Shown here: positions 1 through 64,000 of the stretch, one piece after another | How the letters are laid out: every line of letters starts with the position of its first letter | Position numbering within the stretch: the first letter of the stretch is position 1 | Origin: Minisyncoccota bacterium | GTDB taxonomy: Bacteria > Patescibacteriota > Minisyncoccia > Minisyncoccales > CG1-02-41-26 | Direction of reading: 5' to 3' | Length of the DNA: 64,000 bases | NCBI GenBank assembly: GCA_028718785.1 | Contig: JAQULB010000003.1 | Coordinates: 74,228 to 138,227, forward strand | The notes under the pieces: generated by a model | The model's input: the letters and a program-made list of their open reading frames with translations, nothing else | Told to the model about the DNA's origin: nothing | Database searches by the model: none | Made by a program: the position numbers and the translations under genes

Positions 1-27
1 CGAGTTTAGGAAAAATATTTTGTTCTT

Positions 28-73
28 TTCAATTTTTAAAAAGAGATAGGATAGACGAAAGCGTCTATCCTAT
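28..73 (-). terminator. Rho-independent terminator after lipoprotein gene
   Basis: The stem ATAGGATAGACG/CGTCTATCCTAT (46-73) is followed on the minus strand by CTCTTTTT. Confidence 0.6.
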
Positions 74-86
74 ATATGTGTGAGGT

Positions 87-983
87 CTATTCTTTTATAG
101 CTCCCCACGATGTTGGTTTCTTGCCGGATTCTCGAGGTGGGTTTAAATTCCATATTACCTGTCCGTTCCGCAATACAGAATTATCTTTCAGTTCGTATCC
201 GCGATCAGCAAGCATTGCGGATATGGCTTGCCGTGATGGAGGCGCTGCTCCGTTTTGGCCCACAAAACTAAATTCAGTATTGTAGACCGTTAAGCTCCCG
301 TCTTCACCCAAGTCGTCCATATAGATTTGAGGGAAGAACGGTCCAGCATCAACCCAAAGCGGTTTAACATTGGAAATTTCAAAAGATATTTCCGCCAAGG
401 GTTGGCTTGTAGAAACATCCACAGGGATCTTTCGTGCCAGGAGAACATCCTGGTTAACAACGGCCCATTTTGGGGACACATCAAATCCAACTGTTTCTCC
501 TTGGGTTTGTTGAACCCAAATGGAAACTAATTGGTGATTTGTTTCCTCTCCCCAGCCAGTAGCCAAAAAAGAAATTGAGCCACTTGACTGGCTTCTTTTT
601 TGGACTCGTAGATGCCCGGGAAGAGAATCATCAATCGTGTAATTGCGAATAATTCCCCCGTGAGTAGTTACGTCAAACCCCTCGTAATAAATTGGCTTTT
701 TAAAGCCAACACTGATTACGGTAACTGGTTCGGCTTCTTGTGGACCAGACGAGATCCTAACCCCATTTGTTTTTGTTGTAATGGTTGGTTGGGTAGAGTT
801 AGGAGGGATAATAACATTAGCCAACACACCGTTTCCCGGAGGGACAAAGATAAAGTTTGGCACAATTGATCCACCGTTCCCGATATCTATTGGCACACCG
901 TCCTCTAATGGGGGGCAACCACAAAGTAAAAAACAGGAAAACAGAATAAATAAAATCGGAAACAAAACTTTTACTACTCTCAT
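87..983 (-). CDS. Putative lipoprotein, function unknown
   Basis: Lies within ORF 87..1064. The internal ATG at 983 has AAGGAG 8 nt upstream. The signal peptide MRVVKVLFPILFILFSCFLLCGC carries a lipobox. Confidence 0.6.
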   Translation of the reverse strand: MRVVKVLFPILFILFSCFLLCGCPPLEDGVPIDIGNGGSIVPNFIFVPPGNGVLANVIIPPNSTQPTITTKTNGVRISSGPQEAEPVTVISVGFKKPIYYEGFDVTTHGGIIRNYTIDDSLPGHLRVQKRSQSSGSISFLATGWGEETNHQLVSIWVQQTQGETVGFDVSPKWAVVNQDVLLARKIPVDVSTSQPLAEISFEISNVKPLWVDAGPFFPQIYMDDLGEDGSLTVYNTEFSFVGQNGAAPPSRQAISAMLADRGYELKDNSVLRNGQVIWNLNPPRESGKKPTSWGAIKE

Positions 984-1118
984 TTTAAATCTCCTTGACC
1001 AAACAGGTCGGTTAAGAGTTCCAACAATAAAAAACAAACTACTATAAATTTTTTTAAAAAACACCCCAACTCTTAAAAAGAGCTGGGAAAATACATATCA
1101 AAACTTTCTAATTTAACT

Positions 1119-3527
1119 ATGAATTGGATTTTAAAATTTGTCAAGCCCCAAACCCTGTTTTTAGCCCTTTTTGTCATAATCGGGGTTTTTGGATTTTCTC
1201 ATTTTGTTTCAGCAGACGCTTGTTCGGACAGTTGCGGCTCTACAGCTGGCAGTTGGTATACTGACTGGTGCGTTGACCATTCAAATTCTTTGAGCTATTT
1301 AATAAAAATTAGCGGTTCTTGTGTAACTGATTCACAGGCCTTGCTTTATGATGGCTATTGCGCTAATCAGGCCTCCACAAGAGCTTGTTGTGATAGCGGA
1401 AGTATGAAATTGTCAAATTATAGCCGAACCTATTGGACAACTTCTGCTGTTTGCTCTGCGGGATATACTTGCTTATGCGATAAATTTCAAACAACGAACT
1501 GTGACGGAAGCTTGTCTGGGGAATGCAAACCAGTTGGCACAACCTGCGGCCCAGGGGGGGCTTGTTGTGGTGGGGCTGTATGCGTTAATGGGTATTGTGG
1601 CACATTGGGAAGTTGTTTGCCCGGGGGCCGAAGCGCTTCATGCGACCCTCAATGTTGTTCAGGGGATAGGGATGCTAATGGTTATTGCACCTTTGAGGGA
1701 GAGCTTTGCACTGATGGCATTGATAATGACGGAGATATGTTGATTGACTGCCAAGACCCCAACTGCCCAAGCCCTTGCGGGTCTTGCGAAACATCTTTTT
1801 GCAGTGTTGTTACGCATCAATGGACCTGTAGTTCCATAACTGATTGCGCCGGCGGAGATGGTTGTTGTCCTTTGGGGTGTACTTCGGTTAATGATAGCGA
1901 TTGTTCTGGGTGCGTAACTGATTGTCCTTGCTCCACAACTTACTGTTCTCCTGGTTCAAAAATCGCTTCGTGCGAGGGTTGCCCCAGCGTTGGTTATGTT
2001 GAAGCAGAAAACTATTCTACAACGCAATGCACTCAGTATAATATATGCCGTTGTTGCAAGTGCGCTGTTTGCCCAGACCCCTCAACCTATTGTCCCACAG
2101 AAGAAAAATATAGTTGCACAACTTTATGTCCGCCCGGAACAAATGTGAATTGTCCCCCTAATGCCCCGTTAAATTTTATCCATACAGCAAATACAGTAAA
2201 TTCCATAACCTGGTCCTGGGAGGTTTCTCCAGGCACGGTAACTAAATACCAGCTTTTTAGCACAACTTATGACGCGTTATTGGTTGATAATATTTTACCA
2301 AGTGTTTGTGTGAGCGGACAATGTTCTTTTCAGGAAATAGGGCTTTCTGTGAATACTCAATATGCAAGAAAAGTAAAGGCCTGCAATGCTTATGGATGTT
2401 CGGATTTTTCTAATTCTGCTGTGGCCTATACTTCAATTGAACCAGTGGATTCTGCTGTTTGCACCAGCATCACCACAAACACAATTCAATTAACAGCGTA
2501 TTCTTTGGGAGGAGGTGGGTTTTCAAATTTAACTCTTGGTTATTCTGGCGTGAGGTTTAGAGGAAACGGAGTGGACACTTGGACAGGAAGCGCCTATATT
2601 TTTTCTGGTTTAGCCCCGGATACAAACTATACCTTAACAGCAGGCCCAAGCCGAAACGCAGATGGCGATGAATCAGCCGGCACAGCCACAATAACCTGTA
2701 AAACTTCTCAGGTTTTAACCGTGCCCAACGCCCCCGCAAACCTCCACCACACAGCCAATACGAATAATACAATTGATTGGGCGTGGAATGCTTCCTCAGG
2801 AGCCACTTATTATACTATTTATTCAAAATACATAAGCGACGGGAATCCTCATTGGCAATTAAAAACAACCACTGCTAATCTTGCTTACCATCAAATTGAT
2901 TACTATGATCCTGCTTATGGCTGGCCCGCTTTAATTCAAAACACAATGTATGGCCTTGGAGTTTCTGCTTGTAATGTTAATGGATGTTCGGGCTTGTCAT
3001 TGGCTGACGGGGCTACTTCAATGCTGTCCCCAAGTGAAATTAGATGCTCAAATGAAGCGCAAGATTCAATGGAAATACAAGCAGTTGGGCCTTTTGTTAA
3101 TTTAACAGTGGGAAGCTCTGGTATTGTGTTTCGCGAATCAAGTATTGGTTATTCTCAAGACAGCCAAAGCGTTTATTGGTATTTATTAGGGTTAACTCCG
3201 AATACTGCTTACACTTTTTTTGCTAAATCCCGCAATCAAGAAGGGGATTTGTCTGCTGAAACCGGACCTGTAAACTGTTCCACCTTGCCTGTTCCAGAGC
3301 CACCCATTCTTTATAGTTTGCGAACCTATGGGCCCGGGGGTTCTGTTTTAAAATTAGCTTTAATCTCTGTGGCAGATGCTTTATCATGGAACAAAGGCAC
3401 TATTAAAACCCGCATGCCAAATGGCACCGACAAGGCCGCTTTTTTAGTGGAAACAAACGACCCCAATGCTTCACCTGTTCGGGTGATGACGCCTTTTGGC
3501 ATTAAGGCCTGGAGAAAGGCGCCATAG
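1119..3527 (+). CDS. Secreted cysteine-rich surface protein with FN3-like repeats
   Basis: It has an N-terminal hydrophobic signal. About 300 aa contain many dozens of Cys, including DGIDNDGDMLIDCQDPNC. Repeated modules follow, beginning PNAPLNFIHTANT..ITWSW and PNAPANLHHTANT..IDWAW. Confidence 0.6.
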   Translation: MNWILKFVKPQTLFLALFVIIGVFGFSHFVSADACSDSCGSTAGSWYTDWCVDHSNSLSYLIKISGSCVTDSQALLYDGYCANQASTRACCDSGSMKLSNYSRTYWTTSAVCSAGYTCLCDKFQTTNCDGSLSGECKPVGTTCGPGGACCGGAVCVNGYCGTLGSCLPGGRSASCDPQCCSGDRDANGYCTFEGELCTDGIDNDGDMLIDCQDPNCPSPCGSCETSFCSVVTHQWTCSSITDCAGGDGCCPLGCTSVNDSDCSGCVTDCPCSTTYCSPGSKIASCEGCPSVGYVEAENYSTTQCTQYNICRCCKCAVCPDPSTYCPTEEKYSCTTLCPPGTNVNCPPNAPLNFIHTANTVNSITWSWEVSPGTVTKYQLFSTTYDALLVDNILPSVCVSGQCSFQEIGLSVNTQYARKVKACNAYGCSDFSNSAVAYTSIEPVDSAVCTSITTNTIQLTAYSLGGGGFSNLTLGYSGVRFRGNGVDTWTGSAYIFSGLAPDTNYTLTAGPSRNADGDESAGTATITCKTSQVLTVPNAPANLHHTANTNNTIDWAWNASSGATYYTIYSKYISDGNPHWQLKTTTANLAYHQIDYYDPAYGWPALIQNTMYGLGVSACNVNGCSGLSLADGATSMLSPSEIRCSNEAQDSMEIQAVGPFVNLTVGSSGIVFRESSIGYSQDSQSVYWYLLGLTPNTAYTFFAKSRNQEGDLSAETGPVNCSTLPVPEPPILYSLRTYGPGGSVLKLALISVADALSWNKGTIKTRMPNGTDKAAFLVETNDPNASPVRVMTPFGIKAWRKAP

Positions 3528-3557
3528 AATAATTTTAAATTGCAAATTTTAAATATT

Positions 3558-3983
3558 ATGACAATTGATTATAAAAAAATTATACTTTTTGTTTTTACTA
3601 TTTTGATTATTTGTTCTGTTGTGTGGTTTTTTATTTTTCAGAACAAACAAAAACAAGCAGAGCTATCTCCGGTTTTTTCAATTGTGGGAGAAATAACAAA
3701 CATAACAGAAAATAGTTTTCAAATTAAAGCGTTGCAAACTCAAAACGATTTTAGCAAAGACAAAGATTTTTTGGTTTTTGTGGCCAGCTCCACCATTTTT
3801 TCTAATATTGAAATGCCCCAAAGCATTTCAGCAGAGGATGCAAGCAAGCCAATTTTGGCTAAAAAAACAGACCTTGTTGATTTAAAAATTAGCGATAGTG
3901 TAGTGGTTGAAGGCAATATTAACTTAAGAAATGTTAGCGAGTTCACAGCCAAAAGCATTCAAAATTCAAAAACTACTGAATAG
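3558..3983 (+). CDS. Small membrane-anchored hypothetical protein
   Basis: The ATG at 3558 lies inside tracked ORF 3540..3983. There is an N-terminal TM segment (IILFVFTILIICSVVWFFIF) and no recognisable motif. Confidence 0.45.
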   Translation: MTIDYKKIILFVFTILIICSVVWFFIFQNKQKQAELSPVFSIVGEITNITENSFQIKALQTQNDFSKDKDFLVFVASSTIFSNIEMPQSISAEDASKPILAKKTDLVDLKISDSVVVEGNINLRNVSEFTAKSIQNSKTTE

Positions 3984-3993
3984 TATTTTTTTT

Positions 3994-5346
3994 ATGTTAA
4001 GCAAAAAATTTTTAATTTTGCCATTGTTGATTGGAGTTGTTTTATTGGTTGGTTTTTTGGTTTACGAAAACAAAACAAGAATAGCAGAAGCAGGCGCTGG
4101 GCAAAATGTTAAAGGGTTTGCTTGGTCAGACCTTATTGGCTGGATTAGCGCTAATTCAAGCAACTGCGACACAAACAATGACGGGATTTCTGAAGGTGTT
4201 CCCCCTGCTTGTCCAGTGTCTGGAACAGTTATTCCAAATTATGGACTAAACATCGCTGATAATGGAACAACAGGAATTTTTTCTGGGTATGCATGGTCAG
4301 AGCATGTGGGCTGGATTTCGTTTAACCAAGCGGATTTAACTGGTTGCCCATCTGGCGTTTGTCGAGCGGAGGTTGATAAAGCCACAGGAGTTGTTTCTGG
4401 CTGGGCAAAGTTTTTAACAACCGGGGATTGGCTAAAATTAAAAGGAACAAATTATGGGTTTGTAATAAACAAGGGAACAGGCGAATTTTCTGGGTATGCT
4501 TGGGGAGATGTAACCGCAGGGTTGGTGAGCGCTTCTTGTCAAAATAATAACCGATGCGCTTCAAATAATTATAAATTAACAACCACTTTTGTTATGAATG
4601 TAAAGCCAATAGTTGTTGTTGACCCATCTATTCCTGTTGTTCCACCCATTCCCCCCGGCTCTTCTCTCCCCAATCCCAATCCAGCTATTGTTAATGTGTG
4701 TTCTAATCCAGCTTATAATTTTTATTGGAATTTTGGCGACGCAGATGGCGATACGCAAAGTAAATATCAAATACAAATAGTTAAAACAACCAATGGATCT
4801 TGGGTGGCTGGGACAGAAGAGGTTGACACGGGCATTATTGATTCTTCAACACAAAGCAAGCAAATTTTATTAGCGCCAAGCGGACTTGCCTATAATAGAA
4901 CATATAAATGGCGTATTATGGTGTGGGACAGCAATGGTGGCGCTTCTGATTGGGTTTATGGCGTTAACTTTACCACTCCAATTCACGCTTCCCCCACTCC
5001 AAACTTTACATGGACTCCCTTAACAATTGTAAAAGACCAAGAAATTCAATTTTGTTCCATGCAACAAGCCGGAGTTTGCTTTAACAATGCCAGTGTGTGT
5101 TATGGAGCGAGCGCTCCTTTATGTACTGGAGCTAACTTTTTGTGGACATTTCCCCCAGGTATTGTATTTGTAACTGGAAGCAACACAACTGCTAATCCAA
5201 AAGTGAAATTTTCAACAACTGGGAGCAATCAACCCATAACTTTGCAAATTACTGACGATCTTGGGCCCTCTGGACAATGTTCTATAATTAAGAATATTAA
5301 TGTTATTTTACCATTGCCAAAATATCAGGAAGTTTTGCCCCAGTAG
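3994..5346 (+). CDS. Membrane-anchored repeat protein with G[FY]AWS..GWIS repeats and PKD/Ig-like C-terminal modules
   Basis: Met22 of ORF 3931..5346 is followed by a TM segment (LILPLLIGVVLLVGFLV). Repeats include GFAWSDLIGWISAN, GYAWSEHVGWISFN and GYAWGDV. FYWNFGDADGD and PNFTWTP motifs are also present. Confidence 0.5.
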   Translation: MLSKKFLILPLLIGVVLLVGFLVYENKTRIAEAGAGQNVKGFAWSDLIGWISANSSNCDTNNDGISEGVPPACPVSGTVIPNYGLNIADNGTTGIFSGYAWSEHVGWISFNQADLTGCPSGVCRAEVDKATGVVSGWAKFLTTGDWLKLKGTNYGFVINKGTGEFSGYAWGDVTAGLVSASCQNNNRCASNNYKLTTTFVMNVKPIVVVDPSIPVVPPIPPGSSLPNPNPAIVNVCSNPAYNFYWNFGDADGDTQSKYQIQIVKTTNGSWVAGTEEVDTGIIDSSTQSKQILLAPSGLAYNRTYKWRIMVWDSNGGASDWVYGVNFTTPIHASPTPNFTWTPLTIVKDQEIQFCSMQQAGVCFNNASVCYGASAPLCTGANFLWTFPPGIVFVTGSNTTANPKVKFSTTGSNQPITLQITDDLGPSGQCSIIKNINVILPLPKYQEVLPQ

Positions 5347-5455
5347 TGGTAAATAATTTTATTAAAAAACGCGTTTTTTCTTTACGCCATTTATGGCTTG
5401 TCAAAAACGCGTTTTTTTGTTAGAATATGAGTTATGTTAAATAACTTTAAAATTT

Positions 5456-6985
5456 ATGACATTAATTTACCTGATAGTGGGGGGATTCATTGTATTTTGT
5501 CTTGGAAGCTTTTTGGGATATTACGCTCGTCAGTCAATAGCTAAAAAACGCAAAGGAACAATTGAAGCCAAGCTACAAAAAAAAGTAGAGCAAACAAAAC
5601 AAGAAACAGAGGTCTTAATTACTCAGGCCAAAGAAAAGGCCAATCAAACAATTCAAGAAGCCCAAAAAGAGGCAGATGAAAGAAGAAAAGAGGTTTTAGC
5701 AACAGAAAGGTTAATTTTAAAAAGAGAACGAACTCTTGACGAAAAACTTTCCGCTTTTGACGAAAAACAGAATATTTTTTCAGATAAAGTAAAAAAAGTA
5801 AGAGAACTAAAAGAAAAGTTAGTTGTTTTAGAAGAACAAGCCAATAAAAAATTAGAAGCAGTGGCTGGGCTTTCTCAGGAAAAAGCCAAAGAAGAAATTA
5901 TTAAAATTGCAGAGGGTGTCTACGAAAAAGATATTGTAGAAAGAATGCATAAACTCAAGCAAGAGGGCGATGAAAAATTTAATAACTTAGCTAAAGAAAT
6001 GATATCTACAGCTATTCAGCGCAATGCTCAAAGTCAAGCTCAAGAAATTACCACAACCACTGTAAGTTTGCCTTCAGATGAAGTTAAAGGAAGGATTATT
6101 GGCAAGGAGGGGCGGAATATAAAAACATTTGAGAAGTTAACCGGAGTTGAGGTGGTGGTTGATGATAGCCCGGAAACTGTTTTAATTTCTGGATTCAATC
6201 CAATAAGAAGGCAAGTGGCTAAAGTGGCTTTAGAAAAACTTATTAAAGATGGCCGGATTCAACCAGCTAAAATTGAAGAGCAGGTTAAAAAAGCTGAGGA
6301 GGAAATAATGGCTCAAGTAAAAGAGGCGGGAGAAAAAGCGGTTTTTGAAACAGGCATTTTGGATTTGCCTCCAAAAATTGTTGAGCTTTTGGGTAAGTTG
6401 CATTTTAGAACAAGTTATGGCCAAAATGTTTTAATGCATTCTTTGGAAGTTTCATTTTTGTCCGCTATTTTAGCTGAAGAGTTGGGAGTGGATGTTAAAG
6501 TGGCTAAAAAAGCCGGGCTTTTACACGATATTGGAAAGGCCTTAGATCATCAAGTGCAGGGCTCTCATGTGGATATCGGCATTAAGGTTTTAGAAAAATT
6601 TCATATTGAAAAAGCGGTTATTGACGCAATGAAATCTCACCACGAAGAATACGAGCCAGAAAGCATTGAAGCGGTTATTGTGCAATCAGCTGATCAGGTT
6701 TCTGGGGCAAGGCCTGGAGCCAGAAAAGACACAGTTGAAAATTACTTAAAGCGATTAAAAGAATTAGAAGACATAGCCACTGGTTTTGTTGGGGTTTCTG
6801 AGGCCTATGCCATTCAAGCGGGAAGAGAGGTGAGAGTTTTTGTAAAACCAGAAGAAGTGGGAGATTTAGAGGCCTATAAAATTGCCAGAGATGTGGCCAC
6901 AAAAATTCAAGAAGAATTAAATTATCCAGGTGAAATTAAAGTAACAGTTATTAGAGAAACCAGAGTTATAGAATACGCGAGGTAA
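5456..6985 (+). CDS. rny: Ribonuclease Y
   Basis: It has an N-terminal TM segment, a coiled-coil, a KH motif (GRIIGKEGRNIK) and an HD domain (HSLEVS...LLHDIGKA). Confidence 0.9.
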   Translation: MTLIYLIVGGFIVFCLGSFLGYYARQSIAKKRKGTIEAKLQKKVEQTKQETEVLITQAKEKANQTIQEAQKEADERRKEVLATERLILKRERTLDEKLSAFDEKQNIFSDKVKKVRELKEKLVVLEEQANKKLEAVAGLSQEKAKEEIIKIAEGVYEKDIVERMHKLKQEGDEKFNNLAKEMISTAIQRNAQSQAQEITTTTVSLPSDEVKGRIIGKEGRNIKTFEKLTGVEVVVDDSPETVLISGFNPIRRQVAKVALEKLIKDGRIQPAKIEEQVKKAEEEIMAQVKEAGEKAVFETGILDLPPKIVELLGKLHFRTSYGQNVLMHSLEVSFLSAILAEELGVDVKVAKKAGLLHDIGKALDHQVQGSHVDIGIKVLEKFHIEKAVIDAMKSHHEEYEPESIEAVIVQSADQVSGARPGARKDTVENYLKRLKELEDIATGFVGVSEAYAIQAGREVRVFVKPEEVGDLEAYKIARDVATKIQEELNYPGEIKVTVIRETRVIEYAR

Positions 6986-7225
6986 GTAAAATGACTAATA
7001 AAATGCCAAATGTCAAAAAGATTTATTGTTGAATATTTTTATTTCGACATTTTATTTGGAATTAGTTATTAGGGTTTAGGTGTTTTTATATTTTTGGTAT
7101 AAGTATGGGTTGCTTTTTCCGTGTGTTTATTGATATAATGCTTATAATCATTGGAATTTAATCTTGTAGTAAATTTTACTATAAGAAAAGGTCGTGAAAT
7201 ATTTCTTTAATTTTATAATTTATAT

Positions 7226-7507
7226 ATGACAAAAATTACAAAAGACGATCTTATTGAAGCAATGGTAAAGGTTACCGAATGCACAAAAAAATGCGCGGGA
7301 GACGGCTTAAACGCTGTCTTGGCTGAAATTGAAAAAACATTAAAAGCTGGCAACGATGTTGTTTTAACTGGCTTTGGCACTTTTACTGTTTCTAAAAGAG
7401 CTGCTCGAATGGGCAGGAATCCTCAAACAGGCGCCACTATAAAAATTGCCGCTAAAAGAGTTCCAAGATTTAAAGCAGGCAAGGGCTTAAAAGACGCTGT
7501 GAAATAG
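7226..7507 (+). CDS. hup: HU-family DNA-binding protein
   Basis: The 93-aa protein carries GFGTF..SKRAARMGRNPQTGATIKIAAKRVPRFKAGK, the typical HU arm. Confidence 0.9.
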   Translation: MTKITKDDLIEAMVKVTECTKKCAGDGLNAVLAEIEKTLKAGNDVVLTGFGTFTVSKRAARMGRNPQTGATIKIAAKRVPRFKAGKGLKDAVK

Positions 7508-7615
7508 AGGGAATTAACCCTATATTTTCTGCGCTTGTTCGGCAATGAAAAAAAAGTTTTCATTGCTCTCACTTCGCTTGAAAATAGATTTACACCGGTC
7601 TTACCAGTGTAAAAA

Positions 7616-7660
7616 CAAAAAATCTCCTGAGCTTGTCGAAGGGGATTTTTTGTTTTATTT
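7616..7660. terminator. Bidirectional hairpin carrying a CCTGAGCTTGTCGAAGG mini-repeat in its loop
   Basis: The stem is AAAAAATCTCC...GGGGATTTTTT with T-runs on both sides. It lies between convergent hup and the NTase gene. Confidence 0.5.
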
Positions 7661-8107
7661 TTTAAATTCTTTAATTTTTTGCAGATAGTATCTATCTTTT
7701 TCTCGGTTATATTTTCCAACCATTAGTTCTTTCCATTCTTGGCAGATGTTTAGATTGGCAAATTTGAAACCATCAACAATAACAGGGTCTTTGAATATTT
7801 TTTCAAAGTATTCTTCTTGCCCTGGCCAAGGCCCCCCAATATCCACGTTAATATTATTTATTGATAATTTGTAAAGTTTTTGCCTTGGATCTTCATGAAA
7901 CAAAACAATTTGAGCGTTGGGCGCGACTATTTCTTCATCTCTTATAGCGATATCTATATCGTTTAATCTGCTTTCTTGATTAAAATCTAAAACTCCCAGT
8001 AGATAAAGAGGAGCTGAACCAAAAATTATGAAATTTGGGCCGATTATTTTTTTTAATTCCGAAAGAGTAGGGTAGATTTTGTTGAAAAATTCTTGATTGA
8101 TTCTCAT
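7655..8107 (-). CDS. Nucleotidyltransferase-fold hypothetical protein
   Basis: The IIFGSAPLYLLG ... LNDIDIAI (G-S ... DxD) pattern fits this fold. The ATG follows the tRNA-Gly 3' end after a single spacer nucleotide. Confidence 0.4.
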   Translation of the reverse strand: MRINQEFFNKIYPTLSELKKIIGPNFIIFGSAPLYLLGVLDFNQESRLNDIDIAIRDEEIVAPNAQIVLFHEDPRQKLYKLSINNINVDIGGPWPGQEEYFEKIFKDPVIVDGFKFANLNICQEWKELMVGKYNREKDRYYLQKIKEFKK

Positions 8108-8108
8108 G

Positions 8109-8180
8109 AGCGGGTGACGGGAATCGAACCCGTGTCATCACTTTGGAAAAGTGAGATAATAGCCGTTATACGACACCCGC
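8109..8180 (-). tRNA. tRNA-Gly(UCC)
   Basis: Manual cloverleaf: acceptor GCGGGTG/CACCCGC, anticodon stem TCACT/AGTGA, anticodon loop TTTCCAA, T arm ACGGG-TTCGATT-CCCGT. No CCA is encoded. Confidence 0.85.
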
Positions 8181-8181
8181 G

Positions 8182-8253
8182 TCGGGGTACTCGGATTCGA
8201 ACCGAGATTAAATCTTCCCAAAAGACTCGTGCTAGCCGTTGCACTATACCCCG
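8182..8253 (-). tRNA. tRNA-Pro(UGG)
   Basis: Acceptor CGGGGTA/TACCCCG, anticodon loop TTTGGGA, T arm CTCGG-TTCGAAT-CCGAG. Confidence 0.85.
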
Positions 8254-8267
8254 TTCTCGCCACGCCA

Positions 8268-8297
8268 TAGTCCTGAGTTTGTCGAAGGACGAAGGCG
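8268..8297. repeat. LSLSKDE/FDKLRT-type mini-repeat (TCCTGAGTTTGTCGAAGGAC)
   Basis: It is near-identical to the core at 7626-7643 and to 29174-29192. Spurious ORFs across it translate as VLSLSKDEG and SFDKLRT. Confidence 0.6.
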
Positions 8298-8361
8298 AGT
8301 TAAACAATTAGATTTTAGCGGATTTTTGGGTATTTATCAACACCCGTTGATAAAATGATTG

Positions 8362-8370
8362 TGGTATAAT
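8362..8370 (+). promoter_or_regulatory. Possible extended -10 promoter (TGgTATAAT) feeding element copy 1 and the HK gene
   Basis: TGGTATAAT directly abuts the TAAGTAATCC start of the element. No well-spaced -35 is present. Confidence 0.3.
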
Positions 8371-8627
8371 AAGTAATCCGTTAATGAAAGCGAGCTTTTG
8401 AGCGAAGCTTGAATTTACGGATTACTTACCCCGTGAAGTAAGATTTGAGGATTTTTCAAAAAGTGTTTCGTTTTAAGTATTTAATTATTTTTTCTCTTGC
8501 GTAATATTGATAAATTTATTCTCAAATCTTAATTTTAAATTTACTAATTTAAAACTACTTCACAGGGTGTAAGAACTCGTAAATTCACTCGTGGCTAATC
8601 GCCGCTCACTCATTAACGATTTCTAAC
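8370..8627 (+). repeat. Stop-to-start intergenic hairpin-array element, copy 1 (H1+H2+H3)
   Basis: H1 is TAAGTAATCCGT...ACGGATTACTTA (8370-8428). H2 arms are CCCCGTGAAGTA (8429-8440) and TACTTCACAGGGTG (8557-8569). H3 is TAAGAACTCGTAAATTC...CATTAACGATTTCTAAC, ending at the ATG at 8628. Confidence 0.85.
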
Positions 8628-9560
8628 ATGCTAGACTCTCTCAACCCTGTTTCATCTTGTAAAAAATATGGCGTTTCTCTTTGGCAATGTCCGCAGTTTT
8701 TATTTTTGGTAATGGGTATTGTTATTATAATTGCCATTATAGTTACTTATTTTTTAACAACTCTTCGCGTTGGAGATCCATCAATTGTAAGTTTGCTGGT
8801 TTTGGGAGTGGGAGCTTTTTTGTTAATAATGAACTTTATTATCACAAACAGCTTTGAAAGAATGGCTGAGGCTTCAAAACTAAAAAGCGAATTTATCCAC
8901 ATTGTTTCCCATCAGTTAAGAGCGCCCTTAACAAATATAAAATTTTCTTTGGATTTTTTAAATTCAGCTAAAATGACTCAAACCAAAGAACAACAGCAAG
9001 AGTATTACGATATTTTAAAAGAGAATTCCGATAGAATGAATGATTTAATAGACAACCTTTTAACTGTGGCAAAAATTGAAAGTGGCTCTTTTCCTTTATC
9101 AAAGTCAGAGGTGTTTATAGAAAATATTGCCCAAAAACTTATCCAAAAATTCAAACCTTTTGCCACAGCTTCCAATATTAAGTTAATGATTTTTTCAGCA
9201 GACCACTCTTTAAAGGTTTTAGCGGATCCTTTATGGATTGAACAAGTAATGGAAAACCTTCTTGATAACGCTATAAAATATACGAAAGGAGGGGGTGAAG
9301 TGAGCGTAAAAGTTTACCAAAAAAAGAAAAAAGTTTTTTATGAAGTTCATGATAATGGGGTAGGTGTGCCAAAAAAAGACCAAAAGTTTGTTTTTCAAAA
9401 ATTTTTCCGTTCAAATAACAGTTTTAAAAAACAAACCGGAGGAACTGGATTGGGCTTGCATATTGCCAAAAGAATTGTGGAAAAAACAGGAGGAGAAGTA
9501 GGTTTTTTTTCAAAAGAAAATAGGGGTTCAACATTCTGGTTTAGTTTGCCAATTAAGTAA
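8628..9560 (+). CDS. Sensor histidine kinase
   Basis: Two TM segments are followed by a HisKA H-box (FIHIVSHQLRAPL) and HATPase_c motifs (DNAIKYT, DNGVGVP, GGTGLGLHIAK). Confidence 0.85.
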   Translation: MLDSLNPVSSCKKYGVSLWQCPQFLFLVMGIVIIIAIIVTYFLTTLRVGDPSIVSLLVLGVGAFLLIMNFIITNSFERMAEASKLKSEFIHIVSHQLRAPLTNIKFSLDFLNSAKMTQTKEQQQEYYDILKENSDRMNDLIDNLLTVAKIESGSFPLSKSEVFIENIAQKLIQKFKPFATASNIKLMIFSADHSLKVLADPLWIEQVMENLLDNAIKYTKGGGEVSVKVYQKKKKVFYEVHDNGVGVPKKDQKFVFQKFFRSNNSFKKQTGGTGLGLHIAKRIVEKTGGEVGFFSKENRGSTFWFSLPIK

Positions 9561-9816
9561 TCCGTTATTGAAAGCGAGCCGTCAACCCAGTAGGTCATTC
9601 TACTGAATGAGGCGAAGCTTGAAATTTACGGAGGACTTACCCCGTGGAGTATAAATTTGCTCTGCAAATTTATATTTTAAATTTTTTACTAAAAATTTAA
9701 AATTACTCCACAGGGTGTAAGAATTCGTAAATTCACTCGCCTAGTTAAATGTCCTTCGGGCAATTTCGCTGAAAGCGAAATTATTTAATCGGACTCATTC
9801 ATTAACGATTTCTAAC
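9554..9816 (+). repeat. Intergenic hairpin-array element, copy 2
   Basis: TTAAGTAATCCGTTATTGAAAGCGAGC overlaps the last HK codons and its stop. H2 arms are at 9640-9651 (CCCCGTGGAGTA) and 9704-9717 (TACTCCACAGGGTG). The element ends CATTAACGATTTCTAAC-ATG. Confidence 0.85.
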
Positions 9817-10194
9817 ATGAAAAAAATATTACTAATTGAAGATGAGGGAGCTTTGCAAAAAAGTTTAGGAGACACTTTCCGCGGAGCTGGTTTTGAGGTT
9901 TTGAGCGCTTTAGATGGTGAAGCAGGCGAAAGATTGGCAAAAAAAGAAAAGCCGGATTTGATTATTTTAGATTTAGTTTTGCCCCAAAAAGACGGGTTAG
10001 ATGTTTTTCAGGCATTAAAAGACGACCCAATAACAAAAGATATCCCAGTGGTTATTTTAACTAATCTTGAAAGAATAGAGCATGTGGAAAAAGTTTTAGA
10101 AATGGGCGCTAAAACATACTTGGTGAAATCAAACTATACCCTAAAAGAAATATTAGAAAAAGTTAACCAGGTCTTATCGAGTCAGAGCCAGTAG
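9817..10194 (+). CDS. Receiver-only response regulator (CheY-like)
   Basis: The sequence reads MKKILLIEDE...DLIILDLVLPQKDG...K, and there is no output domain. Confidence 0.85.
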   Translation: MKKILLIEDEGALQKSLGDTFRGAGFEVLSALDGEAGERLAKKEKPDLIILDLVLPQKDGLDVFQALKDDPITKDIPVVILTNLERIEHVEKVLEMGAKTYLVKSNYTLKEILEKVNQVLSSQSQ

Positions 10195-10429
10195 GCGATA
10201 GACGAGATTAGAGCTGGTTAACTCTGTGGAGTATTTTTAAATTTTTAGTAAAAAAATTTAAAACAGAAATTTTCTCTGAAAATTTCTACTCCACGGGGTG
10301 TAAGAATTCGTAAATTCATTTCATTCATTAACGACTTAAGGAATATCCCGATTAAACGCTTTATGAGAGAGCGTTTAACAGGATCTAAGAATTCGTAAAT
10401 TCATTTCATTCATTAACGACTTCTAAGAC
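10192..10429 (+). repeat. Intergenic hairpin-array element, copy 3 (variant H1, H3 duplicated)
   Basis: H2 arms are CTCTGTGGAGTA (10222-10233) and TACTCCACGGGGTG (10287-10300). TAAGAATTCGTAAATTCATTTCATTCATTAACGACTT occurs twice. The element ends CTTCTAAGAC-ATG. Confidence 0.8.
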
Positions 10430-12184
10430 ATGAAAGTTGAACCCCAACAATTAAAGGCCTTTATAGTAAGTTCTGGATTAGTTAACGAAAAGCAGTTTGA
10501 TAATTGTTTTAAAAAAGCGGAAAAATCCAAAGAAAGCGTTGAAGATGTTTTGATTGCTGACAAACTAATAACGCAAGCGGATTTAATTCGTTTAAAGGCC
10601 TATATTTTGGGCATTCCTTTTGTTAACTTAGAAAAAGATAAAATATTGGCTGATATTTTAAAAATTATTCCAGAGCCAATCGCCAGGACTCACAATATTG
10701 TGGCTTTTAGAAAGCAGGGCAAGAATTTGGAAGTGGCAATGCTTGATCCAGAAGATTTAAAAACAATAGAGTTTGTCAAAAAAAAGTCTGATTTAAAAAT
10801 ACTTCCCAGATTAACAAGTCCAGAAAGTATAAAAAGCGCTTTAAGCCAATATCAAGAAAGCTTGCAAGCTGAGTTTGGAGATATAATTAAGCAAGAAACA
10901 GGAGAAATAAAAAATATTCAAGACAGCGAGGGCGAAAATGAAGAAGCTGGGTCGGATTTGGAAAAGAAAGCTCAAGAAGTGCCAATAATTAAAATTGTTG
11001 ACACTTTATTAAAGCACGCCATTTTGCAAGGCGCTTCTGACATCCACATTGAACCAATGGAAAACGAGGTTTTGGTTAGATACAGAATAGACGGTATTTT
11101 GCATGATGCTATGACATTGCCAGTTATCGCCAAATCGGGAATTGTTGCTCGCATAAAAGTGTTAAGCAACTTAAAGCTTGATGAACACCGGCTTCCTCAA
11201 GATGGAAGGTTTAAAATTGAAACAAACGAATATAAATATTCGGTTAGGGTTTCGGTTTTGCCGGTTTTTAATGGTGAAAAAATAGTAATGCGACTTTTAC
11301 CCGAAACAACCAAAGGCCTTTCATTAGAACAGCTTGGCATAACCGGGGATGCATTAGAAAAAATTGAAGTAGCCCTAAATAGACCAGTTGGAATGGTTTT
11401 AGTTACAGGACCAACTGGCTCTGGTAAAACAACCACGCTTTATTCAATGATGGAGATATTAAACAAGCCGTTCGTTAATATTTCCACCGTGGAAGATCCA
11501 ATTGAATATAGAATGCCCAGAGTTAATCAAACGCAAGTAAATCCGCTTATTGGATTAACTTTTGCTTCAGGGCTTAGATCGTTATTGAGGCAAGACCCAA
11601 ATGTTATAATGGTTGGAGAAATTAGAGATAATGAAACCGCCAGTTTAGCTATCAACGCTTCCTTAACAGGGCATTTGGTGCTTTCTACTTTGCATACAAA
11701 TTCGGCCGCTGGGGCTATTCCTCGGCTTGTTGACATGAAAGTGGAACCATTTTTGTTGGCTTCAACTCTTAATGTGGTTATTGCTCAAAGATTAGTGAGG
11801 CGTTTAACAGAGGAAAAAGAAGAATATTATTTGCAGGATTCTGATTTAAAAAATCTTTCAAAATATTGCAACATAGAAACAATTAACAAGGTTTTAGAAG
11901 AAGAAAAAATATCAAAACCAGGTCAGTCAATCAAGGAAATTCCTTTTTATAAACCAAAAACAACAAAAGAAGCGCCAGACGGATATAAGGGCAGAGTGGG
12001 CATTTATGAAGTTTTAAATGTTGATGAGGCCATAAGATCGCTTTTACAAAAAGGATCATCGGCTGATGAAATACAAAACCAAGCGGTTTTATCTGGCATG
12101 AGACTAATGTTTGCTGATGGTTTTGCTAAAGCCGCTCGGGGGCAAACTAGCGTGGAAGAAATTTTAAGGGTGATAACAGAATAA
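10430..12184 (+). CDS. pilB: Type IV pilus assembly ATPase (GspE/PilB family), locus 1
   Basis: Walker A (GPTGSGKTTT), Asp and His boxes, and the RLPQDGRF motif are all present. Confidence 0.9.
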   Translation: MKVEPQQLKAFIVSSGLVNEKQFDNCFKKAEKSKESVEDVLIADKLITQADLIRLKAYILGIPFVNLEKDKILADILKIIPEPIARTHNIVAFRKQGKNLEVAMLDPEDLKTIEFVKKKSDLKILPRLTSPESIKSALSQYQESLQAEFGDIIKQETGEIKNIQDSEGENEEAGSDLEKKAQEVPIIKIVDTLLKHAILQGASDIHIEPMENEVLVRYRIDGILHDAMTLPVIAKSGIVARIKVLSNLKLDEHRLPQDGRFKIETNEYKYSVRVSVLPVFNGEKIVMRLLPETTKGLSLEQLGITGDALEKIEVALNRPVGMVLVTGPTGSGKTTTLYSMMEILNKPFVNISTVEDPIEYRMPRVNQTQVNPLIGLTFASGLRSLLRQDPNVIMVGEIRDNETASLAINASLTGHLVLSTLHTNSAAGAIPRLVDMKVEPFLLASTLNVVIAQRLVRRLTEEKEEYYLQDSDLKNLSKYCNIETINKVLEEEKISKPGQSIKEIPFYKPKTTKEAPDGYKGRVGIYEVLNVDEAIRSLLQKGSSADEIQNQAVLSGMRLMFADGFAKAARGQTSVEEILRVITE

Positions 12185-12409
12185 ATGAGCGTTAAAATTT
12201 TCAAGCTATCAAGCGCTGAAAATTTTATAACGCGAATTTACCCTGTGAAGTAATTTTAAATTTTAATAAATTCAAAATTAAAATTTGTAATCAAATTTTA
12301 CTTCACTGGGGTTTGATAAAAACCCTCATTAAAGGGGTCGCGCTTATACTCGGAGCCACCCCAGCTTTTCACGACTCTCAAGCTCGCCGTTCAAATAAGA
12401 ATTTCTAAT
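12182..12409 (+). repeat. Intergenic hairpin-array element, copy 4 (divergent H3)
   Basis: H1 is TAAATGAGCG...CGCGAATTTA. H2 arms are CCCTGTGAAGTA (12241-12252) and TACTTCACTGGGG (12299-12311). The element ends AAGAATTTCTAAT-ATG. Confidence 0.75.
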
Positions 12410-13675
12410 ATGCCAAAATATTTTTACAAAGCTAAAAATTTAAAAGGCGAGGATATAGAAGGATATTTGGAGGTTTTAAACGAGAAACAATTGGCTCAAA
12501 ATTTAAGAAGCCAGGGGTATTTTTTAATTTCAAGCCAATCAACTAACAACCCCAATCAAGAGGGAAACAAAGAGGGTAAAAACAAAAACGAGAAATTTCC
12601 CGGCAAATTAAAAATTAATTTTTTAGATAACTTATTTGGAGTTCCCTTAACTGAAAAATTGTTTTTTGTGAGAAATCTTGGAGTAATGGTAAAAACAGGC
12701 GTTTCTTTGGTGAGGGCGTTTGAGATATTATCACAGCAAACTCGCTCAAAAATGTTTAAAAATGTTTTAACAGAGCTTTCAGGAGAGGTAAACAAAGGAG
12801 AGAGTTTAGCTGAGGCCTTAGGTCACTACCCTAAAGTTTTTCCTGTTATTTTTCAAGAAACCATAAAGGTGGGAGAAGAAACCGGGAAACTTGAAAACGC
12901 TTTAAAAACCTTAAATAAGCAGATGGAAAAAGAGCATGATTTAAAGTCCAAGATAGCTTCGGCCATGGTTTACCCAATAATGGTTTTGATAATGGTTTTT
13001 GGGATTGGAATTTTTATGATGATTTTTGCTGTGCCAAAAATTAAGGCCTCTTTTACAGAAATGGGCGTTCAATTGCCAATAACCACTAAAATTATTTTAG
13101 GTTTTGCTGACCTGTTAATTAATCATTGGATCCTTGTAATTTTAGTTGTTTTTGGTTTTATTGCTGGGATGTTCTTTTTTTTAAAAAGCGGAAAAGGGGG
13201 GAAGATAAAGTCAACGATATGGTTGAAAATACCTATTATTTCAAAATTAGTCCGTCAAACAAATTCGGCTTTAACTTTAAGAACTTTAAGCTCTTTGTTG
13301 CAATCTGGCGTGCCAATTGTGAGGGCGTTGGTTATTGCTTCTGGGTCTTTGGGGAACTTTTATTTTAGGGACGCTTTAAAAAATTCAGCCGAAAGCGTTG
13401 AAAGAGGGGAAAAGCTTTCAAAAGCTTTAAAGGCATATCAAAATATTTTCTCGCCAATGATTGTGCAAATGCTTGAGGTTGGAGAAGAAACCGGCGAAAC
13501 TCCAGATATTTTAGAGAAGTTAGCTGAATTTTTAGAAGAGGAGGTTGGCGCTTCAACCCAACGGCTTTCCTCAATAATTGAACCGCTTTTAATTATGTGT
13601 GTTGGGGGCGCAGTTGGATTTTTTGCTGTTTCAATGATGCAGCCAATGTTTAGCATAATGGAAGGAGTAAAATGA
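12410..13675 (+). CDS. pilC: Type IV pilus platform protein (GspF/PilC family), locus 1
   Basis: Two GspF-type repeats are present (..GE.TG.L, EVGEETGE), with three TM segments. Confidence 0.85.
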   Translation: MPKYFYKAKNLKGEDIEGYLEVLNEKQLAQNLRSQGYFLISSQSTNNPNQEGNKEGKNKNEKFPGKLKINFLDNLFGVPLTEKLFFVRNLGVMVKTGVSLVRAFEILSQQTRSKMFKNVLTELSGEVNKGESLAEALGHYPKVFPVIFQETIKVGEETGKLENALKTLNKQMEKEHDLKSKIASAMVYPIMVLIMVFGIGIFMMIFAVPKIKASFTEMGVQLPITTKIILGFADLLINHWILVILVVFGFIAGMFFFLKSGKGGKIKSTIWLKIPIISKLVRQTNSALTLRTLSSLLQSGVPIVRALVIASGSLGNFYFRDALKNSAESVERGEKLSKALKAYQNIFSPMIVQMLEVGEETGETPDILEKLAEFLEEEVGASTQRLSSIIEPLLIMCVGGAVGFFAVSMMQPMFSIMEGVK

Positions 13676-14136
13676 CAAATAACATAAAACAAACAACAAA
13701 TAACAAGGGATTTACTTTAATAGAGATAATGGTGGCAATTGGCATTGTTTTGATTTTAAGCGGAATTTCTTGGGCTGGTTTTATAAAATATCAGCCATCG
13801 TTAGCTTTGAGCGCCATTGCTCGGAGCTTAACAACTGATTTGCGGTCTGTTCAACAACTTGCGGTTACTGAGCAAATTAATCATGGAATTTTTTTTAATA
13901 TTTCAAACAACCAATATCAACTTGAAAAAATAAATGCGGGAACTGTTATTTTGTCTGTAAAAAATTTACCAGCTAATGTTGTTTTTTGCGGGATAACAGG
14001 GTTATTTGAAAATAGAGCAGAGTTTAATCCCTATGGATCTGCGCTTTATTCTGGGTCGGTTTGTTTGACTAACGCTAATGGCCAAACAAAAATAATAGAC
14101 ATTAAGCCATCTGGTTTTGTTAAAATTCAAAATTAG
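13672..14136 (+). CDS. Prepilin-type N-terminal methylation-domain pseudopilin
   Basis: It carries the KGFTLIEIMVAIGIVLIL signature. The start overlaps the pilC stop (ATGA). Confidence 0.8.
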   Translation: MTNNIKQTTNNKGFTLIEIMVAIGIVLILSGISWAGFIKYQPSLALSAIARSLTTDLRSVQQLAVTEQINHGIFFNISNNQYQLEKINAGTVILSVKNLPANVVFCGITGLFENRAEFNPYGSALYSGSVCLTNANGQTKIIDIKPSGFVKIQN

Positions 14137-14154
14137 CGCAATGCAAACATATAA

Positions 14155-14574
14155 ATGCATACTAATTATACTGATATAAAAATAAAGGGGTTTACTTTAA
14201 TAGAGTCAATAATGGCATTGGGGGTGATTGGCATTGGTTTGGTAATTGTTTTACAAGTTTTTCCATCTGGTTTTAGCGTTGAAAAAAATACCCAGCTTGA
14301 GACTCAAGCGACTTTATGTGGCCAAGAAAAAATTGAAGAATTACTTTCAAAGTCGTTTTCTGAGCTGTCTGTTGGAACTGTTGTTGATGGTTCATTGCCC
14401 ACTCCGTTTGAAAAGTTTTCGCGTGCCACAAAAATAAGTTTTATTAATTCAAATTTAGAAGAAAGCGCTTCAGCTACCACTTTTAAAAAAATAGAAGTAG
14501 CTGTTTCATGGAATTCGCCTTTACGAATTGGAAGCAAAGAAATAAAACTAATAACTTTATTTGCTGAAAAATGA
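14155..14574 (+). CDS. Pseudopilin (prepilin N-terminal motif)
   Basis: It carries the KGFTLIESIMALGVIGIGLVI signature. Confidence 0.75.
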   Translation: MHTNYTDIKIKGFTLIESIMALGVIGIGLVIVLQVFPSGFSVEKNTQLETQATLCGQEKIEELLSKSFSELSVGTVVDGSLPTPFEKFSRATKISFINSNLEESASATTFKKIEVAVSWNSPLRIGSKEIKLITLFAEK

Positions 14575-15176
14575 AAATAGAAAAAGCATTTACTCTTGTT
14601 GAGGTGTTAGTGGCAATGGCTATCTTTGCAATAGCTGTGGTTTTAATTTTTACTATTTATTTTACCTCTCAAAAGTTTTATCAAAAAACAGAAACAAAAG
14701 CAGAAATTTTGCAAAACGCTAGAGTAGTTTTGGAAAGAATATCAAGAGAATTAAGGCAAACTCAAGAAATAGTCACTGTTTTACCCCAAACACCAGACAA
14801 TCCTTCTTCTCCCCCAACAAATGAAATAGAATTTCAAGACGGCCACACTCCTTCTCCTTATAGCTATTTGGGCAGTGATTATTATTATATTAGATATTAT
14901 GTTTCAGATAGCGCGGGCGAAATTAACCGCCAATATAAAGTTTATTGTTTTGACAACTGCTTATCTTGCTTAGCATATTTTAAATGGAACGATACTCAAA
15001 TGGTTGATGGCGTTTCAACCCAGGCCCATGGCTGTCCCTTAGAAGATAGAGTTATTGGGGAGTTTGTTCAAGAAATTAAATTTTGGGGAGCGGGAAATAT
15101 AAATATTTATTTAAAACTTCAAAAATTAAATGAACAAATGGATTTTCAAACAAATGTTTTTGGTCGGAATTTTTAA
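14571..15176 (+). CDS. Pseudopilin (prepilin N-terminal motif)
   Basis: It carries the KAFTLVEVLVAMAIFAIAVVL signature. The start overlaps the upstream stop. Confidence 0.75.
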   Translation: MKIEKAFTLVEVLVAMAIFAIAVVLIFTIYFTSQKFYQKTETKAEILQNARVVLERISRELRQTQEIVTVLPQTPDNPSSPPTNEIEFQDGHTPSPYSYLGSDYYYIRYYVSDSAGEINRQYKVYCFDNCLSCLAYFKWNDTQMVDGVSTQAHGCPLEDRVIGEFVQEIKFWGAGNINIYLKLQKLNEQMDFQTNVFGRNF

Positions 15177-15195
15177 TTCTACAGAAGAGTTTCAA

Positions 15196-16584
15196 ATGGT
15201 TTATAAAAGACAACTCAATAAACATTTTAAAATTTACCACAAGGAAGGGGGGAGCGCTTTATTAGTGGCTATTTTAGTTTTAGGGTTAATGGTTTTTTTA
15301 TCTACTTATTTTATTTCTTTTAGCTTAACAGGCGTTCAAATGGCTGATAACCAAAAATATGCTAGCCAAACTTATTATTTAGCTGAAGCAGGCGTTCAAG
15401 AAGCGATCTTTAAACTAAAAAATGACTCCTCGTGGAAAAGCGCTTTTGAAACATTGCCAACCATAGCCGATCCAAATTGCTCGTCTTGGTCAATACCTTT
15501 TTATCAAAGAACAGGAGGGATTTTTAGCAATGGAACATATCAAATTACAATTAACAATTTGGGTTGCGCTAAAGCAGAAATTATCTCGCAGGCCTTTATT
15601 AATATCTCCCCCACTAAAAAATCCCAGCGTGTTGTGAGGGTAAAAATTTTTAAGGCAATGGGAAATCCGGTTTCTGAGTATGGCATTTTCACGGGGGGGG
15701 CAAGCGGGAACGCAAACATTACCCTCACAAACCCCTTAAGAATACACGATGGCAATATGCTGGTGCAGAATGTTTTGCAGGTAAAAACATTAAGCAGGGT
15801 TTATGTTGACGAGAAGACTTTGGCTGGAGGCAATGTTTCAATTGATGGTTCTTCTCAATTAAATTCAGCTGATACTTGCGCAAAAAATATATGCCAGCCA
15901 GGATGCGATTCAGCAACTGAATGCCCCCCAACAGATATTGAAATGCCTCCTGTTGATTTTGATTCAGCAAGCGTTAATTCTTTTTTGTCAAGAGCAGGAA
16001 TTAGCAATTGTAGCTCTTTGAGAAGCGATGGAAAAACCAATTGTGTTTTTACCACAAGCGAGTTTGAAAAAGCGATGTGGAATAATTATCCTTTAATTGT
16101 TTTTCCCGTTGGGGCTGTGATTTATGTTCTTGGAGATGTTAATATAAGAGCAGGGCAAGATATAATCATCAATGGAGTTTTAGCTTGTGATAGAGACATA
16201 AATTTAGGACAGGATAATTGCTGGACAAGGACCGAGTGGCCTTTTATTAGATGCGGTTTTTCAAAAGTGAGTGTTTTTAGTCCGGGTAGCGGATTACCTT
16301 CTGGATTATTGACAAAGAGAAAGTTTTCTATAGGGGGATCTTTTGGAGTGGGAACTCAGAGCTTGCTTGTTAATGGATTGATTTATTCTGGAGACCAAAT
16401 GACCGTGTCTTCGGTGTTAGCTCCAGTTGAAATTCACGGAGGGATTGTGGCCAGAAAAATCGATTTTTCAAGCGTTTGGCAACCTTTTAATGTATACTTA
16501 GAAAGTAATATTATTGTTGATACTCTTGGGGTGGCTTCTTATTCACCGGTAATTATTGTTGATCATTGGGAAGAAGAATATTAA
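15196..16584 (+). CDS. Large PilX/PilY-like pilus-associated protein
   Basis: Met23 of ORF 15130..16584 is followed by GGSALLVAILVLGLMVFLSTYF. It sits in the pseudopilin operon. Confidence 0.55.
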   Translation: MVYKRQLNKHFKIYHKEGGSALLVAILVLGLMVFLSTYFISFSLTGVQMADNQKYASQTYYLAEAGVQEAIFKLKNDSSWKSAFETLPTIADPNCSSWSIPFYQRTGGIFSNGTYQITINNLGCAKAEIISQAFINISPTKKSQRVVRVKIFKAMGNPVSEYGIFTGGASGNANITLTNPLRIHDGNMLVQNVLQVKTLSRVYVDEKTLAGGNVSIDGSSQLNSADTCAKNICQPGCDSATECPPTDIEMPPVDFDSASVNSFLSRAGISNCSSLRSDGKTNCVFTTSEFEKAMWNNYPLIVFPVGAVIYVLGDVNIRAGQDIIINGVLACDRDINLGQDNCWTRTEWPFIRCGFSKVSVFSPGSGLPSGLLTKRKFSIGGSFGVGTQSLLVNGLIYSGDQMTVSSVLAPVEIHGGIVARKIDFSSVWQPFNVYLESNIIVDTLGVASYSPVIIVDHWEEEY

Positions 16585-16608
16585 ACAATAAATCAAAAGT
16601 CAAAAATA

Positions 16609-17682
16609 ATGGGATTTATAAATTTTAAAAAAAGAGCAATAGGGGTTGATGTTTCCGATTTATCAATAAAATTTGCGCTTATAGAAAAGCAAGGCAAAAA
16701 AACCAGGGTGGTTTTGCTTAAAAAGCAAGACATTGCAAAAGGCGCGATTGAAAAAGGCGAGATTAAAAACGAGCAATTAGTTGCCCAAGCAATTCAAAAA
16801 GCATTTCAAAATTTAGAAAAAGAAAAAAGGGGGAATTTTAAAAAAGCTGTTATTACCTTGCCCGAGGAAAAATCTTTTGTTGATATTATAAAGTTGCCAC
16901 TTTTAAAAGAATCAGAAAAGCTTTCTTCTATGGTGGCATTTGAAGCTGAGAATGTGATACCCTTTCCTCTTTCTGAGGTTTATTATGATTTTGAAAAAGT
17001 GGAAACAACCGCCAAATTGGCAAAGTGTCAAGAAGTTATCTTGTCAGCTTGTCCCAAGGAAACAGTGGATAAATACCTTGATATTTTTAATGAAGCTGGG
17101 TTTTTTTTATTAGCAATGGAAGTTGAATCATTTGCGATCGCAAGAGCGATTACCGAAAAAGATTTTTTTTATTCTCCCTTTTTAATTGTTGATTTTGGGG
17201 AAACAAGAACAACTTTAGCTATTTTTGCTGGAAGAAATTTAAGATTTACTTCAACCATTCAGGCCTCTTCTAGACAATTAACGAAAAGCATTGCCACATT
17301 TTTTGAAATTTCAGAAGAAGCGGCTGAAGAAATAAAAATTAAAGAGGGCTTAAATGGAAAAAAAGAAGTTTACGAGGCCATGATTCCTTTTTTAAATGAT
17401 GTAGCAGAGCAGATAAAACACTATATTGATTATTACCGAACTCACTCAATTAAATGTCAAGAGTTTGACAATAAAAAATCGCTTAAAAAAATTTACTTAT
17501 GCGGAGAAGGAGCAAATTTAAAAGGAATAACAGAATTTTTATTTTCTGAACTTGGAATAGAGATTGAAAAAGCAGATGTTTTAGTTAATTTATCTGAGAA
17601 AAAATTACCCCAAAGTTTAAAGAGTAGCGAGGCCTTGGGGTTTGCCACAGCCATTGGAGCTGCTTTACGCGGAGTTGAATAA
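16609..17682 (+). CDS. pilM: PilM (actin-like pilus assembly ATPase), locus 1
   Basis: The 357-aa protein has an IGVDVSD..IKF start typical of PilM/FtsA-like folds and is followed by pilN/O-like genes. Confidence 0.75.
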   Translation: MGFINFKKRAIGVDVSDLSIKFALIEKQGKKTRVVLLKKQDIAKGAIEKGEIKNEQLVAQAIQKAFQNLEKEKRGNFKKAVITLPEEKSFVDIIKLPLLKESEKLSSMVAFEAENVIPFPLSEVYYDFEKVETTAKLAKCQEVILSACPKETVDKYLDIFNEAGFFLLAMEVESFAIARAITEKDFFYSPFLIVDFGETRTTLAIFAGRNLRFTSTIQASSRQLTKSIATFFEISEEAAEEIKIKEGLNGKKEVYEAMIPFLNDVAEQIKHYIDYYRTHSIKCQEFDNKKSLKKIYLCGEGANLKGITEFLFSELGIEIEKADVLVNLSEKKLPQSLKSSEALGFATAIGAALRGVE

Positions 17683-17693
17683 AGCTATATTTT

Positions 17694-18287
17694 ATGGCAA
17701 CCAACCTTTTACCTCCAGCCCAAAAAGAGGAAATAAAAAACGAAAGCTTAAGAAAAAAAATAAGCTTGATTTTAGTTTTTTTGGGAGTGAACTTATGCAT
17801 ATTAATGGGTGTTATTTTTGGTTTTCGTTTTTATGTTTCAGTTAAAAATATTGCAATAGACGAAAAAATAGCCATATCAGAACAGCAAATGAAAGAACCT
17901 CAATTTGAAGTTTTAAAAAAGCAGATAGACGCAGCCAATCAAAATTTATATAAAATTTCCAGCACAAAAAATGAACAAGTTTCTTGTGTGGATGTTTTAG
18001 AAAAAATTAGCTCTTTGGTTCCCGGAAATATTTATTTGCAATATTTTTCTTTTAAAAATAATTTTAAAGACATAGAGGATGAAAAAACAAAACAAATAAA
18101 GAGAAGCTTTTTTGCAGATGTAAAAATAGGCGGGGTGGCCCAAACCAGAGAAATTCTTTTTCTTTTTAAAAAATCTCTTGACCAAGAACAATCTTTTCAA
18201 GATGTTTATTTTGCCCCGTCTTCTTGGGTGAAGCCAACTAACGCGGATTTCACAGTGGATTTTAAGTATTTTCCCGATAGTAAATAA
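17694..18287 (+). CDS. pilN: PilN-like bitopic membrane protein, locus 1
   Basis: The N-terminal NLLPP motif is followed by a single TM segment. The call also rests on synteny after pilM. Confidence 0.6.
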   Translation: MATNLLPPAQKEEIKNESLRKKISLILVFLGVNLCILMGVIFGFRFYVSVKNIAIDEKIAISEQQMKEPQFEVLKKQIDAANQNLYKISSTKNEQVSCVDVLEKISSLVPGNIYLQYFSFKNNFKDIEDEKTKQIKRSFFADVKIGGVAQTREILFLFKKSLDQEQSFQDVYFAPSSWVKPTNADFTVDFKYFPDSK

Positions 18288-18293
18288 TCAAGT

Positions 18294-18872
18294 ATGTCAA
18301 CAGCCAAACAAAAAATTAAAATTGATATAGCGGTTTTTATCGCATTTTTGATACTGGTAATTTTTTTGGGCATTATTCCTCTTTCTTCTCAGCTTTCTTT
18401 TGATTCCAAAAATTTAGCAACCAAAAAAAGCGCTTTATCTTTTTTGGAAAGCCAAATTAAGGCCTTGAGCGATTTTCAGAATAGCAGTTTGGAGTATCAG
18501 CAAAAAATAAATAAGCTTGATTCAAGTTTTGTTTCTCAAGAAGCGCCGATTGAGTTTATAGAATTTTTAGAACAAGAAGCGTTAAATCAGGGTTTAAAAA
18601 TTTCTTTGTCTTCCGCAGAGAGGGTTTCCGAGCAAAAAGGAAGCCGGCTAACAATGGGATTTATGGCAACTTTAACCGGCGGATTTCCCAATATTTTAGC
18701 ATTTTTAAAGAAGGTAGAAGGAAGTCCTTGGCTTATAAAAGTTGAACAGGTGGATGTTAGCAGAATAAGCGCAAACAACAAACTCTACGGCGCAGAGGAT
18801 GCCCAAATAGGGCAGGTTATTTTAAATTTGAGTTTTAAAACATTTTCAAACTATCTTTCTCCCGCCCAATAA
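18294..18872 (+). CDS. pilO: PilO-like bitopic membrane protein, locus 1
   Basis: It has a single TM segment plus a coiled-coil. The call also rests on synteny. Confidence 0.5.
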   Translation: MSTAKQKIKIDIAVFIAFLILVIFLGIIPLSSQLSFDSKNLATKKSALSFLESQIKALSDFQNSSLEYQQKINKLDSSFVSQEAPIEFIEFLEQEALNQGLKISLSSAERVSEQKGSRLTMGFMATLTGGFPNILAFLKKVEGSPWLIKVEQVDVSRISANNKLYGAEDAQIGQVILNLSFKTFSNYLSPAQ

Positions 18873-18891
18873 ATTAAAAGCAATTTTTACA

Positions 18892-19242
18892 ATGAACACA
18901 ATATTGCCAAATAGTATAAAAAATAGCGCTCAAAAAGCAATTAAAAAACTTTTTAACAAGCCAGCGTATTTATTTATTTTTTTCTTTTTTATTAATTTAA
19001 TAATTGCTTTTATTTTATTCTGGCAGTTAGTTTTATTTCCCGCAATTGACAACAAACCCCAATCTTTGCTTGTTTTGAATAAAAATGCCTTAGATAGATT
19101 TGTTGCAGATTGGGAGAAACAAGAAGAAGAGTCAAGCGCCATAAAAAATATAAACTATCCAGATATATTTTTTGGTTTTTCAAGCCCAAAAATTCAAACA
19201 ACCGCAACTTCATCTTCTGCCACCACCACTCAAAGTAAATAG
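18892..19242 (+). CDS. Small membrane protein with Thr/Ser-rich tail
   Basis: It has a TM segment (YLFIFFFFINLIIAFILFWQLVLF) and is the last gene of locus 1. Confidence 0.4.
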   Translation: MNTILPNSIKNSAQKAIKKLFNKPAYLFIFFFFINLIIAFILFWQLVLFPAIDNKPQSLLVLNKNALDRFVADWEKQEEESSAIKNINYPDIFFGFSSPKIQTTATSSSATTTQSK

Positions 19243-19297
19243 TTTAGCGTTGACTAATAGGTGTTTTTGCATTAAAATCACAGCATAGTTTTCGTAT

Positions 19298-19369
19298 GTC
19301 CCCGTAGTTCAACGGATAGAACGAAACTCTTCTAAAGTTTAGATGGGGGTCCGATTCCTCCCGGGGACA
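19298..19369 (+). tRNA. tRNA-Arg(UCU)
   Basis: Acceptor GTCCCCG/CGGGGAC, anticodon loop CTTCTAA. The T loop reads TCCGATT, with C at position 55. Confidence 0.8.
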
Positions 19370-19396
19370 CACTCGAAATTTTGATATGTCGAGCAT

Positions 19397-19468
19397 GGCG
19401 GCTATGGTGTAGCGGTAACACTGCTCCCTGTGGAGGAGCCATCGCCGGTTCAAACCCGACTAGCCGCC
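19397..19468 (+). tRNA. tRNA-His(GUG) with encoded G-1
   Basis: G-1 pairs with C73. Acceptor GCGGCTA/TAGCCGC, anticodon stem GCTCC/GGAGC, anticodon loop CTGTGGA. Confidence 0.8.
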
Positions 19469-19480
19469 CAGAAAATATTT

Positions 19481-19547
19481 AAAACAAAACCAGCCGACCT
19501 GCGCTCCGCCGAAAACTACGGCAAGGCGAGTTGGCTGGTTTTGTTTT
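19481..19547. terminator. Long bidirectional hairpin between tRNA-His and htrA
   Basis: AAAACAAAACCAGCC ... GGCTGGTTTTGTTTT form 15-bp arms. The loop is GC-rich and contains CTGCGCTCCGCC. Confidence 0.6.
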
Positions 19548-19573
19548 AAAGCAAGAAGAGGTTGCAAAATAAT

Positions 19574-20653
19574 TTATAAACTTTTTTCGTCTAATATGAT
19601 GCTAATTATTTTTTCTTTGCCCCCTCGCAAAATTTTGCAAATCAATTTTTGCCCCACTCTAAAGTCCCCTAAAATATCATTAACAGAAATTTCAGGCGTT
19701 ATTTTTTGGCCAGAAATTTCAACTATAATATCAGATTCTTTAAGCCCAGCTCGCTCAGCTGGACTGCCAGCAATTACAGCTTTGCTTTTTCCCAAAGGAA
19801 GTTCGGGCTCTGAAATAACTAAAGCCCCAAAATCTACTGGCAAATCAAACTGGTTTTTTAGTTGTTTATTGATTTGCAAATATCTAATGCCAAAAAATGG
19901 CTGGCGGATTCGGCCATATTTTTTTAGCTCTCCCAGCGCTTTTTTAGCATTATTAATTGGCAAAGCAAATCCAATATTTTCTGCGCCAAAAACCATAGCC
20001 GCGTTAATGCCAATAACTTTGCCTGAAATATCAATTAAAGGTCCCCCTGAGTTTCCCGGGTTAATGGCCGCGTCTGTTTGAATAAGGCCTCGCAATTTGG
20101 CGGCGGTGTCTGATAGTTCGCTTTGAGCTTGAATTTCTCGCGATAGCCCAGAAACAATACCCAAAGAAACCGTGTTTTTAAAAAGCCCCAAAGCATTGCC
20201 AATGGCAATAACTTGCTCTCCCAAATCAAGATTGCTTGAGTTGCCCATTTCCAAAAAAGGAAATTGTCCTGCTTGTCCCCCAAGACCTTGTTGCAGGCGA
20301 GGACTTGCTGATGGGGCGTGGATTTGCAAAATAGCAATGTCATGAATTGGGTCAATGCCTAATATTTTTGGTTTAACTTTTTCTCCATTATGCAAAACTA
20401 TCACATAATCAGCTTTTAAATCCTCCACCACATGGCGGTTAGTTAAAACAATGCCGTTTTTGCTAACAATAAATCCAGAACCCCCGCCCACTTTTATTTT
20501 TTTCTTTTTTGGAACAGGCAAGGGAGCTTGCTTTGAAAGCTGAAAAATTGACTCAAGCCCAGCCAAATTTTTGGTCATTGTGATTGAAACTATCGAGGGT
20601 AGAGCTTTTTTTACTATTTTTACAATTGGAGATTGGGTTTTTATTGGGCTCAT
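19574..20653 (-). CDS. htrA: HtrA/DegP-family serine protease with PDZ domain
   Basis: The catalytic triad context is present (TNRHVV, D, GNSGGPL), with a C-terminal PDZ-like region. Confidence 0.85.
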   Translation of the reverse strand: MSPIKTQSPIVKIVKKALPSIVSITMTKNLAGLESIFQLSKQAPLPVPKKKKIKVGGGSGFIVSKNGIVLTNRHVVEDLKADYVIVLHNGEKVKPKILGIDPIHDIAILQIHAPSASPRLQQGLGGQAGQFPFLEMGNSSNLDLGEQVIAIGNALGLFKNTVSLGIVSGLSREIQAQSELSDTAAKLRGLIQTDAAINPGNSGGPLIDISGKVIGINAAMVFGAENIGFALPINNAKKALGELKKYGRIRQPFFGIRYLQINKQLKNQFDLPVDFGALVISEPELPLGKSKAVIAGSPAERAGLKESDIIVEISGQKITPEISVNDILGDFRVGQKLICKILRGGKEKIISIILDEKSL

Positions 20654-20729
20654 ATTTTTATTTAATATATTTTAGCACACTAAATTTTTATTGAAAATAA
20701 GCCAAAATTTTGATATGATTTCCCTGCAG

Positions 20730-20801
20730 GCCTTCGTAGTTCAACGGATAGAACTTCTCACTCCTAACGAGACGATACAGGTCCGATTCCTGTCGAAGGC
20801 A
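20730..20801 (+). tRNA. tRNA-Arg(CCU)
   Basis: Acceptor GCCTTCG/CGAAGGC, anticodon loop CTCCTAA, T arm ACAGG-TCCGATT-CCTGT. Confidence 0.8.
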
Positions 20802-20802
20802 C

Positions 20803-21147
20803 ATGGGAAAATTTAAAAAATTTGTTTTTCCGTCAGCAACCTTGCTGTTTTCTTTGTGGTTTTCAGCTATTTTTGCTTTGGGTATATTGATTGGCTATAT
20901 CAGCACGCATTTTAGCCATAAAAAAATTACCCATAGCGGAAAAAATAATTCTGTAATTTTAAATTTTGGCAAATGGAAAATTCACTTTCATCATTGGTTG
21001 ATGGGGGCGGTTGCGTTGTTGTCTTGTTGGGCAATGGGAGTGTTGGAAACTTTGCCAAAAATAATTATTGGTATGGCTGGGGGAATGGTTTTCCATGGCT
21101 TGTATTTATACGACAATTGGCATAAAATCATAATGAAAAAGGACTAA
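20803..21147 (+). CDS. Small polytopic membrane protein, function unknown
   Basis: The 114-aa protein has three hydrophobic segments. A single nucleotide separates its ATG from the tRNA-Arg 3' end, and its stop directly abuts tRNA-Ala. Confidence 0.5.
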   Translation: MGKFKKFVFPSATLLFSLWFSAIFALGILIGYISTHFSHKKITHSGKNNSVILNFGKWKIHFHHWLMGAVALLSCWAMGVLETLPKIIIGMAGGMVFHGLYLYDNWHKIIMKKD

Positions 21148-21218
21148 GGGCCCATAGTTCAGTGGTAAAATATCTCTATGGCATAGAGAAGTCGCGAGTC
21201 CGACTCTCGCTGGGTCCA
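21148..21218 (+). tRNA. tRNA-Ala(GGC)
   Basis: The acceptor GGGCCCA/TGGGTCC gives the G3:U70 identity pair. The anticodon loop is ATGGCAT. Confidence 0.8.
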
Positions 21219-21222
21219 CCCA

Positions 21223-21277
21223 AAAACAGACATCCGATGTCTGATAGCTATCAGACATCGGATGTCTGTTTTGTTTT
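21223..21277 (+). terminator. Terminator, long perfect palindrome
   Basis: AACAGACATCCGATGTCTGATAG / CTATCAGACATCGGATGTCTGTT is followed by TTGTTTT. Confidence 0.75.
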
Positions 21278-21330
21278 GACAAAACCGCTTTTTTTAACTA
21301 CAATAGCAATAAATTTGTGGGGAGGATTAT

Positions 21331-21416
21331 GGAGAGGTACCGAAGTGGCTTACCGGAGCGGTTTCGAAAACCGCGTCCCCCTTGGGGACTCGTGAGTTCG
21401 AATCTCACCCTCTCCG
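21331..21416 (+). tRNA. tRNA-Ser(CGA)
   Basis: Acceptor GGAGAGG/CCTCTCC, anticodon loop TTCGAAA, a long variable arm and G73. Confidence 0.85.
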
Positions 21417-21436
21417 CATAGAAATAAAAGTAAACT

Positions 21437-21949
21437 ATGTTAATAGGAATTATTAGCGACACTCACGATAATGCTATCAATTTATTGAAAGCGGTAAAAA
21501 TTTTTAATGAAAAAAATGTTGGCTTGGTTATTCATTGCGGGGATTGGGTTTCTCCTTTTATGCCGGATTTCTGCGAAAGTTTGGAGGCGAAAGTAATATC
21601 TGTTTGGGGCAATAACGAGGGAGACATCTATCGTTTTTTGACAAGGCAGGAGAAGAAGAAATGGAATATAGAATTTAATAATGTTGCTGTTGAGTTGAAC
21701 ATTGATGATAGAAATCTTATTGCATATCATGGCGACTCAAAGCCGCTCTTGGGAGCGTTAATTGATTCTCAAAAATACGATGCTGTGTTTTCCGGTCACA
21801 CCCATACTGTCTTGAATGAAATGAAAGGGAAAACATTGCATGTGAACCCAGGGTCAACAAGCGGATTGTGCGAGTCAAAGATTACCGATAACATTACAAT
21901 TGCCACTTACAACACAGAGCTTAACAATGCCGAAATTGTTTATTTGTAA
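21437..21949 (+). CDS. YfcE/MJ0936-family metallophosphoesterase
   Basis: The motifs ISDTHDN, HCGDW, GNNEGD and GHTH are present. Confidence 0.8.
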   Translation: MLIGIISDTHDNAINLLKAVKIFNEKNVGLVIHCGDWVSPFMPDFCESLEAKVISVWGNNEGDIYRFLTRQEKKKWNIEFNNVAVELNIDDRNLIAYHGDSKPLLGALIDSQKYDAVFSGHTHTVLNEMKGKTLHVNPGSTSGLCESKITDNITIATYNTELNNAEIVYL

Positions 21950-21956
21950 AATTTTT

Positions 21957-22041
21957 GGAGAGGTACCAAAGAGGATTAATGGGACGGTCCTGAAAACCGT
22001 TGTAGCGCAAGCTACCGCGAGTTCGAATCTCGCCCTCTCCG
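21957..22041 (+). tRNA. tRNA-Ser(UGA)
   Basis: Acceptor GGAGAGG/CCTCTCC, anticodon stem ACGGT/ACCGT. The loop CCTGAAA has an unusual C at position 33. It has a long variable arm and G73. Confidence 0.75.
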
Positions 22042-22081
22042 CAACAAGAAATTTTAGGCATTTTGCCTATAAATTTTTATT

Positions 22082-22179
22082 GGAGATGGGCTATGAGAGA
22101 ACTCGTCCCCGAATTGTCCCGAGCCAGCAGGCGAGGGAGCAATGCCTTCGGGTAAACTCTTCGAACCCCACCCTCTCCG
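22082..22179 (+). pseudogene. Degenerate tRNA-Ser-derived sequence (possible integration scar)
   Basis: The 5' GGAGATGG and the 3' CTCTTCGAACCCCACCCTCTCCG resemble the adjacent tRNA-Ser ends (GAGTTCGAATCTCACCCTCTCCG). The T stem and D arm do not fold. Confidence 0.45.
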
Positions 22180-22199
22180 ATAGCAAGGACGGTTTTTGA

Positions 22200-22328
22200 A
22201 ATTCAGCTGATTTAGCGTTAAATACGGTTGTAAAGATAGAAACAGGCGAAAACCCGAATCCCACTGTTGATACATTAGAAAAACTAGCCAAAGCCCTCGG
22301 CGTTTCGCTTGATGATTTAATGAAATAA
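22200..22328 (+). pseudogene. 5'-truncated XRE-family HTH gene fragment
   Basis: The frame reads ..SADLALNTVVKIETGENPNPTVDTLEKLAKALGVSLDDLMK*. It has no start codon and an in-frame stop at 22197-22199. This corresponds to the C-terminal two thirds of an HTH_XRE domain. Confidence 0.6.
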
Positions 22329-22332
22329 AATT

Positions 22333-24017
22333 ATGGCAAAAAAAGATTATACAAATTGGGATAGAAAAGAGTTGATCAAAGAGATTGACCAGCTTCGCAA
22401 GCGCAAAAAATATGGGCTTGTTTGGGAAGAAAAACTAGAGGATATTGTCGAACAGTGCAAAACAAAATTACCAGTTTTAGAAGAAGTCAAAGACAAAGAA
22501 ATCAAAACGGATTCTGATAAACCGATGAATTTGTTAATTGAGGGCGACAATTATCATGCCCTTTCAGTTTTGAATTACACCCACAAAGGCAAAATTGATG
22601 TCATTTACATTGATCCACCATATAACACTGGTGCAAAAGATTGGAAATACAACAATGACTATGTAGATATAAATGATCAATGGCGACACAGTAAATGGTT
22701 GTCGTTTATGGAAAAAAGATTAAAACTATCCAAACATCTATTAAAAAGAAATGGTGTTTTGATTTGTACTATCGATAAAAACGAACAGGCAAACTTAGGA
22801 GTTTTATTACAAGAAATATTTAATAAAAAAGAAATCGTTTGTGTAACAATTATCCATAACCCCGGTGGAATTCAAGGGAAAAATTTTTCACACACTAATG
22901 AATTTGCTTATTTTATTCATCCTCTTAATGGTAATTATATTTCTACAATCGCAAGAGATGATGTTCCGCCGACAGCTTTTAGAGATTGGGGCAAACAAAG
23001 TTCAAAAAGAGAAGCTGCAAAAACCTGTTTTTATCCCATATATATAAAAGATGAAAATATAATTGGGTTCGGCGAAGTGTGCCTCGATAATTTTCATCCA
23101 AAAAGTTCAAATAACATAAAGAAAGACGGTATTATAGAAGTTTACCCAGTTGATCAAAAAGGAATTGAGCGCAAATGGCGCTTTGGAAGAGAAACTGTTG
23201 AGGATATAAAAGATGAGTTGATTTGTAAAAAGGTTAAAGGAGAATATCAAATTTTAAGAGAGAAGAAAGATTACAGGTGGAAAACTGTTTGGACTGAAAT
23301 CAAGTATAATGCCAATGTTTACGGAACAAAATTACTTAATAATATTATTGAGTCAAAATTTCCATATCCTAAGTCGGTATATGCAGTAATGGATTGTATA
23401 AAAGCAGTTATCCATGATAATAAGGATTCAACTATTCTGGATTTTTTGCTGGCTCTGGTACTACAGGTCATGCCGTCATGGAACTTAACGAGATTGATAA
23501 GGGAAAAAGGAAATTTATTTTATGCACTAATAATGAAGACAACAACGGTGAAGGTACAAAAATAGCTGATGATATGTGTTATCCGAGGATTGAAAATGTT
23601 ATCAAGGGTTACAAGGGATTACTTGACGGAAAGAAATATCAAGGATTGAAAGGTAATTTAAAATATTTTAGAACCGCTTTTGTTCCTGCCGATCCTACGG
23701 ATAAAAACAAAACAGCTCTTACAAAAAAAGCGACTGATATGCTTTGCGTGAAAGAAGATACTTTTGAAAAAGTTAAATCAAACGAGCAATATGTAATTTT
23801 CGGCAACAAAAAAAGATATACCGGAATTATTTATGATCATCAGGCGATTGATGATTTCAAAAAAGAAATTGCTAAAATTGACGGAAAATTCAGCGTCTAT
23901 GTGTTTTCGCTTGGCGATGATACTTTTGACGAGGAGTTTGAAGACATGAAAAGCAAGGTAAAATTATCACCAATACCAGAAGCAATATTGCGAGTATATC
24001 GCAGAATATTTAAATAA
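22333..24017 (+). pseudogene. mod: Type III R-M DNA methyltransferase (Mod), split by a -1 frameshift in a T6 tract
   Basis: ORF 22333..23565 has DVIYIDPPYNTG. The FxGxG motif (DFFAGSGTTGHAV) is only readable if T6 at 23442-23447 becomes T7, which joins it to ORF 23478..24017. Confidence 0.8.
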
Positions 24018-24028
24018 TTGGAAAAACT

Positions 24029-26242
24029 ATGCAACTAAAAGACTATCAAAATACGGCTATAAAAAAACTTCTCGCAAGAAGCAAGGAATTGCTGGCTCAA
24101 GGCGGAGAAAAGAAAATAATTTTCAAAGCCCCGACTGGTTCTGGCAAAACCATAATGACGGCGGAGTTTTTGAAGCAACTTATTGACGACAAAGAAATTA
24201 AAACTCCTTTATCGTTTATTTGGACGGCTCCAAGAAAATTACACACCCAAAGCAAGGGAAAACTGGAAAAGTATTACGAAGACACACGAGCGATTGAATG
24301 TTCTGATTTTGAGGATTTAGCCGACAAACAAATTGCGGAAAATGAAATTTTGTTCTTGAATTGGGAAAGCATAAACAAGAAAGATAAAAATACTATCGTC
24401 AAAGAAAATGAAAAAGAGTTTTATCTCAGCAAAATTGTTGAAAACACCAAAGACGAGGGACGAGAAATTGTTTTAATCATTGACGAAAGTCATCATCACG
24501 CCACAAGCGATATTTCTCAAGACTTAATCGCAGATATCGCCCCTCGGTTGACGATTGAAGTTTCAGCAACCCCAATTATTCAAAATCCAGATGAAATTGT
24601 CGCTGTGCCTTTGGAAGATGTAAAAATTGAAGGGATGATCAAAAAATCAGTCATCCTTAATCCGAATTTCAAAAACATTTTATCTGGTGATAGTTTAAGA
24701 ACTGCACTTGCTGACGGGACTGATGCAATGGTGCTTGAGGTAGCGTTAAAAAAGAGAGCTGAAATCGCAAAGGCATACCAAGACGCAGGAATAAATATCA
24801 ATCCTCTTTTACTTATTCAATTACCCGATAGAAAAACACAGCAGGAGGACTTGATCAAAGATGAAGTTGTGCGGATTTTGAAAGATAAGTACAAAATGAC
24901 TACCGAAAATGGCAAATTGGCGATTTACTTATCTGAAGAAAAAGAAAATCTGGAAAATATCGCGAAGAACGATCAAGAAACAGAAGTTTTAATTTTCAAA
25001 CAGGCAATCGCTTTGGGCTGGGATTGCCCAAGAGCGCAAATTCTTGTGCTTTTTAGAGATTGGAAGAGCCTGACATTTTCGGTCCAAACAGTCGGGCGGA
25101 TTATGCGTATGCCTGAACCTGACACTGGCCATTATAAACAAGAGATTTTGAATCACGGCTTTGTCTATACCAATCTGACCGATATAGAAATTAAAGAAGA
25201 CATGGCCAGAAATTATGTAACGATTTACACCAGCGATAGAATAGAAAATTACAAACCAATCAAATTGGAATCCGTTTATCGTTTGCGACAAAGAGAAAAA
25301 ACTCGTTTGAGTCCGCAGTTTATCAAGCTTTTTTTGCACGAAGCAAACGAATATGGCTTGGAAAAGAAAATAGAAACTAAAGGGCAAAAATTAGAGCTTT
25401 CTTTGATTTCTGACTATGAAGCAGAAAGCGTTGATAAATTGGCAAATGCAGAAATCAAAGGTGAAGCAAAGATTGATACCAAAAACGAAACCGATTTGCA
25501 AAAACTTTATGATTATTTTGTTCGCAATAATCTCACGCCTTTCTATCCCGAAGACCGATCAATCGGCAGAGTAAAAGAAGCGATTTATTACTTTTTCAAA
25601 ATGCGTTTAGGCATGGAGTATTCTGACCGCTTTTCTGAAATTATCAATATTGTTCTTAGCCCGAAAAATATCCAGCGTTTTGTAAATGTTATTGATAGCA
25701 CGAAAGAAAAATATATTGTCGAAACAAAAAAGCGAGATATTGTATTGCAAAAAACAGCCGACTGGGAATTGCCGGAAATGTTGAATTTTGGCGGAAATTA
25801 TACCGAGCTGAAAACAAAAAAATCGGCAATGCAACCGTTTTATTACGACAATAAATGGAAAACAGAAGAAGCGTTTATTAAATTTCTCGAAAAATCCGAT
25901 CAAGTTGAATGGTGGTATAAAAACGGAGATAGAGACGCAACATTTTTTGCAGTTTTTTACATTGAAAATGGTGAGCAAAAGCCGTTTTATGTAGATTTCA
26001 TTGTACGATTAAAAAATGGTTCTCTTGGACTGTTTGATACAAAAAGCGGAAACACAATAAAAGACGCAAGAGAGAAAAGCGACGGTTTGCAAGATTACTT
26101 GAAAAAACACAAAGAAATTTTCGGTGGAATAGTGGCAAACACCAATTCAAAAGATTTTTCAGGTCGTTGGATGTATTACAAAGAACAAGGTACCGAACTT
26201 AATCCCGATGATTTTTTAAATTGGAAATTGCTGGAAATTTAA
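24029..26242 (+). CDS. res: Type III restriction enzyme Res subunit (SF2 helicase-nuclease)
   Basis: Motif I (KAPTGSGKT) and motif II (IIDESHH) are present. The gene lies immediately downstream of mod. Confidence 0.8.
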   Translation: MQLKDYQNTAIKKLLARSKELLAQGGEKKIIFKAPTGSGKTIMTAEFLKQLIDDKEIKTPLSFIWTAPRKLHTQSKGKLEKYYEDTRAIECSDFEDLADKQIAENEILFLNWESINKKDKNTIVKENEKEFYLSKIVENTKDEGREIVLIIDESHHHATSDISQDLIADIAPRLTIEVSATPIIQNPDEIVAVPLEDVKIEGMIKKSVILNPNFKNILSGDSLRTALADGTDAMVLEVALKKRAEIAKAYQDAGININPLLLIQLPDRKTQQEDLIKDEVVRILKDKYKMTTENGKLAIYLSEEKENLENIAKNDQETEVLIFKQAIALGWDCPRAQILVLFRDWKSLTFSVQTVGRIMRMPEPDTGHYKQEILNHGFVYTNLTDIEIKEDMARNYVTIYTSDRIENYKPIKLESVYRLRQREKTRLSPQFIKLFLHEANEYGLEKKIETKGQKLELSLISDYEAESVDKLANAEIKGEAKIDTKNETDLQKLYDYFVRNNLTPFYPEDRSIGRVKEAIYYFFKMRLGMEYSDRFSEIINIVLSPKNIQRFVNVIDSTKEKYIVETKKRDIVLQKTADWELPEMLNFGGNYTELKTKKSAMQPFYYDNKWKTEEAFIKFLEKSDQVEWWYKNGDRDATFFAVFYIENGEQKPFYVDFIVRLKNGSLGLFDTKSGNTIKDAREKSDGLQDYLKKHKEIFGGIVANTNSKDFSGRWMYYKEQGTELNPDDFLNWKLLEI

Positions 26243-26257
26243 TGCCGTTAGTTTTAT

Positions 26258-28006
26258 ATGAGAATAACTAAACTAGTAATAAAAAATTATCGAAGTTTCG
26301 ACCCTGTGGGGCAAGAGATTTTATTTCCGGCTGTTCACTCTGCCCTTGTTGGAAAGAACAATGCAGGAAAAACTAACATTTTTAATGCGTTAAATTTGGT
26401 TTTGGGCAACAAAAATCCTGCTTATTTAAGATTTGAAGAAGATGACTATTTTGATTCTAGTCAGCCGATAGAAATACAAGTCTTAATTTCGGATATTACC
26501 GCAACAGACAAGAGTCAGATTTTTTCCATTCCAAACCTTACCAAACAACAGCAGGGGGCTTTAAATAGCAAAATCAGTGACGGTACGGCGGATATTACTT
26601 TTTTACTCAGAAAAAACTATGAGTATATTCCCCAAGATGATTCGGACGAAGAATCAGAAAGTAGTCAGGACGCTTTTGAAATAAAACTTTGGGGATTTAA
26701 TGTTTTTAGAAAGAAAGAAGATGCTAGAAAGTCAGTAATAAAAATGCTAATGGTTCCTGCAATAAGAGATTATCAAGATGAGCTTTTAGCTTCTAAATGG
26801 ACGGCATATGGTCAATTGATGAAAGAGGTTTTGGAAAACTCACCACATTATTCCGATATAAAAACTGATCTTTCAAATCTAAATATAAAAATCCAACAGG
26901 TTTTTGAAACAGAAAAAACAAAATTACTCGAAGGAGCACGAATAGTATCGTATGTTGATGATATAAGTTTTCAATTAACAAAAGATAATAGCCCGTCAGA
27001 ATTACTGAGAAATTTGGAAATATTTATAACAGAAGGGTCAAAAAAATTTAATATCGAGTACGTTGGGACAGGCACGCAGAGCGCAATAATTATTGGAATT
27101 TTAGAGTTGGCGTTAAAAAATAAGAGTTCAAAAATTAAACTTTTCTGCATTGAGGAGCCAGAAGCTTTTATACACCCTCACGGAATCAGATATTTAGGCT
27201 CACTGATAAAAAATATATCAAAAGATCAAAATACTCAGATTTTAGTATCAACACATTCCTTATCTCTAACGGCTAATTTTTCACCAAATGAAATTATCAG
27301 GGTAGACAAAATAGATGGGAAAACCGTAATCAAGCAGGATGTATCAATAAGCAATACTCATTTTAGAAGATTTATTCATCAGGATAATGCGGAAATATTT
27401 TTTAGCGACAGAGTTCTCTTTATTGAAGGATCAACAGAAAAACACTTGTTTGGAAATCTTGATAAGCTAACAAAGTTAAATCCAGTCGATCCAAATAGTA
27501 TAAATTGCAATTTTGATCGAATTAATCTTGGCGTAATCAAACTTGATTCTGTTGATTCAATTGTGAATTATGTAAAAATTGCAAAAGCGTTCGGCATTCC
27601 TTATTCAGCCATTGTTGATAGAGATTTTATTGATGATCCGAGCAAACAAAATAAATGTAAGGAGTTGTGCCTAGAGGTGGGGGCAATCTATCAGGTGTCA
27701 GATACAACAAAACTAATCAGCGATTTGAAATCAAAAAATATCGTCATAAATAGCAAGGGGGAGATTGAAGATATTTTTTCTAATCAAGAAATTGCAAATA
27801 TCACCGGCAAACAAATTGCAGATATTCAAGTAGTAAAAGCCAAACACGCCAAAATTAGCAATGCTTTCAAGGAAATATTTAGTGTTGGAAAAGCTGAGTA
27901 TGCAATTGTTATAGCCGATTTTTATTCCCAAAATGCTCAAACACATCCGCTTGATGACATTATTAGAAAGATTTACAATAACAACATCCTGAATATAAGT
28001 ATTTAA
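26258..28006 (+). CDS. OLD-family ATP-dependent nuclease (ABC-type ATPase + Toprim)
   Basis: Walker A is GKNNAGKTN and Walker B is LFCIEEPEAFIHP. The C-terminal Toprim-like motifs are LFIEGSTEKHLF and AIVDRDFID. Confidence 0.7.
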   Translation: MRITKLVIKNYRSFDPVGQEILFPAVHSALVGKNNAGKTNIFNALNLVLGNKNPAYLRFEEDDYFDSSQPIEIQVLISDITATDKSQIFSIPNLTKQQQGALNSKISDGTADITFLLRKNYEYIPQDDSDEESESSQDAFEIKLWGFNVFRKKEDARKSVIKMLMVPAIRDYQDELLASKWTAYGQLMKEVLENSPHYSDIKTDLSNLNIKIQQVFETEKTKLLEGARIVSYVDDISFQLTKDNSPSELLRNLEIFITEGSKKFNIEYVGTGTQSAIIIGILELALKNKSSKIKLFCIEEPEAFIHPHGIRYLGSLIKNISKDQNTQILVSTHSLSLTANFSPNEIIRVDKIDGKTVIKQDVSISNTHFRRFIHQDNAEIFFSDRVLFIEGSTEKHLFGNLDKLTKLNPVDPNSINCNFDRINLGVIKLDSVDSIVNYVKIAKAFGIPYSAIVDRDFIDDPSKQNKCKELCLEVGAIYQVSDTTKLISDLKSKNIVINSKGEIEDIFSNQEIANITGKQIADIQVVKAKHAKISNAFKEIFSVGKAEYAIVIADFYSQNAQTHPLDDIIRKIYNNNILNISI

Positions 28007-28112
28007 AAATCCGTCCCGCTGAAAAGTTTTGGGGGCGAAGCCCAAGTAGGCGGGCAAAAAGGAAGGGGGATTTGGGGTCAAGTTTTTAAGTTAAGGATAA
28101 TAATTTCAAAAT

Positions 28113-28709
28113 ATGGCAGGCCATTTGTTTAACATAAATTTTTGGGAAGCGATAAAAAGTATTTTTGGAGGAGCTTTTCAGGTTGTTTGGCTTTTTATAA
28201 AATCGTTTTGGTGGGTTTTTTTGGTTTTAATTTTAATTAGGGTTATACCGTGGCTTGTTTCAGCTAAAATTAGGAGAATGAAAAATGCAAAAAGATTTAA
28301 AGCTGGAGAAGCTTGGCGGTCTGACAGGGATTTAATTTATTGGTTGAGGGGAATGAGTCCAACGGAGTTTGAAGAATATATTGCAGATTTGTTTTCAAAA
28401 TTAGGATATAAAACAAAGGTTACTGGTGGTTCGCATGATGGAGGAGTAGATGTGATAGCTGAAAAAGATGGCATAGCGCATTATATTCAATGTAAAAAAT
28501 ACTTCTCAAAACACGAGGTTGGCTCACCAGAGGTTCGTAATTTTTATGGCGCTATTGCTGATCATTTGGCCAAAGGCAAGGGTTATTTTATAACTACAAA
28601 CAAATTTACGCTTGAAGCCGAGCAATTTGCCCAAGATAAGCCAATAGAACTAATTGATAGCCATAGGCTTGTTGACTATATTCATTTGGCCGAAAAGGCC
28701 AAAATATAG
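28113..28709 (+). CDS. Membrane-anchored Mrr-like (PD-(D/E)xK) restriction endonuclease domain protein
   Basis: The N-terminal TM segment is VVWLFIKSFWWVFLVLILIRVIPWLV. The Mrr_cat-like core is GGSHDGGVDVIAEKDG..HYIQCKKY. Confidence 0.65.
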   Translation: MAGHLFNINFWEAIKSIFGGAFQVVWLFIKSFWWVFLVLILIRVIPWLVSAKIRRMKNAKRFKAGEAWRSDRDLIYWLRGMSPTEFEEYIADLFSKLGYKTKVTGGSHDGGVDVIAEKDGIAHYIQCKKYFSKHEVGSPEVRNFYGAIADHLAKGKGYFITTNKFTLEAEQFAQDKPIELIDSHRLVDYIHLAEKAKI

Positions 28710-28813
28710 GAGCGCAGACCCCAACCCATGTACATTGAAGCGAGGCCCAAAAACATGCCAAAATATCCTTATAATATTTGCAACCTCGGTTGCTTAACCC
28801 GAGTTGCCCGCAG

Positions 28814-29584
28814 TTAAATGCGAAGGCCTTCTCGGGCAACGACAATGCCGAAAACTTTTTTAGCGCCATTGGCTTTAAGAACGCGAGCGCATTCTTCCAT
28901 TGTTGAGCCAGTGGTAAAAACATCGTCAACCAAGAAAATAGTTTTCTCGCTTATTAAAGCGGGATTTTTTATTGCAAAAGCGCCAGCAATATTCTGTTCT
29001 CGTTGTTTTTTACTAAACTCGGTTTGGCTTTTGGTGTTTTTTATTTTAATTAAGTTATTTTTTTGAAAAGGCAGTTTATAAGCAACTGATAAAATTTCTG
29101 CTATAACCGCAGATTGGTTGTAGCCCCGCGTTCTTTCTCTTTTTTTAAATAAGGGAACAGGCATAAAAACTTGTCCTGAGCCAGTCGAAGGGGTTGCCAA
29201 AGGAGCTTTTTTTGAGCTTGCCGAGGAATTAAAAATTCCTTGTTTTTGCGTTAATGCAAAGTGTGATATTATTAAATTAGACAAAGGGAAACCAAGATTT
29301 TTAATATAGGGTTCGTATTTAAAAAGAAAAATCATTTTTTTAACTAACGGATTTTTATAATCACAAGCTGAAAAAACTCCGTTTAATTTAAAACTTTGAT
29401 GAGATTGGCATTTTCCTTTTTTTATTACCCTGTTGGGAACAGAGCAGAAAGGGCAATATTGGAAAGGGTTTAAGTCAATTGTTGAAAAACAATCAGGGCA
29501 GATCAAAAAACCTTCTTTATTGCACTTTAGGCAAAATTGAGGAAACAGCAAATTCAAAATTTGGTTTTTAATTCTTTTCCACAT
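28814..29584 (-). CDS. comFC: ComF-family phosphoribosyltransferase-like competence protein
   Basis: N-terminal Cys clusters (CLKCNKEG..CPDC, CPFC) and a C-terminal PRT motif (IFLVDDVFTTGST) are present. It contains an inserted ATPSTGSGQV segment. Confidence 0.75.
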   Translation of the reverse strand: MWKRIKNQILNLLFPQFCLKCNKEGFLICPDCFSTIDLNPFQYCPFCSVPNRVIKKGKCQSHQSFKLNGVFSACDYKNPLVKKMIFLFKYEPYIKNLGFPLSNLIISHFALTQKQGIFNSSASSKKAPLATPSTGSGQVFMPVPLFKKRERTRGYNQSAVIAEILSVAYKLPFQKNNLIKIKNTKSQTEFSKKQREQNIAGAFAIKNPALISEKTIFLVDDVFTTGSTMEECARVLKANGAKKVFGIVVAREGLRI

Positions 29585-29636
29585 ACCTGCTTGATATTTT
29601 TTTATGCTATCATAAATAATTAGATAGTAAAAAAGA

Positions 29637-30692
29637 ATGGGTATATTTACAAAAAATTATTTAGGGGTTGATATTGGAGCCTCAAGCATAAAAGTTGTTG
29701 AGGTTTCGGTTTATGGTAAAAAGAAAAAACTGGAAAACTATATGGAATTTAAAATGCCTTTGTCTAGCCAGTCCCTTAAAACATTCCACAGAGAAAGCGC
29801 GGCCTTGTTGAGCAATGAGGTTTCGGAGATATTGCAGGCCATTTTAAGAAAAGCGAAAATTAAAGAAAAAAAAGTTTCTTTATCTTTGCCAGATTTTTCT
29901 ACTTTTTTTACAACATTCTCCATACCCCCAATGACAGAAACAGAAGTTCCTCAAGCCGTGGAATTTGAAGCAAAACATTACATCCCCTTGCCCTTAAACG
30001 AGGTTACTTTTGACTGGCAGATTATTGATAAAGAAGAAAGCATTTCAGGTTTGAAAAGAAGAATTTTGCTTGTGGCCATCCCCAACGCTGTTTTGCAAAA
30101 TTATCAAAGAGTGGCTTCGTTGTGCGGGCTTGAAATAGCGGGAATGGAAGCGGAAGTTTTTAGCTTGATAAGGTCTTCTTGGCCAGGCGGGAAATGCGAT
30201 TTTTTGCCTGTTTGCATGGTGGATTTTGGCTGGAAAAGCACAACTGTTAGCATTGTGGAAAAAAAGAAAGTGATATCAAGCTTTAGTTTTGATATTTCAA
30301 GCATTGCTTTAACAAAAGATTTGGCTTTGGCGTTGGGAATTCCGTTAGAAGAAGCAGAAAAATTAAAAACTCTTCATGGATTAGACCCTCAAAAACCAGA
30401 AGTTGCCAAAGTGCTTTTAGATAAAATTAACTTGCTTACAATGGAAATTGACAAAATTTGTGATGATTTTTTTCAAGCTACTAACCGAAGAGTGGACAAT
30501 CTTGTTTTGTCTGGGGGAACAGCCAATCTTTTTGGATTAAAAGAATATTTGTCTGCCAGAATTAAAAAAAGTGTATCAACAGCCATGCCTTTTTCCACCC
30601 TTAGTTATCCTGCGGTTTTAGAGCAAAGGTTGCTTAAGATTGGTCCTTCTTTTGCTATTGCTTTGGGGGCGGCTTTAATGTCAGCTGATTAA
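29637..30692 (+). CDS. pilM: PilM (actin-like), locus 2
   Basis: The 351-aa protein has a YLGVDIGASSIKVVEV start and a PilM-like layout, and is followed by pilN/O-like genes. Confidence 0.75.
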   Translation: MGIFTKNYLGVDIGASSIKVVEVSVYGKKKKLENYMEFKMPLSSQSLKTFHRESAALLSNEVSEILQAILRKAKIKEKKVSLSLPDFSTFFTTFSIPPMTETEVPQAVEFEAKHYIPLPLNEVTFDWQIIDKEESISGLKRRILLVAIPNAVLQNYQRVASLCGLEIAGMEAEVFSLIRSSWPGGKCDFLPVCMVDFGWKSTTVSIVEKKKVISSFSFDISSIALTKDLALALGIPLEEAEKLKTLHGLDPQKPEVAKVLLDKINLLTMEIDKICDDFFQATNRRVDNLVLSGGTANLFGLKEYLSARIKKSVSTAMPFSTLSYPAVLEQRLLKIGPSFAIALGAALMSAD

Positions 30693-31027
30693 ATGAGCGC
30701 CCAAGAGCGCGAGCCGTTAGGCGAAGCGTGATTGGTTGGGCGAATTTAACCCCGTGAAGTAAAATTTAATTTTACTAAATTAAATTTTAATCTTAAATTT
30801 TTATTTAAAAATTTAAGATTACTTCACAGGGGTGTGGATAGAAATATAAACAGACCCCAGTTAAGTAGCTCGCTCATCGCTCGCACTTAACGGGGTATAA
30901 GAATTCGTAAATTCATAAGGAAATCCCGATTAACGCTCGCTAAAATCACTCGCGTTAACGGGATGCAAGAACTTCTAAATTTCATAGCTCGCTAATCGCT
31001 CACTATTCAATTAAGAATTTCTAACAC
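30690..31027 (+). repeat. Intergenic hairpin-array element, copy 5 (longest, five hairpins)
   Basis: H1 is TAAATGAGCGCCCAA...TTGGGCGAATTTAA. H2 arms are at 30750-30761 and 30820-30834. Extra hairpins are CCCCAGTTAAGT...ACTTAACGGGG and ATCCCGATTAACGC...GCGTTAACGGGAT. The element ends AAGAATTTCTAACAC-ATG. Confidence 0.85.
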
Positions 31028-31582
31028 ATGTCAGATAAATTTGATGTTTTAAATATAATTCCAAAGCCCAAGATTGTTTTGCCTTTTTGGGTTAATCCTT
31101 TGGTTTTGGCTTCTGGAGTTATTTTGTTGATCATGACTGGGCTTTTTGTTTTTTATCATTTTCAAGCATTGTCATGGGAAAGTAAAGCAAAGGTTGAAGA
31201 AAGCAACTATCTTGCCCTTGCAACGCCAGAAAATAAAGCCATAGAGGAAAAAGCTGGAAAAATTTCCCAGCAGTTAGAAAAATTTTTTCAAGCGTTTGAA
31301 AACCATAAATTTTCTTATATTTTATTTAATTTTTTAAAGGATAATTGTCATCCCAATGTTAGTTTTTCAAGTTTAAATTTTAATTCAAACTCCGGAAAAG
31401 TTTCTTTGGCTGGTCAAACCAATAATTATAATAGTTTGGGTGAGCAGATAGCGGTTTTAAAAAGCGTAAAAGAAATAAGCGCTTTAGAGGTTTCAGATAT
31501 TGTTTTAGACAAAGAGGGGAATGTTACTTTTAGGTTAAATTTTATAGTTGACCCAAATTTTTTCAAAAATCAAAACCAATGA
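31028..31582 (+). CDS. pilN: PilN-like bitopic membrane protein, locus 2
   Basis: It has a single TM segment. The call rests mainly on synteny. Confidence 0.5.
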   Translation: MSDKFDVLNIIPKPKIVLPFWVNPLVLASGVILLIMTGLFVFYHFQALSWESKAKVEESNYLALATPENKAIEEKAGKISQQLEKFFQAFENHKFSYILFNFLKDNCHPNVSFSSLNFNSNSGKVSLAGQTNNYNSLGEQIAVLKSVKEISALEVSDIVLDKEGNVTFRLNFIVDPNFFKNQNQ

Positions 31583-32124
31583 AAAGAATTTTTGCCATTC
31601 CAGTTTTAGCATTAGCGTCTTTTGTGGTGTTTCTTTATGCTGTTTTGCCTCAAGTTTCAGCTGTCAATAGAGCAAAGGAGAATTTTTTAAAAACCGAGAA
31701 ACAGGTAAACGATCGCCAAAAATATTTTCAAGACCTAAAAAGTTCTCTTGAAGAAATAAGCGCCTATCAAGACACTATAGAAAAAATAGAATCTGCTTTG
31801 CCAGGAGAAGTTTTTTTAGCTTCATTGATTGAATTTTTTAATCAAAAAGCCAATAATAGCGGTTTGATTTTGAAATCTCTTGCTCCAACAGCAGGACCTA
31901 CGGGTTATGAAGAAGGAAACAGCGATCCAATCCAACAGGCAAAAAATTATCCAGCTCAATATTTTATAATGACCTTAAATGGAAATGCGTCTTCGTTTGA
32001 AAGCTTTTTAAAAGATATTGAAACTTCAGCTCGGTTGGTTGATGTTGAAAGTATTTCTTTGCAACAACAAGGTTCAAAAGAGATTTCCTCTGATATTAAT
32101 ATTTTAGTCAAGGTTTATTATTAA
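31579..32124 (+). CDS. pilO: PilO-like bitopic membrane protein, locus 2
   Basis: It has a single TM segment plus a coiled-coil, and its start overlaps the upstream gene. Confidence 0.5.
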   Translation: MKRIFAIPVLALASFVVFLYAVLPQVSAVNRAKENFLKTEKQVNDRQKYFQDLKSSLEEISAYQDTIEKIESALPGEVFLASLIEFFNQKANNSGLILKSLAPTAGPTGYEEGNSDPIQQAKNYPAQYFIMTLNGNASSFESFLKDIETSARLVDVESISLQQQGSKEISSDINILVKVYY

Positions 32125-32186
32125 ATGACGCCCCGTAAAAACAAGTCAGTAGGCGAAGTTTAAGCGGTTGGCGGAAGTTAACCTTT
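32122..32186 (+). repeat. Intergenic element, short copy (H1-type module only)
   Basis: TAAATGACGCCCCGTAAAAACAAGTCAGTAGGCGAAGTTTAAGCGG shares TAAATGA and CAGTAGGCGAAG with the other copies. Confidence 0.55.
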
Positions 32187-33143
32187 ATGGCAGAAAAAAT
32201 TGATTTTAAAAAATTTACTTACGCGTGCTTTGGCGCAGCTGTGATTGTTGTTGTTCTTTTAATTTTAAAAATTATTTTCCCCGACATTGTAATTAATGTT
32301 CCCCCAGCGGAAAACTACACAAAGTCAGTTAGTATAAACTGGGATATTTTAAGAAAACCGCTTTCTGTAAGCTTGCCAGCTTTAGACATTGATTTAATTT
32401 CTTCTCCCCAAGCCACAACTTCTGGAGCGTATGTTAGCTTAACAGCTGAAGTTAAAGGAGCGTCTCAGGGGCCGTTTATATATCATTTTGATTGCCAAAA
32501 TGATGGGATTTTTGAATTGGAAACAGACGCGGTTTTTCAAAAAATATATACAGCCCAAAATATTTGCTTTTTTGACAAAGAAGGCGTTTTTACGCCAAAT
32601 GTTGTGGTGGATGGGTTTTTTGACTATTTTCAGGATGGCCAAGAAATAAAAGAAAAAAGAACAGCTCAAGCAATTTCTAAGGTGGAGGTTAGCGACTCTA
32701 ATTTGCCTCCTGTTTTTTTGGGTTGCGATGTTGATAGTGTTGAGGGCACCACTCAAGTTAACTTTAAATTTAACTTTACTTCAAAAGCTCAAGATCCAAA
32801 TGGCGATGGAATAAAATACGAGTGGGATTTTGGAGATGGCAACAAAGCTGAGGGTCAGAATGTGGAATATAGCTATAAAACAATGGGTTTTTTTGTGCCA
32901 AAAGTAAAAGCCATTGACCCCAAAGGGGCTTTTGCTTATTGCGTTGCAAAATCTTTAACAATATTAAGAGGGTTGTCGTCTTTTGAAACTATTTCAACCT
33001 CTCGAATGTTAAAGGGGAGACAAGATCCATTTTCTATAGTGAAACCAGAGGATTTAGTTTTAGATACCATAAAAAATACAACCCCAATAATTACCCCTTT
33101 AGAAAATTCAGGGCAAAATCAAGCAACTACCACAAGTCAATAA
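32187..33143 (+). CDS. Membrane-anchored PKD-domain protein
   Basis: It has an N-terminal TM segment and a PKD-type signature (KYEWDFGDGNKAEGQNVEYSY). Confidence 0.6.
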   Translation: MAEKIDFKKFTYACFGAAVIVVVLLILKIIFPDIVINVPPAENYTKSVSINWDILRKPLSVSLPALDIDLISSPQATTSGAYVSLTAEVKGASQGPFIYHFDCQNDGIFELETDAVFQKIYTAQNICFFDKEGVFTPNVVVDGFFDYFQDGQEIKEKRTAQAISKVEVSDSNLPPVFLGCDVDSVEGTTQVNFKFNFTSKAQDPNGDGIKYEWDFGDGNKAEGQNVEYSYKTMGFFVPKVKAIDPKGAFAYCVAKSLTILRGLSSFETISTSRMLKGRQDPFSIVKPEDLVLDTIKNTTPIITPLENSGQNQATTTSQ

Positions 33144-33175
33144 TATATCGTTAGCATTATTTACAAATTTTAATA

Positions 33176-34930
33176 ATGAACATTATCCAGCTTCTTTTGA
33201 AGCAAAAAAAAATAAATAAACAAGATGGCGAAAAGTTGGCTGAAGAAGCTCAAAAGTTGGGTAAAGACCAAGAAGAATTTTTAGTTGAAAAGAAAATTAT
33301 TTCCGAGGAAGAACTTTTAAAATTAAAATCAGAAGCGCTTGGCGTTCCTTTGCAAAAATTAGACACTGATGAAGCGCCCCAAGAATCGCTTTTAATTATT
33401 CCCAAAGAAGCAATAGAATTCTATAAAGTAATACCATTAAAAATTGACCGGTTAAAAAATATATTAGAGGTTGGGATGGTTTATCCAGAGAGTTCTCAGG
33501 CCCAAGAGGCCTTAAAATTTTTAGCCAGACAGCAAAAACTTTCTTTAAAAATTCATTTAGTTTCCCTTTCAGATTTTAGAAAGTATTTTGAAAAGCTCCA
33601 AGCTCCGGAAAAAGAAGTGGCTAGCGCTTTAGAAAAATTGGAAAAAGAGTTTGGGTCTGCTAAAGACAAGGCGGTTTTTGAAGATATTTCCACAAACACG
33701 CAGAGTCAAGCAATTTTTATAGAAGAGGCTCCGGTAATAAGAATGGTGGCGGTTATTTTGCGTCAAGCTGTTGAAGGCAAGGCCTCTGATATACACATAG
33801 AGCCAACAGTAGACGATTTAAGGATCCGCTATAGAATGGATGGAATTTTATACCCTTCCTTAAAGCTTCCCATTAAGGTGCATTCTGCTATTGTGGCCCG
33901 CATTAAAATTTTAAGCCGTTTAAAAATTGATGAAAATCGCATTCCTCAAGACGGTCGGTTTTCAACAAAAGTTGGAAGCAAGAGAATTGATTTTAGGGTG
34001 GCAACCTTTCCCACCACATTGGGAGAAAAAGTGGTCATTAGGGTTTTAGATTCAAACGAAGGGTTAAAAAAATTAGAAGACCTTGGATTAACAGGCCGAA
34101 ACAACGATGTTTTAATGCGAATGATAAAAAAGCCATACGGAATGATTTTGGTAACAGGGCCAACTGGCTCTGGAAAAACTTCCACTTTGTATACAACTAT
34201 GCGTCTTTTAAATAAAGAACAAGTGAATATTGTAACTCTTGAGGATCCAGTTGAATATTCCATGAACGGGGTTAATCAGTCCCAAGTCAGACCAGAAATT
34301 GATTACACTTTTGCAAAGGGATTAAGGCAGATATTAAGACAAGACCCAAATATCATTATGGTGGGGGAAATCAGAGACGAAGAAACAGCCAGCTTGGCGG
34401 TTAATGCCGCTTTGACCGGGCATTTAGTTTTAAGCACCTTGCATGCCAACAACGCTATTAGCACAATTCCTCGATTGTTTGATATGGGAATTAAGCCGTT
34501 TTTACTTTCTCCAACCTTATCGGTTGTTATCAGTCAGCGGCTTTTAAGGGTTTTATGCCCATACTGTCGGGAAAAAATCATATTAGACGCAAAAACAAAA
34601 ACATATCTTCAAGAGAAATTAAAAGAAATTCCCCAAGAAGCAAAAAATAGTTTAAACTTAAAAAGCGAACATCAAGTTTTTGAGCCAAAGGGGTGCAGTA
34701 AATGCAATGAAACCGGGTATTCTGGCAGAATTGGCATATTTGAAGTTTTGGAAATGACTAGCCAGCTAAGCGAAATTATTGCAAGAGACCCAACTGAAAA
34801 AGCTATTACCCAAGAAGCTAAAAGGCAGGGTATGATAACTATGGAGGAAGATGGCATTTTAAAAACATTGCAGGGCATAACATCTTTAAGAGAGGTTATG
34901 AGGGTGTCAGAAGAAAACAAGTATTTATAG
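33176..34930 (+). CDS. pilB: Type IV pilus assembly ATPase (GspE/PilB family), locus 2
   Basis: GPTGSGKTST, RIPQDGRF and a tetra-Cys motif (CPYC...CSKC) are present. Confidence 0.9.
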   Translation: MNIIQLLLKQKKINKQDGEKLAEEAQKLGKDQEEFLVEKKIISEEELLKLKSEALGVPLQKLDTDEAPQESLLIIPKEAIEFYKVIPLKIDRLKNILEVGMVYPESSQAQEALKFLARQQKLSLKIHLVSLSDFRKYFEKLQAPEKEVASALEKLEKEFGSAKDKAVFEDISTNTQSQAIFIEEAPVIRMVAVILRQAVEGKASDIHIEPTVDDLRIRYRMDGILYPSLKLPIKVHSAIVARIKILSRLKIDENRIPQDGRFSTKVGSKRIDFRVATFPTTLGEKVVIRVLDSNEGLKKLEDLGLTGRNNDVLMRMIKKPYGMILVTGPTGSGKTSTLYTTMRLLNKEQVNIVTLEDPVEYSMNGVNQSQVRPEIDYTFAKGLRQILRQDPNIIMVGEIRDEETASLAVNAALTGHLVLSTLHANNAISTIPRLFDMGIKPFLLSPTLSVVISQRLLRVLCPYCREKIILDAKTKTYLQEKLKEIPQEAKNSLNLKSEHQVFEPKGCSKCNETGYSGRIGIFEVLEMTSQLSEIIARDPTEKAITQEAKRQGMITMEEDGILKTLQGITSLREVMRVSEENKYL

Positions 34931-34966
34931 AAAATTAAAAACTGAAACCAATTTTGGGATTATTTT

Positions 34967-35335
34967 ATGAAATCAATTTTACTTATAGAAGACGACCCAT
35001 TTTTAATTGATATTTACAGCCAAAAGTTTAAAAAAAGCGGCTTTGATGTAAGGGTGGCTGAAAACGCCTCAAAAGCGTTTCAATTTTTAGAGGAAAAGAT
35101 TCCTGATCTTATTTTGCTGGATGTTGTTTTACCTCAAATGGATGGCTGGTCAATTTTGAAAAAAATTAGGGCCAATGAGGCCTGGAAGGCCTGCCAAATT
35201 ATAATTTTTAGCAACCTGGGGCAGAAAGAAGAAGTTGAAAAAGGGCTTGAACTGGGAGCTAATAAATATTTAATAAAGTCGCAGTACACACCCTTGGAAG
35301 TGGTTAAAGAAATTGAGAAATTATTAAAAAATTAA
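34967..35335 (+). CDS. Receiver-only response regulator, locus 2
   Basis: The sequence reads ILLIEDD...DLILLDVVLPQMDG...K, and there is no output domain. Confidence 0.85.
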   Translation: MKSILLIEDDPFLIDIYSQKFKKSGFDVRVAENASKAFQFLEEKIPDLILLDVVLPQMDGWSILKKIRANEAWKACQIIIFSNLGQKEEVEKGLELGANKYLIKSQYTPLEVVKEIEKLLKN

Positions 35336-35336
35336 C

Positions 35337-36407
35337 ATGGAATACCAAAAAGTTTTAAAAAATATTTTGGAATCAGCAATTACCCAAGGGGCCTCGGATA
35401 TTCACATTGTGGTGGGGCATCCTTTTATTTTAAGAATTTCTGGCGAACTAATAAATCAACCCAAAACGCCCGTTGTTTCTCCAGAAGATGCTATGGGATT
35501 GGCGTTGGCTTTAATGGGCCAAGAAAGAAAAGACCGGCTTTTAAAAGAAAGAGAAATTGATTTTGCTTATAGTTTTTCCGATAAAGCCAGATTTAGAGTT
35601 AACATTTTTTTTCAAATGGGTTATGTGAGCATGGCTTTAAGGTTGATTAACTCTCAAATACGAACAACTGAAGAGCTTAATTTGCCTTTAACTATAAAAA
35701 ATTTTGCTCAAGCTGAACATGGGCTTGTTTTGATAACCGGATCTTCCTCTCAAGGAAAATCAACAACTTTAGCCAGCTTGGTTGATGATATTAACCACAA
35801 CAGAGGAGAGCATATTATAACAATTGAAGACCCAATAGAATATATTTTTAAAGATGACCTTTCTTTAATAGAACAAAGAGAGGTGTCTCAAGACACTTTA
35901 AGTTTTTCTAGCGCTTTAAGAGCGGCTTTGCGCGAAGATCCGGATGTTATTATGGTGGGGGAGATGAGGGACTTAGAAACAATTTCCACAACCATAACAG
36001 CGGCTGAAACCGGGCATTTGGTTTTTGCCACCTTGCATACAAATTCGGCTGCCCAAACAATTCACCGCATAATAGATGTTTTTCCTTCAGACCAGCAAGA
36101 TCAAGTGAGATCTCAGCTGGCAGTTTCTTTGCTGGGAGTTGTTTCTCAAAAACTCATACCGTCTGAGGAAAAAGGGTTTTTGCCAGCTTGCGAAGTTTTA
36201 ATTGCCACATCTGGCATAAGCAACTTAATAAGAGAAAACAAAATTCACGAGATACCTTCCATTATTGAAACTTCTGGACAAATGGGAATGTGCACTTTAA
36301 ATAAAAGCTTGGTTGAACTGGTTCGAGGAGGATTGATTTCCAAAGAATTGGCTATTGTTCACTCGCTTAACCCAGAAGATTTAAAGATTAGATTAAGCAG
36401 ATTATAA
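35337..36407 (+). CDS. pilT: PilT-family retraction ATPase
   Basis: The 356-aa protein has GASDIHI, Walker A (GSSSQGKST), GEMRD and a His box (TLHTNSAAQT). Confidence 0.85.
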   Translation: MEYQKVLKNILESAITQGASDIHIVVGHPFILRISGELINQPKTPVVSPEDAMGLALALMGQERKDRLLKEREIDFAYSFSDKARFRVNIFFQMGYVSMALRLINSQIRTTEELNLPLTIKNFAQAEHGLVLITGSSSQGKSTTLASLVDDINHNRGEHIITIEDPIEYIFKDDLSLIEQREVSQDTLSFSSALRAALREDPDVIMVGEMRDLETISTTITAAETGHLVFATLHTNSAAQTIHRIIDVFPSDQQDQVRSQLAVSLLGVVSQKLIPSEEKGFLPACEVLIATSGISNLIRENKIHEIPSIIETSGQMGMCTLNKSLVELVRGGLISKELAIVHSLNPEDLKIRLSRL

Positions 36408-36628
36408 GTAATCCGTTAATGAAAGCGAGCTTTTGAGCGAAGCTTGAATTTACGGATTACTTACCCCGTGGAGTATAAATTTGCTTTGCAAATTTATATT
36501 TTAAATTCTTATTAAAATCGTCTAATAATTTTAATAAGAATTTAAAATTACTCCACAGGGTGTAAGAACTCGTAAAATCCGCCGCAAATTTTACGAAATA
36601 AATTAGCGGCGAATTAACGATTTCTAAC
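36405..36628 (+). repeat. Intergenic hairpin-array element, copy 6
   Basis: The first 66 nt are identical to copy 1. H2 arms are at 36464-36475 and 36549-36562. H3 has interleaved stems CGTAAAAT/ATTTTACG and CGCCGC/GCGGCG. The element ends TTAACGATTTCTAAC-ATG. Confidence 0.85.
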
Positions 36629-37858
36629 ATGAGATTTTTTTATCAATCAAGGTCAAAAATTGGGGAGTTAAAAAAAGGTATTGTTGAGGCCGAGTCAAAA
36701 AAAGCGGCCCTGGAAGCTTTGGAAAAGTATGGTCTTTATGTTACCTCTTTAAAACAAGAACCCACCACAAAGCTTAAAAAGGATATAAACATTAAAATCC
36801 CTTTTTTAAAAGAGGTGCCCCAAAAAGAAATCGTGGCTTTCACAAGGCAGTTATCGGTAATGTTAAGGTCGGCAATTCCGCCCCTACAGGCCATAAAGGC
36901 CCAGGCCAGCCAAATAAAAAATCAAAGGTTTCAAGCAATTCTTTGGAAAATGGTTCAAAGCATAGAAATGGGAACACCCTTAAGCCAGGCCCTTGCTTTA
37001 TCTCCTCAAGTTTTTAATCAGTTTTTTATTAGTATGGTAAAGTCCGGAGAAGCGACTGGAAAAGTGGCTGACTCTTTGTTTTATTTAGCAGATCATTTAG
37101 AAGAAGAATATAATTTTAATCAAAAGGTTTTTGGGGCCATGATTTACCCCATTTTTATTTTGTTTGCTTTAACAGCAGCTTTCTTTTTGGCAATATTTTT
37201 TATTGTTCCCAAGTTAAGAGAAATTTTGGAATCTTTTACAGGCAATCTTCCTTGGGCCACAAAGTTAATTATTGGCTTGTCGGATTTTATAAAAGCCGGG
37301 GGCTGGATTGGTTTTTTGCTTGTTTTTGGGGCAATTGCCGCTTTGCCTGTAGTTTTAAAAAAGAATAAAGAAGCAAAAATCGCTTATGATTCGTTAATTT
37401 TAAAAGTGCCTGTTTTGGGAAAATTTTTTGCAAAGGTTTATCTTGTTAGATTCACCGAAAATTTGTCTGTTTTGATTTCTGCTGGCTTGCCAATTAATCA
37501 AGCATTAAACATTACTTATGATATTGTGGGCAACACAGTGTATCAAAAAATTATCAAAGAGATAAGCGATCGGGTGGCTAAAGGAGAAAAAATAAGCGCG
37601 GTGGTTTTTGAAAAGCCAAATCAAATTCCCCCCTTTGTTTCTCAAATGATTTCCACAGGAGAGGAAACTGGAAAGTTAGACGAAACTTTAATGGATGCGG
37701 TGAGGTTTTATCGCCAAGAAATAGAACGCACCACTGCTAATTTAACAACAATCATAGAGCCGGTCTTGATTTTAATTATTGGGGTGGCTATTGCGATTTT
37801 TGCGGTTTCAATTTTTATACCGCTTTTCAAAATAGGCATGGGCGGAATGACTGGATAA
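36629..37858 (+). CDS. pilC: Type IV pilus platform protein (GspF/PilC family), locus 2
   Basis: Duplicated GspF domains are present (SGEATGK, TGEETGKL), with three TM segments. Confidence 0.85.
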   Translation: MRFFYQSRSKIGELKKGIVEAESKKAALEALEKYGLYVTSLKQEPTTKLKKDINIKIPFLKEVPQKEIVAFTRQLSVMLRSAIPPLQAIKAQASQIKNQRFQAILWKMVQSIEMGTPLSQALALSPQVFNQFFISMVKSGEATGKVADSLFYLADHLEEEYNFNQKVFGAMIYPIFILFALTAAFFLAIFFIVPKLREILESFTGNLPWATKLIIGLSDFIKAGGWIGFLLVFGAIAALPVVLKKNKEAKIAYDSLILKVPVLGKFFAKVYLVRFTENLSVLISAGLPINQALNITYDIVGNTVYQKIIKEISDRVAKGEKISAVVFEKPNQIPPFVSQMISTGEETGKLDETLMDAVRFYRQEIERTTANLTTIIEPVLILIIGVAIAIFAVSIFIPLFKIGMGGMTG

Positions 37859-38038
37859 TGAAGAAAGAGTTATTAACAGGAGTTGTTTTACAAAAACGCT
37901 GAAAGTTATATAATTAAAAATAATACAATATTTATTAATGAAAGGTCGCAAAATTTAAAGATTATGTTCGCTTGCATTGCTATATTTGCTGATACAAATA
38001 TTAAATTAGCAAAAGCAGTGTGAGTAAAAATTAAAAAA

Positions 38039-38512
38039 ATGAAAATGTTTAATAAAAGAGGTTTTACTTTAATTGAATTGTTAGTGGTTATTGCCATTAT
38101 TGGCATTTTAGCTTCTATTGTGTTGGTGAGTTTCCCGACAGCTAGTAAAAAGGCTCAGGATGCAAGAGTGGTTTCAGCCATTGCTCAAGCTAGGACTGTA
38201 ATGACCTATGTTAATTCGAATGATGGCAACTATCTTGGTTTTACAAAAACCACACCAGCAGCTGATATGGGTCCCATAGCAACAGAGCTTGACAGCAAAG
38301 CTAATGGTGGAGCTTCGGGTTGGGTGGTGTATACAACACCAACAACTGGTGTGGCTGCCTGTATATATGCCACATTAAATGTAAAAGCTAACTATTTTTA
38401 CTGCGCTGATTCAACTGGTGTAGCCGGGTTTTTCTCTGGAACTGCTGCTGCCATGACAGCGGCTTGCGGTACTGCTGCTGCTGCTGCTTGTCCAACAGGC
38501 ACTGCGGGATAA
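38039..38512 (+). CDS. pilA: Type IV pilin (likely major pilin)
   Basis: KRGFTLIELLVVIAIIGILASIV is a class III signal. The C-terminal region is Ala/Thr/Gly-rich with paired Cys. A strong terminator follows. Confidence 0.8.
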   Translation: MKMFNKRGFTLIELLVVIAIIGILASIVLVSFPTASKKAQDARVVSAIAQARTVMTYVNSNDGNYLGFTKTTPAADMGPIATELDSKANGGASGWVVYTTPTTGVAACIYATLNVKANYFYCADSTGVAGFFSGTAAAMTAACGTAAAAACPTGTAG

Positions 38513-38527
38513 TAATTTTAGTTTTTC

Positions 38528-38561
38528 AAAAAGAGCTGGTAGCAATGCCAGCTCTTTTTTG
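38528..38561 (+). terminator. Terminator after pilA
   Basis: AGAGCTGG-tagcaatg-CCAGCTCT is followed by TTTTTTG. Confidence 0.8.
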
Positions 38562-38574
38562 TTAAAATAATATA

Positions 38575-39414
38575 ATGATACTCATATATATTGTGGTTTT
38601 TATTTTTGGGTGTTTAATGGGCAGTTTTTTGAATTGCGTTGTTTATAGAATGGAGAATAAAAAAAGTTTTTTGCGAGGCCGGTCTTTTTGCCCAAAATGC
38701 AAGCACACATTGGCTTGGCATGATTTAATTCCAATTTTTAGTTTTTTAAGTTTGAAAGGCAGGTGTAGGTATTGTAAAGAGAAAATAGCTATTCAATATT
38801 TGTTGGTGGAGATGGCAACAGGAGCGCTCTTAATTTTAAATTTTAAGTTTTTAATTTTTAATCAATTTTTTATTTTTAATTTTGAGTTTTTAATTATAAC
38901 CGCATACTTAATTTTAATAAATAGTTTGCTTGTTGTTATTTTCATTTACGATTTAAAACACTATATAATTCCCGATAACATTGTTTTTTCTGCCATAGCG
39001 GTTGCATTTTTGGGTGATTTATTTGGATTTTTTAATTTTAGACATTTGGATTTTTTTAAAAATTTTGATTTTGGATTTAGGATTTTTGAAAATTTTAAAA
39101 TGCCACTTATTGCCGCTATTTCTGCTGGCGGATTCTTTTTTTTAATGTGGTTAATATCTCGTGGTGAGTGGCTGGGTTTTGGCGATGTAAAGCTGGCGTT
39201 ATTTATGGGATTATTTTTGGGCTGGCCCAATGTTTTAACAGCTTTATTTTTTGCTTTTATTTCAGGGTCTGTGATTGGTTTATTTTTAATTGTTGCTCAA
39301 AAAAAGAAAATGAAAAGTCAAGTGCCGTTTGGGCCATTTCTTATTGCTGGAACATTTTTTGCTTTATTTTGGGGAGAGAAAATAATAAATTGGTACTTAG
39401 GACTTATAACATAG
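38575..39414 (+). CDS. pilD: Prepilin peptidase (A24 family)
   Basis: An N-terminal Cys motif (CPKCKH...CRYCKEKI) and the catalytic GFGDVKL context are present. It contains a Phe/Ile/Asn-rich low-complexity insert. Confidence 0.8.
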   Translation: MILIYIVVFIFGCLMGSFLNCVVYRMENKKSFLRGRSFCPKCKHTLAWHDLIPIFSFLSLKGRCRYCKEKIAIQYLLVEMATGALLILNFKFLIFNQFFIFNFEFLIITAYLILINSLLVVIFIYDLKHYIIPDNIVFSAIAVAFLGDLFGFFNFRHLDFFKNFDFGFRIFENFKMPLIAAISAGGFFFLMWLISRGEWLGFGDVKLALFMGLFLGWPNVLTALFFAFISGSVIGLFLIVAQKKKMKSQVPFGPFLIAGTFFALFWGEKIINWYLGLIT

Positions 39415-39433
39415 AATGTATAATGTATAACAT

Positions 39434-40024
39434 ATGAAACTCATTAAAACAATTTCTAAATTACGGCCTATGTTTTATGGCCTACATTCTACGAGAAGGG
39501 GGTTTACTTTAATTGAGTTGATGGTTTCCATTACTGTTATAATAATTATTTCCGCCGCTTTTTTGGCTGGTAAAAGCAAAGAAGAAGAAAAAATGGCTTT
39601 GAATATGTCAGCTTTTACATTTAGCCAAACCCTTAGAGAATATCAAGAAAAAGCCCTATCGGGCGAGAGTATTATTTGTCCAAGTCCTTCAAATAGTATT
39701 TGCGGGTTTGGAGCGCGCCTTATCGATGGAAATGATTATTTTACTCCCTTTGTTGATTGCTCTAATAATTGTGGCTCAAGCAACCACAGATTAACTGGAG
39801 GAGATTTAACTTTGCCGAATGTCAAATTTGGATCAAAAGTTAAAATTTGCTCTGTAACAGGTGGCACTCTTGATGTGGTGTTCACTCCTCCAGATCCAGC
39901 AGTTTATTTTAACAGCGCTGGGTGGTCGTCTGGAGAAGGAGCTATTAACCTTTGCTTAAAAGCAGACACAAATCAAATTAAAACAATTAACTTAAACCAT
40001 GCTGGAAAAATTGAAATTCAATAA
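39434..40024 (+). CDS. Pseudopilin (prepilin N-terminal motif)
   Basis: It carries the RRGFTLIELMVSITVIIIISAAF signature. Confidence 0.75.
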   Translation: MKLIKTISKLRPMFYGLHSTRRGFTLIELMVSITVIIIISAAFLAGKSKEEEKMALNMSAFTFSQTLREYQEKALSGESIICPSPSNSICGFGARLIDGNDYFTPFVDCSNNCGSSNHRLTGGDLTLPNVKFGSKVKICSVTGGTLDVVFTPPDPAVYFNSAGWSSGEGAINLCLKADTNQIKTINLNHAGKIEIQ

Positions 40025-40499
40025 AATAAAAGAAAGGGCATTCACATTGGTGGAGGTTTTTGTGGCTATTTCTGTTCTTTCAATTGGCGTGGTGGGTTCT
40101 TTTGGGGTTTTGCCGGTTATGATTAAAAATCAAGCAATAAACACTGACACTTTTATTGCTTCTCGACTTGCCAATGAGGGAATGGAGCTGGTTAGGAATT
40201 TACGAGATGAAAATTGGCTGAAAGAACAAGATTGGACAGCTGGCTTAACTAATTGCCCCGTTGGAACGGGCTGTGAAATTGATTATAATGACCCTGCTTT
40301 AAGCGTAAATCAAAACAGATTTTTAAAGCTGGATAGTGATAGTTTTTATAAATATGATTCTGGGGTAAACAGCAAGTTTAAAAGAAAAATTATCACCAAT
40401 AAAATAGACGCTACAACTTTAAATGTGAAAGTTGAAATATCCTGGAGTGGAAAGGGTTCACCGCTTATGGTGGAAGAAAATTTTTATGACTGGCGGTAA
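39999..40499 (+). CDS. Pseudopilin (PilV-like)
   Basis: It carries the RAFTLVEVFVAISVLSIGVVG signature. Confidence 0.7.
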   Translation: MLEKLKFNKIKERAFTLVEVFVAISVLSIGVVGSFGVLPVMIKNQAINTDTFIASRLANEGMELVRNLRDENWLKEQDWTAGLTNCPVGTGCEIDYNDPALSVNQNRFLKLDSDSFYKYDSGVNSKFKRKIITNKIDATTLNVKVEISWSGKGSPLMVEENFYDWR

Positions 40500-40687
40500 G
40501 TAAGTCCTCCGTTAGCAAGGGCGAGGCGGTTAGCCAAAGCCAAAGCTTACGGAGGACTTACCCCGTGAAGTAGAAATTTGCTCTGCAAATTTCAATTTTA
40601 AATTTTTTATTAAAAATTTAAAATTACTTCACAGGGTTGCTTAATAAATCACTTCACGGGGTATTTAACTTTTTAACTCAATCTTTT
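40497..40687 (+). repeat. Intergenic hairpin-array element, copy 7
   Basis: H1 is TAAGTAAGTCCTCCGT...ACGGAGGACTTA. H2 arms are at 40561-40572 and 40625-40636, with an extra half-arm CACTTCACGGGGTA at 40650-40663. Confidence 0.8.
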
Positions 40688-41236
40688 ATGCTCAAAAATT
40701 TTCTAAAAAATATTAATTGTCAGGGCATGACACTACTTGAAATATTAGTGGCTTTAAGCGTTTTTTCCATTGTAATAACTGGAGCTATAAATTTATTTTC
40801 TTCTTTAATTAAATATCAAAAAAATCTTTTAGATAGAGCTTATGTTTTAAGCTCTGTTTCATATTCCACAGAGTATATGTCAAAAGCCATAAGAATGGCT
40901 CAAAATGATGCAACTGGAAAATGCATCACAGCGGGAAATAATTTTGCTTTAACTGCTGGGCCAAATCTTGAATTTTTAAACAGCAACAACGACTGCCAAG
41001 AATTTTTTTTGGAAAATGGCGCTATTAAAGTTAGGAAATTAAGCATTGCTCAAAACTTAACTCCTTCTAATATTATAATAGAGGGTCTTAATTTTTTTGT
41101 ATCGGGAGATGGCCAAAGCAATACCCTTCAGCCCAAAGTTACTTTTTCAGTAAAAGCCAAGGCCAAAAATAGCGCAACTCCTTCTCTTGTAATTCAAACC
41201 ACTATTTCCCAAAGAATGCTTGATTCTGCTTATTAG
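40688..41236 (+). CDS. Pseudopilin (PilW-like)
   Basis: The ATG at 40688 gives MLKNFLKNINCQGMTLLEILVALSVFSIV. The tracked TTG start at 40637 lies inside repeat copy 7. Confidence 0.7.
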   Translation: MLKNFLKNINCQGMTLLEILVALSVFSIVITGAINLFSSLIKYQKNLLDRAYVLSSVSYSTEYMSKAIRMAQNDATGKCITAGNNFALTAGPNLEFLNSNNDCQEFFLENGAIKVRKLSIAQNLTPSNIIIEGLNFFVSGDGQSNTLQPKVTFSVKAKAKNSATPSLVIQTTISQRMLDSAY

Positions 41237-41267
41237 TTTTTACATTAATAATTATGGGAGTAAAAAT

Positions 41268-41639
41268 ATGATTAAACAAAGAAAATCCACTTCTATTTCT
41301 TCAACCAACAAAGAAAAAGGCATAGCTTTATATATGGTTATTGTGTTGCTTTCAGTTTTTATGGCAGTGGTTTTAACTTTAACAAGTGTTTCGTTGAGTC
41401 AAATAAGGGTTTCTTGGCAAGCCGGGGATTCGTCTAGGGCCTTTGGAGCGGCAGATAGCGGTGTTGAGCAAGCTCTTTACAACATCAGGAAGCTTGGTTC
41501 TTTTGAAGACATTACCACTCCGGTGGTTTTATCTAATGGATCAAGTTATACTGTGGATATTACCATGGTTGGGGAGGGGGCCACGATTCAATCAAAAGGA
41601 ATTTTTAAAAATACCAGAAGAAGCATAGAAGCAAAATAT

Positions 41640-41642
<3 letters not shown>
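41268..41642 (+). CDS. PilX-like minor pilin/hypothetical
   Basis: The ATG at 41268 has GGGAG 8 nt upstream. It has a hydrophobic segment (GIALYMVIVLLSVFMAVVL). Confidence 0.55.
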
Positions 41643-44867
<3,225 letters not shown>

Positions 44868-45046
44868 TTTTTAAAAAAGAGTATAATATTTGCAGCATAT
44901 TTTTTAGTCAGCATTATAGGATATATAATTAGTTGGTATAGAGGCAATTTTGATTAACAAAAAAGAGCAAATAAATTTTTTAATAGATTAATTACAAACA
45001 AATTTGCAAAAATCATAACACTTGATAAATCTGAGTAATTAAAAAG

Positions 45047-45742
45047 ATGCCTTATATATTTTTAGATGAAAGCGGACAATTTAGTAAACATAACGGTGAA
45101 AAATTTTTTGTTGTTGGTTCTTTCACTGTTGGTAATTGGCGACGGACAGAAAGACAATTTTATTCTTGGCAAAGGCTTAAATTTCCTAAAAAACTTTGCT
45201 CTCAACCAGAAATTAAATTTTCGGGAATTAAAATTACTGAAAAACTTCGATTAAGGACCTTAAAATTTATTGCTGATCTTGATGTTAGAATTAACTATTC
45301 ATTTTTATCAAAGCAAAACATTCCTGATGACTACAAACAAAAAGATAAACTCCAAAGTGGGCTTTTATATACAAATATTATTGGCGAGACGTTAGAAATG
45401 TATCTACCAGTTACTGATTTAGAATTTAGGGTATTTTGCGACGAACGTCACCTAAAGGGCATTAAGCGTTCGGAGTTTAAACGACTTCTTGTTGCCAGGT
45501 TATTACCCCAATTGCCGAAGAATTCCATCATTCAGATTGAGATGGTTAGTTCGGATCAAAACGCAAACATTCAGATTGCCGATTGGATAGCTGGCGCTTT
45601 AGCGTGGTCATTAGAAGGTAAGCCACTTGGCAAAGATTGTTGCGCCATTTTAAAAAACAATATTTTAAAAGAGGGTAAAGAGTTATTTCAAAATTATTGG
45701 GAAAATAAATTTTTAAAACAAAAATCTCAATCAAGCGATTGA
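45047..45742 (+). CDS. DUF3800-family protein
   Basis: The N-terminal YIFLDESG and C-terminal IQIADWIAGA motifs are typical of DUF3800. Confidence 0.6.
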   Translation: MPYIFLDESGQFSKHNGEKFFVVGSFTVGNWRRTERQFYSWQRLKFPKKLCSQPEIKFSGIKITEKLRLRTLKFIADLDVRINYSFLSKQNIPDDYKQKDKLQSGLLYTNIIGETLEMYLPVTDLEFRVFCDERHLKGIKRSEFKRLLVARLLPQLPKNSIIQIEMVSSDQNANIQIADWIAGALAWSLEGKPLGKDCCAILKNNILKEGKELFQNYWENKFLKQKSQSSD

Positions 45743-45907
45743 GAACTTTGTTAGAAGTAGCGTCTTAAAGAATGGTTGTCCACAGCTTAAGTCCCGGATT
45801 CTCCGAGGGAACACCATGGCATCCTCTAAGCTATTATTGCGTACTTCTAATAAGAAGTATAACACATAATTTTTAAAAGTAAAGTCAAGAGGATTTATCC
45901 ACAGAGG

Positions 45908-45935
45908 TTGACATTTTTTCAATAATGATTATAAT
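45908..45935 (+). promoter_or_regulatory. Consensus sigma70-type promoter upstream of rpoB
   Basis: TTGACA (45908-45913), a 16-nt spacer and TATAAT (45930-45935) are present. This leaves a leader of about 240 nt. Confidence 0.6.
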
Positions 45936-46174
45936 TATAACTAATTGAATTGAGTTGACTTTTACAGCTTTGTTTTTCAAACTTTTTTTAGAGATTTAGA
46001 AATATTAAAAAAATAAGCTCCCCCTTTGTTGGAGGGAAGTTTTGTTGTTTTTAATTCTTTATTTTCTTCTCTAAACTTTTTTCGTTATTTTTTTAATCTA
46101 AAAATTCTCTCTTCTCCCTAAATGTTGGCTGGTTTTTTATTTGGCGTTCTTTGGAAAATCAGCTTGATTAAAAT

Positions 46175-49100
46175 ATGCAAACAAAAAGCTTTTCTAAATC
46201 TAAATTGTCTTTTCATTTGCCTTACTTATTGCAAATGCAAAAAGACAGCTGGAATCAATTATGGGAAAAAGAATTGCAAGAGTTATTTGAAGAAATGTTT
46301 CCCATTAGAGATTACACAGGCAAGCAGTTTGAGTTGGGTTTTGTGAGTTTTAAGCTGGAAAAACCAAAATATAAATCTGGTGATGAAGCTAAGGAAAACG
46401 ACGACACCTTTGATGCCTCAATGAGGGTTAGGTTTTCTTTGAAAAATTTAAAAACAGGTGAAATAAAAGAACAAGAAGTGTTTTTAGCCGATTTTCCGTT
46501 GATGACCGAAAACGGCATTTTTATTATAAATGGAGTGGAAAGAGTGGTTATTCCCCAGCTTATTAGGTCTTCTGGAGTTTTTTTTACAGCGCGGCCATTT
46601 AGAGGAAAAAATTATTTTGGCGCAAAAATTATTCCCACAAGGGGCGCTTGGCTTGAATTTGATACTGACGCTTCTGGATTTTTGGGAGTTAAAATTAACC
46701 GCCAAAGAAAAGTGGCAGCTACCACTCTATTAAAGGCGTTGGGTTTATGGGAGAGAGCAAAAATTGAAAAAGAGTTTGCCAGCATTGATAAGGGAGAAAT
46801 AAAATATATTGAAAAAACTTTATCAAGAGATAACACCACCAGCCAAGAGGATTCTTTTGTTGAAATTTATAAAAAAATAAGGCCGGGAGATTTGGTTAGC
46901 CCAGATGCGGCTAAGGACTTAGTTTTGAATATGTTTTGTAATTTCCAACGATATGATTTAAGTAAAGTGGGTAGGTGGAAATTTTGGGAACGATTAGAAG
47001 AAAATGTGGAGAAAAAACCCAGAGAAAACATAGGCAAGGAGGAGCGAGTTTTAACTTTGCAGGATGTTATTTTGGTGATTAAAGAAATTATTCGTTTAAA
47101 CAACGATCCCGAAGCCAAGCCAGACCAAATAGATCATTTAGGGAACAGGAGAATTAGAAATTTAGCTGAATTAGCGGCAGGCCGGTTAAGAGTGGGGTTT
47201 ATGAGAATGGAAAGAATTATTAAAGATAGAATGTCCACTTTAGACGCTGCCACAATTACTCCTTCTCAAATTATTAATCCAAAGCCAATGATGGCGGTTA
47301 TTCAAGAATTTTTTTCTGCTTCGCAGTTTTCCCAATTTATGGATGGTGAAAATCCTTTAGCTGAACTTGAACATAAAAGGCGTTTAACAGCAACAGGGCC
47401 TGGGGGGCTAACTCGAGAAAGAGCTGGTTTTGAAGTGAGAGATGTTCAGCCAAGTCACTACGGACGAATTTGTCCCATTCAAACTCCAGAAGGACAAAAT
47501 GTTGGGCTTATTAACCACTTGGCCTCTTTTGCTAAAGTGAATACTTTTGGATTTTTGGAAACCCCATATTTTAAAGTAAAAAACGGCAGAATTACCGATG
47601 ATACTTTTTATTTAACCGCCACTCAAGAAGAAAAATGCAATATTACTCACGCTGGTGTGGATTTTAACGAAAAGGGAATGATGGTGGAAGATGAAGTGGA
47701 GGCCAGAAAAAAAGGCGAACCGCGAAAAATTAGCAAAATGGAAGTTGATTACATAGATGTTTCTTCAAAGCAACCATTGTCTGTGGCCACCTCTTTAATT
47801 CCTTTTTTACAAAATGACGACGCTAACAGAGCTTTAATGGGTTCAAATATGCAACGACAAGCCGTGCCTCTTGTTATGCCTCAAGCTCCTTTGGTGGGCA
47901 CTGGCACAGAAAGAAATGTGGCTATTGATTCTGGAGAAACTATCATAGCTCCAGAAAGTGGCGTTATTACTGAAGTTGACGCAAGCCAGATAAAATTAAA
48001 AACTAAGTCAGAAACTTTAACCTTTAATTTAAGAATTTTTCAAAGAAGAAACCAATACACAGCCACCCATCAACGGCCAATTGTTAAAAAAGGAGATCAA
48101 GTTAAAAAAGGAGATGTTTTAGCAGATGGAGCCGCAATCGACCAAGGCCGATTAGCTTTGGGCAGAAATATTTTTGTGGCCTTTTTACCCTTTAGGGGGT
48201 GTAATTATGAAGACGCTATTGTGGTTTCAGAACGATTAGTAAGAGACGATGTTTTTACCTCCATTCATATTGAAGATTTCACTTGCGATGTTCGAGACAC
48301 AAAGTTGGGCCCAGAACTCACCACTTGCGACATTCCCAATGTTTCAGAAGAAAAGCTAAAGGATCTAGATGAAGAAGGCGTGGTGAGGGTTGGGGCTGAA
48401 GTTGGGCCAAACGATATTTTGGTTGGGAAAATTTCTCCCAAGGGAGAAAAAGTTTTAACTGCTGAAGAAAGATTGTTAAAAGCTATTTTTGGAGAAAAAG
48501 CTAAAGAGGTTAAAGATACTTCTATGAGAATGGAACATGGCAAAAGGGGCAGAATTGTTAAGGTAAAAATCTTTTCAAGAGATAAAGGCGATAAATTAGA
48601 ACCAGGCGTTTTAAAAAGAATTAAAGTGGAAGTGGCTCAAATTAGAAAAGTAAAGGTGGGTGATAAATTAGCGGGAAGGCATGGCAACAAGGGAATTGTG
48701 GGAAGGGTTATTCCGGTTGAAGAAATGCCTTATATGGAAGATGGTACTCCGGTTGATATTGTTTTGAATCCATTAGGCGTTGTGTCAAGAATGAATATTG
48801 GCCAAATTTTGGAAACCCATTTGGGCTGGGCGGCGCATGAATTAAACTATTTAGCTATTACTCCATCATTGTTGGGAGCAACAGAAAAAGATATTAAAGA
48901 AGAATTGGTGAAAGCCGGACTTCCTGAATCTGGGCAAATTAAGCTATACGATGGAAAAACTGGCCAGCCATTTCCAACTAATATAACTGTGGGATATATG
49001 TATATGATGAAGCTTATCCATATGGTTGAGGATAAAATTCATATGCGTTCAATCGGGCCATATTCTTTAATTACTCAACAGCCCCTTGGAGGAAAAGCGC

Positions 49101-49396
49101 AGTTTGGAGGCCAGAGGTTTGGAGAAATGGAAGTTTGGGCCTTGGAATCGTATGGGGCGGCTCATACTTTGCAGGAAATGTTAACCATTAAATCTGACGA
49201 TGTGCCAGGCAGAGTTGCCACATACGAAACAATTTTAAAAGGAGAGGCGGTAAAAAAGCCAAATGTTCCAGCCAGTTTTAATCTTTTGGTTTCTGAGTTA
49301 AAATCGCTTGGTTTGAACATTGAAATAAAAGGCGTTTTTACAGACGAGGATGAAGAAGAAACATATAGCCATAGAGGAGACAAAAAAGAAGCATAA
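46175..49396 (+). CDS. rpoB: DNA-directed RNA polymerase beta subunit
   Basis: The 1073-aa protein carries conserved blocks (FGEMEVWALE, GRHGNKG, NMQRQAVP). Confidence 0.97.
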   Translation: MQTKSFSKSKLSFHLPYLLQMQKDSWNQLWEKELQELFEEMFPIRDYTGKQFELGFVSFKLEKPKYKSGDEAKENDDTFDASMRVRFSLKNLKTGEIKEQEVFLADFPLMTENGIFIINGVERVVIPQLIRSSGVFFTARPFRGKNYFGAKIIPTRGAWLEFDTDASGFLGVKINRQRKVAATTLLKALGLWERAKIEKEFASIDKGEIKYIEKTLSRDNTTSQEDSFVEIYKKIRPGDLVSPDAAKDLVLNMFCNFQRYDLSKVGRWKFWERLEENVEKKPRENIGKEERVLTLQDVILVIKEIIRLNNDPEAKPDQIDHLGNRRIRNLAELAAGRLRVGFMRMERIIKDRMSTLDAATITPSQIINPKPMMAVIQEFFSASQFSQFMDGENPLAELEHKRRLTATGPGGLTRERAGFEVRDVQPSHYGRICPIQTPEGQNVGLINHLASFAKVNTFGFLETPYFKVKNGRITDDTFYLTATQEEKCNITHAGVDFNEKGMMVEDEVEARKKGEPRKISKMEVDYIDVSSKQPLSVATSLIPFLQNDDANRALMGSNMQRQAVPLVMPQAPLVGTGTERNVAIDSGETIIAPESGVITEVDASQIKLKTKSETLTFNLRIFQRRNQYTATHQRPIVKKGDQVKKGDVLADGAAIDQGRLALGRNIFVAFLPFRGCNYEDAIVVSERLVRDDVFTSIHIEDFTCDVRDTKLGPELTTCDIPNVSEEKLKDLDEEGVVRVGAEVGPNDILVGKISPKGEKVLTAEERLLKAIFGEKAKEVKDTSMRMEHGKRGRIVKVKIFSRDKGDKLEPGVLKRIKVEVAQIRKVKVGDKLAGRHGNKGIVGRVIPVEEMPYMEDGTPVDIVLNPLGVVSRMNIGQILETHLGWAAHELNYLAITPSLLGATEKDIKEELVKAGLPESGQIKLYDGKTGQPFPTNITVGYMYMMKLIHMVEDKIHMRSIGPYSLITQQPLGGKAQFGGQRFGEMEVWALESYGAAHTLQEMLTIKSDDVPGRVATYETILKGEAVKKPNVPASFNLLVSELKSLGLNIEIKGVFTDEDEEETYSHRGDKKEA

Positions 49397-49598
49397 ATGA
49401 GTTGTTGGTGAAAGCGAGCTGTTAAGCGAAGCTTGAGCCTATAACGAATTTACCCTGTGAAGTAAATTTAAATTTTTAGCAAAAAATTTAAATTAGAAAT
49501 TTGCTTCACAAATTTCTACTTCACGGGGTGTAAGTATTCGTAAAATTTTTCCGCAAATTTTACGAACAAAATTAGCGGAAAAATTAACGACTACTAAC
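49394..49598 (+). repeat. Intergenic hairpin-array element, copy 9 (between rpoB and rpoC)
   Basis: H1 is TAAATGAGTTGTTGG...CCTATAACGAATTTA. H2 arms are CCCTGTGAAGTA (49453-49464) and TACTTCACGGGGTG (49517-49530). H3 has interleaved stems. The element ends TTAACGACTACTAAC-ATG. Confidence 0.85.

Positions 49599-64000: not shown

Follow-up and report, generated by a model that had tools for sequence, protein, structure and literature searches.

How can a protein gene be expressed when its start codon lies a single nucleotide beyond the 3' end of a tRNA gene? The window analysed here, a stretch of 64,000 nucleotides from a Minisyncoccota bacterium, contains two such genes on opposite strands, one of which also stops directly against a further tRNA. 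The explanation that we consider best, with a probability of roughly 60%, is that tRNA-mRNA co-transcripts would be cut by tRNA end-processing into leaderless or near-leaderless mRNAs. We infer co-transcription, the RNase P/Z cleavage site and leaderless translation of these junction genes from the sequence of the window and of related loci.

The tRNA genes of the window were called with ARAGORN, which places the end one base beyond the discriminator, and with Rfam, whose ends agree with the coordinates of the original prediction (Table 1). The letters at the 3' end of tRNA-Arg(CCU) are ...CGAAGGC-A, C, ATG, with the ATG at 20803, and those of tRNA-Gly(UCC) are ...CACCCGC-T, C, ATG, with the ATG at 8107. 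At the other border of the plus-strand gene, the TAA (21145-21147) is directly followed by the GGGCCC of tRNA-Ala(GGC), which carries the standard identity element G3:U70. The prediction had placed the tRNA-Arg end at 20801 and the ATG at 20803, the end of the TAA at 21147 and the start of tRNA-Ala at 21148, and, on the minus strand, the tRNA-Gly end at 8109, a C and the start of a nucleotidyltransferase-fold gene at 8107; tRNA calls and sequence reproduce all of these to the base. As motif predictions, promoter-like sites lie closely ahead of the first tRNA of a block and terminator-like hairpins closely behind each block, with none of these signals in between; these calls are consensus matches in A+T-rich DNA, where 21 were found against 12 expected from shuffling. 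The promoter-like sequence of tRNA-Arg is kept 5' of the orthologous tRNA in four related loci (L022, L027, L029 and L098), and at the place equivalent to the tRNA-Ser(CGA) site L023 has a 12/12 site.

Table 1. Positions in the window of the tRNA genes, coding sequences (CDS) and predicted signals of the three blocks.
Feature	Position	Strand	Basis or remark
Promoter-like site TTGATA-17 nt-TAAAAT	8312..8340	-	10/12 match; upstream of tRNA-Pro
tRNA-Pro(UGG)	8182..8253	-	ARAGORN, Rfam; tRNA-Gly one base away
tRNA-Gly(UCC)	8109..8180	-	ARAGORN, Rfam; discriminator U at 8109
Single C between tRNA-Gly discriminator and ATG	8108..8108	-	sequence
CDS, 150-aa nucleotidyltransferase-fold protein	7655..8107	-	homologues, motif, fold model
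Terminator region after nucleotidyltransferase-fold CDS	7589..7650	-	imperfect hairpin and T-run (7650-7611), then 11-bp hairpin (7613-7589)
Promoter-like site TTGAAA-17 nt-TATGAT, TG extension	20691..20719	+	10/12 match; 10 nt upstream of tRNA-Arg(CCU)
tRNA-Arg(CCU)	20730..20801	+	ARAGORN, Rfam 60.1 bits; discriminator A at 20801; CCA not encoded
Single C between tRNA-Arg discriminator and ATG	20802..20802	+	counterpart of near-universal C74 flank of Patescibacteria tRNA genes
CDS, 114-aa small membrane protein	20803..21147	+	ORF, homologues; invariant motif GKW.H.HHW
tRNA-Ala(GGC)	21148..21218	+	ARAGORN, Rfam; 0 nt from TAA of 114-aa CDS
Intrinsic-terminator-like 20-bp hairpin, then T-rich tract	21226..21279	+	closes tRNA-Arg/CDS/tRNA-Ala unit
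Promoter-like site TTGACA-17 nt-TACAAT	21276..21304	+	11/12 match; upstream of tRNA-Ser(CGA)
tRNA-Ser(CGA)	21331..21416	+	ARAGORN, Rfam
CDS, 170-aa YfcE-family metallophosphoesterase	21437..21949	+	Pfam, TIGR profiles; no Shine-Dalgarno motif
tRNA-Ser(UGA)	21957..22041	+	ARAGORN, Rfam; 7 nt past phosphoesterase stop
Weak terminator-like hairpin, T-rich tail	22055..22079	+	after tRNA-Ser(UGA)

Both junction ORFs had been proposed to be real genes, and this is borne out. The 114-aa protein has 16 homologues (36-88% identity) with a conserved N-terminus, MGKFKK, followed by a transmembrane (TM) helix, and its family occurs at 76 metagenome loci and 18 genome loci elsewhere; no Pfam or NCBIfam family matched it. 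A later start was rejected, since the next in-frame ATG, at about residue 67, would lose the conserved first TM helix and the motif. The 150-aa protein has 38 homologues, in whose alignment a G-S...D-x-D motif, FGSAP...NDIDIA, is invariant, and its AlphaFold2 model is confident (pLDDT 94.3). Searches against Pfam, NCBIfam and PDB profiles returned nothing and fold comparison alone worked: the best Foldseek match is the putative nucleotidyltransferase TM1012 (4.7e-5, TM 0.59), and chain 8an5_B of the MenAT1 toxin-antitoxin complex also appears (2.5e-3). By its motif and the structural likeness of its model, the protein is of the Pol-beta-type nucleotidyltransferase fold. No plausible candidate for an alternative start of this ORF was found. 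A few of its homologues have an N-terminal extension, that of P0019 being a read-through of the upstream tRNA-Gly gene; P0008 and P0019 are gene-caller artefacts in which the frame runs through the tRNA into the junction ATG. Across families, the N-termini line up at this codon.

A third gene, for a phosphoesterase, had been described as sandwiched in the same manner between two tRNA-Ser genes. Its position holds and the gene is real: the 170-aa protein matches Metallophos_2 (1.8e-29, 103 bits, cut-off 27) and TIGR00040 yfcE (1.7e-25, 89.9 bits, cut-off 56.25), and by profile scores above curated cut-offs it is a YfcE/MJ0936-type metallophosphoesterase. It is nevertheless a weaker case, with an A-rich leader of 20 nt after tRNA-Ser(CGA) and 7 nt before tRNA-Ser(UGA). 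These distances are unremarkable because spacers of 6-25 nt between co-directional genes are normal in the window of this compact genome; the unusual class is that of 0-3 nt. In L001-L006 the two tRNA-Ser genes are neighbours, separated by 19 nt and no gene; judged from these relatives, the phosphoesterase gene that parts them in the window is a lineage-specific insertion. No integrase-like ORF was found next to it. Downstream of tRNA-Ser(UGA) there is an R-M island, ahead of whose genes lies a tRNA-Ser-like remnant or hairpin (22081-22182). Rfam, searched over 20600-22400 at gathering and permissive E-values, returned tRNAs only and left this hairpin unmatched, and the element shows no conservation in the retrieved relative loci.

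The abutment of tRNA and start codon is conserved, and the spacers drift yet remain tiny. Between tRNA-Arg(CCU) and the ATG we found 0 nt in L022, L024, L027, L029 and L030, 1 nt in the window, L023 and L099, and 10 nt in L025, the orthologous spacers reading as 0 nt, T or 10 nt; this abutment is kept despite diverged tRNA sequences, down to about 65% protein identity. The pair is vertically inherited together with its flanking synteny (pilM, an htrA-like protease and tRNA-Arg(UCU)/His). The 0-nt junction between the CDS and tRNA-Ala also occurs in L029 and L099, while in L023 the stop of the 114-aa-family CDS is a TAG at positions 8-10 of tRNA-Ala, and stops inside the downstream tRNA are likewise present in L024, L098, L062, L083 and L110. 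L023 forms a chain of a 209-aa CDS, 5 nt, tRNA-Arg, 1 nt and the junction CDS, which overlaps tRNA-Ala by 10 nt and is followed after 12 nt by an EamA CDS; no promoter was predicted in the interior of the chain, and promoter-like sites lie only before its first CDS and past its last. At tRNA-Gly the spacers are of 1, 2 or 8 nt, with CC in L020 and L021 and CTGCTAAA in L019. In L020 and L021 the encoded CCA of tRNA-Gly has its A in common with the ATG, and a CCA sharing its A in this way was found in L020, L058, L110 and L111. The tRNA-Gly/nucleotidyltransferase-fold junction is restricted to a close clade; contrary to expectation, distant homologues of this gene lie in unrelated contexts free of tRNAs. 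Some lineages have longer tRNA-to-ATG spacers (58-340 nt), and in these the CDS probably has its own promoter.

The junctions exceed chance, and the arrangement is general in the sampled Patescibacteria. From the window together with 114 related loci (L-numbered), the survey collected 270 distinct Patescibacteria tRNAs, and it counted a junction when an ATG-initiated ORF of at least 60 aa started 0-3 nt past the discriminator. Such an ORF follows 24 of the 270 tRNAs, where about 2.97 would be expected if every position of this DNA is taken as background (binomial 9e-15); orthologous junctions in the pool are non-independent. At least six unrelated tRNA/gene pairings show abutment, and the spacer lengths form a spike at 0-3 nt with no smooth decay. 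Besides the pairs already described, tRNA-Trp precedes a subfamily of the 114-aa protein (1, 3, 6 or 13 nt), tRNA-Ser(CGA) a GH18 protein with signal peptide (C, CC or CCA), tRNA-Val(GAC) an RluA-type pseudouridine synthase (CC), tRNA-Leu(UAA) a LAGLIDADG protein (CA), tRNA-Ala an NTPase_I-T (9 nt) and tRNA-Leu a ZIP transporter (10 nt). The called starts are backed by the N-terminal signal peptide of GH18 and by Pfam domains that begin within about 10 residues of the ATG in the pseudouridine synthase and NTPase_I-T. Every junction gene starts with ATG, and the sequence upstream is a tRNA acceptor stem. The spacers (none, C, CC, CCA) are mostly prefixes of CCA, but not above the background of tRNA flanks: position 74 is C in 252 of the 270 tRNAs (93%) and CCA is present in 29% of flanks, so neither an enrichment of CCA prefixes nor a cut exactly at the AUG can be claimed.

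According to the explanation that we favor, each block would be one transcription unit composed of a tRNA promoter, one or more tRNAs, the CDS, an optional further tRNA and a terminator, and the tRNA end-processing enzymes would double as mRNA-maturation machinery. RNase P would cut the downstream tRNA at its 5' end, and the upstream tRNA would be cut at or just past its discriminator by a 3' endonuclease. Since the CCA is in most cases missing from the gene, this enzyme would most likely be RNase Z, whose cut gives the trailer a 5'-phosphate. The released mRNA would thus be monocistronic, with a 5'-monophosphate and a start 0-3 nt before the AUG, and that of the 114-aa gene would also end at its own stop codon. 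For an mRNA that begins so close to the AUG, leaderless initiation would be the only option, by a 70S ribosome or IF2-fMet-tRNA on the 5'-terminal AUG which this mode requires. In addition, ordinary loading of the 30S subunit would be blocked by the structured, G+C-rich acceptor/T arm that immediately precedes the AUG. The Shine-Dalgarno (SD) motif is almost absent from window genes; SD-independent initiation is therefore the norm, and a missing SD is not particular to the junction genes.

Several observations bear on the details of this route. In the E. coli style of tRNA 3' end formation a downstream endonuclease cut is followed by exonuclease trimming, which, if used here, would destroy the 5' end of the mRNA. 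Within the 64-kb window we found no RNase Z-type HxHxDH motif and saw no genes for RNase P or the CCA-adding enzyme. Where the stop codon lies inside the next tRNA, an RNase P cut would give a non-stop mRNA, so that at least some translation would take place on unprocessed RNA. Unstructured 5' coding regions were expected for the junction mRNAs, but the trend is opposite: the median minimum free energy over the first 40 nt is -4.2 kcal/mol in 15 junction genes, 7 of them orthologues, vs -1.1 kcal/mol in 47 other window genes, a slightly more structured state with values of small absolute size. In Caulobacter, each extra 5' nucleotide roughly halves leaderless initiation (PMC8459731); by this effect spacers of 1-10 nt would carry a cost, avoided only by a cut exactly at the AUG.

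Could the junctions be a by-product of genome compaction? A deletion bias may have squeezed tRNAs and coding sequences together, with each transcript either yielding tRNAs or being translated unprocessed; tRNA processing would then destroy the mRNA ends, and translation would proceed with the tRNA attached or partly unfolded. We regard this as unlikely. A number of findings fit it: spacers between coding sequences inside operons of the window are likewise very short (-4 to 25 nt), stops within the next tRNA need unprocessed RNA for normal termination, and the 5' coding regions bear no sign of accessibility optimisation. The A common to CCA and ATG points the same way, as a CCA-keeping tRNA and an AUG-keeping mRNA are impossible from one molecule. 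However, with a folded tRNA ending 0-1 nt from the AUG, the 30S subunit has no single-stranded stretch upstream on which to bind or stand by, and compaction accounts poorly for the spike at 0-3 nt in place of a smooth decay and for abutment that is retained through long divergence and has arisen in at least six different tRNA/gene pairs.

Another possibility is that tRNA genes, being targets of mobile DNA, are hot-spots beside which accessory genes arrive, so that adjacency reflects arrival and not expression. The phosphoesterase missing between the tRNA-Ser genes of relatives would suit such a history, as would the R-M island with the tRNA-Ser-like remnant and the distant nucleotidyltransferase-fold homologues in tRNA-free contexts. 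Additionally, LAGLIDADG/HTH endonuclease-like genes lie in tRNA clusters of L024, L098, L055, L107 and L090, and GC-rich palindromic inserts are present in some tRNA-CDS spacers (L089 vs L090). Yet we found no integrase or att-type direct repeat flanking the 114-aa or 150-aa gene, the tRNA-Arg/114-aa pair is vertical, and housekeeping genes (pseudouridine synthase, ZIP transporter, NTPase_I-T) abut tRNAs too. As an account of the junctions this is improbable; at best it concerns their origin and leaves the use of a leaderless AUG unexplained, in which sense it is compatible with processing of tRNA-mRNA co-transcripts.

Still less probable, in our opinion, is that these genes have separate transcripts, from a CDS promoter inside the upstream tRNA or with a downstream start codon. 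Weak 9/12 promoter-like matches are scattered in the region, for example at 20860-20888 and 20966-20994 in the 114-aa ORF, and the lineages with long spacers probably have a separate CDS promoter. In the tRNA-Arg, tRNA-Gly and tRNA-Ser(CGA) genes themselves, however, a promoter scan found no promoter-like site; transcription starting at the AUG would need its -10 element in the acceptor/T stem (TGTCGA and CCGCTC, unlike TANNNT), and a spacer of 0-1 nt leaves no room for an internal promoter or a 5' UTR. The absence of an independent internal promoter, as originally proposed, is supported by these predictions. A downstream start is opposed by the truncation that it would cause in the 114-aa protein and by the family N-termini that align at the junction ATG. 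Finally, that the ORFs are mere chance frames beside tRNAs might be argued from the lack of a Pfam/NCBIfam family for the two proteins and from the in-frame stop at codon 40 of the L098 orthologue of the 114-aa gene, but this is effectively refuted by homology, with 16 and 38 homologues reaching down to 36-46% identity with invariant motifs, the further loci of the 114-aa family, the nucleotidyltransferase-fold model (pLDDT 94) and a third ORF that is a clear YfcE phosphodiesterase.

As a tentative generalisation, to which we give somewhat less than even odds, the maturation of tRNA 3' ends in Patescibacteria would regularly serve to form mRNA 5' ends as well, for about 1 tRNA in 10. If true, a single endonucleolytic cut would yield a tRNA together with an mRNA that is fully or almost leaderless. 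The A common to CCA and AUG and the U8-A9-G10 stop would moreover imply that tRNA and mRNA production compete on one molecule, placing expression of the embedded gene in direct competition with tRNA supply. Candidate phyla radiation (CPR) bacteria largely lack Shine-Dalgarno sequences and are hard to culture, and the junctions provide a testable handle on their translation initiation. There is also a consequence for annotation: gene callers mis-start junction genes or extend them through the tRNA, as in P0008 and P0019, and pipelines that forbid contact or overlap between CDS and tRNA will miss or truncate them.

In the open-access literature we found no description of bacterial coding sequences abutting tRNAs as a source of leaderless mRNAs, but several known systems share part of the arrangement. 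A tRNA-targeted integrative island is marked by an integrase gene and by a directly repeated copy of the tRNA 3' end; no integrase-like ORF was found next to the three genes, and no att-type repeat beside the 114-aa or 150-aa gene. Classical tRNA-mRNA operons keep a 5' UTR and a ribosome-binding site for the CDS, tens to about 100 nt from the tRNA, and the Dehalococcoidia locus L113 (tRNA-Thr, 38 nt, tuf) has this form. In the thrU-tyrU-glyT-thrT-tufB operon of E. coli, tRNAs and a protein gene stand under one promoter and processing nucleases separate the parts, as we propose here; secG-leuU and metT are reportedly further mixed operons of bacteria. Unlike in the tufB type, the spacer of 0-3 nt means that no ribosome-binding site is possible, and the junction genes have neither this nor a 5' UTR of their own.

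In t-elements, known from plant mitochondria and Haloferax volcanii, tRNA-like structures set mRNA ends via RNase P/Z, and the haloarchaeal product can be leaderless. Whereas t-elements are dedicated tRNA mimics, these junctions are formed by normal tRNA genes, which are presumably functional and have standard anticodons. The Haloferax elements have also been used as a processing tool (PMC4946936). The leaderless mRNAs of Mycobacterium (PMC4633059) and Caulobacter (PMC8459731) have a 5'-terminal AUG with strong AUG preference and no SD, and presumably 70S-type initiation; the junction genes share the AUG and the lack of SD but not a low 5' structure. The 5' ends in those species are primary, triphosphate and set by promoters, while those proposed here would be processed, monophosphate and set by tRNA 3' maturation.

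The likeness that had been suggested for this locus is mitochondrial tRNA punctuation (Ojala, Montoya and Attardi 1981, as recounted in PMC10941002), where coding sequences are flanked by tRNAs at zero or few bases. This direct flanking at 0 to a few nt stands for the junction genes, and the excision by RNase P and RNase Z that in mitochondria frees leaderless mRNAs at or near the AUG would be alike here. The likeness does not extend to incomplete stop codons: stops are complete (TAA) or lie within the next tRNA, with none left for polyadenylation to complete. Also in contrast to mitochondria, the host belongs to a free-standing lineage of bacteria, the junctions involve only about 10% of the sampled tRNAs, and in place of a genome-length polycistron there are short units of one to three coding sequences, each with its own predicted sigma-70-type promoter and intrinsic terminator. 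If true, our explanation would make these junctions the first equivalent in bacteria of organellar tRNA punctuation, one that arose independently as genomes were reduced, and the mitochondrial solution for compacted genomes would have arisen separately in a large radiation of bacteria with tiny genomes.

The tRNA and ORF coordinates of the original prediction proved base-exact when checked against the sequence with ARAGORN and Rfam, which call eight tRNA genes in the window; tools differ by one base because ARAGORN includes the position after the discriminator. The phosphoesterase gene does lie between two tRNA-Ser genes. All three ORFs are genes on the grounds of homology and fold. Punctuation presupposed homologues of the 114-aa and 150-aa ORFs, and these number 16 (36-88% identity) and 38, respectively. 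In the former, the motif G-K-W-x-x-H-x-H-H-W is invariant and the N-terminus is conserved as MGKFKK plus a hydrophobic helix, with the alignment starting at the junction ATG; another 76 loci from metagenomes and 18 from genomes encode relatives. This is a family of uncharacterised small membrane proteins, in which a G and a W are also invariant. One orthologue (L098 10001-10345, MAG JAUSHZ010000033; L numbers denote related loci compared with the window) has an in-frame stop at codon 40, a Lys in all others, and is either a pseudogene or an assembly error. Among the 150-aa homologues, one from a Candidatus Pacebacteria MAG is 100% identical. The 150-aa sequence gave no match in Pfam, NCBIfam or PDB; its AlphaFold2 model is confident (pLDDT 94), and Foldseek matches it to the putative nucleotidyltransferase TM1012 (4.7e-5) and to one chain of the MenAT1 toxin-antitoxin complex (2.5e-3), so that the predicted NTase fold holds. 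The 170-aa protein is, by profile match, a YfcE-family metallophosphoesterase.

Coordinates of the tRNA/CDS junctions and neighbouring elements (window positions unless a locus is named)
Feature	Position	Strand	Remark
tRNA-Pro(UGG)	8253-8182	minus	ARAGORN, Rfam
tRNA-Gly(UCC)	8180-8109	minus	ARAGORN, Rfam
Spacer, single C	8108	minus	tRNA-Gly(UCC) to ATG at 8107 of 150-codon ORF
tRNA-Arg(CCU)	20730-20801	+	discriminator A at 20801 (ARAGORN, Rfam, sequence)
Spacer, single C	20802	+	tRNA-Arg(CCU) to ATG at 20803
114-codon ORF	ATG 20803, TAA 21145-21147	+	sequence
tRNA-Ala(GGC)	start 21148	+	abuts TAA of 114-codon ORF
170-codon ORF	21437-21949	+	tRNA-Ser(CGA) 20 nt upstream, tRNA-Ser(UGA) 7 nt downstream
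Promoter-like TTGAAA-17-TG-TATGAT	10 nt 5' of tRNA-Arg(CCU)	+	sigma-70-type scan
Hairpin, 20 bp, and T tract	directly 3' of tRNA-Ala	+	scan
Promoter-like TTGACA-17-TACAAT	5' of tRNA-Ser(CGA)	+	sigma-70-type scan
Hairpin, weak	3' of tRNA-Ser(UGA)	+	scan
Promoter-like TTGATA-17-TAAAAT	5' of tRNA-Pro	minus	sigma-70-type scan
Hairpins	3' of NTase-fold ORF	minus	scan
CDS stop inside tRNA-Ala	L023 4342, L024 1421, L098 11080		U8-A9-G10 TAG
CDS stop inside other tRNAs	L062 (tRNA-Gly), L083 (tRNA-Thr), L110 (tRNA-Arg UCU)		U8-A9-G10 TAG
tRNA-Ser(CGA) junction, relatives	C, CC or CCA		ATG of GH18 protein with signal peptide
tRNA-Val(GAC) junction, relatives	CC		ATG of RluA-type pseudouridine synthase
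tRNA-Leu(UAA) junction, relatives	CA		ATG of LAGLIDADG protein
Spacers of 6-12 nt, relatives			before DUF4015, NTPase_I-T, ZIP and EamA genes
Leader copies	8500-8627, 9689-9816, 10302-10429, 12282-12409, 30900-31027, 36501-36628, 49471-49598	+	
Leader copy	61379-61506	minus	
Inserted small genes in tRNA clusters	21437-21949; L024 ~700-1420; L098 10391-11089; L055 6731-7423; L107; L090 410-997		
GC-rich palindromes	~8300-8258, ~7650-7617	minus	
GC-rich palindromes, relatives	L020 765-870; L089 vs L090; L085; L083		
DUF3800-V RNA	45753-45848	minus	Rfam RF02964, 74.5 bits; sole non-tRNA Rfam match in window

Contigs with close homologues retain the tRNA/CDS arrangement. The tRNA-Arg(CCU)-to-ATG spacer is 0 nt in L022, L024, L027, L029/L007 and L030, 1 nt in the window and L099 (C) and in L023/L001 (T), and 10 nt in L025/L003, the abutment being kept despite diverged tRNA sequences. 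At the other end, the CDS stops directly against tRNA-Ala in the window, L029 and L099. The most telling relative for punctuation is L023, in which a 209-aa CDS, 5 nt, tRNA-Arg, 1 nt, a 116-aa CDS, a 10-nt overlap with tRNA-Ala, 12 nt and an EamA CDS form a chain with promoter-like sites only 5' of the first CDS and after the last. Its 114-aa-type frame has no own stop codon and closes with the TAG at positions 8-10 of tRNA-Ala. Such stops, with a 10-nt CDS/tRNA overlap, occur at several loci; some may be chance read-through of spurious ORFs, and the one in L023 belongs to a genuine orthologue of the window gene. The tRNA-Pro/tRNA-Gly-to-ATG junction of the NTase-fold gene is kept in L019 (8 nt) and L020/L021 (CC), where the A of the ATG is also the last base of an encoded CCA; homologues at a greater distance (50-62% identity) follow protein genes and have no tRNA close by. 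Just 19 nt separate the two tRNA-Ser genes in L001-L006, so the phosphoesterase gene is a recent insertion in the window's lineage.

The original prediction had proposed a genome-wide survey of tRNA-to-ATG distances; the present one covered the window and every fetched locus, using ARAGORN with tRNA 3' ends refined by acceptor-stem pairing. Distances were taken from the discriminator to the nearest following ATG-ORF on the same strand with 60 aa or more. Such an ORF starts 0-3 nt after 24 of 270 distinct Patescibacteria tRNAs, where the same DNA, taken over all its positions, predicts 2.97. Orthologous junctions inflate the significance of this contrast; at least six abutting tRNA/gene pairings are independent. 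The 114-aa family is almost always found within a tRNA cluster: one subfamily follows tRNA-Trp(CCA) at 1, 3, 6 or 13 nt, other members follow tRNA-Gly or tRNA-Leu at 18-19 nt, and further ones have tRNA-Arg(CCU) 58-340 nt upstream and tRNA-Ser(CGA) ~80 nt downstream. Its tRNA neighbours vary among Paceibacterota, Nealsonbacteria, Staskawiczbacteria and others, and the family also occurs in two Dehalococcoidia. Start codons are backed by the N-terminal signal peptide in GH18, and in the pseudouridine synthase and NTPase_I-T the Pfam domain starts within ~10 residues of the called ATG. The two Dehalococcoidia loci of the set show the classical layout (tRNA-Thr, 38 nt, tuf). By these comparisons, the arrangement is both conserved and widespread within the radiation. 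Of the 270 tRNA genes, 93% have a C directly after the discriminator; the second base is A in 52% and C in 33%, the commonest flank being CA, and only 29% encode the full CCA. Such flanks suggest an unusual 3'-processing or CCA-repair rule in the radiation.

Shine-Dalgarno motifs are almost absent from the window genes, so initiation in this organism is SD-independent anyway. At the junctions the AUG comes right after the G+C-rich acceptor and T arms of a folded tRNA, with no single-stranded upstream segment for the 30S subunit. For both reasons, processing to a leaderless mRNA, as in the original prediction, is the most economical reading, and we give a probability of about 60% to tRNA processing yielding leaderless or near-leaderless mRNAs as the best explanation. 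A tRNA promoter would produce a tRNA-mRNA(-tRNA) precursor, RNase P would cut at the 5' end of the downstream tRNA, and an endonuclease, most likely RNase Z because so few of these tRNA genes encode CCA, would cut at the 3' end of the upstream one. The resulting mRNA would bear a 5'-monophosphate 0-3 nt ahead of the AUG and be translated as leaderless. The trailer released by RNase Z carries a 5'-phosphate, and an AUG at the very 5' end is a prerequisite for leaderless initiation; ATG is the start codon of all junction genes. No RNase Z-like ORF was found in the 64-kb window, and junction mRNAs have slightly more, rather than less, structure in their first 40 nt than other genes. In Caulobacter each extra 5' nucleotide roughly halves leaderless initiation (PMC8459731), so 1-10-nt spacers would carry a cost unless cleavage is exactly at the AUG. 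The spacers are mostly CCA prefixes, which we dropped as evidence for such a cut because C74 is near-universal in these genomes.

A less probable alternative is compaction with competing fates of the transcript. In its favour, in-tRNA stop codons and CCA/AUG sharing imply that tRNA maturation and an intact mRNA are mutually exclusive on some molecules. An insertion hot-spot, separate promoters and ORFs that are not genes jointly take the remaining weight, the last being essentially excluded. As for separate promoters, the internal promoter that would have spoken against leaderless processing is not predicted within any tRNA gene preceding an ORF (sigma-70-type scan), and a spacer of 0-1 nt is too short for one. 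The promoter/terminator layout of the units is suggestive only, since it consists of motif matches in A+T-rich DNA (21 found, 12 expected); the promoter-like site 5' of tRNA-Arg(CCU) is conserved in relatives where that tRNA leads the unit. In a few window genes, among them HU at 7226 and those at 38575 and 39434, a TATAAT-like hexamer ends ~7 nt upstream of the ATG; together with A/T-rich upstream regions, this suggests that promoter-made leaderless mRNAs may exist too.

Other elements were also observed. A 70-130-nt leader has eight window copies, each ending exactly at a start codon, with the consensus TTCACAGGGTGTAAGAAyTCGTAAATTC, a variable GC-rich hairpin and TTCATTAACGAyTTCTAAC|ATG. Pairing between its two conserved arms, which form an imperfect inverted repeat (12/15 pairs), would draw the 15 nt preceding the AUG into a stem. 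It precedes unrelated genes (histidine kinase, response regulator, PilB, two PilC, a GspL-like protein, RpoC in the rpoB-rpoC spacer, SSB), recurs ahead of ATG in L022, L024 and L098, matches no Rfam family, and may represent a new intercistronic element for processing or translation. Directly after tRNA-Ser(UGA), before the putative R-M genes, a ~100-nt element (22081-22182, +) has ends (GGAGATGG...TTCGAACCCCACCCTCTCCG) resembling the tRNA-Ser acceptor/T arm; its predicted fold, at -41 kcal/mol (z = -2.5), is one long hairpin with imperfect pairing. Neither ARAGORN nor Rfam made a call there, and a search of the fetched relatives did not find it; it could be a tRNA remnant, an att scar or a divergent small RNA. 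The block behind the tRNA-Ser pair (22333-28006, +) opens with an ORF that has an N6_N4 DNA methylase domain and looks split in two, with overlapping parts at 22333-23565 and 23478-24017 suggestive of a frameshift, and holds two large ORFs of 737 and 582 aa; from the methylase match alone we read it as a putative restriction-modification island. The tRNA clusters of the clade collect inserted small genes, and LAGLIDADG and HTH endonuclease-like genes adjoin tRNA-Ala, tRNA-Leu and tRNA-Tyr in relatives. Leaders of tRNAs, and spacers between two tRNAs or between tRNA and CDS, carry insertions of short GC-rich palindromic repeats (for example CCTTCGACAAGCTCAGG in the window, GCCGAAGCCTTGGCGAAGGCGAGC... 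among relatives), one turning a 3-nt junction into a 74-nt one (L090 vs L089); they appear to behave like MITE/REP-type elements.

We found no description of this arrangement in bacteria in the open-access literature; it may have been mentioned elsewhere. The junctions are best explained as a bacterial variant of mitochondrial tRNA punctuation, their closest analogue. The proposed analogy stands for the flanking geometry and the expected leaderless products; it does not extend to the units, which here are short and bounded by a predicted promoter and terminator, to the tRNAs, only a minority of which take part, to the stops, which are complete and not completed by polyadenylation, or to the setting, which is bacterial. 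Unlike these junctions, classical bacterial tRNA-mRNA operons (tufB, secG-leuU) retain a normal 5' UTR. The t-elements of plant mitochondria and Haloferax are tRNA mimics, whereas working tRNAs are used here, and the leaderless mRNAs of actinobacteria and Caulobacter are promoter-made with primary 5' ends, whereas those of the Patescibacteria junctions would be processed.

Follow-up and report, generated by a model that had tools for sequence, protein, structure and literature searches.

A mosaic intergenic repeat of CPR bacteria in which nested hairpins probably flip independently

The spacer between rpoB and rpoC in a Minisyncoccota genome holds a 76-base palindrome, which we call H2 (49453-49528; rpoB stop codon 49394-49396, rpoC start 49599), and an earlier note on this DNA described the copies of this palindrome in the window (the whole 64,000-nucleotide stretch of contig JAQULB010000003.1 that was analysed) as two mirror-image arm forms set between constant flanks. 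The locus raises the question of whether these mirror forms arose by inversion, by point mutation or in some other way. Our preferred answer, to which we assign a probability of about 0.68, is that H2 belongs to a mosaic REPIN/MITE-like repeat in which nested hairpins flip independently and recurrently, and in which base pair 4 of the outer stem is kept imperfect.

H2 is a Y-like nested palindrome, in which a 12-bp outer stem encloses two AT-rich sub-hairpins, a (in general AAATTTG-loop-CAAATTT) and b (TTTTAAATTTTT-loop-AAAAATTTAAAA). The focal copy, on the plus strand, reads CCCTGTGAAGTA - AATTTAAATTTTT AGCA AAAAATTTAAATT - A - GAAATTTG CTTCA CAAATTTC - TACTTCACGGGG. Its arms (5', 49453-49464; 3', 49517-49528) form an inverted repeat that matches the arm motif and have a U.G wobble at base pair 4 (T49456 with G49525); sub-hairpin b (49465-49494) has a perfect, 100% complementary 13-bp AT stem and the loop AGCA (49478-49481), and sub-hairpin a (49496-49516, assigned by folding) has the loop CTTCA. 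H2 is the middle part of a composite, H1-H2-H3, that measures ~200-330 nt, spans the distance between the stop codon of one gene and the ATG of the next, and folds as three abutting hairpins without a linker (-77 to -90 kcal/mol, z-scores -9 to -12.5). At rpoB-rpoC, the 59-nt hairpin H1 (49394-49452 on the plus strand; fold, and covariance model R1 at 68.6 bits, E 1e-15) begins with the TAA that is the rpoB stop codon and has an apex of the form GCGAG-loop-GCGAAGC with GA/GAA internal loops. H3 (49529-49599 on the plus strand; TGTAAG...CTAACA, by folding) ends on the A of the rpoC ATG (49599-49601; ORF 49599-53264). The flanks once described as constant are indeed the same from copy to copy, but they are not neutral surroundings, being the hairpins H1 and H3; the end coordinate first given for H2, 49530, took in 2 nt of the next hairpin. 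The H2 5' arm also contains, for example at 49457-49465, a two-codon mini-ORF (GTG-AAG-TAA; GTG-GAG-TAG in the related genome bin JAUSHZ01) that is probably coincidental, the genome being without Shine-Dalgarno usage.

The arm motif CCCYGTGRAGTA matches the two strands of the window 19 times, against 0.32 expected by chance. One match, at 19426, sits within tRNA-His and was set aside as fortuitous; the others are both arms of nine hairpins and one lone 5' arm. The window holds ten copies of the element. H2 ranges from 68 to 146 nt with an AT-rich interior, and H1 is 59-60 nt long. Motif and sequence checks located every sequence that the earlier note had quoted, and its two arm forms do share the flanks TTA / core / TGTAAG. 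Arms of the form CCCCGTGRAGTA...TACTYCACAGGG occur at 8429-8567, 9640-9715, 30750-30831, 36464-36560 and 40561-40636, with the 5' arm only at 41698, and arms of the form CCCTGTGRAGTA...TACTYCACGGGG at 49453-49528; a CTCTG 5' arm is found at 10222 and a CACTGGG 3' arm at 12310. The flanks depart from the common pattern in the copies at 12241, 30750 and 40561, each of which has another downstream module.

The first eight copies lie on the plus strand. Copy 1 (8370-8630) consists of H1 (8370-8428), directly 3' of the extended -10 box TGGTATAAT, H2 (8429-8567) with C.A arms and a ~70-nt insert within sub-hairpin a followed by b, and H3 up to the ATG at 8628; its interior is the reverse complement of that in the orthologous locus L004. 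Copy 2 (9554-9819) has an apical insertion in H1, a C.A-armed H2 (9640-9715) of order a-b with the loops CTCTG in a and TACT in b, and a long H3 to the ATG at 9817. In copy 3 (10163-10432), H1 (10163-10221) is followed by H2 (10222-10298; arms CTCT.../...CGGGG, order b-a, b loop AGTA, a loop CTCTG) and a duplicated H3 that reaches the ATG at 10430. Copy 4 (12182-12310) pairs a variant H1, a weak R1 match, with an H2 (12241-12310) of order b-a in which base pair 4 is a T.T mismatch, and its downstream module is unlike the usual H3. Copy 5 (30689-31030) comprises H1 (30689-30748), H2 (30750-30831, C.A arms), a second hairpin type that we call H2b (CCCCAGTTAAGT...ACTTAACGGGG) 3' of H2, and H3 modules to the ATG at 31028. 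Copy 6 (36405-36631) has H1 at 36405-36463, a C.A-armed H2 at 36464-36560 of order a-b with b enlarged, and H3 to the ATG at 36629; its interior is inverted relative to the orthologous locus L019. Copy 7 (40501-40661) contains H1 (40501-40560), H2 (40561-40636; C.A arms, order a-b) and an additional partial 3' arm, CACTTCACGGGG, at 40650-40661, and copy 8 (41639-41709) is truncated after H1 (41639-41697) and the H2 5' arm alone (41698-41709), shortly 5' of the ligA start at 41746. The ninth is the focal copy. The tenth (60679-60860), on the minus strand between ssb and rpsR, has its H2 at 60732-60799, with order b-a and with arms (CCCTGTTAAATA/TATTTAACGGGG) that contain TAAATA/TATTTA and form U.G at base pair 4, and its H3 runs down to the S18 ATG at 60679. 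A solitary H1 on the plus strand (32121-32180; R1 51.6 bits) occupies a 62-nt spacer without H2 or H3, and in a related minus-strand composite between rpsF and ssb (61379-61595) an H2b-type hairpin replaces H2 and H3 ends TTCTAATATG.

Three further features of this repeat landscape deserve mention. H2b (CCCCAGTTAAGTAG...CACTTAACGGGG), found at 30854-30895 (plus) and 61424-61560 (minus), may follow or replace H2; in JAUSHZ01 it commonly lies 3' of an H2 version with one sub-hairpin, and its orientation is constant in the twelve or so copies seen. The ~70-nt non-palindromic insert in sub-hairpin a is conserved (window 8441-8529, plus strand; L004 1066-1207; L018, L022 and L029), bears a promoter-like TTGATA-N17-TAATTT, and is inverted between orthologous loci. 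An apparent defence island at 22333-28709, encoding an N6/N4 DNA methylase, a ResIII helicase, an OLD-family ATPase/TOPRIM nuclease and an Mrr endonuclease, contains no repeat copies, unlike the core operons that flank it.

To describe the mirror variants, we scored four asymmetric markers in flank-fixed orientation: the state of arm base pair 4 (C.A or U.G), the sub-hairpin order (a-b or b-a), the a loop (pyrimidine-rich, such as CTCTG, or purine-rich, CAGAG) and the b loop (TACT/TGCT or AGTA/AGCA). If the whole core had inverted as one unit, two haplotypes would be expected, yet among 32 fully scorable copies from all genomes 12 of the 16 possible combinations occur. Five of the six marker pairs are unlinked, and arm state and order are linked weakly (Fisher p = 0.036). 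The variants therefore make up a combinatorial set produced by independent flips of each nested palindrome. The earlier note had recognized that simple inversion of the whole core is not enough to account for them; its two forms are two of a larger set, four independent binary markers having been seen in at least 12 combinations. Its observation that sub-hairpin order swaps with arm form holds within the window (3 versus 3 copies) but fails across JAUSHZ01, where order b-a accompanies C.A arms in 15 of 19 copies. Likewise, in the window one loop is complemented and the other is not, as it had stated: b appears as TACT or AGTA, and a is always pyrimidine-rich.

Loop sequences come in pairs that are exact reverse complements (AGTA/TACT, AGCA/TGCT and CAGAG/CTCTG), no intermediates are seen, and in three pairs of paralogues all 76 nt are alike save for AGTA<->TACT. 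We then compared five orthologous spacers between the window and JAUSHZ01 or PFAV01, and all five showed at least one flip. In the spacer 5' of the histidine-kinase gene, both genomes have identical arms, and the 115-nt interior matches at 78% as its reverse complement versus 61% in forward orientation (the a loop was not scored here). The spacer 5' of the T2SSF gene has an identical arm with both the order and the a loop inverted, and in the spacer 5' of the T2SSE gene, as in the spacer compared between the window and PFAV01, arm and order are the same and the a loop is flipped. At rpoB-rpoC, the order is the same and both the arm and the a loop differ. The proposal that interiors are swapped, beyond what point-mutation variants would give, is thus upheld by the reverse-complemented 115-nt orthologue interior and the exact multi-base loop complements.

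Marker states are not random within a genome: all six scored window copies have a pyrimidine-rich a loop, and JAUSHZ01 copies are mostly b-a with a purine-rich a loop. Such bias implies selection, founder effects or gene conversion among the copies. Copies in PFAV01 vary in a/b order, and a large insert in b keeps one orientation, a pattern that needs two events or another mechanism. Either replacement of a whole module or ectopic gene conversion with a paralogue as donor would look like a flip in situ, and module replacement is observed 5' of ssb.

The arms themselves tell a different part of the story. Across 46 cores from five genomes, base pair 4 is C.A in 31 and T.G in 12, with A.G, T.T and Watson-Crick in one core each; the sole core with a Watson-Crick base pair 4, in PFAV01, bears an A.C mismatch at base pair 5. 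The remaining arm pairs are Watson-Crick in at least 44 of the 46. Base pair 8 covaries (G-C 26, A-T 20) and is Watson-Crick in every core, in agreement with the earlier observation that co-changes in the arms preserve pairing. Because base pair 4 is non-Watson-Crick in 45 of 46 cores, the imperfection itself is conserved, apparently through selection, to judge from this comparison of sequences. A single transition can turn C-G or U-A into two states only, C.A and U.G, and these are necessarily each other's reverse complements. The arm forms had been described as exact reverse complements, which is correct for the sequences; their asymmetry is limited to base pair 4, so the arm mirror by itself is no proof of inversion. 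Since the asymmetric TG beside the 3' arm never changes side, a flip of the whole core needs breakpoints within the outermost ACCC/GGGT, and two transitions under selection explain the change between C.A and U.G as well as inversion does. The asymmetry between G.U and A.C was also considered as a test of which H2 strand is functional and proved uninformative, the sense strand being mostly C.A.

We propose that small inversions have recurred within the element and gave rise to the mirror variants, each inversion being driven by a short inverted repeat that the element itself carries. Flips of the 4-nt b loop would involve the 13-bp b stem, flips of the 3-5-nt a loop the 8-9-bp a stem, and flips of the whole interior, with a change in the a/b order, the 12-bp outer stem; base pair 4 would switch state either through an inversion that breaks within the outermost 4 bp or through a pair of transitions. 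The likely mechanism, as in plastid spacers, would be intramolecular template switching or recombination at a hairpin or cruciform. In plastid spacers, hairpin-flanked small inversions recur and both orientations are energetically equal (PMC6824564). An explanation by point mutation only, with the arm forms as substitution variants one transition from C-G/T-A and nothing inverted, is a real contender that still falls short of even odds. It suits the arms well: one transition in a Watson-Crick pair gives either C.A or T.G, further point variants occur at or beside base pair 4 (A.G, T.T and the PFAV01 A.C at base pair 5), and the TG flanking the 3' arm stays on one side. For the interior it fails, and is already refuted there, by loops that are exact multi-base reverse complements without intermediates and by the 115-nt interior that is reverse-complemented between orthologues.

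H2 might instead be an independent small mobile palindrome that inserted either way into an existing H1/H3 scaffold, or that gene conversion copied in from paralogues in antiparallel alignment. The modular make-up of the composites speaks for this idea, with H1 alone at 32121 and H2b in place of H2 at orthologous spacers (the HK-RR spacer in L004, and 5' of ssb), but two-way insertion predicts that all four markers are completely linked, whereas 12 of 16 combinations occur and orthologous loci can share an arm state yet have an inverted interior; we consider it improbable. We regard programmed inversion, in which a site-specific recombinase would operate an inverton-like switch that regulates the downstream gene, as very unlikely. 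A segment bounded by inverted repeats is indeed present in both orientations, and the promoter-like TTGATA-N17-TAATTT match in the insert of the copy at 8429 faces the gene in the window and away from it in the orthologue. Against such a switch stand the three nested flip levels with repeats down to 8 bp, the 3-5-nt loops without regulatory content, a Pfam scan of the 55 main window ORFs that returned no invertase or transposase, and promoter-like matches that are not enriched (18 vs 12.5 +/- 3.8). That the variants are assembly or sequencing artefacts at palindromes has next to no probability: the sources are all short-read metagenome bins, but the inverted repeats measure 8-13 bp, well below the k-mer lengths used in assembly, which leaves an assembler no way to flip the interior, and both states of each marker occur in several independent assemblies. 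Under independent flipping, the preferred reading, the locus would be a clean natural bacterial example of combinatorial flip-flop at three nested palindrome levels in a multi-copy element, and would call for caution with alignments and phylogenies built from such repeats.

H1 and H3 behave differently from H2. H1 starts with TAA, usually the upstream stop codon, and in other copies lies directly 3' of the extended -10 box. Its apex with the GA/GAA internal loops is conserved. With the H1 covariance model, nine strong copies are found in the window, each on the same strand as the gene that follows it, and 49 matches in relatives, with double-sided compensatory changes in 15 of 20 pairs and 88% paired cells versus 27-42% in slid controls. 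H3 begins TGTAAG and ends ...TTCTAAC, and its final paired base is the A of an ATG that opens a real ORF in about 50 copies, including those of rpoC, ribosomal proteins, pilus genes, ssb and rpsR. Aligned globally with the reverse complement of H3, H1 scores 23, compared to 4.2 +/- 1.8 for shuffles and 4 for the forward alignment, and the H1 covariance model also matches H3 positions on the opposite strand. The kinship was settled by this pairwise alignment with shuffles and by the covariance model; a MAFFT alignment was unconvincing. As read from these comparisons, H3 is a diverged inverted copy of H1, which makes the composite a large pseudo-palindrome, H1-H2-rcH1, whose outer arms, TAAGTAATCCGTTA... 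and ...TAACGATTTCTAACA, are inverted repeats.

All composites are co-oriented with the downstream ORF, those of the minus-strand S6-SSB-S18 operon included. H1 and H3 are as palindromic as H2, yet they are never flipped relative to the gene, while H2 flips freely. This difference argues for a strand-specific constraint on H1 and H3, and implies that they are constrained on the transcribed strand. H2, seen in every orientation, must have either an orientation-independent role, one of shape such as a helix or three-way junction, or none. The comparison between H2 (any orientation, base pair 4 never perfect) and H1/H3 (never flipped) thereby maps where strand-specific constraint lies.

The H2-plus-flank pattern was found in four other bins in a scan of one genome per species: JAUSHZ01, PFAV01 (Candidatus Gribaldobacteria), JAZDKU01 and CAYVXQ01. 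These related bins of the candidate phyla radiation (CPR), all Gribaldobacteria-like, hold dozens more copies; JAUSHZ01, which matches the window in gene order at roughly 70-85% nucleotide identity, has them at many loci, including between nearly all ribosomal-protein genes. H1, H2 and H3 were absent from 80 metagenomic loci of relatives identified by a scan with the RpoB C-terminus (65-87% amino-acid identity), so the family is narrow. As far as these sequence scans reach, the repeat occurs only within one small clade of CPR bacteria that are Gribaldobacteria-like. At gathering score, Rfam reports only tRNAs and DUF3800-V in the window and no element family, and scans of the elements at permissive E-values gave only generic hairpin (miRNA-like) noise. 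An exact-protein look-up of the response regulator that is flanked by two elements returned no record.

Some junctions are filled in one genome and empty in another. Between pilM and the next gene, the window has a 335-nt element (30693-31027) where JAUSHZ01 has only TAATAGTTATG (L019 ~5960-6070), and another junction is element-filled in JAUSHZ01 only. The ftsK-to-mur junction was rejected as another such site, because what JAUSHZ01 has in addition there is a small gene and not an element. TAA stands at both ends of the element, and an empty TAA-TAGTT-ATG can be set beside a filled TAA-(element)-TAA-CAC-ATG, although the divergence between the genomes precludes a clear-cut assignment. Promoter-proximal copies read TATAA/TAA...TAA/CATG, which together with the terminal TAAs suggests that the element inserted at TAA into junctions that had been leaderless or had a stop codon close to the next start. 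Such insertion would explain the exact stop-to-start boundaries without invoking function, and does not explain the fixed orientation relative to the gene. As a separate observation, the extended -10 box (TGnTATAAT) abuts base 1 of H1 at 8362-8370 (plus) in the window and also in L004, L013, L025 and L006; with the element and one TAA removed, it would stand about 6 nt from the ATG, suggesting that the ancestral genes were leaderless. At the 3' end of the JAUSHZ01 mur ligase gene (L029 rc, ~3981-4050), the ORF runs into H1 and stops at an apex TAA, so that the C-terminus changes from ...KNYSN* in the window orthologue to ...NNPLLKASR*.

Among known systems, the composite most resembles REPIN, BIME and MITE elements. 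With the REPINs and REP-BIMEs of proteobacteria (PMC3116915, PMC3337134, PMC3733652) it shares high-copy intergenic imperfect palindromes, two inverted hairpin units around a spacer that form a larger hairpin (H3 being close to the reverse complement of H1), mosaics of differing units with conserved stem imperfections, and a position mostly between co-directional genes, where it is probably transcribed. It lacks the asymmetric terminal GTAG or CGTC that defines REP sequences (PMC3733652); the GTAG of some cores is symmetric only (GTAG...CTAC). REPs are 20-40-bp GC-rich stems, whereas the units here are 59-76 nt and AT-rich, and REP/REPIN systems have a RAYT (Y1 transposase); Pfam scans of the 55 main window ORFs revealed no transposase, invertase, recombinase or Y1_Tnp domain. 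The gene-fixed orientation, the exact stop-to-start span and the central Y-shaped nested palindrome also set the element apart from REPINs. Like MITEs and the Neisseria Correia repeat-enclosed elements (CREE; PMC2649163, PMC10969869), it is of the order of ~100-250 bp with long terminal inverted repeats, and as with CREE it is intergenic, co-transcribed, and present or absent between related genomes, with a possible short target duplication (TA in CREE, TAA here). CREE have no sequence similarity to it and insert both ways; in contrast to MITEs, each terminal repeat here forms a hairpin of its own, and the element has no known partner transposase. Small inversions of plastid spacers (PMC6824564, PMC12371153) offer the closest parallel to the flips, with short loops that are exact reverse complements among close relatives, bounding inverted repeats of 8-20 bp, homoplasy, and equal stability of the orientations; the plastid cases are single-copy organelle loci, whereas here three nested levels occur in a multi-copy bacterial repeat. 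Invertons and phase-variable promoters likewise have inverted-repeat-bounded DNA in both orientations, but no recombinase was found in the window, and the flipped units are tiny, nested and without clear regulatory cargo.

What the composite might do is a more speculative matter. A role for H2 as intrinsic terminator or promoter was rejected, since consensus matches show no enrichment relative to shuffled sequences (5 vs 3.6 for terminators, 18 vs 12.5 for promoters), and the GGAGG in the H1 3' arm was ruled out as a Shine-Dalgarno site, the genome being essentially without such motifs upstream of genes. In a model that we hold with low confidence, the composite would be a domesticated leader or punctuation cassette of an organism without Shine-Dalgarno usage, serving as a portable coupling switch or, alternatively, through H2 as a processing site. 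Because H3 is the reverse complement of H1, a 1:2 / 2:3 / 3:4 coupling switch is possible: when a ribosome terminates at the TAA of the H1 5' arm, the 3' arm of H1 would become free and could pair with the H3 5' arm and extend H2, so that the H3 3' arm would be released and the abutting AUG exposed. In partition-function folds, blocking the first 15 nt, which imitates a ribosome at termination, raised the unpaired probability at -12..+3 from 0.44 to 0.62, with the rise in 25 of 28 copies (Wilcoxon p = 5e-5, for copies that are not independent); with the H2 arm blocked, it fell to 0.31. Also cited for the cassette are the fixed orientation, the ribosomal-gene spacers in JAUSHZ01, the genome without Shine-Dalgarno and the AUG at the foot of H3. 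In the alternative, H2 with its obligatory imperfect base pair 4 may be an orientation-independent RNase III or RNase Y site, and cleavage there would divide operon transcripts into units with H1 and H3 as end caps; the window contains an RNase Y gene (5456-6985), and Correia element hairpins, which are bound and cleaved by RNase III (PMC2649163), offer a model for H2. Structured RNA of 200-330 nt fills stop-to-start junctions even in ribosomal-protein, rpoBC and pilus operons, and in a reduced CPR genome without Shine-Dalgarno, reliance on a portable structured leader for coupling or processing becomes testable.

The window also contains structured sequences outside this family. Another palindromic repeat, GTCATTCTGAGCC...GGCGAAGAATC...CTCAGAATGAC, recurs in L006, L008, L018 and L028, with a partial copy at ~55640-55690 on the minus strand. 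A DUF3800-V RNA (Rfam RF02964, 74.5 bits; 45753-45848, minus strand) lies directly downstream of a DUF3800-domain gene (45047-45742). Finally, a tRNA-like sequence at 53507-53594 on the plus strand, ending ...CCTCCGCACCA, scores 41.3 bits as tRNA-Sec, below the gathering threshold of 47, and was missed both by ARAGORN and by the tRNA model at its gathering threshold; a strong terminator-like hairpin lies 3' of it.

Follow-up and report, generated by a model that had tools for sequence, protein, structure and literature searches.

The spacer between rpoB and rpoC raises the question of whether the sequence immediately 5' of rpoC (49539–49598) folds as a pseudoknot, and whether that fold serves the gene beside it. 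The first-pass annotation of the window, by which is meant the whole 64-kb stretch of DNA analysed here, had identified two interleaved pairings, S1 and S2, upstream of rpoC (copy 9), pilC (copy 6), and rpsR (copy 10, on the minus strand), and had interpreted these as an H-type pseudoknot or as two mutually exclusive hairpins. The observation as a whole is partly confirmed, and the interpretation as a whole is partly supported. The S1 arms are CGTAAAAT and ATTTTACG in both copy 9 and copy 6; the S2 arms are TTTTCCGC and GCGGAAAA in copy 9 and CGCCGC and GCGGCG in copy 6, and copy 10 has GAGCTTG/CAAGCTC with GCGGT/ACCGC, likewise interleaved (Table 1). In all three the order is S1-5', S2-5', S1-3', S2-3'. 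These are not, as had been claimed, three copies of different sequence, being instead two members of one insert class (copies 6 and 9, with identical S1) and one singleton (copy 10).

On the predicted folds, the region 49539–49598 is probably the upper two thirds of a single imperfect hairpin of about 70 nt (49529–49600) and not a pseudoknot. In copy 9 this hairpin has a 4 bp base that includes the A and U of the rpoC ATG, followed by helices of 4 bp, 4 bp, and 11 bp (AAU plus S2) and by a 6 bp apical stem, with small conserved mismatches between the segments, and the fold is identical when the whole spacer is folded. Its two conserved arms, Block A (consensus GTAAGNAYTCGTAAAT) and Block B (consensus ATTAACGAYTWCTAAC), are such that A is nearly the reverse complement of B. 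They pair in segments of 4+4+4+3 bp, between which are three conserved mismatches, A.A, Y.Y, and A.A (or AA/A). The structure had been thought to end 16–20 nt before the ATG, which is wrong, as those nucleotides are Block B, pairing with Block A. Indeed, in most copies the A and U of the downstream ATG are themselves paired in the hairpin base.

The same architecture, of base, A:B helix, and insert, is given by RNAfold in every copy tested and is present in five window copies carrying three insert classes. In copies 6 and 9 the insert consists of S2, stacked directly on the A:B helix, and an apical AATTT/AAATT stem, and the coaxial helix thereby reaches about 32 bp. The 3' arm of S1 (49557–49564) overlaps the 5' strand and loop of this apical stem-loop, S3. 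The apical stem, AATTT(T)/(A)AAATT, is a rival of S1 that was overlooked in the first reading. The insert of copy 10 is of a class unlike that of copies 6 and 9, with the form tca-stem-loop-stem-tca here and ending in -ttca in most relatives.

Table 1. Coordinates in the window of the H3 hairpin copies, their parts, and the modules associated with them.
Feature	Position	Strand	Description
H1 module, rpoB-rpoC spacer	49394..49452	+	Helix begins at the rpoB stop codon TAA
H2 module, rpoB-rpoC spacer	49453..49528	+	Y-shaped junction: base ACCCTGTGAAGTA / TACTTCACGGGG, plus a pair of A/T-rich hairpins
Copy 9, complete H3 hairpin	49529..49600	+	RNAfold MFE -26.6 kcal/mol, z=-7.8; matched by none of 200 shuffles
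Copy 9, Block A	49530..49546	+	GTAAGTATTCGTAAAAT; conserved 5' arm, last 8 nt (49539-49546) are the S1 5' arm
Copy 9, S1 arms	49539-46 / 49557-64	+	
Copy 9, S2 5' arm	49547..49554	+	TTTTCCGC; prolongs the A:B helix, no linker
Copy 9, apical stem-loop S3	49556..49573	+	AATTTT 49556-61, loop ACGAAC 49562-67, AAAATT 49568-73
Copy 9, S2 3' arm	49575..49582	+	GCGGAAAA
Copy 9, Block B	49583..49598	+	ATTAACGACTACTAAC; conserved 3' arm, pairs with Block A; ATG directly after, 49599-49601
Copy 6, H3 hairpin upstream of pilC	36560..36630	+	MFE -24.6 kcal/mol, z=-5.4
Copy 6, Block A	36562-78	+	
Copy 6, S1 arms	36571-78 / 36588-95	+	
Copy 6, S2 arms	36580-85 / 36606-11	+	
Copy 6, apical stem	36587-91 / 36600-04	+	AATTT / AAATT
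Copy 6, Block B	36613-28	+	ATG 36629
Copy 10, hairpin upstream of rpsR	60669..60732	-	Nested MFE (A:B plus S2) -16.6 kcal/mol, z=-2.1
Copy 10, Block A	60730-60714	-	
Copy 10, S2 arms	60711-07 / 60695-91	-	
Copy 10, Block B	60688-60671	-	ATG 60670-60668; downstream ORF is Ribosomal_S18
Copy upstream of histidine kinase	8567..8629	+	Commonest insert class (cactcGTGGCtaatcGCCGCtcactc); -17.6 kcal/mol, z=-3.8
Copy upstream of response regulator	9715..9818	+	67-nt branched insert
Second A..B unit ahead of pilB copy	10300-10343	+	
Copy upstream of pilB	10383..10431	+	Minimal 10-nt loop (catttcattc)
Copy with Block A/B variant	30963..31029	+	TTCT/AGAA, compensatory relative to TCGT/ACGA
Copy upstream of ssb	61377..61424	-	Minimal loop; -7.5 kcal/mol

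The H3 hairpin is the third module of a multi-copy element, H1-H2-H3, that fills stop-to-start spacers. Direct-repeat analysis identified the three modules in at least 10 intergenic regions of the 64-kb window, and there are dozens of copies of the element per related MAG. The Block A pattern has nine matches in the window versus 0.02 expected, and the Block B pattern six versus 0.31. Whole spacers are predicted to consist of three abutting structures without linkers, of which H1 starts in the TAA stop codon and H3 ends in the ATG, and such spacers fold at -77 and -88 kcal/mol (the latter being that of copy 6), with z about -11.5. H1 has a conserved core, GAAAGCGAGC-loop-GCGAAGCTTGA, that contains tandem G.A mismatches. 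The genes 3' of the copies encode a histidine kinase, a response regulator, PilB, two PilC paralogues, a GspL-like protein, SSB, S18, and RpoC, and the copies in the rpoB-rpoC, rpsF-ssb-rpsR, and pil operons are intercistronic. The host is a CPR genome, Pacebacteria/Gribaldobacteria-like.

One genome per species was scanned with the pattern, and the element was identified in 46 stretches, from Candidatus Gribaldobacteria and from unclassified or 'Saccharibacteria'-labelled Patescibacteria MAGs; three further matches, in unrelated taxa, are due to chance. In 55 of the 56 family matches an ATG is present within 10 nt of the end of Block B, the pattern having had no ATG requirement. Nine more copies came from a metagenome scan with the Block A variant that copies 6 and 9 share. 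The pairing of the arms could be assessed in 39 distinct Block A/B pairs from Gribaldobacteria-like MAGs, joined by a fixed linker that keeps the columns in register. Across these, 94% of the cells in the A:B helix are paired, against 26–46% when slid, and 6 of 15 pairs show compensatory change (40 cells), with a covariation score reached by none of 500 shuffles. The closing pair occurs as three Watson-Crick types (GC 24, AU 6, CG 4). TCGT/ACGA is replaced by TTCT/AGAA, TTGT/ACAA, or TATT/AATA (the last from the full catalogue), and AAGA/TCTT by AAGT/ACTT.

Covariation on more copies had been proposed as a check on both stems, and it separates them. In 12 copies of the H3 class, S2 has changed on both sides at 4 of 7 pairs and keeps its complementarity (92.9% of cells paired), and the apical extension above it has compensatory changes at 2 of 6 pairs. 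In the same 12 copies, S1 has nine invariant pairs and one that is ambiguous (UA 4, CG 3, unpaired 5), so that the compensatory change claimed for the interleaved stems is present in S2 but not in S1. As S1 never varies, covariation speaks neither for nor against it, and no further H3-class copies were present in the 11 orthologous or neighbouring loci that were mined. When viral contigs were scanned with the loop and Block B as anchors and Block A left free, the one match was a chance one, in a coding region. The RNAalifold consensus for the 12 copies, from the unmodified alignment, is nested, with 27 pairs of which 6 are compensatory. Selection on structure is therefore supported, by the covariation of both S2 and A:B, but the structure is not the one that was first proposed.

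The predicted energies also favour the nested hairpin, which is the RNAfold MFE in all 13 H3-class copies at -20.4 to -40.1 kcal/mol; the same copies folded with S1 forced are at -10.4 to -21.5 kcal/mol. The energy of the pseudoknot is a stack-by-stack hand estimate and not the output of a pseudoknot program, made for S1 plus S2, both including and omitting the outer A:B pairs, and with Dirks-Pierce-type penalties of 9.6 or 15 kcal/mol. By this hand estimate the pseudoknot would be 5.0–14.4 kcal/mol above the nested fold in every copy (12.1 in copy 9 and 9.3 in copy 6), and an H-type pseudoknot is not needed to account for the locus. Its loops would be borderline and only roughly feasible, with an L1 of 1–2 nt over 6–8 bp, an L2 of 0–2 nt, and an L3 of 6–10 nt over 9–10 bp.

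That the native fold is nonetheless an H-type pseudoknot of S1 and S2, lying 16–20 nt 5' of the ATG and serving as a translational operator, is very improbable. The interleaved complementarity is real, S2 covaries, the loop lengths are roughly feasible, and S1 is intact in all 13 class copies, being perfect in 12 of 12 and containing G.U pairs in the other (L032). Against this, the pseudoknot must break the inner half of A:B, which is the best-supported pairing of the family, to reach a fold estimated to be less stable in every one of the 13 copies, and S1 has no compensatory change. Nor is it a family feature, as S1-like pairing is absent from about 37 other long-insert copies (z -1.9 to +1.7 versus shuffles) and is not kept at the orthologous rpoC and pilC sites.

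Block A is complementary to the insert beyond the level of shuffled inserts, to a modest degree: z is -2.2 in copy 9 (11 of 300 shuffles as good), -2.2 in copy 6 (7 of 300), and -3.5 in copy 10 (2 of 300). Only copy 10 and the 13 copies of the H3 class show this excess (z -1.8 to -3.5), and in the commonest insert class complementarity of this kind is depleted. For copy 10, the S1 pairing is missing both in relatives with the same Block A variant and in rpsR orthologues. Within the H3 class the S1 partners would be TCGTAAAAT in Block A and ATTTTACGA in the loop, where the bases UACGA are invariant in 12 copies and the next three loop bases vary freely. The Block A of this class has an extra A that makes S1 perfect at the cost of a 2x1 loop in A:B, and in a scan that left the insert free this extra A accompanies the H3 insert class in 4 of 4 cases, versus 0 of 52 other family matches. 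Something constrains the 3' arm of S1. This could be explained by the pairing itself, by a protein-binding site in the likeness of Block B (UAACGA), or by an inverted duplication of recent origin.

In the modelled ensemble, S1, in which Block A pairs instead with the apical loop, is thermodynamically minor. It competes with the inner part of A:B and with the apical stem, so the suggestion of mutually exclusive pairings stands, but in a limited sense only, the equilibrium probability of S1 in the nested ensemble being 1e-9 to 1e-13. S1 is the MFE of the nascent RNA alone, at -6.4 to -11.4 kcal/mol, until the transcript exceeds about 52 nt, and the findpath barrier from S1 to the nested fold is 7–17 kcal/mol. 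With Block B removed, the pseudoknot of S1 and S2 is by hand estimate within 0–5.6 kcal/mol of the S2+S3 hairpin (0.2 in copy 9, 4.0 in copy 6), and a conditional pseudoknot or latch may thus form when Block B is single-stranded.

S1 might then be a functional switch, formed first in transcription or while a ribosome or protein holds Block B open, that keeps Block A off Block B and the start region accessible, offsetting the very stable apical extension. The favourable energy of S1 in the nascent RNA, the closeness in estimated energy of the S1+S2 pseudoknot to the S2+S3 hairpin once Block B is removed, the invariant UACGA beside freely varying bases, and the association of the extra A with the class all point in this direction. 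The idea is nevertheless unlikely to be correct, as the refolding barrier is only 7–17 kcal/mol, the equilibrium is strongly nested, there is no covariation, and the alternative pairing is missing in most members of the family. All of the H3-class copies were moreover fetched with search patterns in which Block A, and with it the 5' arm of S1, was fixed, which makes conservation of that arm uninformative, and the loop may have arisen lately by inverted duplication of Block A, or may imitate Block B as a binding site for the same factor.

Whether the hairpin belongs to particular genes can be judged from orthologous junctions. The H3 insert class is present upstream of rpoC (twice), pilC, and rpsR, and also upstream of rplT-, rpsP-, murG-, and nusB-like genes, as judged by N-terminal peptides. 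Between rpoB and rpoC, the element is present in the window and in L058. Where the RpoC N-terminus has 96% amino acid identity (L059) there is another insert class and no H1, at 85% identity (L060) there is an 11-nt spacer and no element, and at 66–68% identity the spacers are 26–43 nt. Between pilT and pilC, the element is present in the window and in L064, there is an A:B hairpin with a 10-nt loop where PilC has 92% identity, and at 78% identity (L068, L069) the genes have an ATGA overlap or an 8-nt spacer; the spacer is a run of N in two relatives of 86% identity. The pilM-pilN junction behaves in the same way with regard to presence and absence. With other inserts or no element at orthologous sites in close relatives, the gene-specific role that had been implied for rpoC, pilC, and rpsR fails.

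These junctions suggest that the element is mobile or recombining. Blocks A and B, of about 17 nt and imperfect, are dispersed terminal inverted repeats round a short non-coding core, and both filled and empty orthologous sites are present at rpoB-rpoC and at pilT-pilC. Both ends of the whole element carry TAA, and from empty sites as diverged as these an exact duplication is not derivable.

The blocks might act at the level of DNA only, as the terminal inverted repeats or single-stranded DNA hairpins of a MITE- or REP-like element, the RNA structure being a by-product. This has a real if minority chance of being correct. It is consistent with the presence, absence, and exchange of inserts at orthologous junctions, with the many identical 60-nt copies in one MAG that lie behind different H2 modules, and with the TAA motifs at both ends. 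Such a reading does not sit easily with the orientation of the element, which always follows that of the downstream gene, its 3' end abutting the ATG in 55 of 56 matches. Compensatory changes specific to individual copies would be unexpected in terminal repeats recognised by a transposase, the three mismatches have been kept and not corrected, and one copy is probably transcribed from a likely extended -10 upstream of its H1.

The two strands differ in stability, the antisense strand folding better by about 4 kcal/mol in 69 of 71 copies. Inside the helix, A.C cells (10) outnumber G.U cells (2). The comparison of sense with antisense had been intended to prove selection at the RNA level; it gave the opposite result. 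The greater stability of the antisense strand and the excess of A.C over G.U weaken a purely sense-RNA reading and make a role at the DNA level a serious rival to the RNA hairpin described above.

As regards expression, there are no sigma-70-like promoters and no intrinsic terminators in the rpoB-rpoC spacer (0 and 0 sites in 49350–49650), and promoter- and terminator-like counts in 8300–10450 have no excess over shuffles. A sigma-70 promoter or terminator cassette was considered and rejected, there being no such sites in the rpoB-rpoC spacer and the sequence GTAAGAAC being without the -7 T. Just upstream of one H1, at about 8358–8366, the sequence TGGTATAAT is a likely extended -10 promoter, which would mean that this copy is probably transcribed as a 5' UTR. 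The genome is largely without Shine-Dalgarno sequences, a loose SD-like 4-mer being present upstream of only 9 of 54 ORFs.

The mechanism that is suggested for the nested hairpin is that the element, as a mobile or recombining repeat, would be transcribed within operons, where H3 would occlude the start region in a mostly SD-less genome. The exchangeable insert would set the stability of the hairpin, from about -5 kcal/mol in the minimal copies to -40 kcal/mol in the H3 class, and that stability may adjust or gate how the downstream cistron is translated, or else provide a double-strand processing site. It would be difficult to see how an essential gene could be expressed with a predicted hairpin of -25 to -40 kcal/mol across its start codon, as at rpoC, unless that hairpin were opened or cut, which suggests that one or the other happens in vivo. 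Processing by RNase III would be a plausible route, as in the Correia elements of Neisseria (PMC2649163).

An RNase III-type site that cuts the polycistronic mRNA just upstream of the ATG, freeing a short, unstructured, SD-less leader, would fit the length of the helices (about two turns or more, and about 32 bp in the H3 class), the intercistronic position of the copies in three operons, the need to open a stable hairpin over an essential start, and the neisserial precedent. As an account of the family it is doubtful, since the minimal copies fold at only -4.6 to -7.5 kcal/mol with three mismatches and one copy is in a 5' UTR with no upstream cistron. More speculative, and less likely again, is that H1-H2-H3 are selfish insertions at tightly coupled stop/start junctions in the operons of an SD-poor CPR lineage, which persist because a spacer of 200–340 nt would fold into abutting helices that join the stop and start codons, with ribosomes passing between the cistrons by termination-reinitiation or shunting and, in the H3 class, with the S1 latch keeping the start open.

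From the sequences compared here, H1-H2-H3 would appear to be a previously undescribed family, high-copy, modular, strongly covarying, and apparently mobile. A search of Rfam gave no match on any element at the gathering threshold, and at E<=10 only sub-threshold matches resembling miRNA hairpins. Searches of the literature on Gribaldobacteria and Patescibacteria repeats, made by terms other than the sequence of the family, brought up papers on taxonomy and TIGR-Tas arrays only, and no such repeats are described in what they returned; TIGR-Tas arrays are tandem and hence not comparable. As the pseudoknot does not hold up, no new class of translational operator is to be claimed. The family sits in core operons of small-genome CPR bacteria, in whose close relatives the genes overlap or nearly abut at these places. 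If transcribed and structured as predicted, it would be a natural system for studying both SD-less initiation beside stable structure and the tolerance of operons to repeat invasion. There is also a general trap here, in that a conserved flanking inverted repeat can turn what appear to be interleaved stems into a plain hairpin.

Several known systems were compared and rejected. Integron attC sites have their R boxes in another order, and the neighbours here are core genes. Block B resembles the boxA/NusB site UGCUCUUUAACAA, but changes in its core are compensated in Block A. The likeness to T7-like promoters is superficial. MazF-type cleavage at ACA to give a leaderless mRNA does not fit a spacing to the ATG that varies from 0 to 10 nt.

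Start-proximal pseudoknot operators are present in E. coli rpsO (S15), the E. coli alpha operon (S4), and T4 gene 32, where they are single-copy, gene-specific, and conserved with the gene, and the rpsO operator alternates between hairpins and a pseudoknot in equilibrium. The two interleaved helices near the initiation codon are a likeness to these, whereas here the insert is swappable, lies before unrelated genes, and is absent at orthologous sites, and the nested fold is favoured. In RNA thermometers such as ROSE and fourU, an imperfect helix with conserved non-canonical pairs hides the initiation region, and its stability sets accessibility. H3 is likewise predicted to be an imperfect helix over the initiation region, but it has no pairing of SD with anti-SD, the genome being largely SD-less, and it is multi-copy and modular. 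Given the groundwater sources of the relatives, a response to temperature would not be expected.

REP/BIME sequences of the enterobacteria and BOX elements of Streptococcus pneumoniae are mosaic, imperfect palindromes, high-copy and extragenic, that are often intercistronic and transcribed with the operon. The mosaic, palindromic, high-copy character of the H1-H2-H3 element is common to them when it is set beside their descriptions. REP/BIME palindromes have a 5' tetranucleotide (GTAG-like) and are associated with a RAYT (TnpA-REP) gene. To our knowledge, neither REP/BIME nor BOX spans exactly from stop to start or has the start codon in a helix, and their sequences are not known to resemble the blocks described here.

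The Correia elements (CREE/NEMIS) of Neisseria are bound and can be cleaved by RNase III, carry promoters, and can alter the expression of adjacent genes (PMC2649163). Like them, the present element is a short, multi-copy, intergenic sequence beside genes, polymorphic between strains, the inverted-repeat ends of which would fold together when transcribed. No TA target duplication, IHF site, or promoter was found here, and the host is a CPR bacterium. Unlike those of the Correia elements, the arms of the H3 hairpin have copy-specific compensatory changes and three conserved mismatches, and the hairpin is one of three modules, always ending at a start codon and always in the orientation of the gene.

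The borders of the repeat element, in which the modules H1, H2 and H3 fill the spacer from stop to start, coincide with the coding borders at 49394-49601 (the rpoB-rpoC spacer), 36405-36631 (upstream of pilC), 30690-31030 and, on the minus strand, 60668-60862 (upstream of rpsR). The TAA stop codon makes the first three pairs of H1, the A and U of the ATG make the last pairs of H3, and the three modules abut without an unpaired linker. Orthologous junctions without the element have an ATGA overlap or spacers of 2-11 nt, and the stop codon at some of these empty junctions is TAG or TGA. In two independent assemblies of relatives with 86% PilC identity, the pilT-pilC spacer is a run of N (L066, ~9095-9204; L067, ~9224-9433), and the element is unreadable there.

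The H3 hairpin, in which Block A pairs with Block B around an exchangeable insert (the A..B unit), was compared between strands in 71 copies from the window and from loci L001-L058 (related sequences). In 69 of these the antisense strand is the more stable, by a mean of 4 kcal/mol across the comparison; two features account for this, tandem G.A pairs in the flanks of the insert and U.U mismatches in place of A.A. Within the interior of the A:B helix there are 10 A.C cells against 2 G.U cells. The repeat also occurs in tandem or nested arrangements at two sites (see the table), which suggests module duplication or recombination.

Most of the 54 ORF starts across the whole window have no Shine-Dalgarno-like motif, and the regions upstream of these genes are G-poor and A/T-rich. 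Canonical TTGACA/TATAAT promoters do occur, for example at ~5400, ~45900 and ~53370. Close to the 3' end of the ORF (41746-43779) for the NAD-dependent DNA ligase, the hexamer AAAATC is repeated in tandem in two blocks ~200 nt apart (43318-43574).

Features and their coordinates (in the window unless a locus is named)
Feature	Position	Strand	Details
Two A..B units	10300-10432		short H2-like hairpin between
Truncated Block A, then full A..B unit	30893-31030		another H2-like hairpin between
H1 conserved core	49409-49436, 36419-36446, 8384-8411, 41653-41680		TGAAAGCGAGC-loop-GCGAAGCTTGA
Second H1 variant, example	60862-60800	-	
Second H1 variant, example	L064 (relative) 8485-8550		
tRNA-like gene	53497-53594	+	~94 nt; acceptor stem and T-arm
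DUF3800-V RNA (RF02964)	45753-45848	-	full-length match; 74.5 bits, gathering score 37.4

The DUF3800-V RNA match has a 231-aa ORF on one side and the promoter region of rpoB on the other. Neither ARAGORN nor Rfam at its gathering threshold called the tRNA-like gene, which has the acceptor stem GCGGAGG/CCTCCGC with A-CCA, the T-arm GTGG-TTCGACT-CCAC and a terminator-like hairpin 3' of it. Among Rfam families tRNA-Sec matches it best, with 41.3 bits (E=3e-7) where 47 is needed for gathering. The gene may encode a long-arm tRNA of this CPR genome, either the selenocysteine tRNA or another.

The conserved core of H1 is a short helix broken by tandem G.A/A.G mismatches. These resemble a k-turn or loop E, a likeness on account of which the core could be a protein-binding site.
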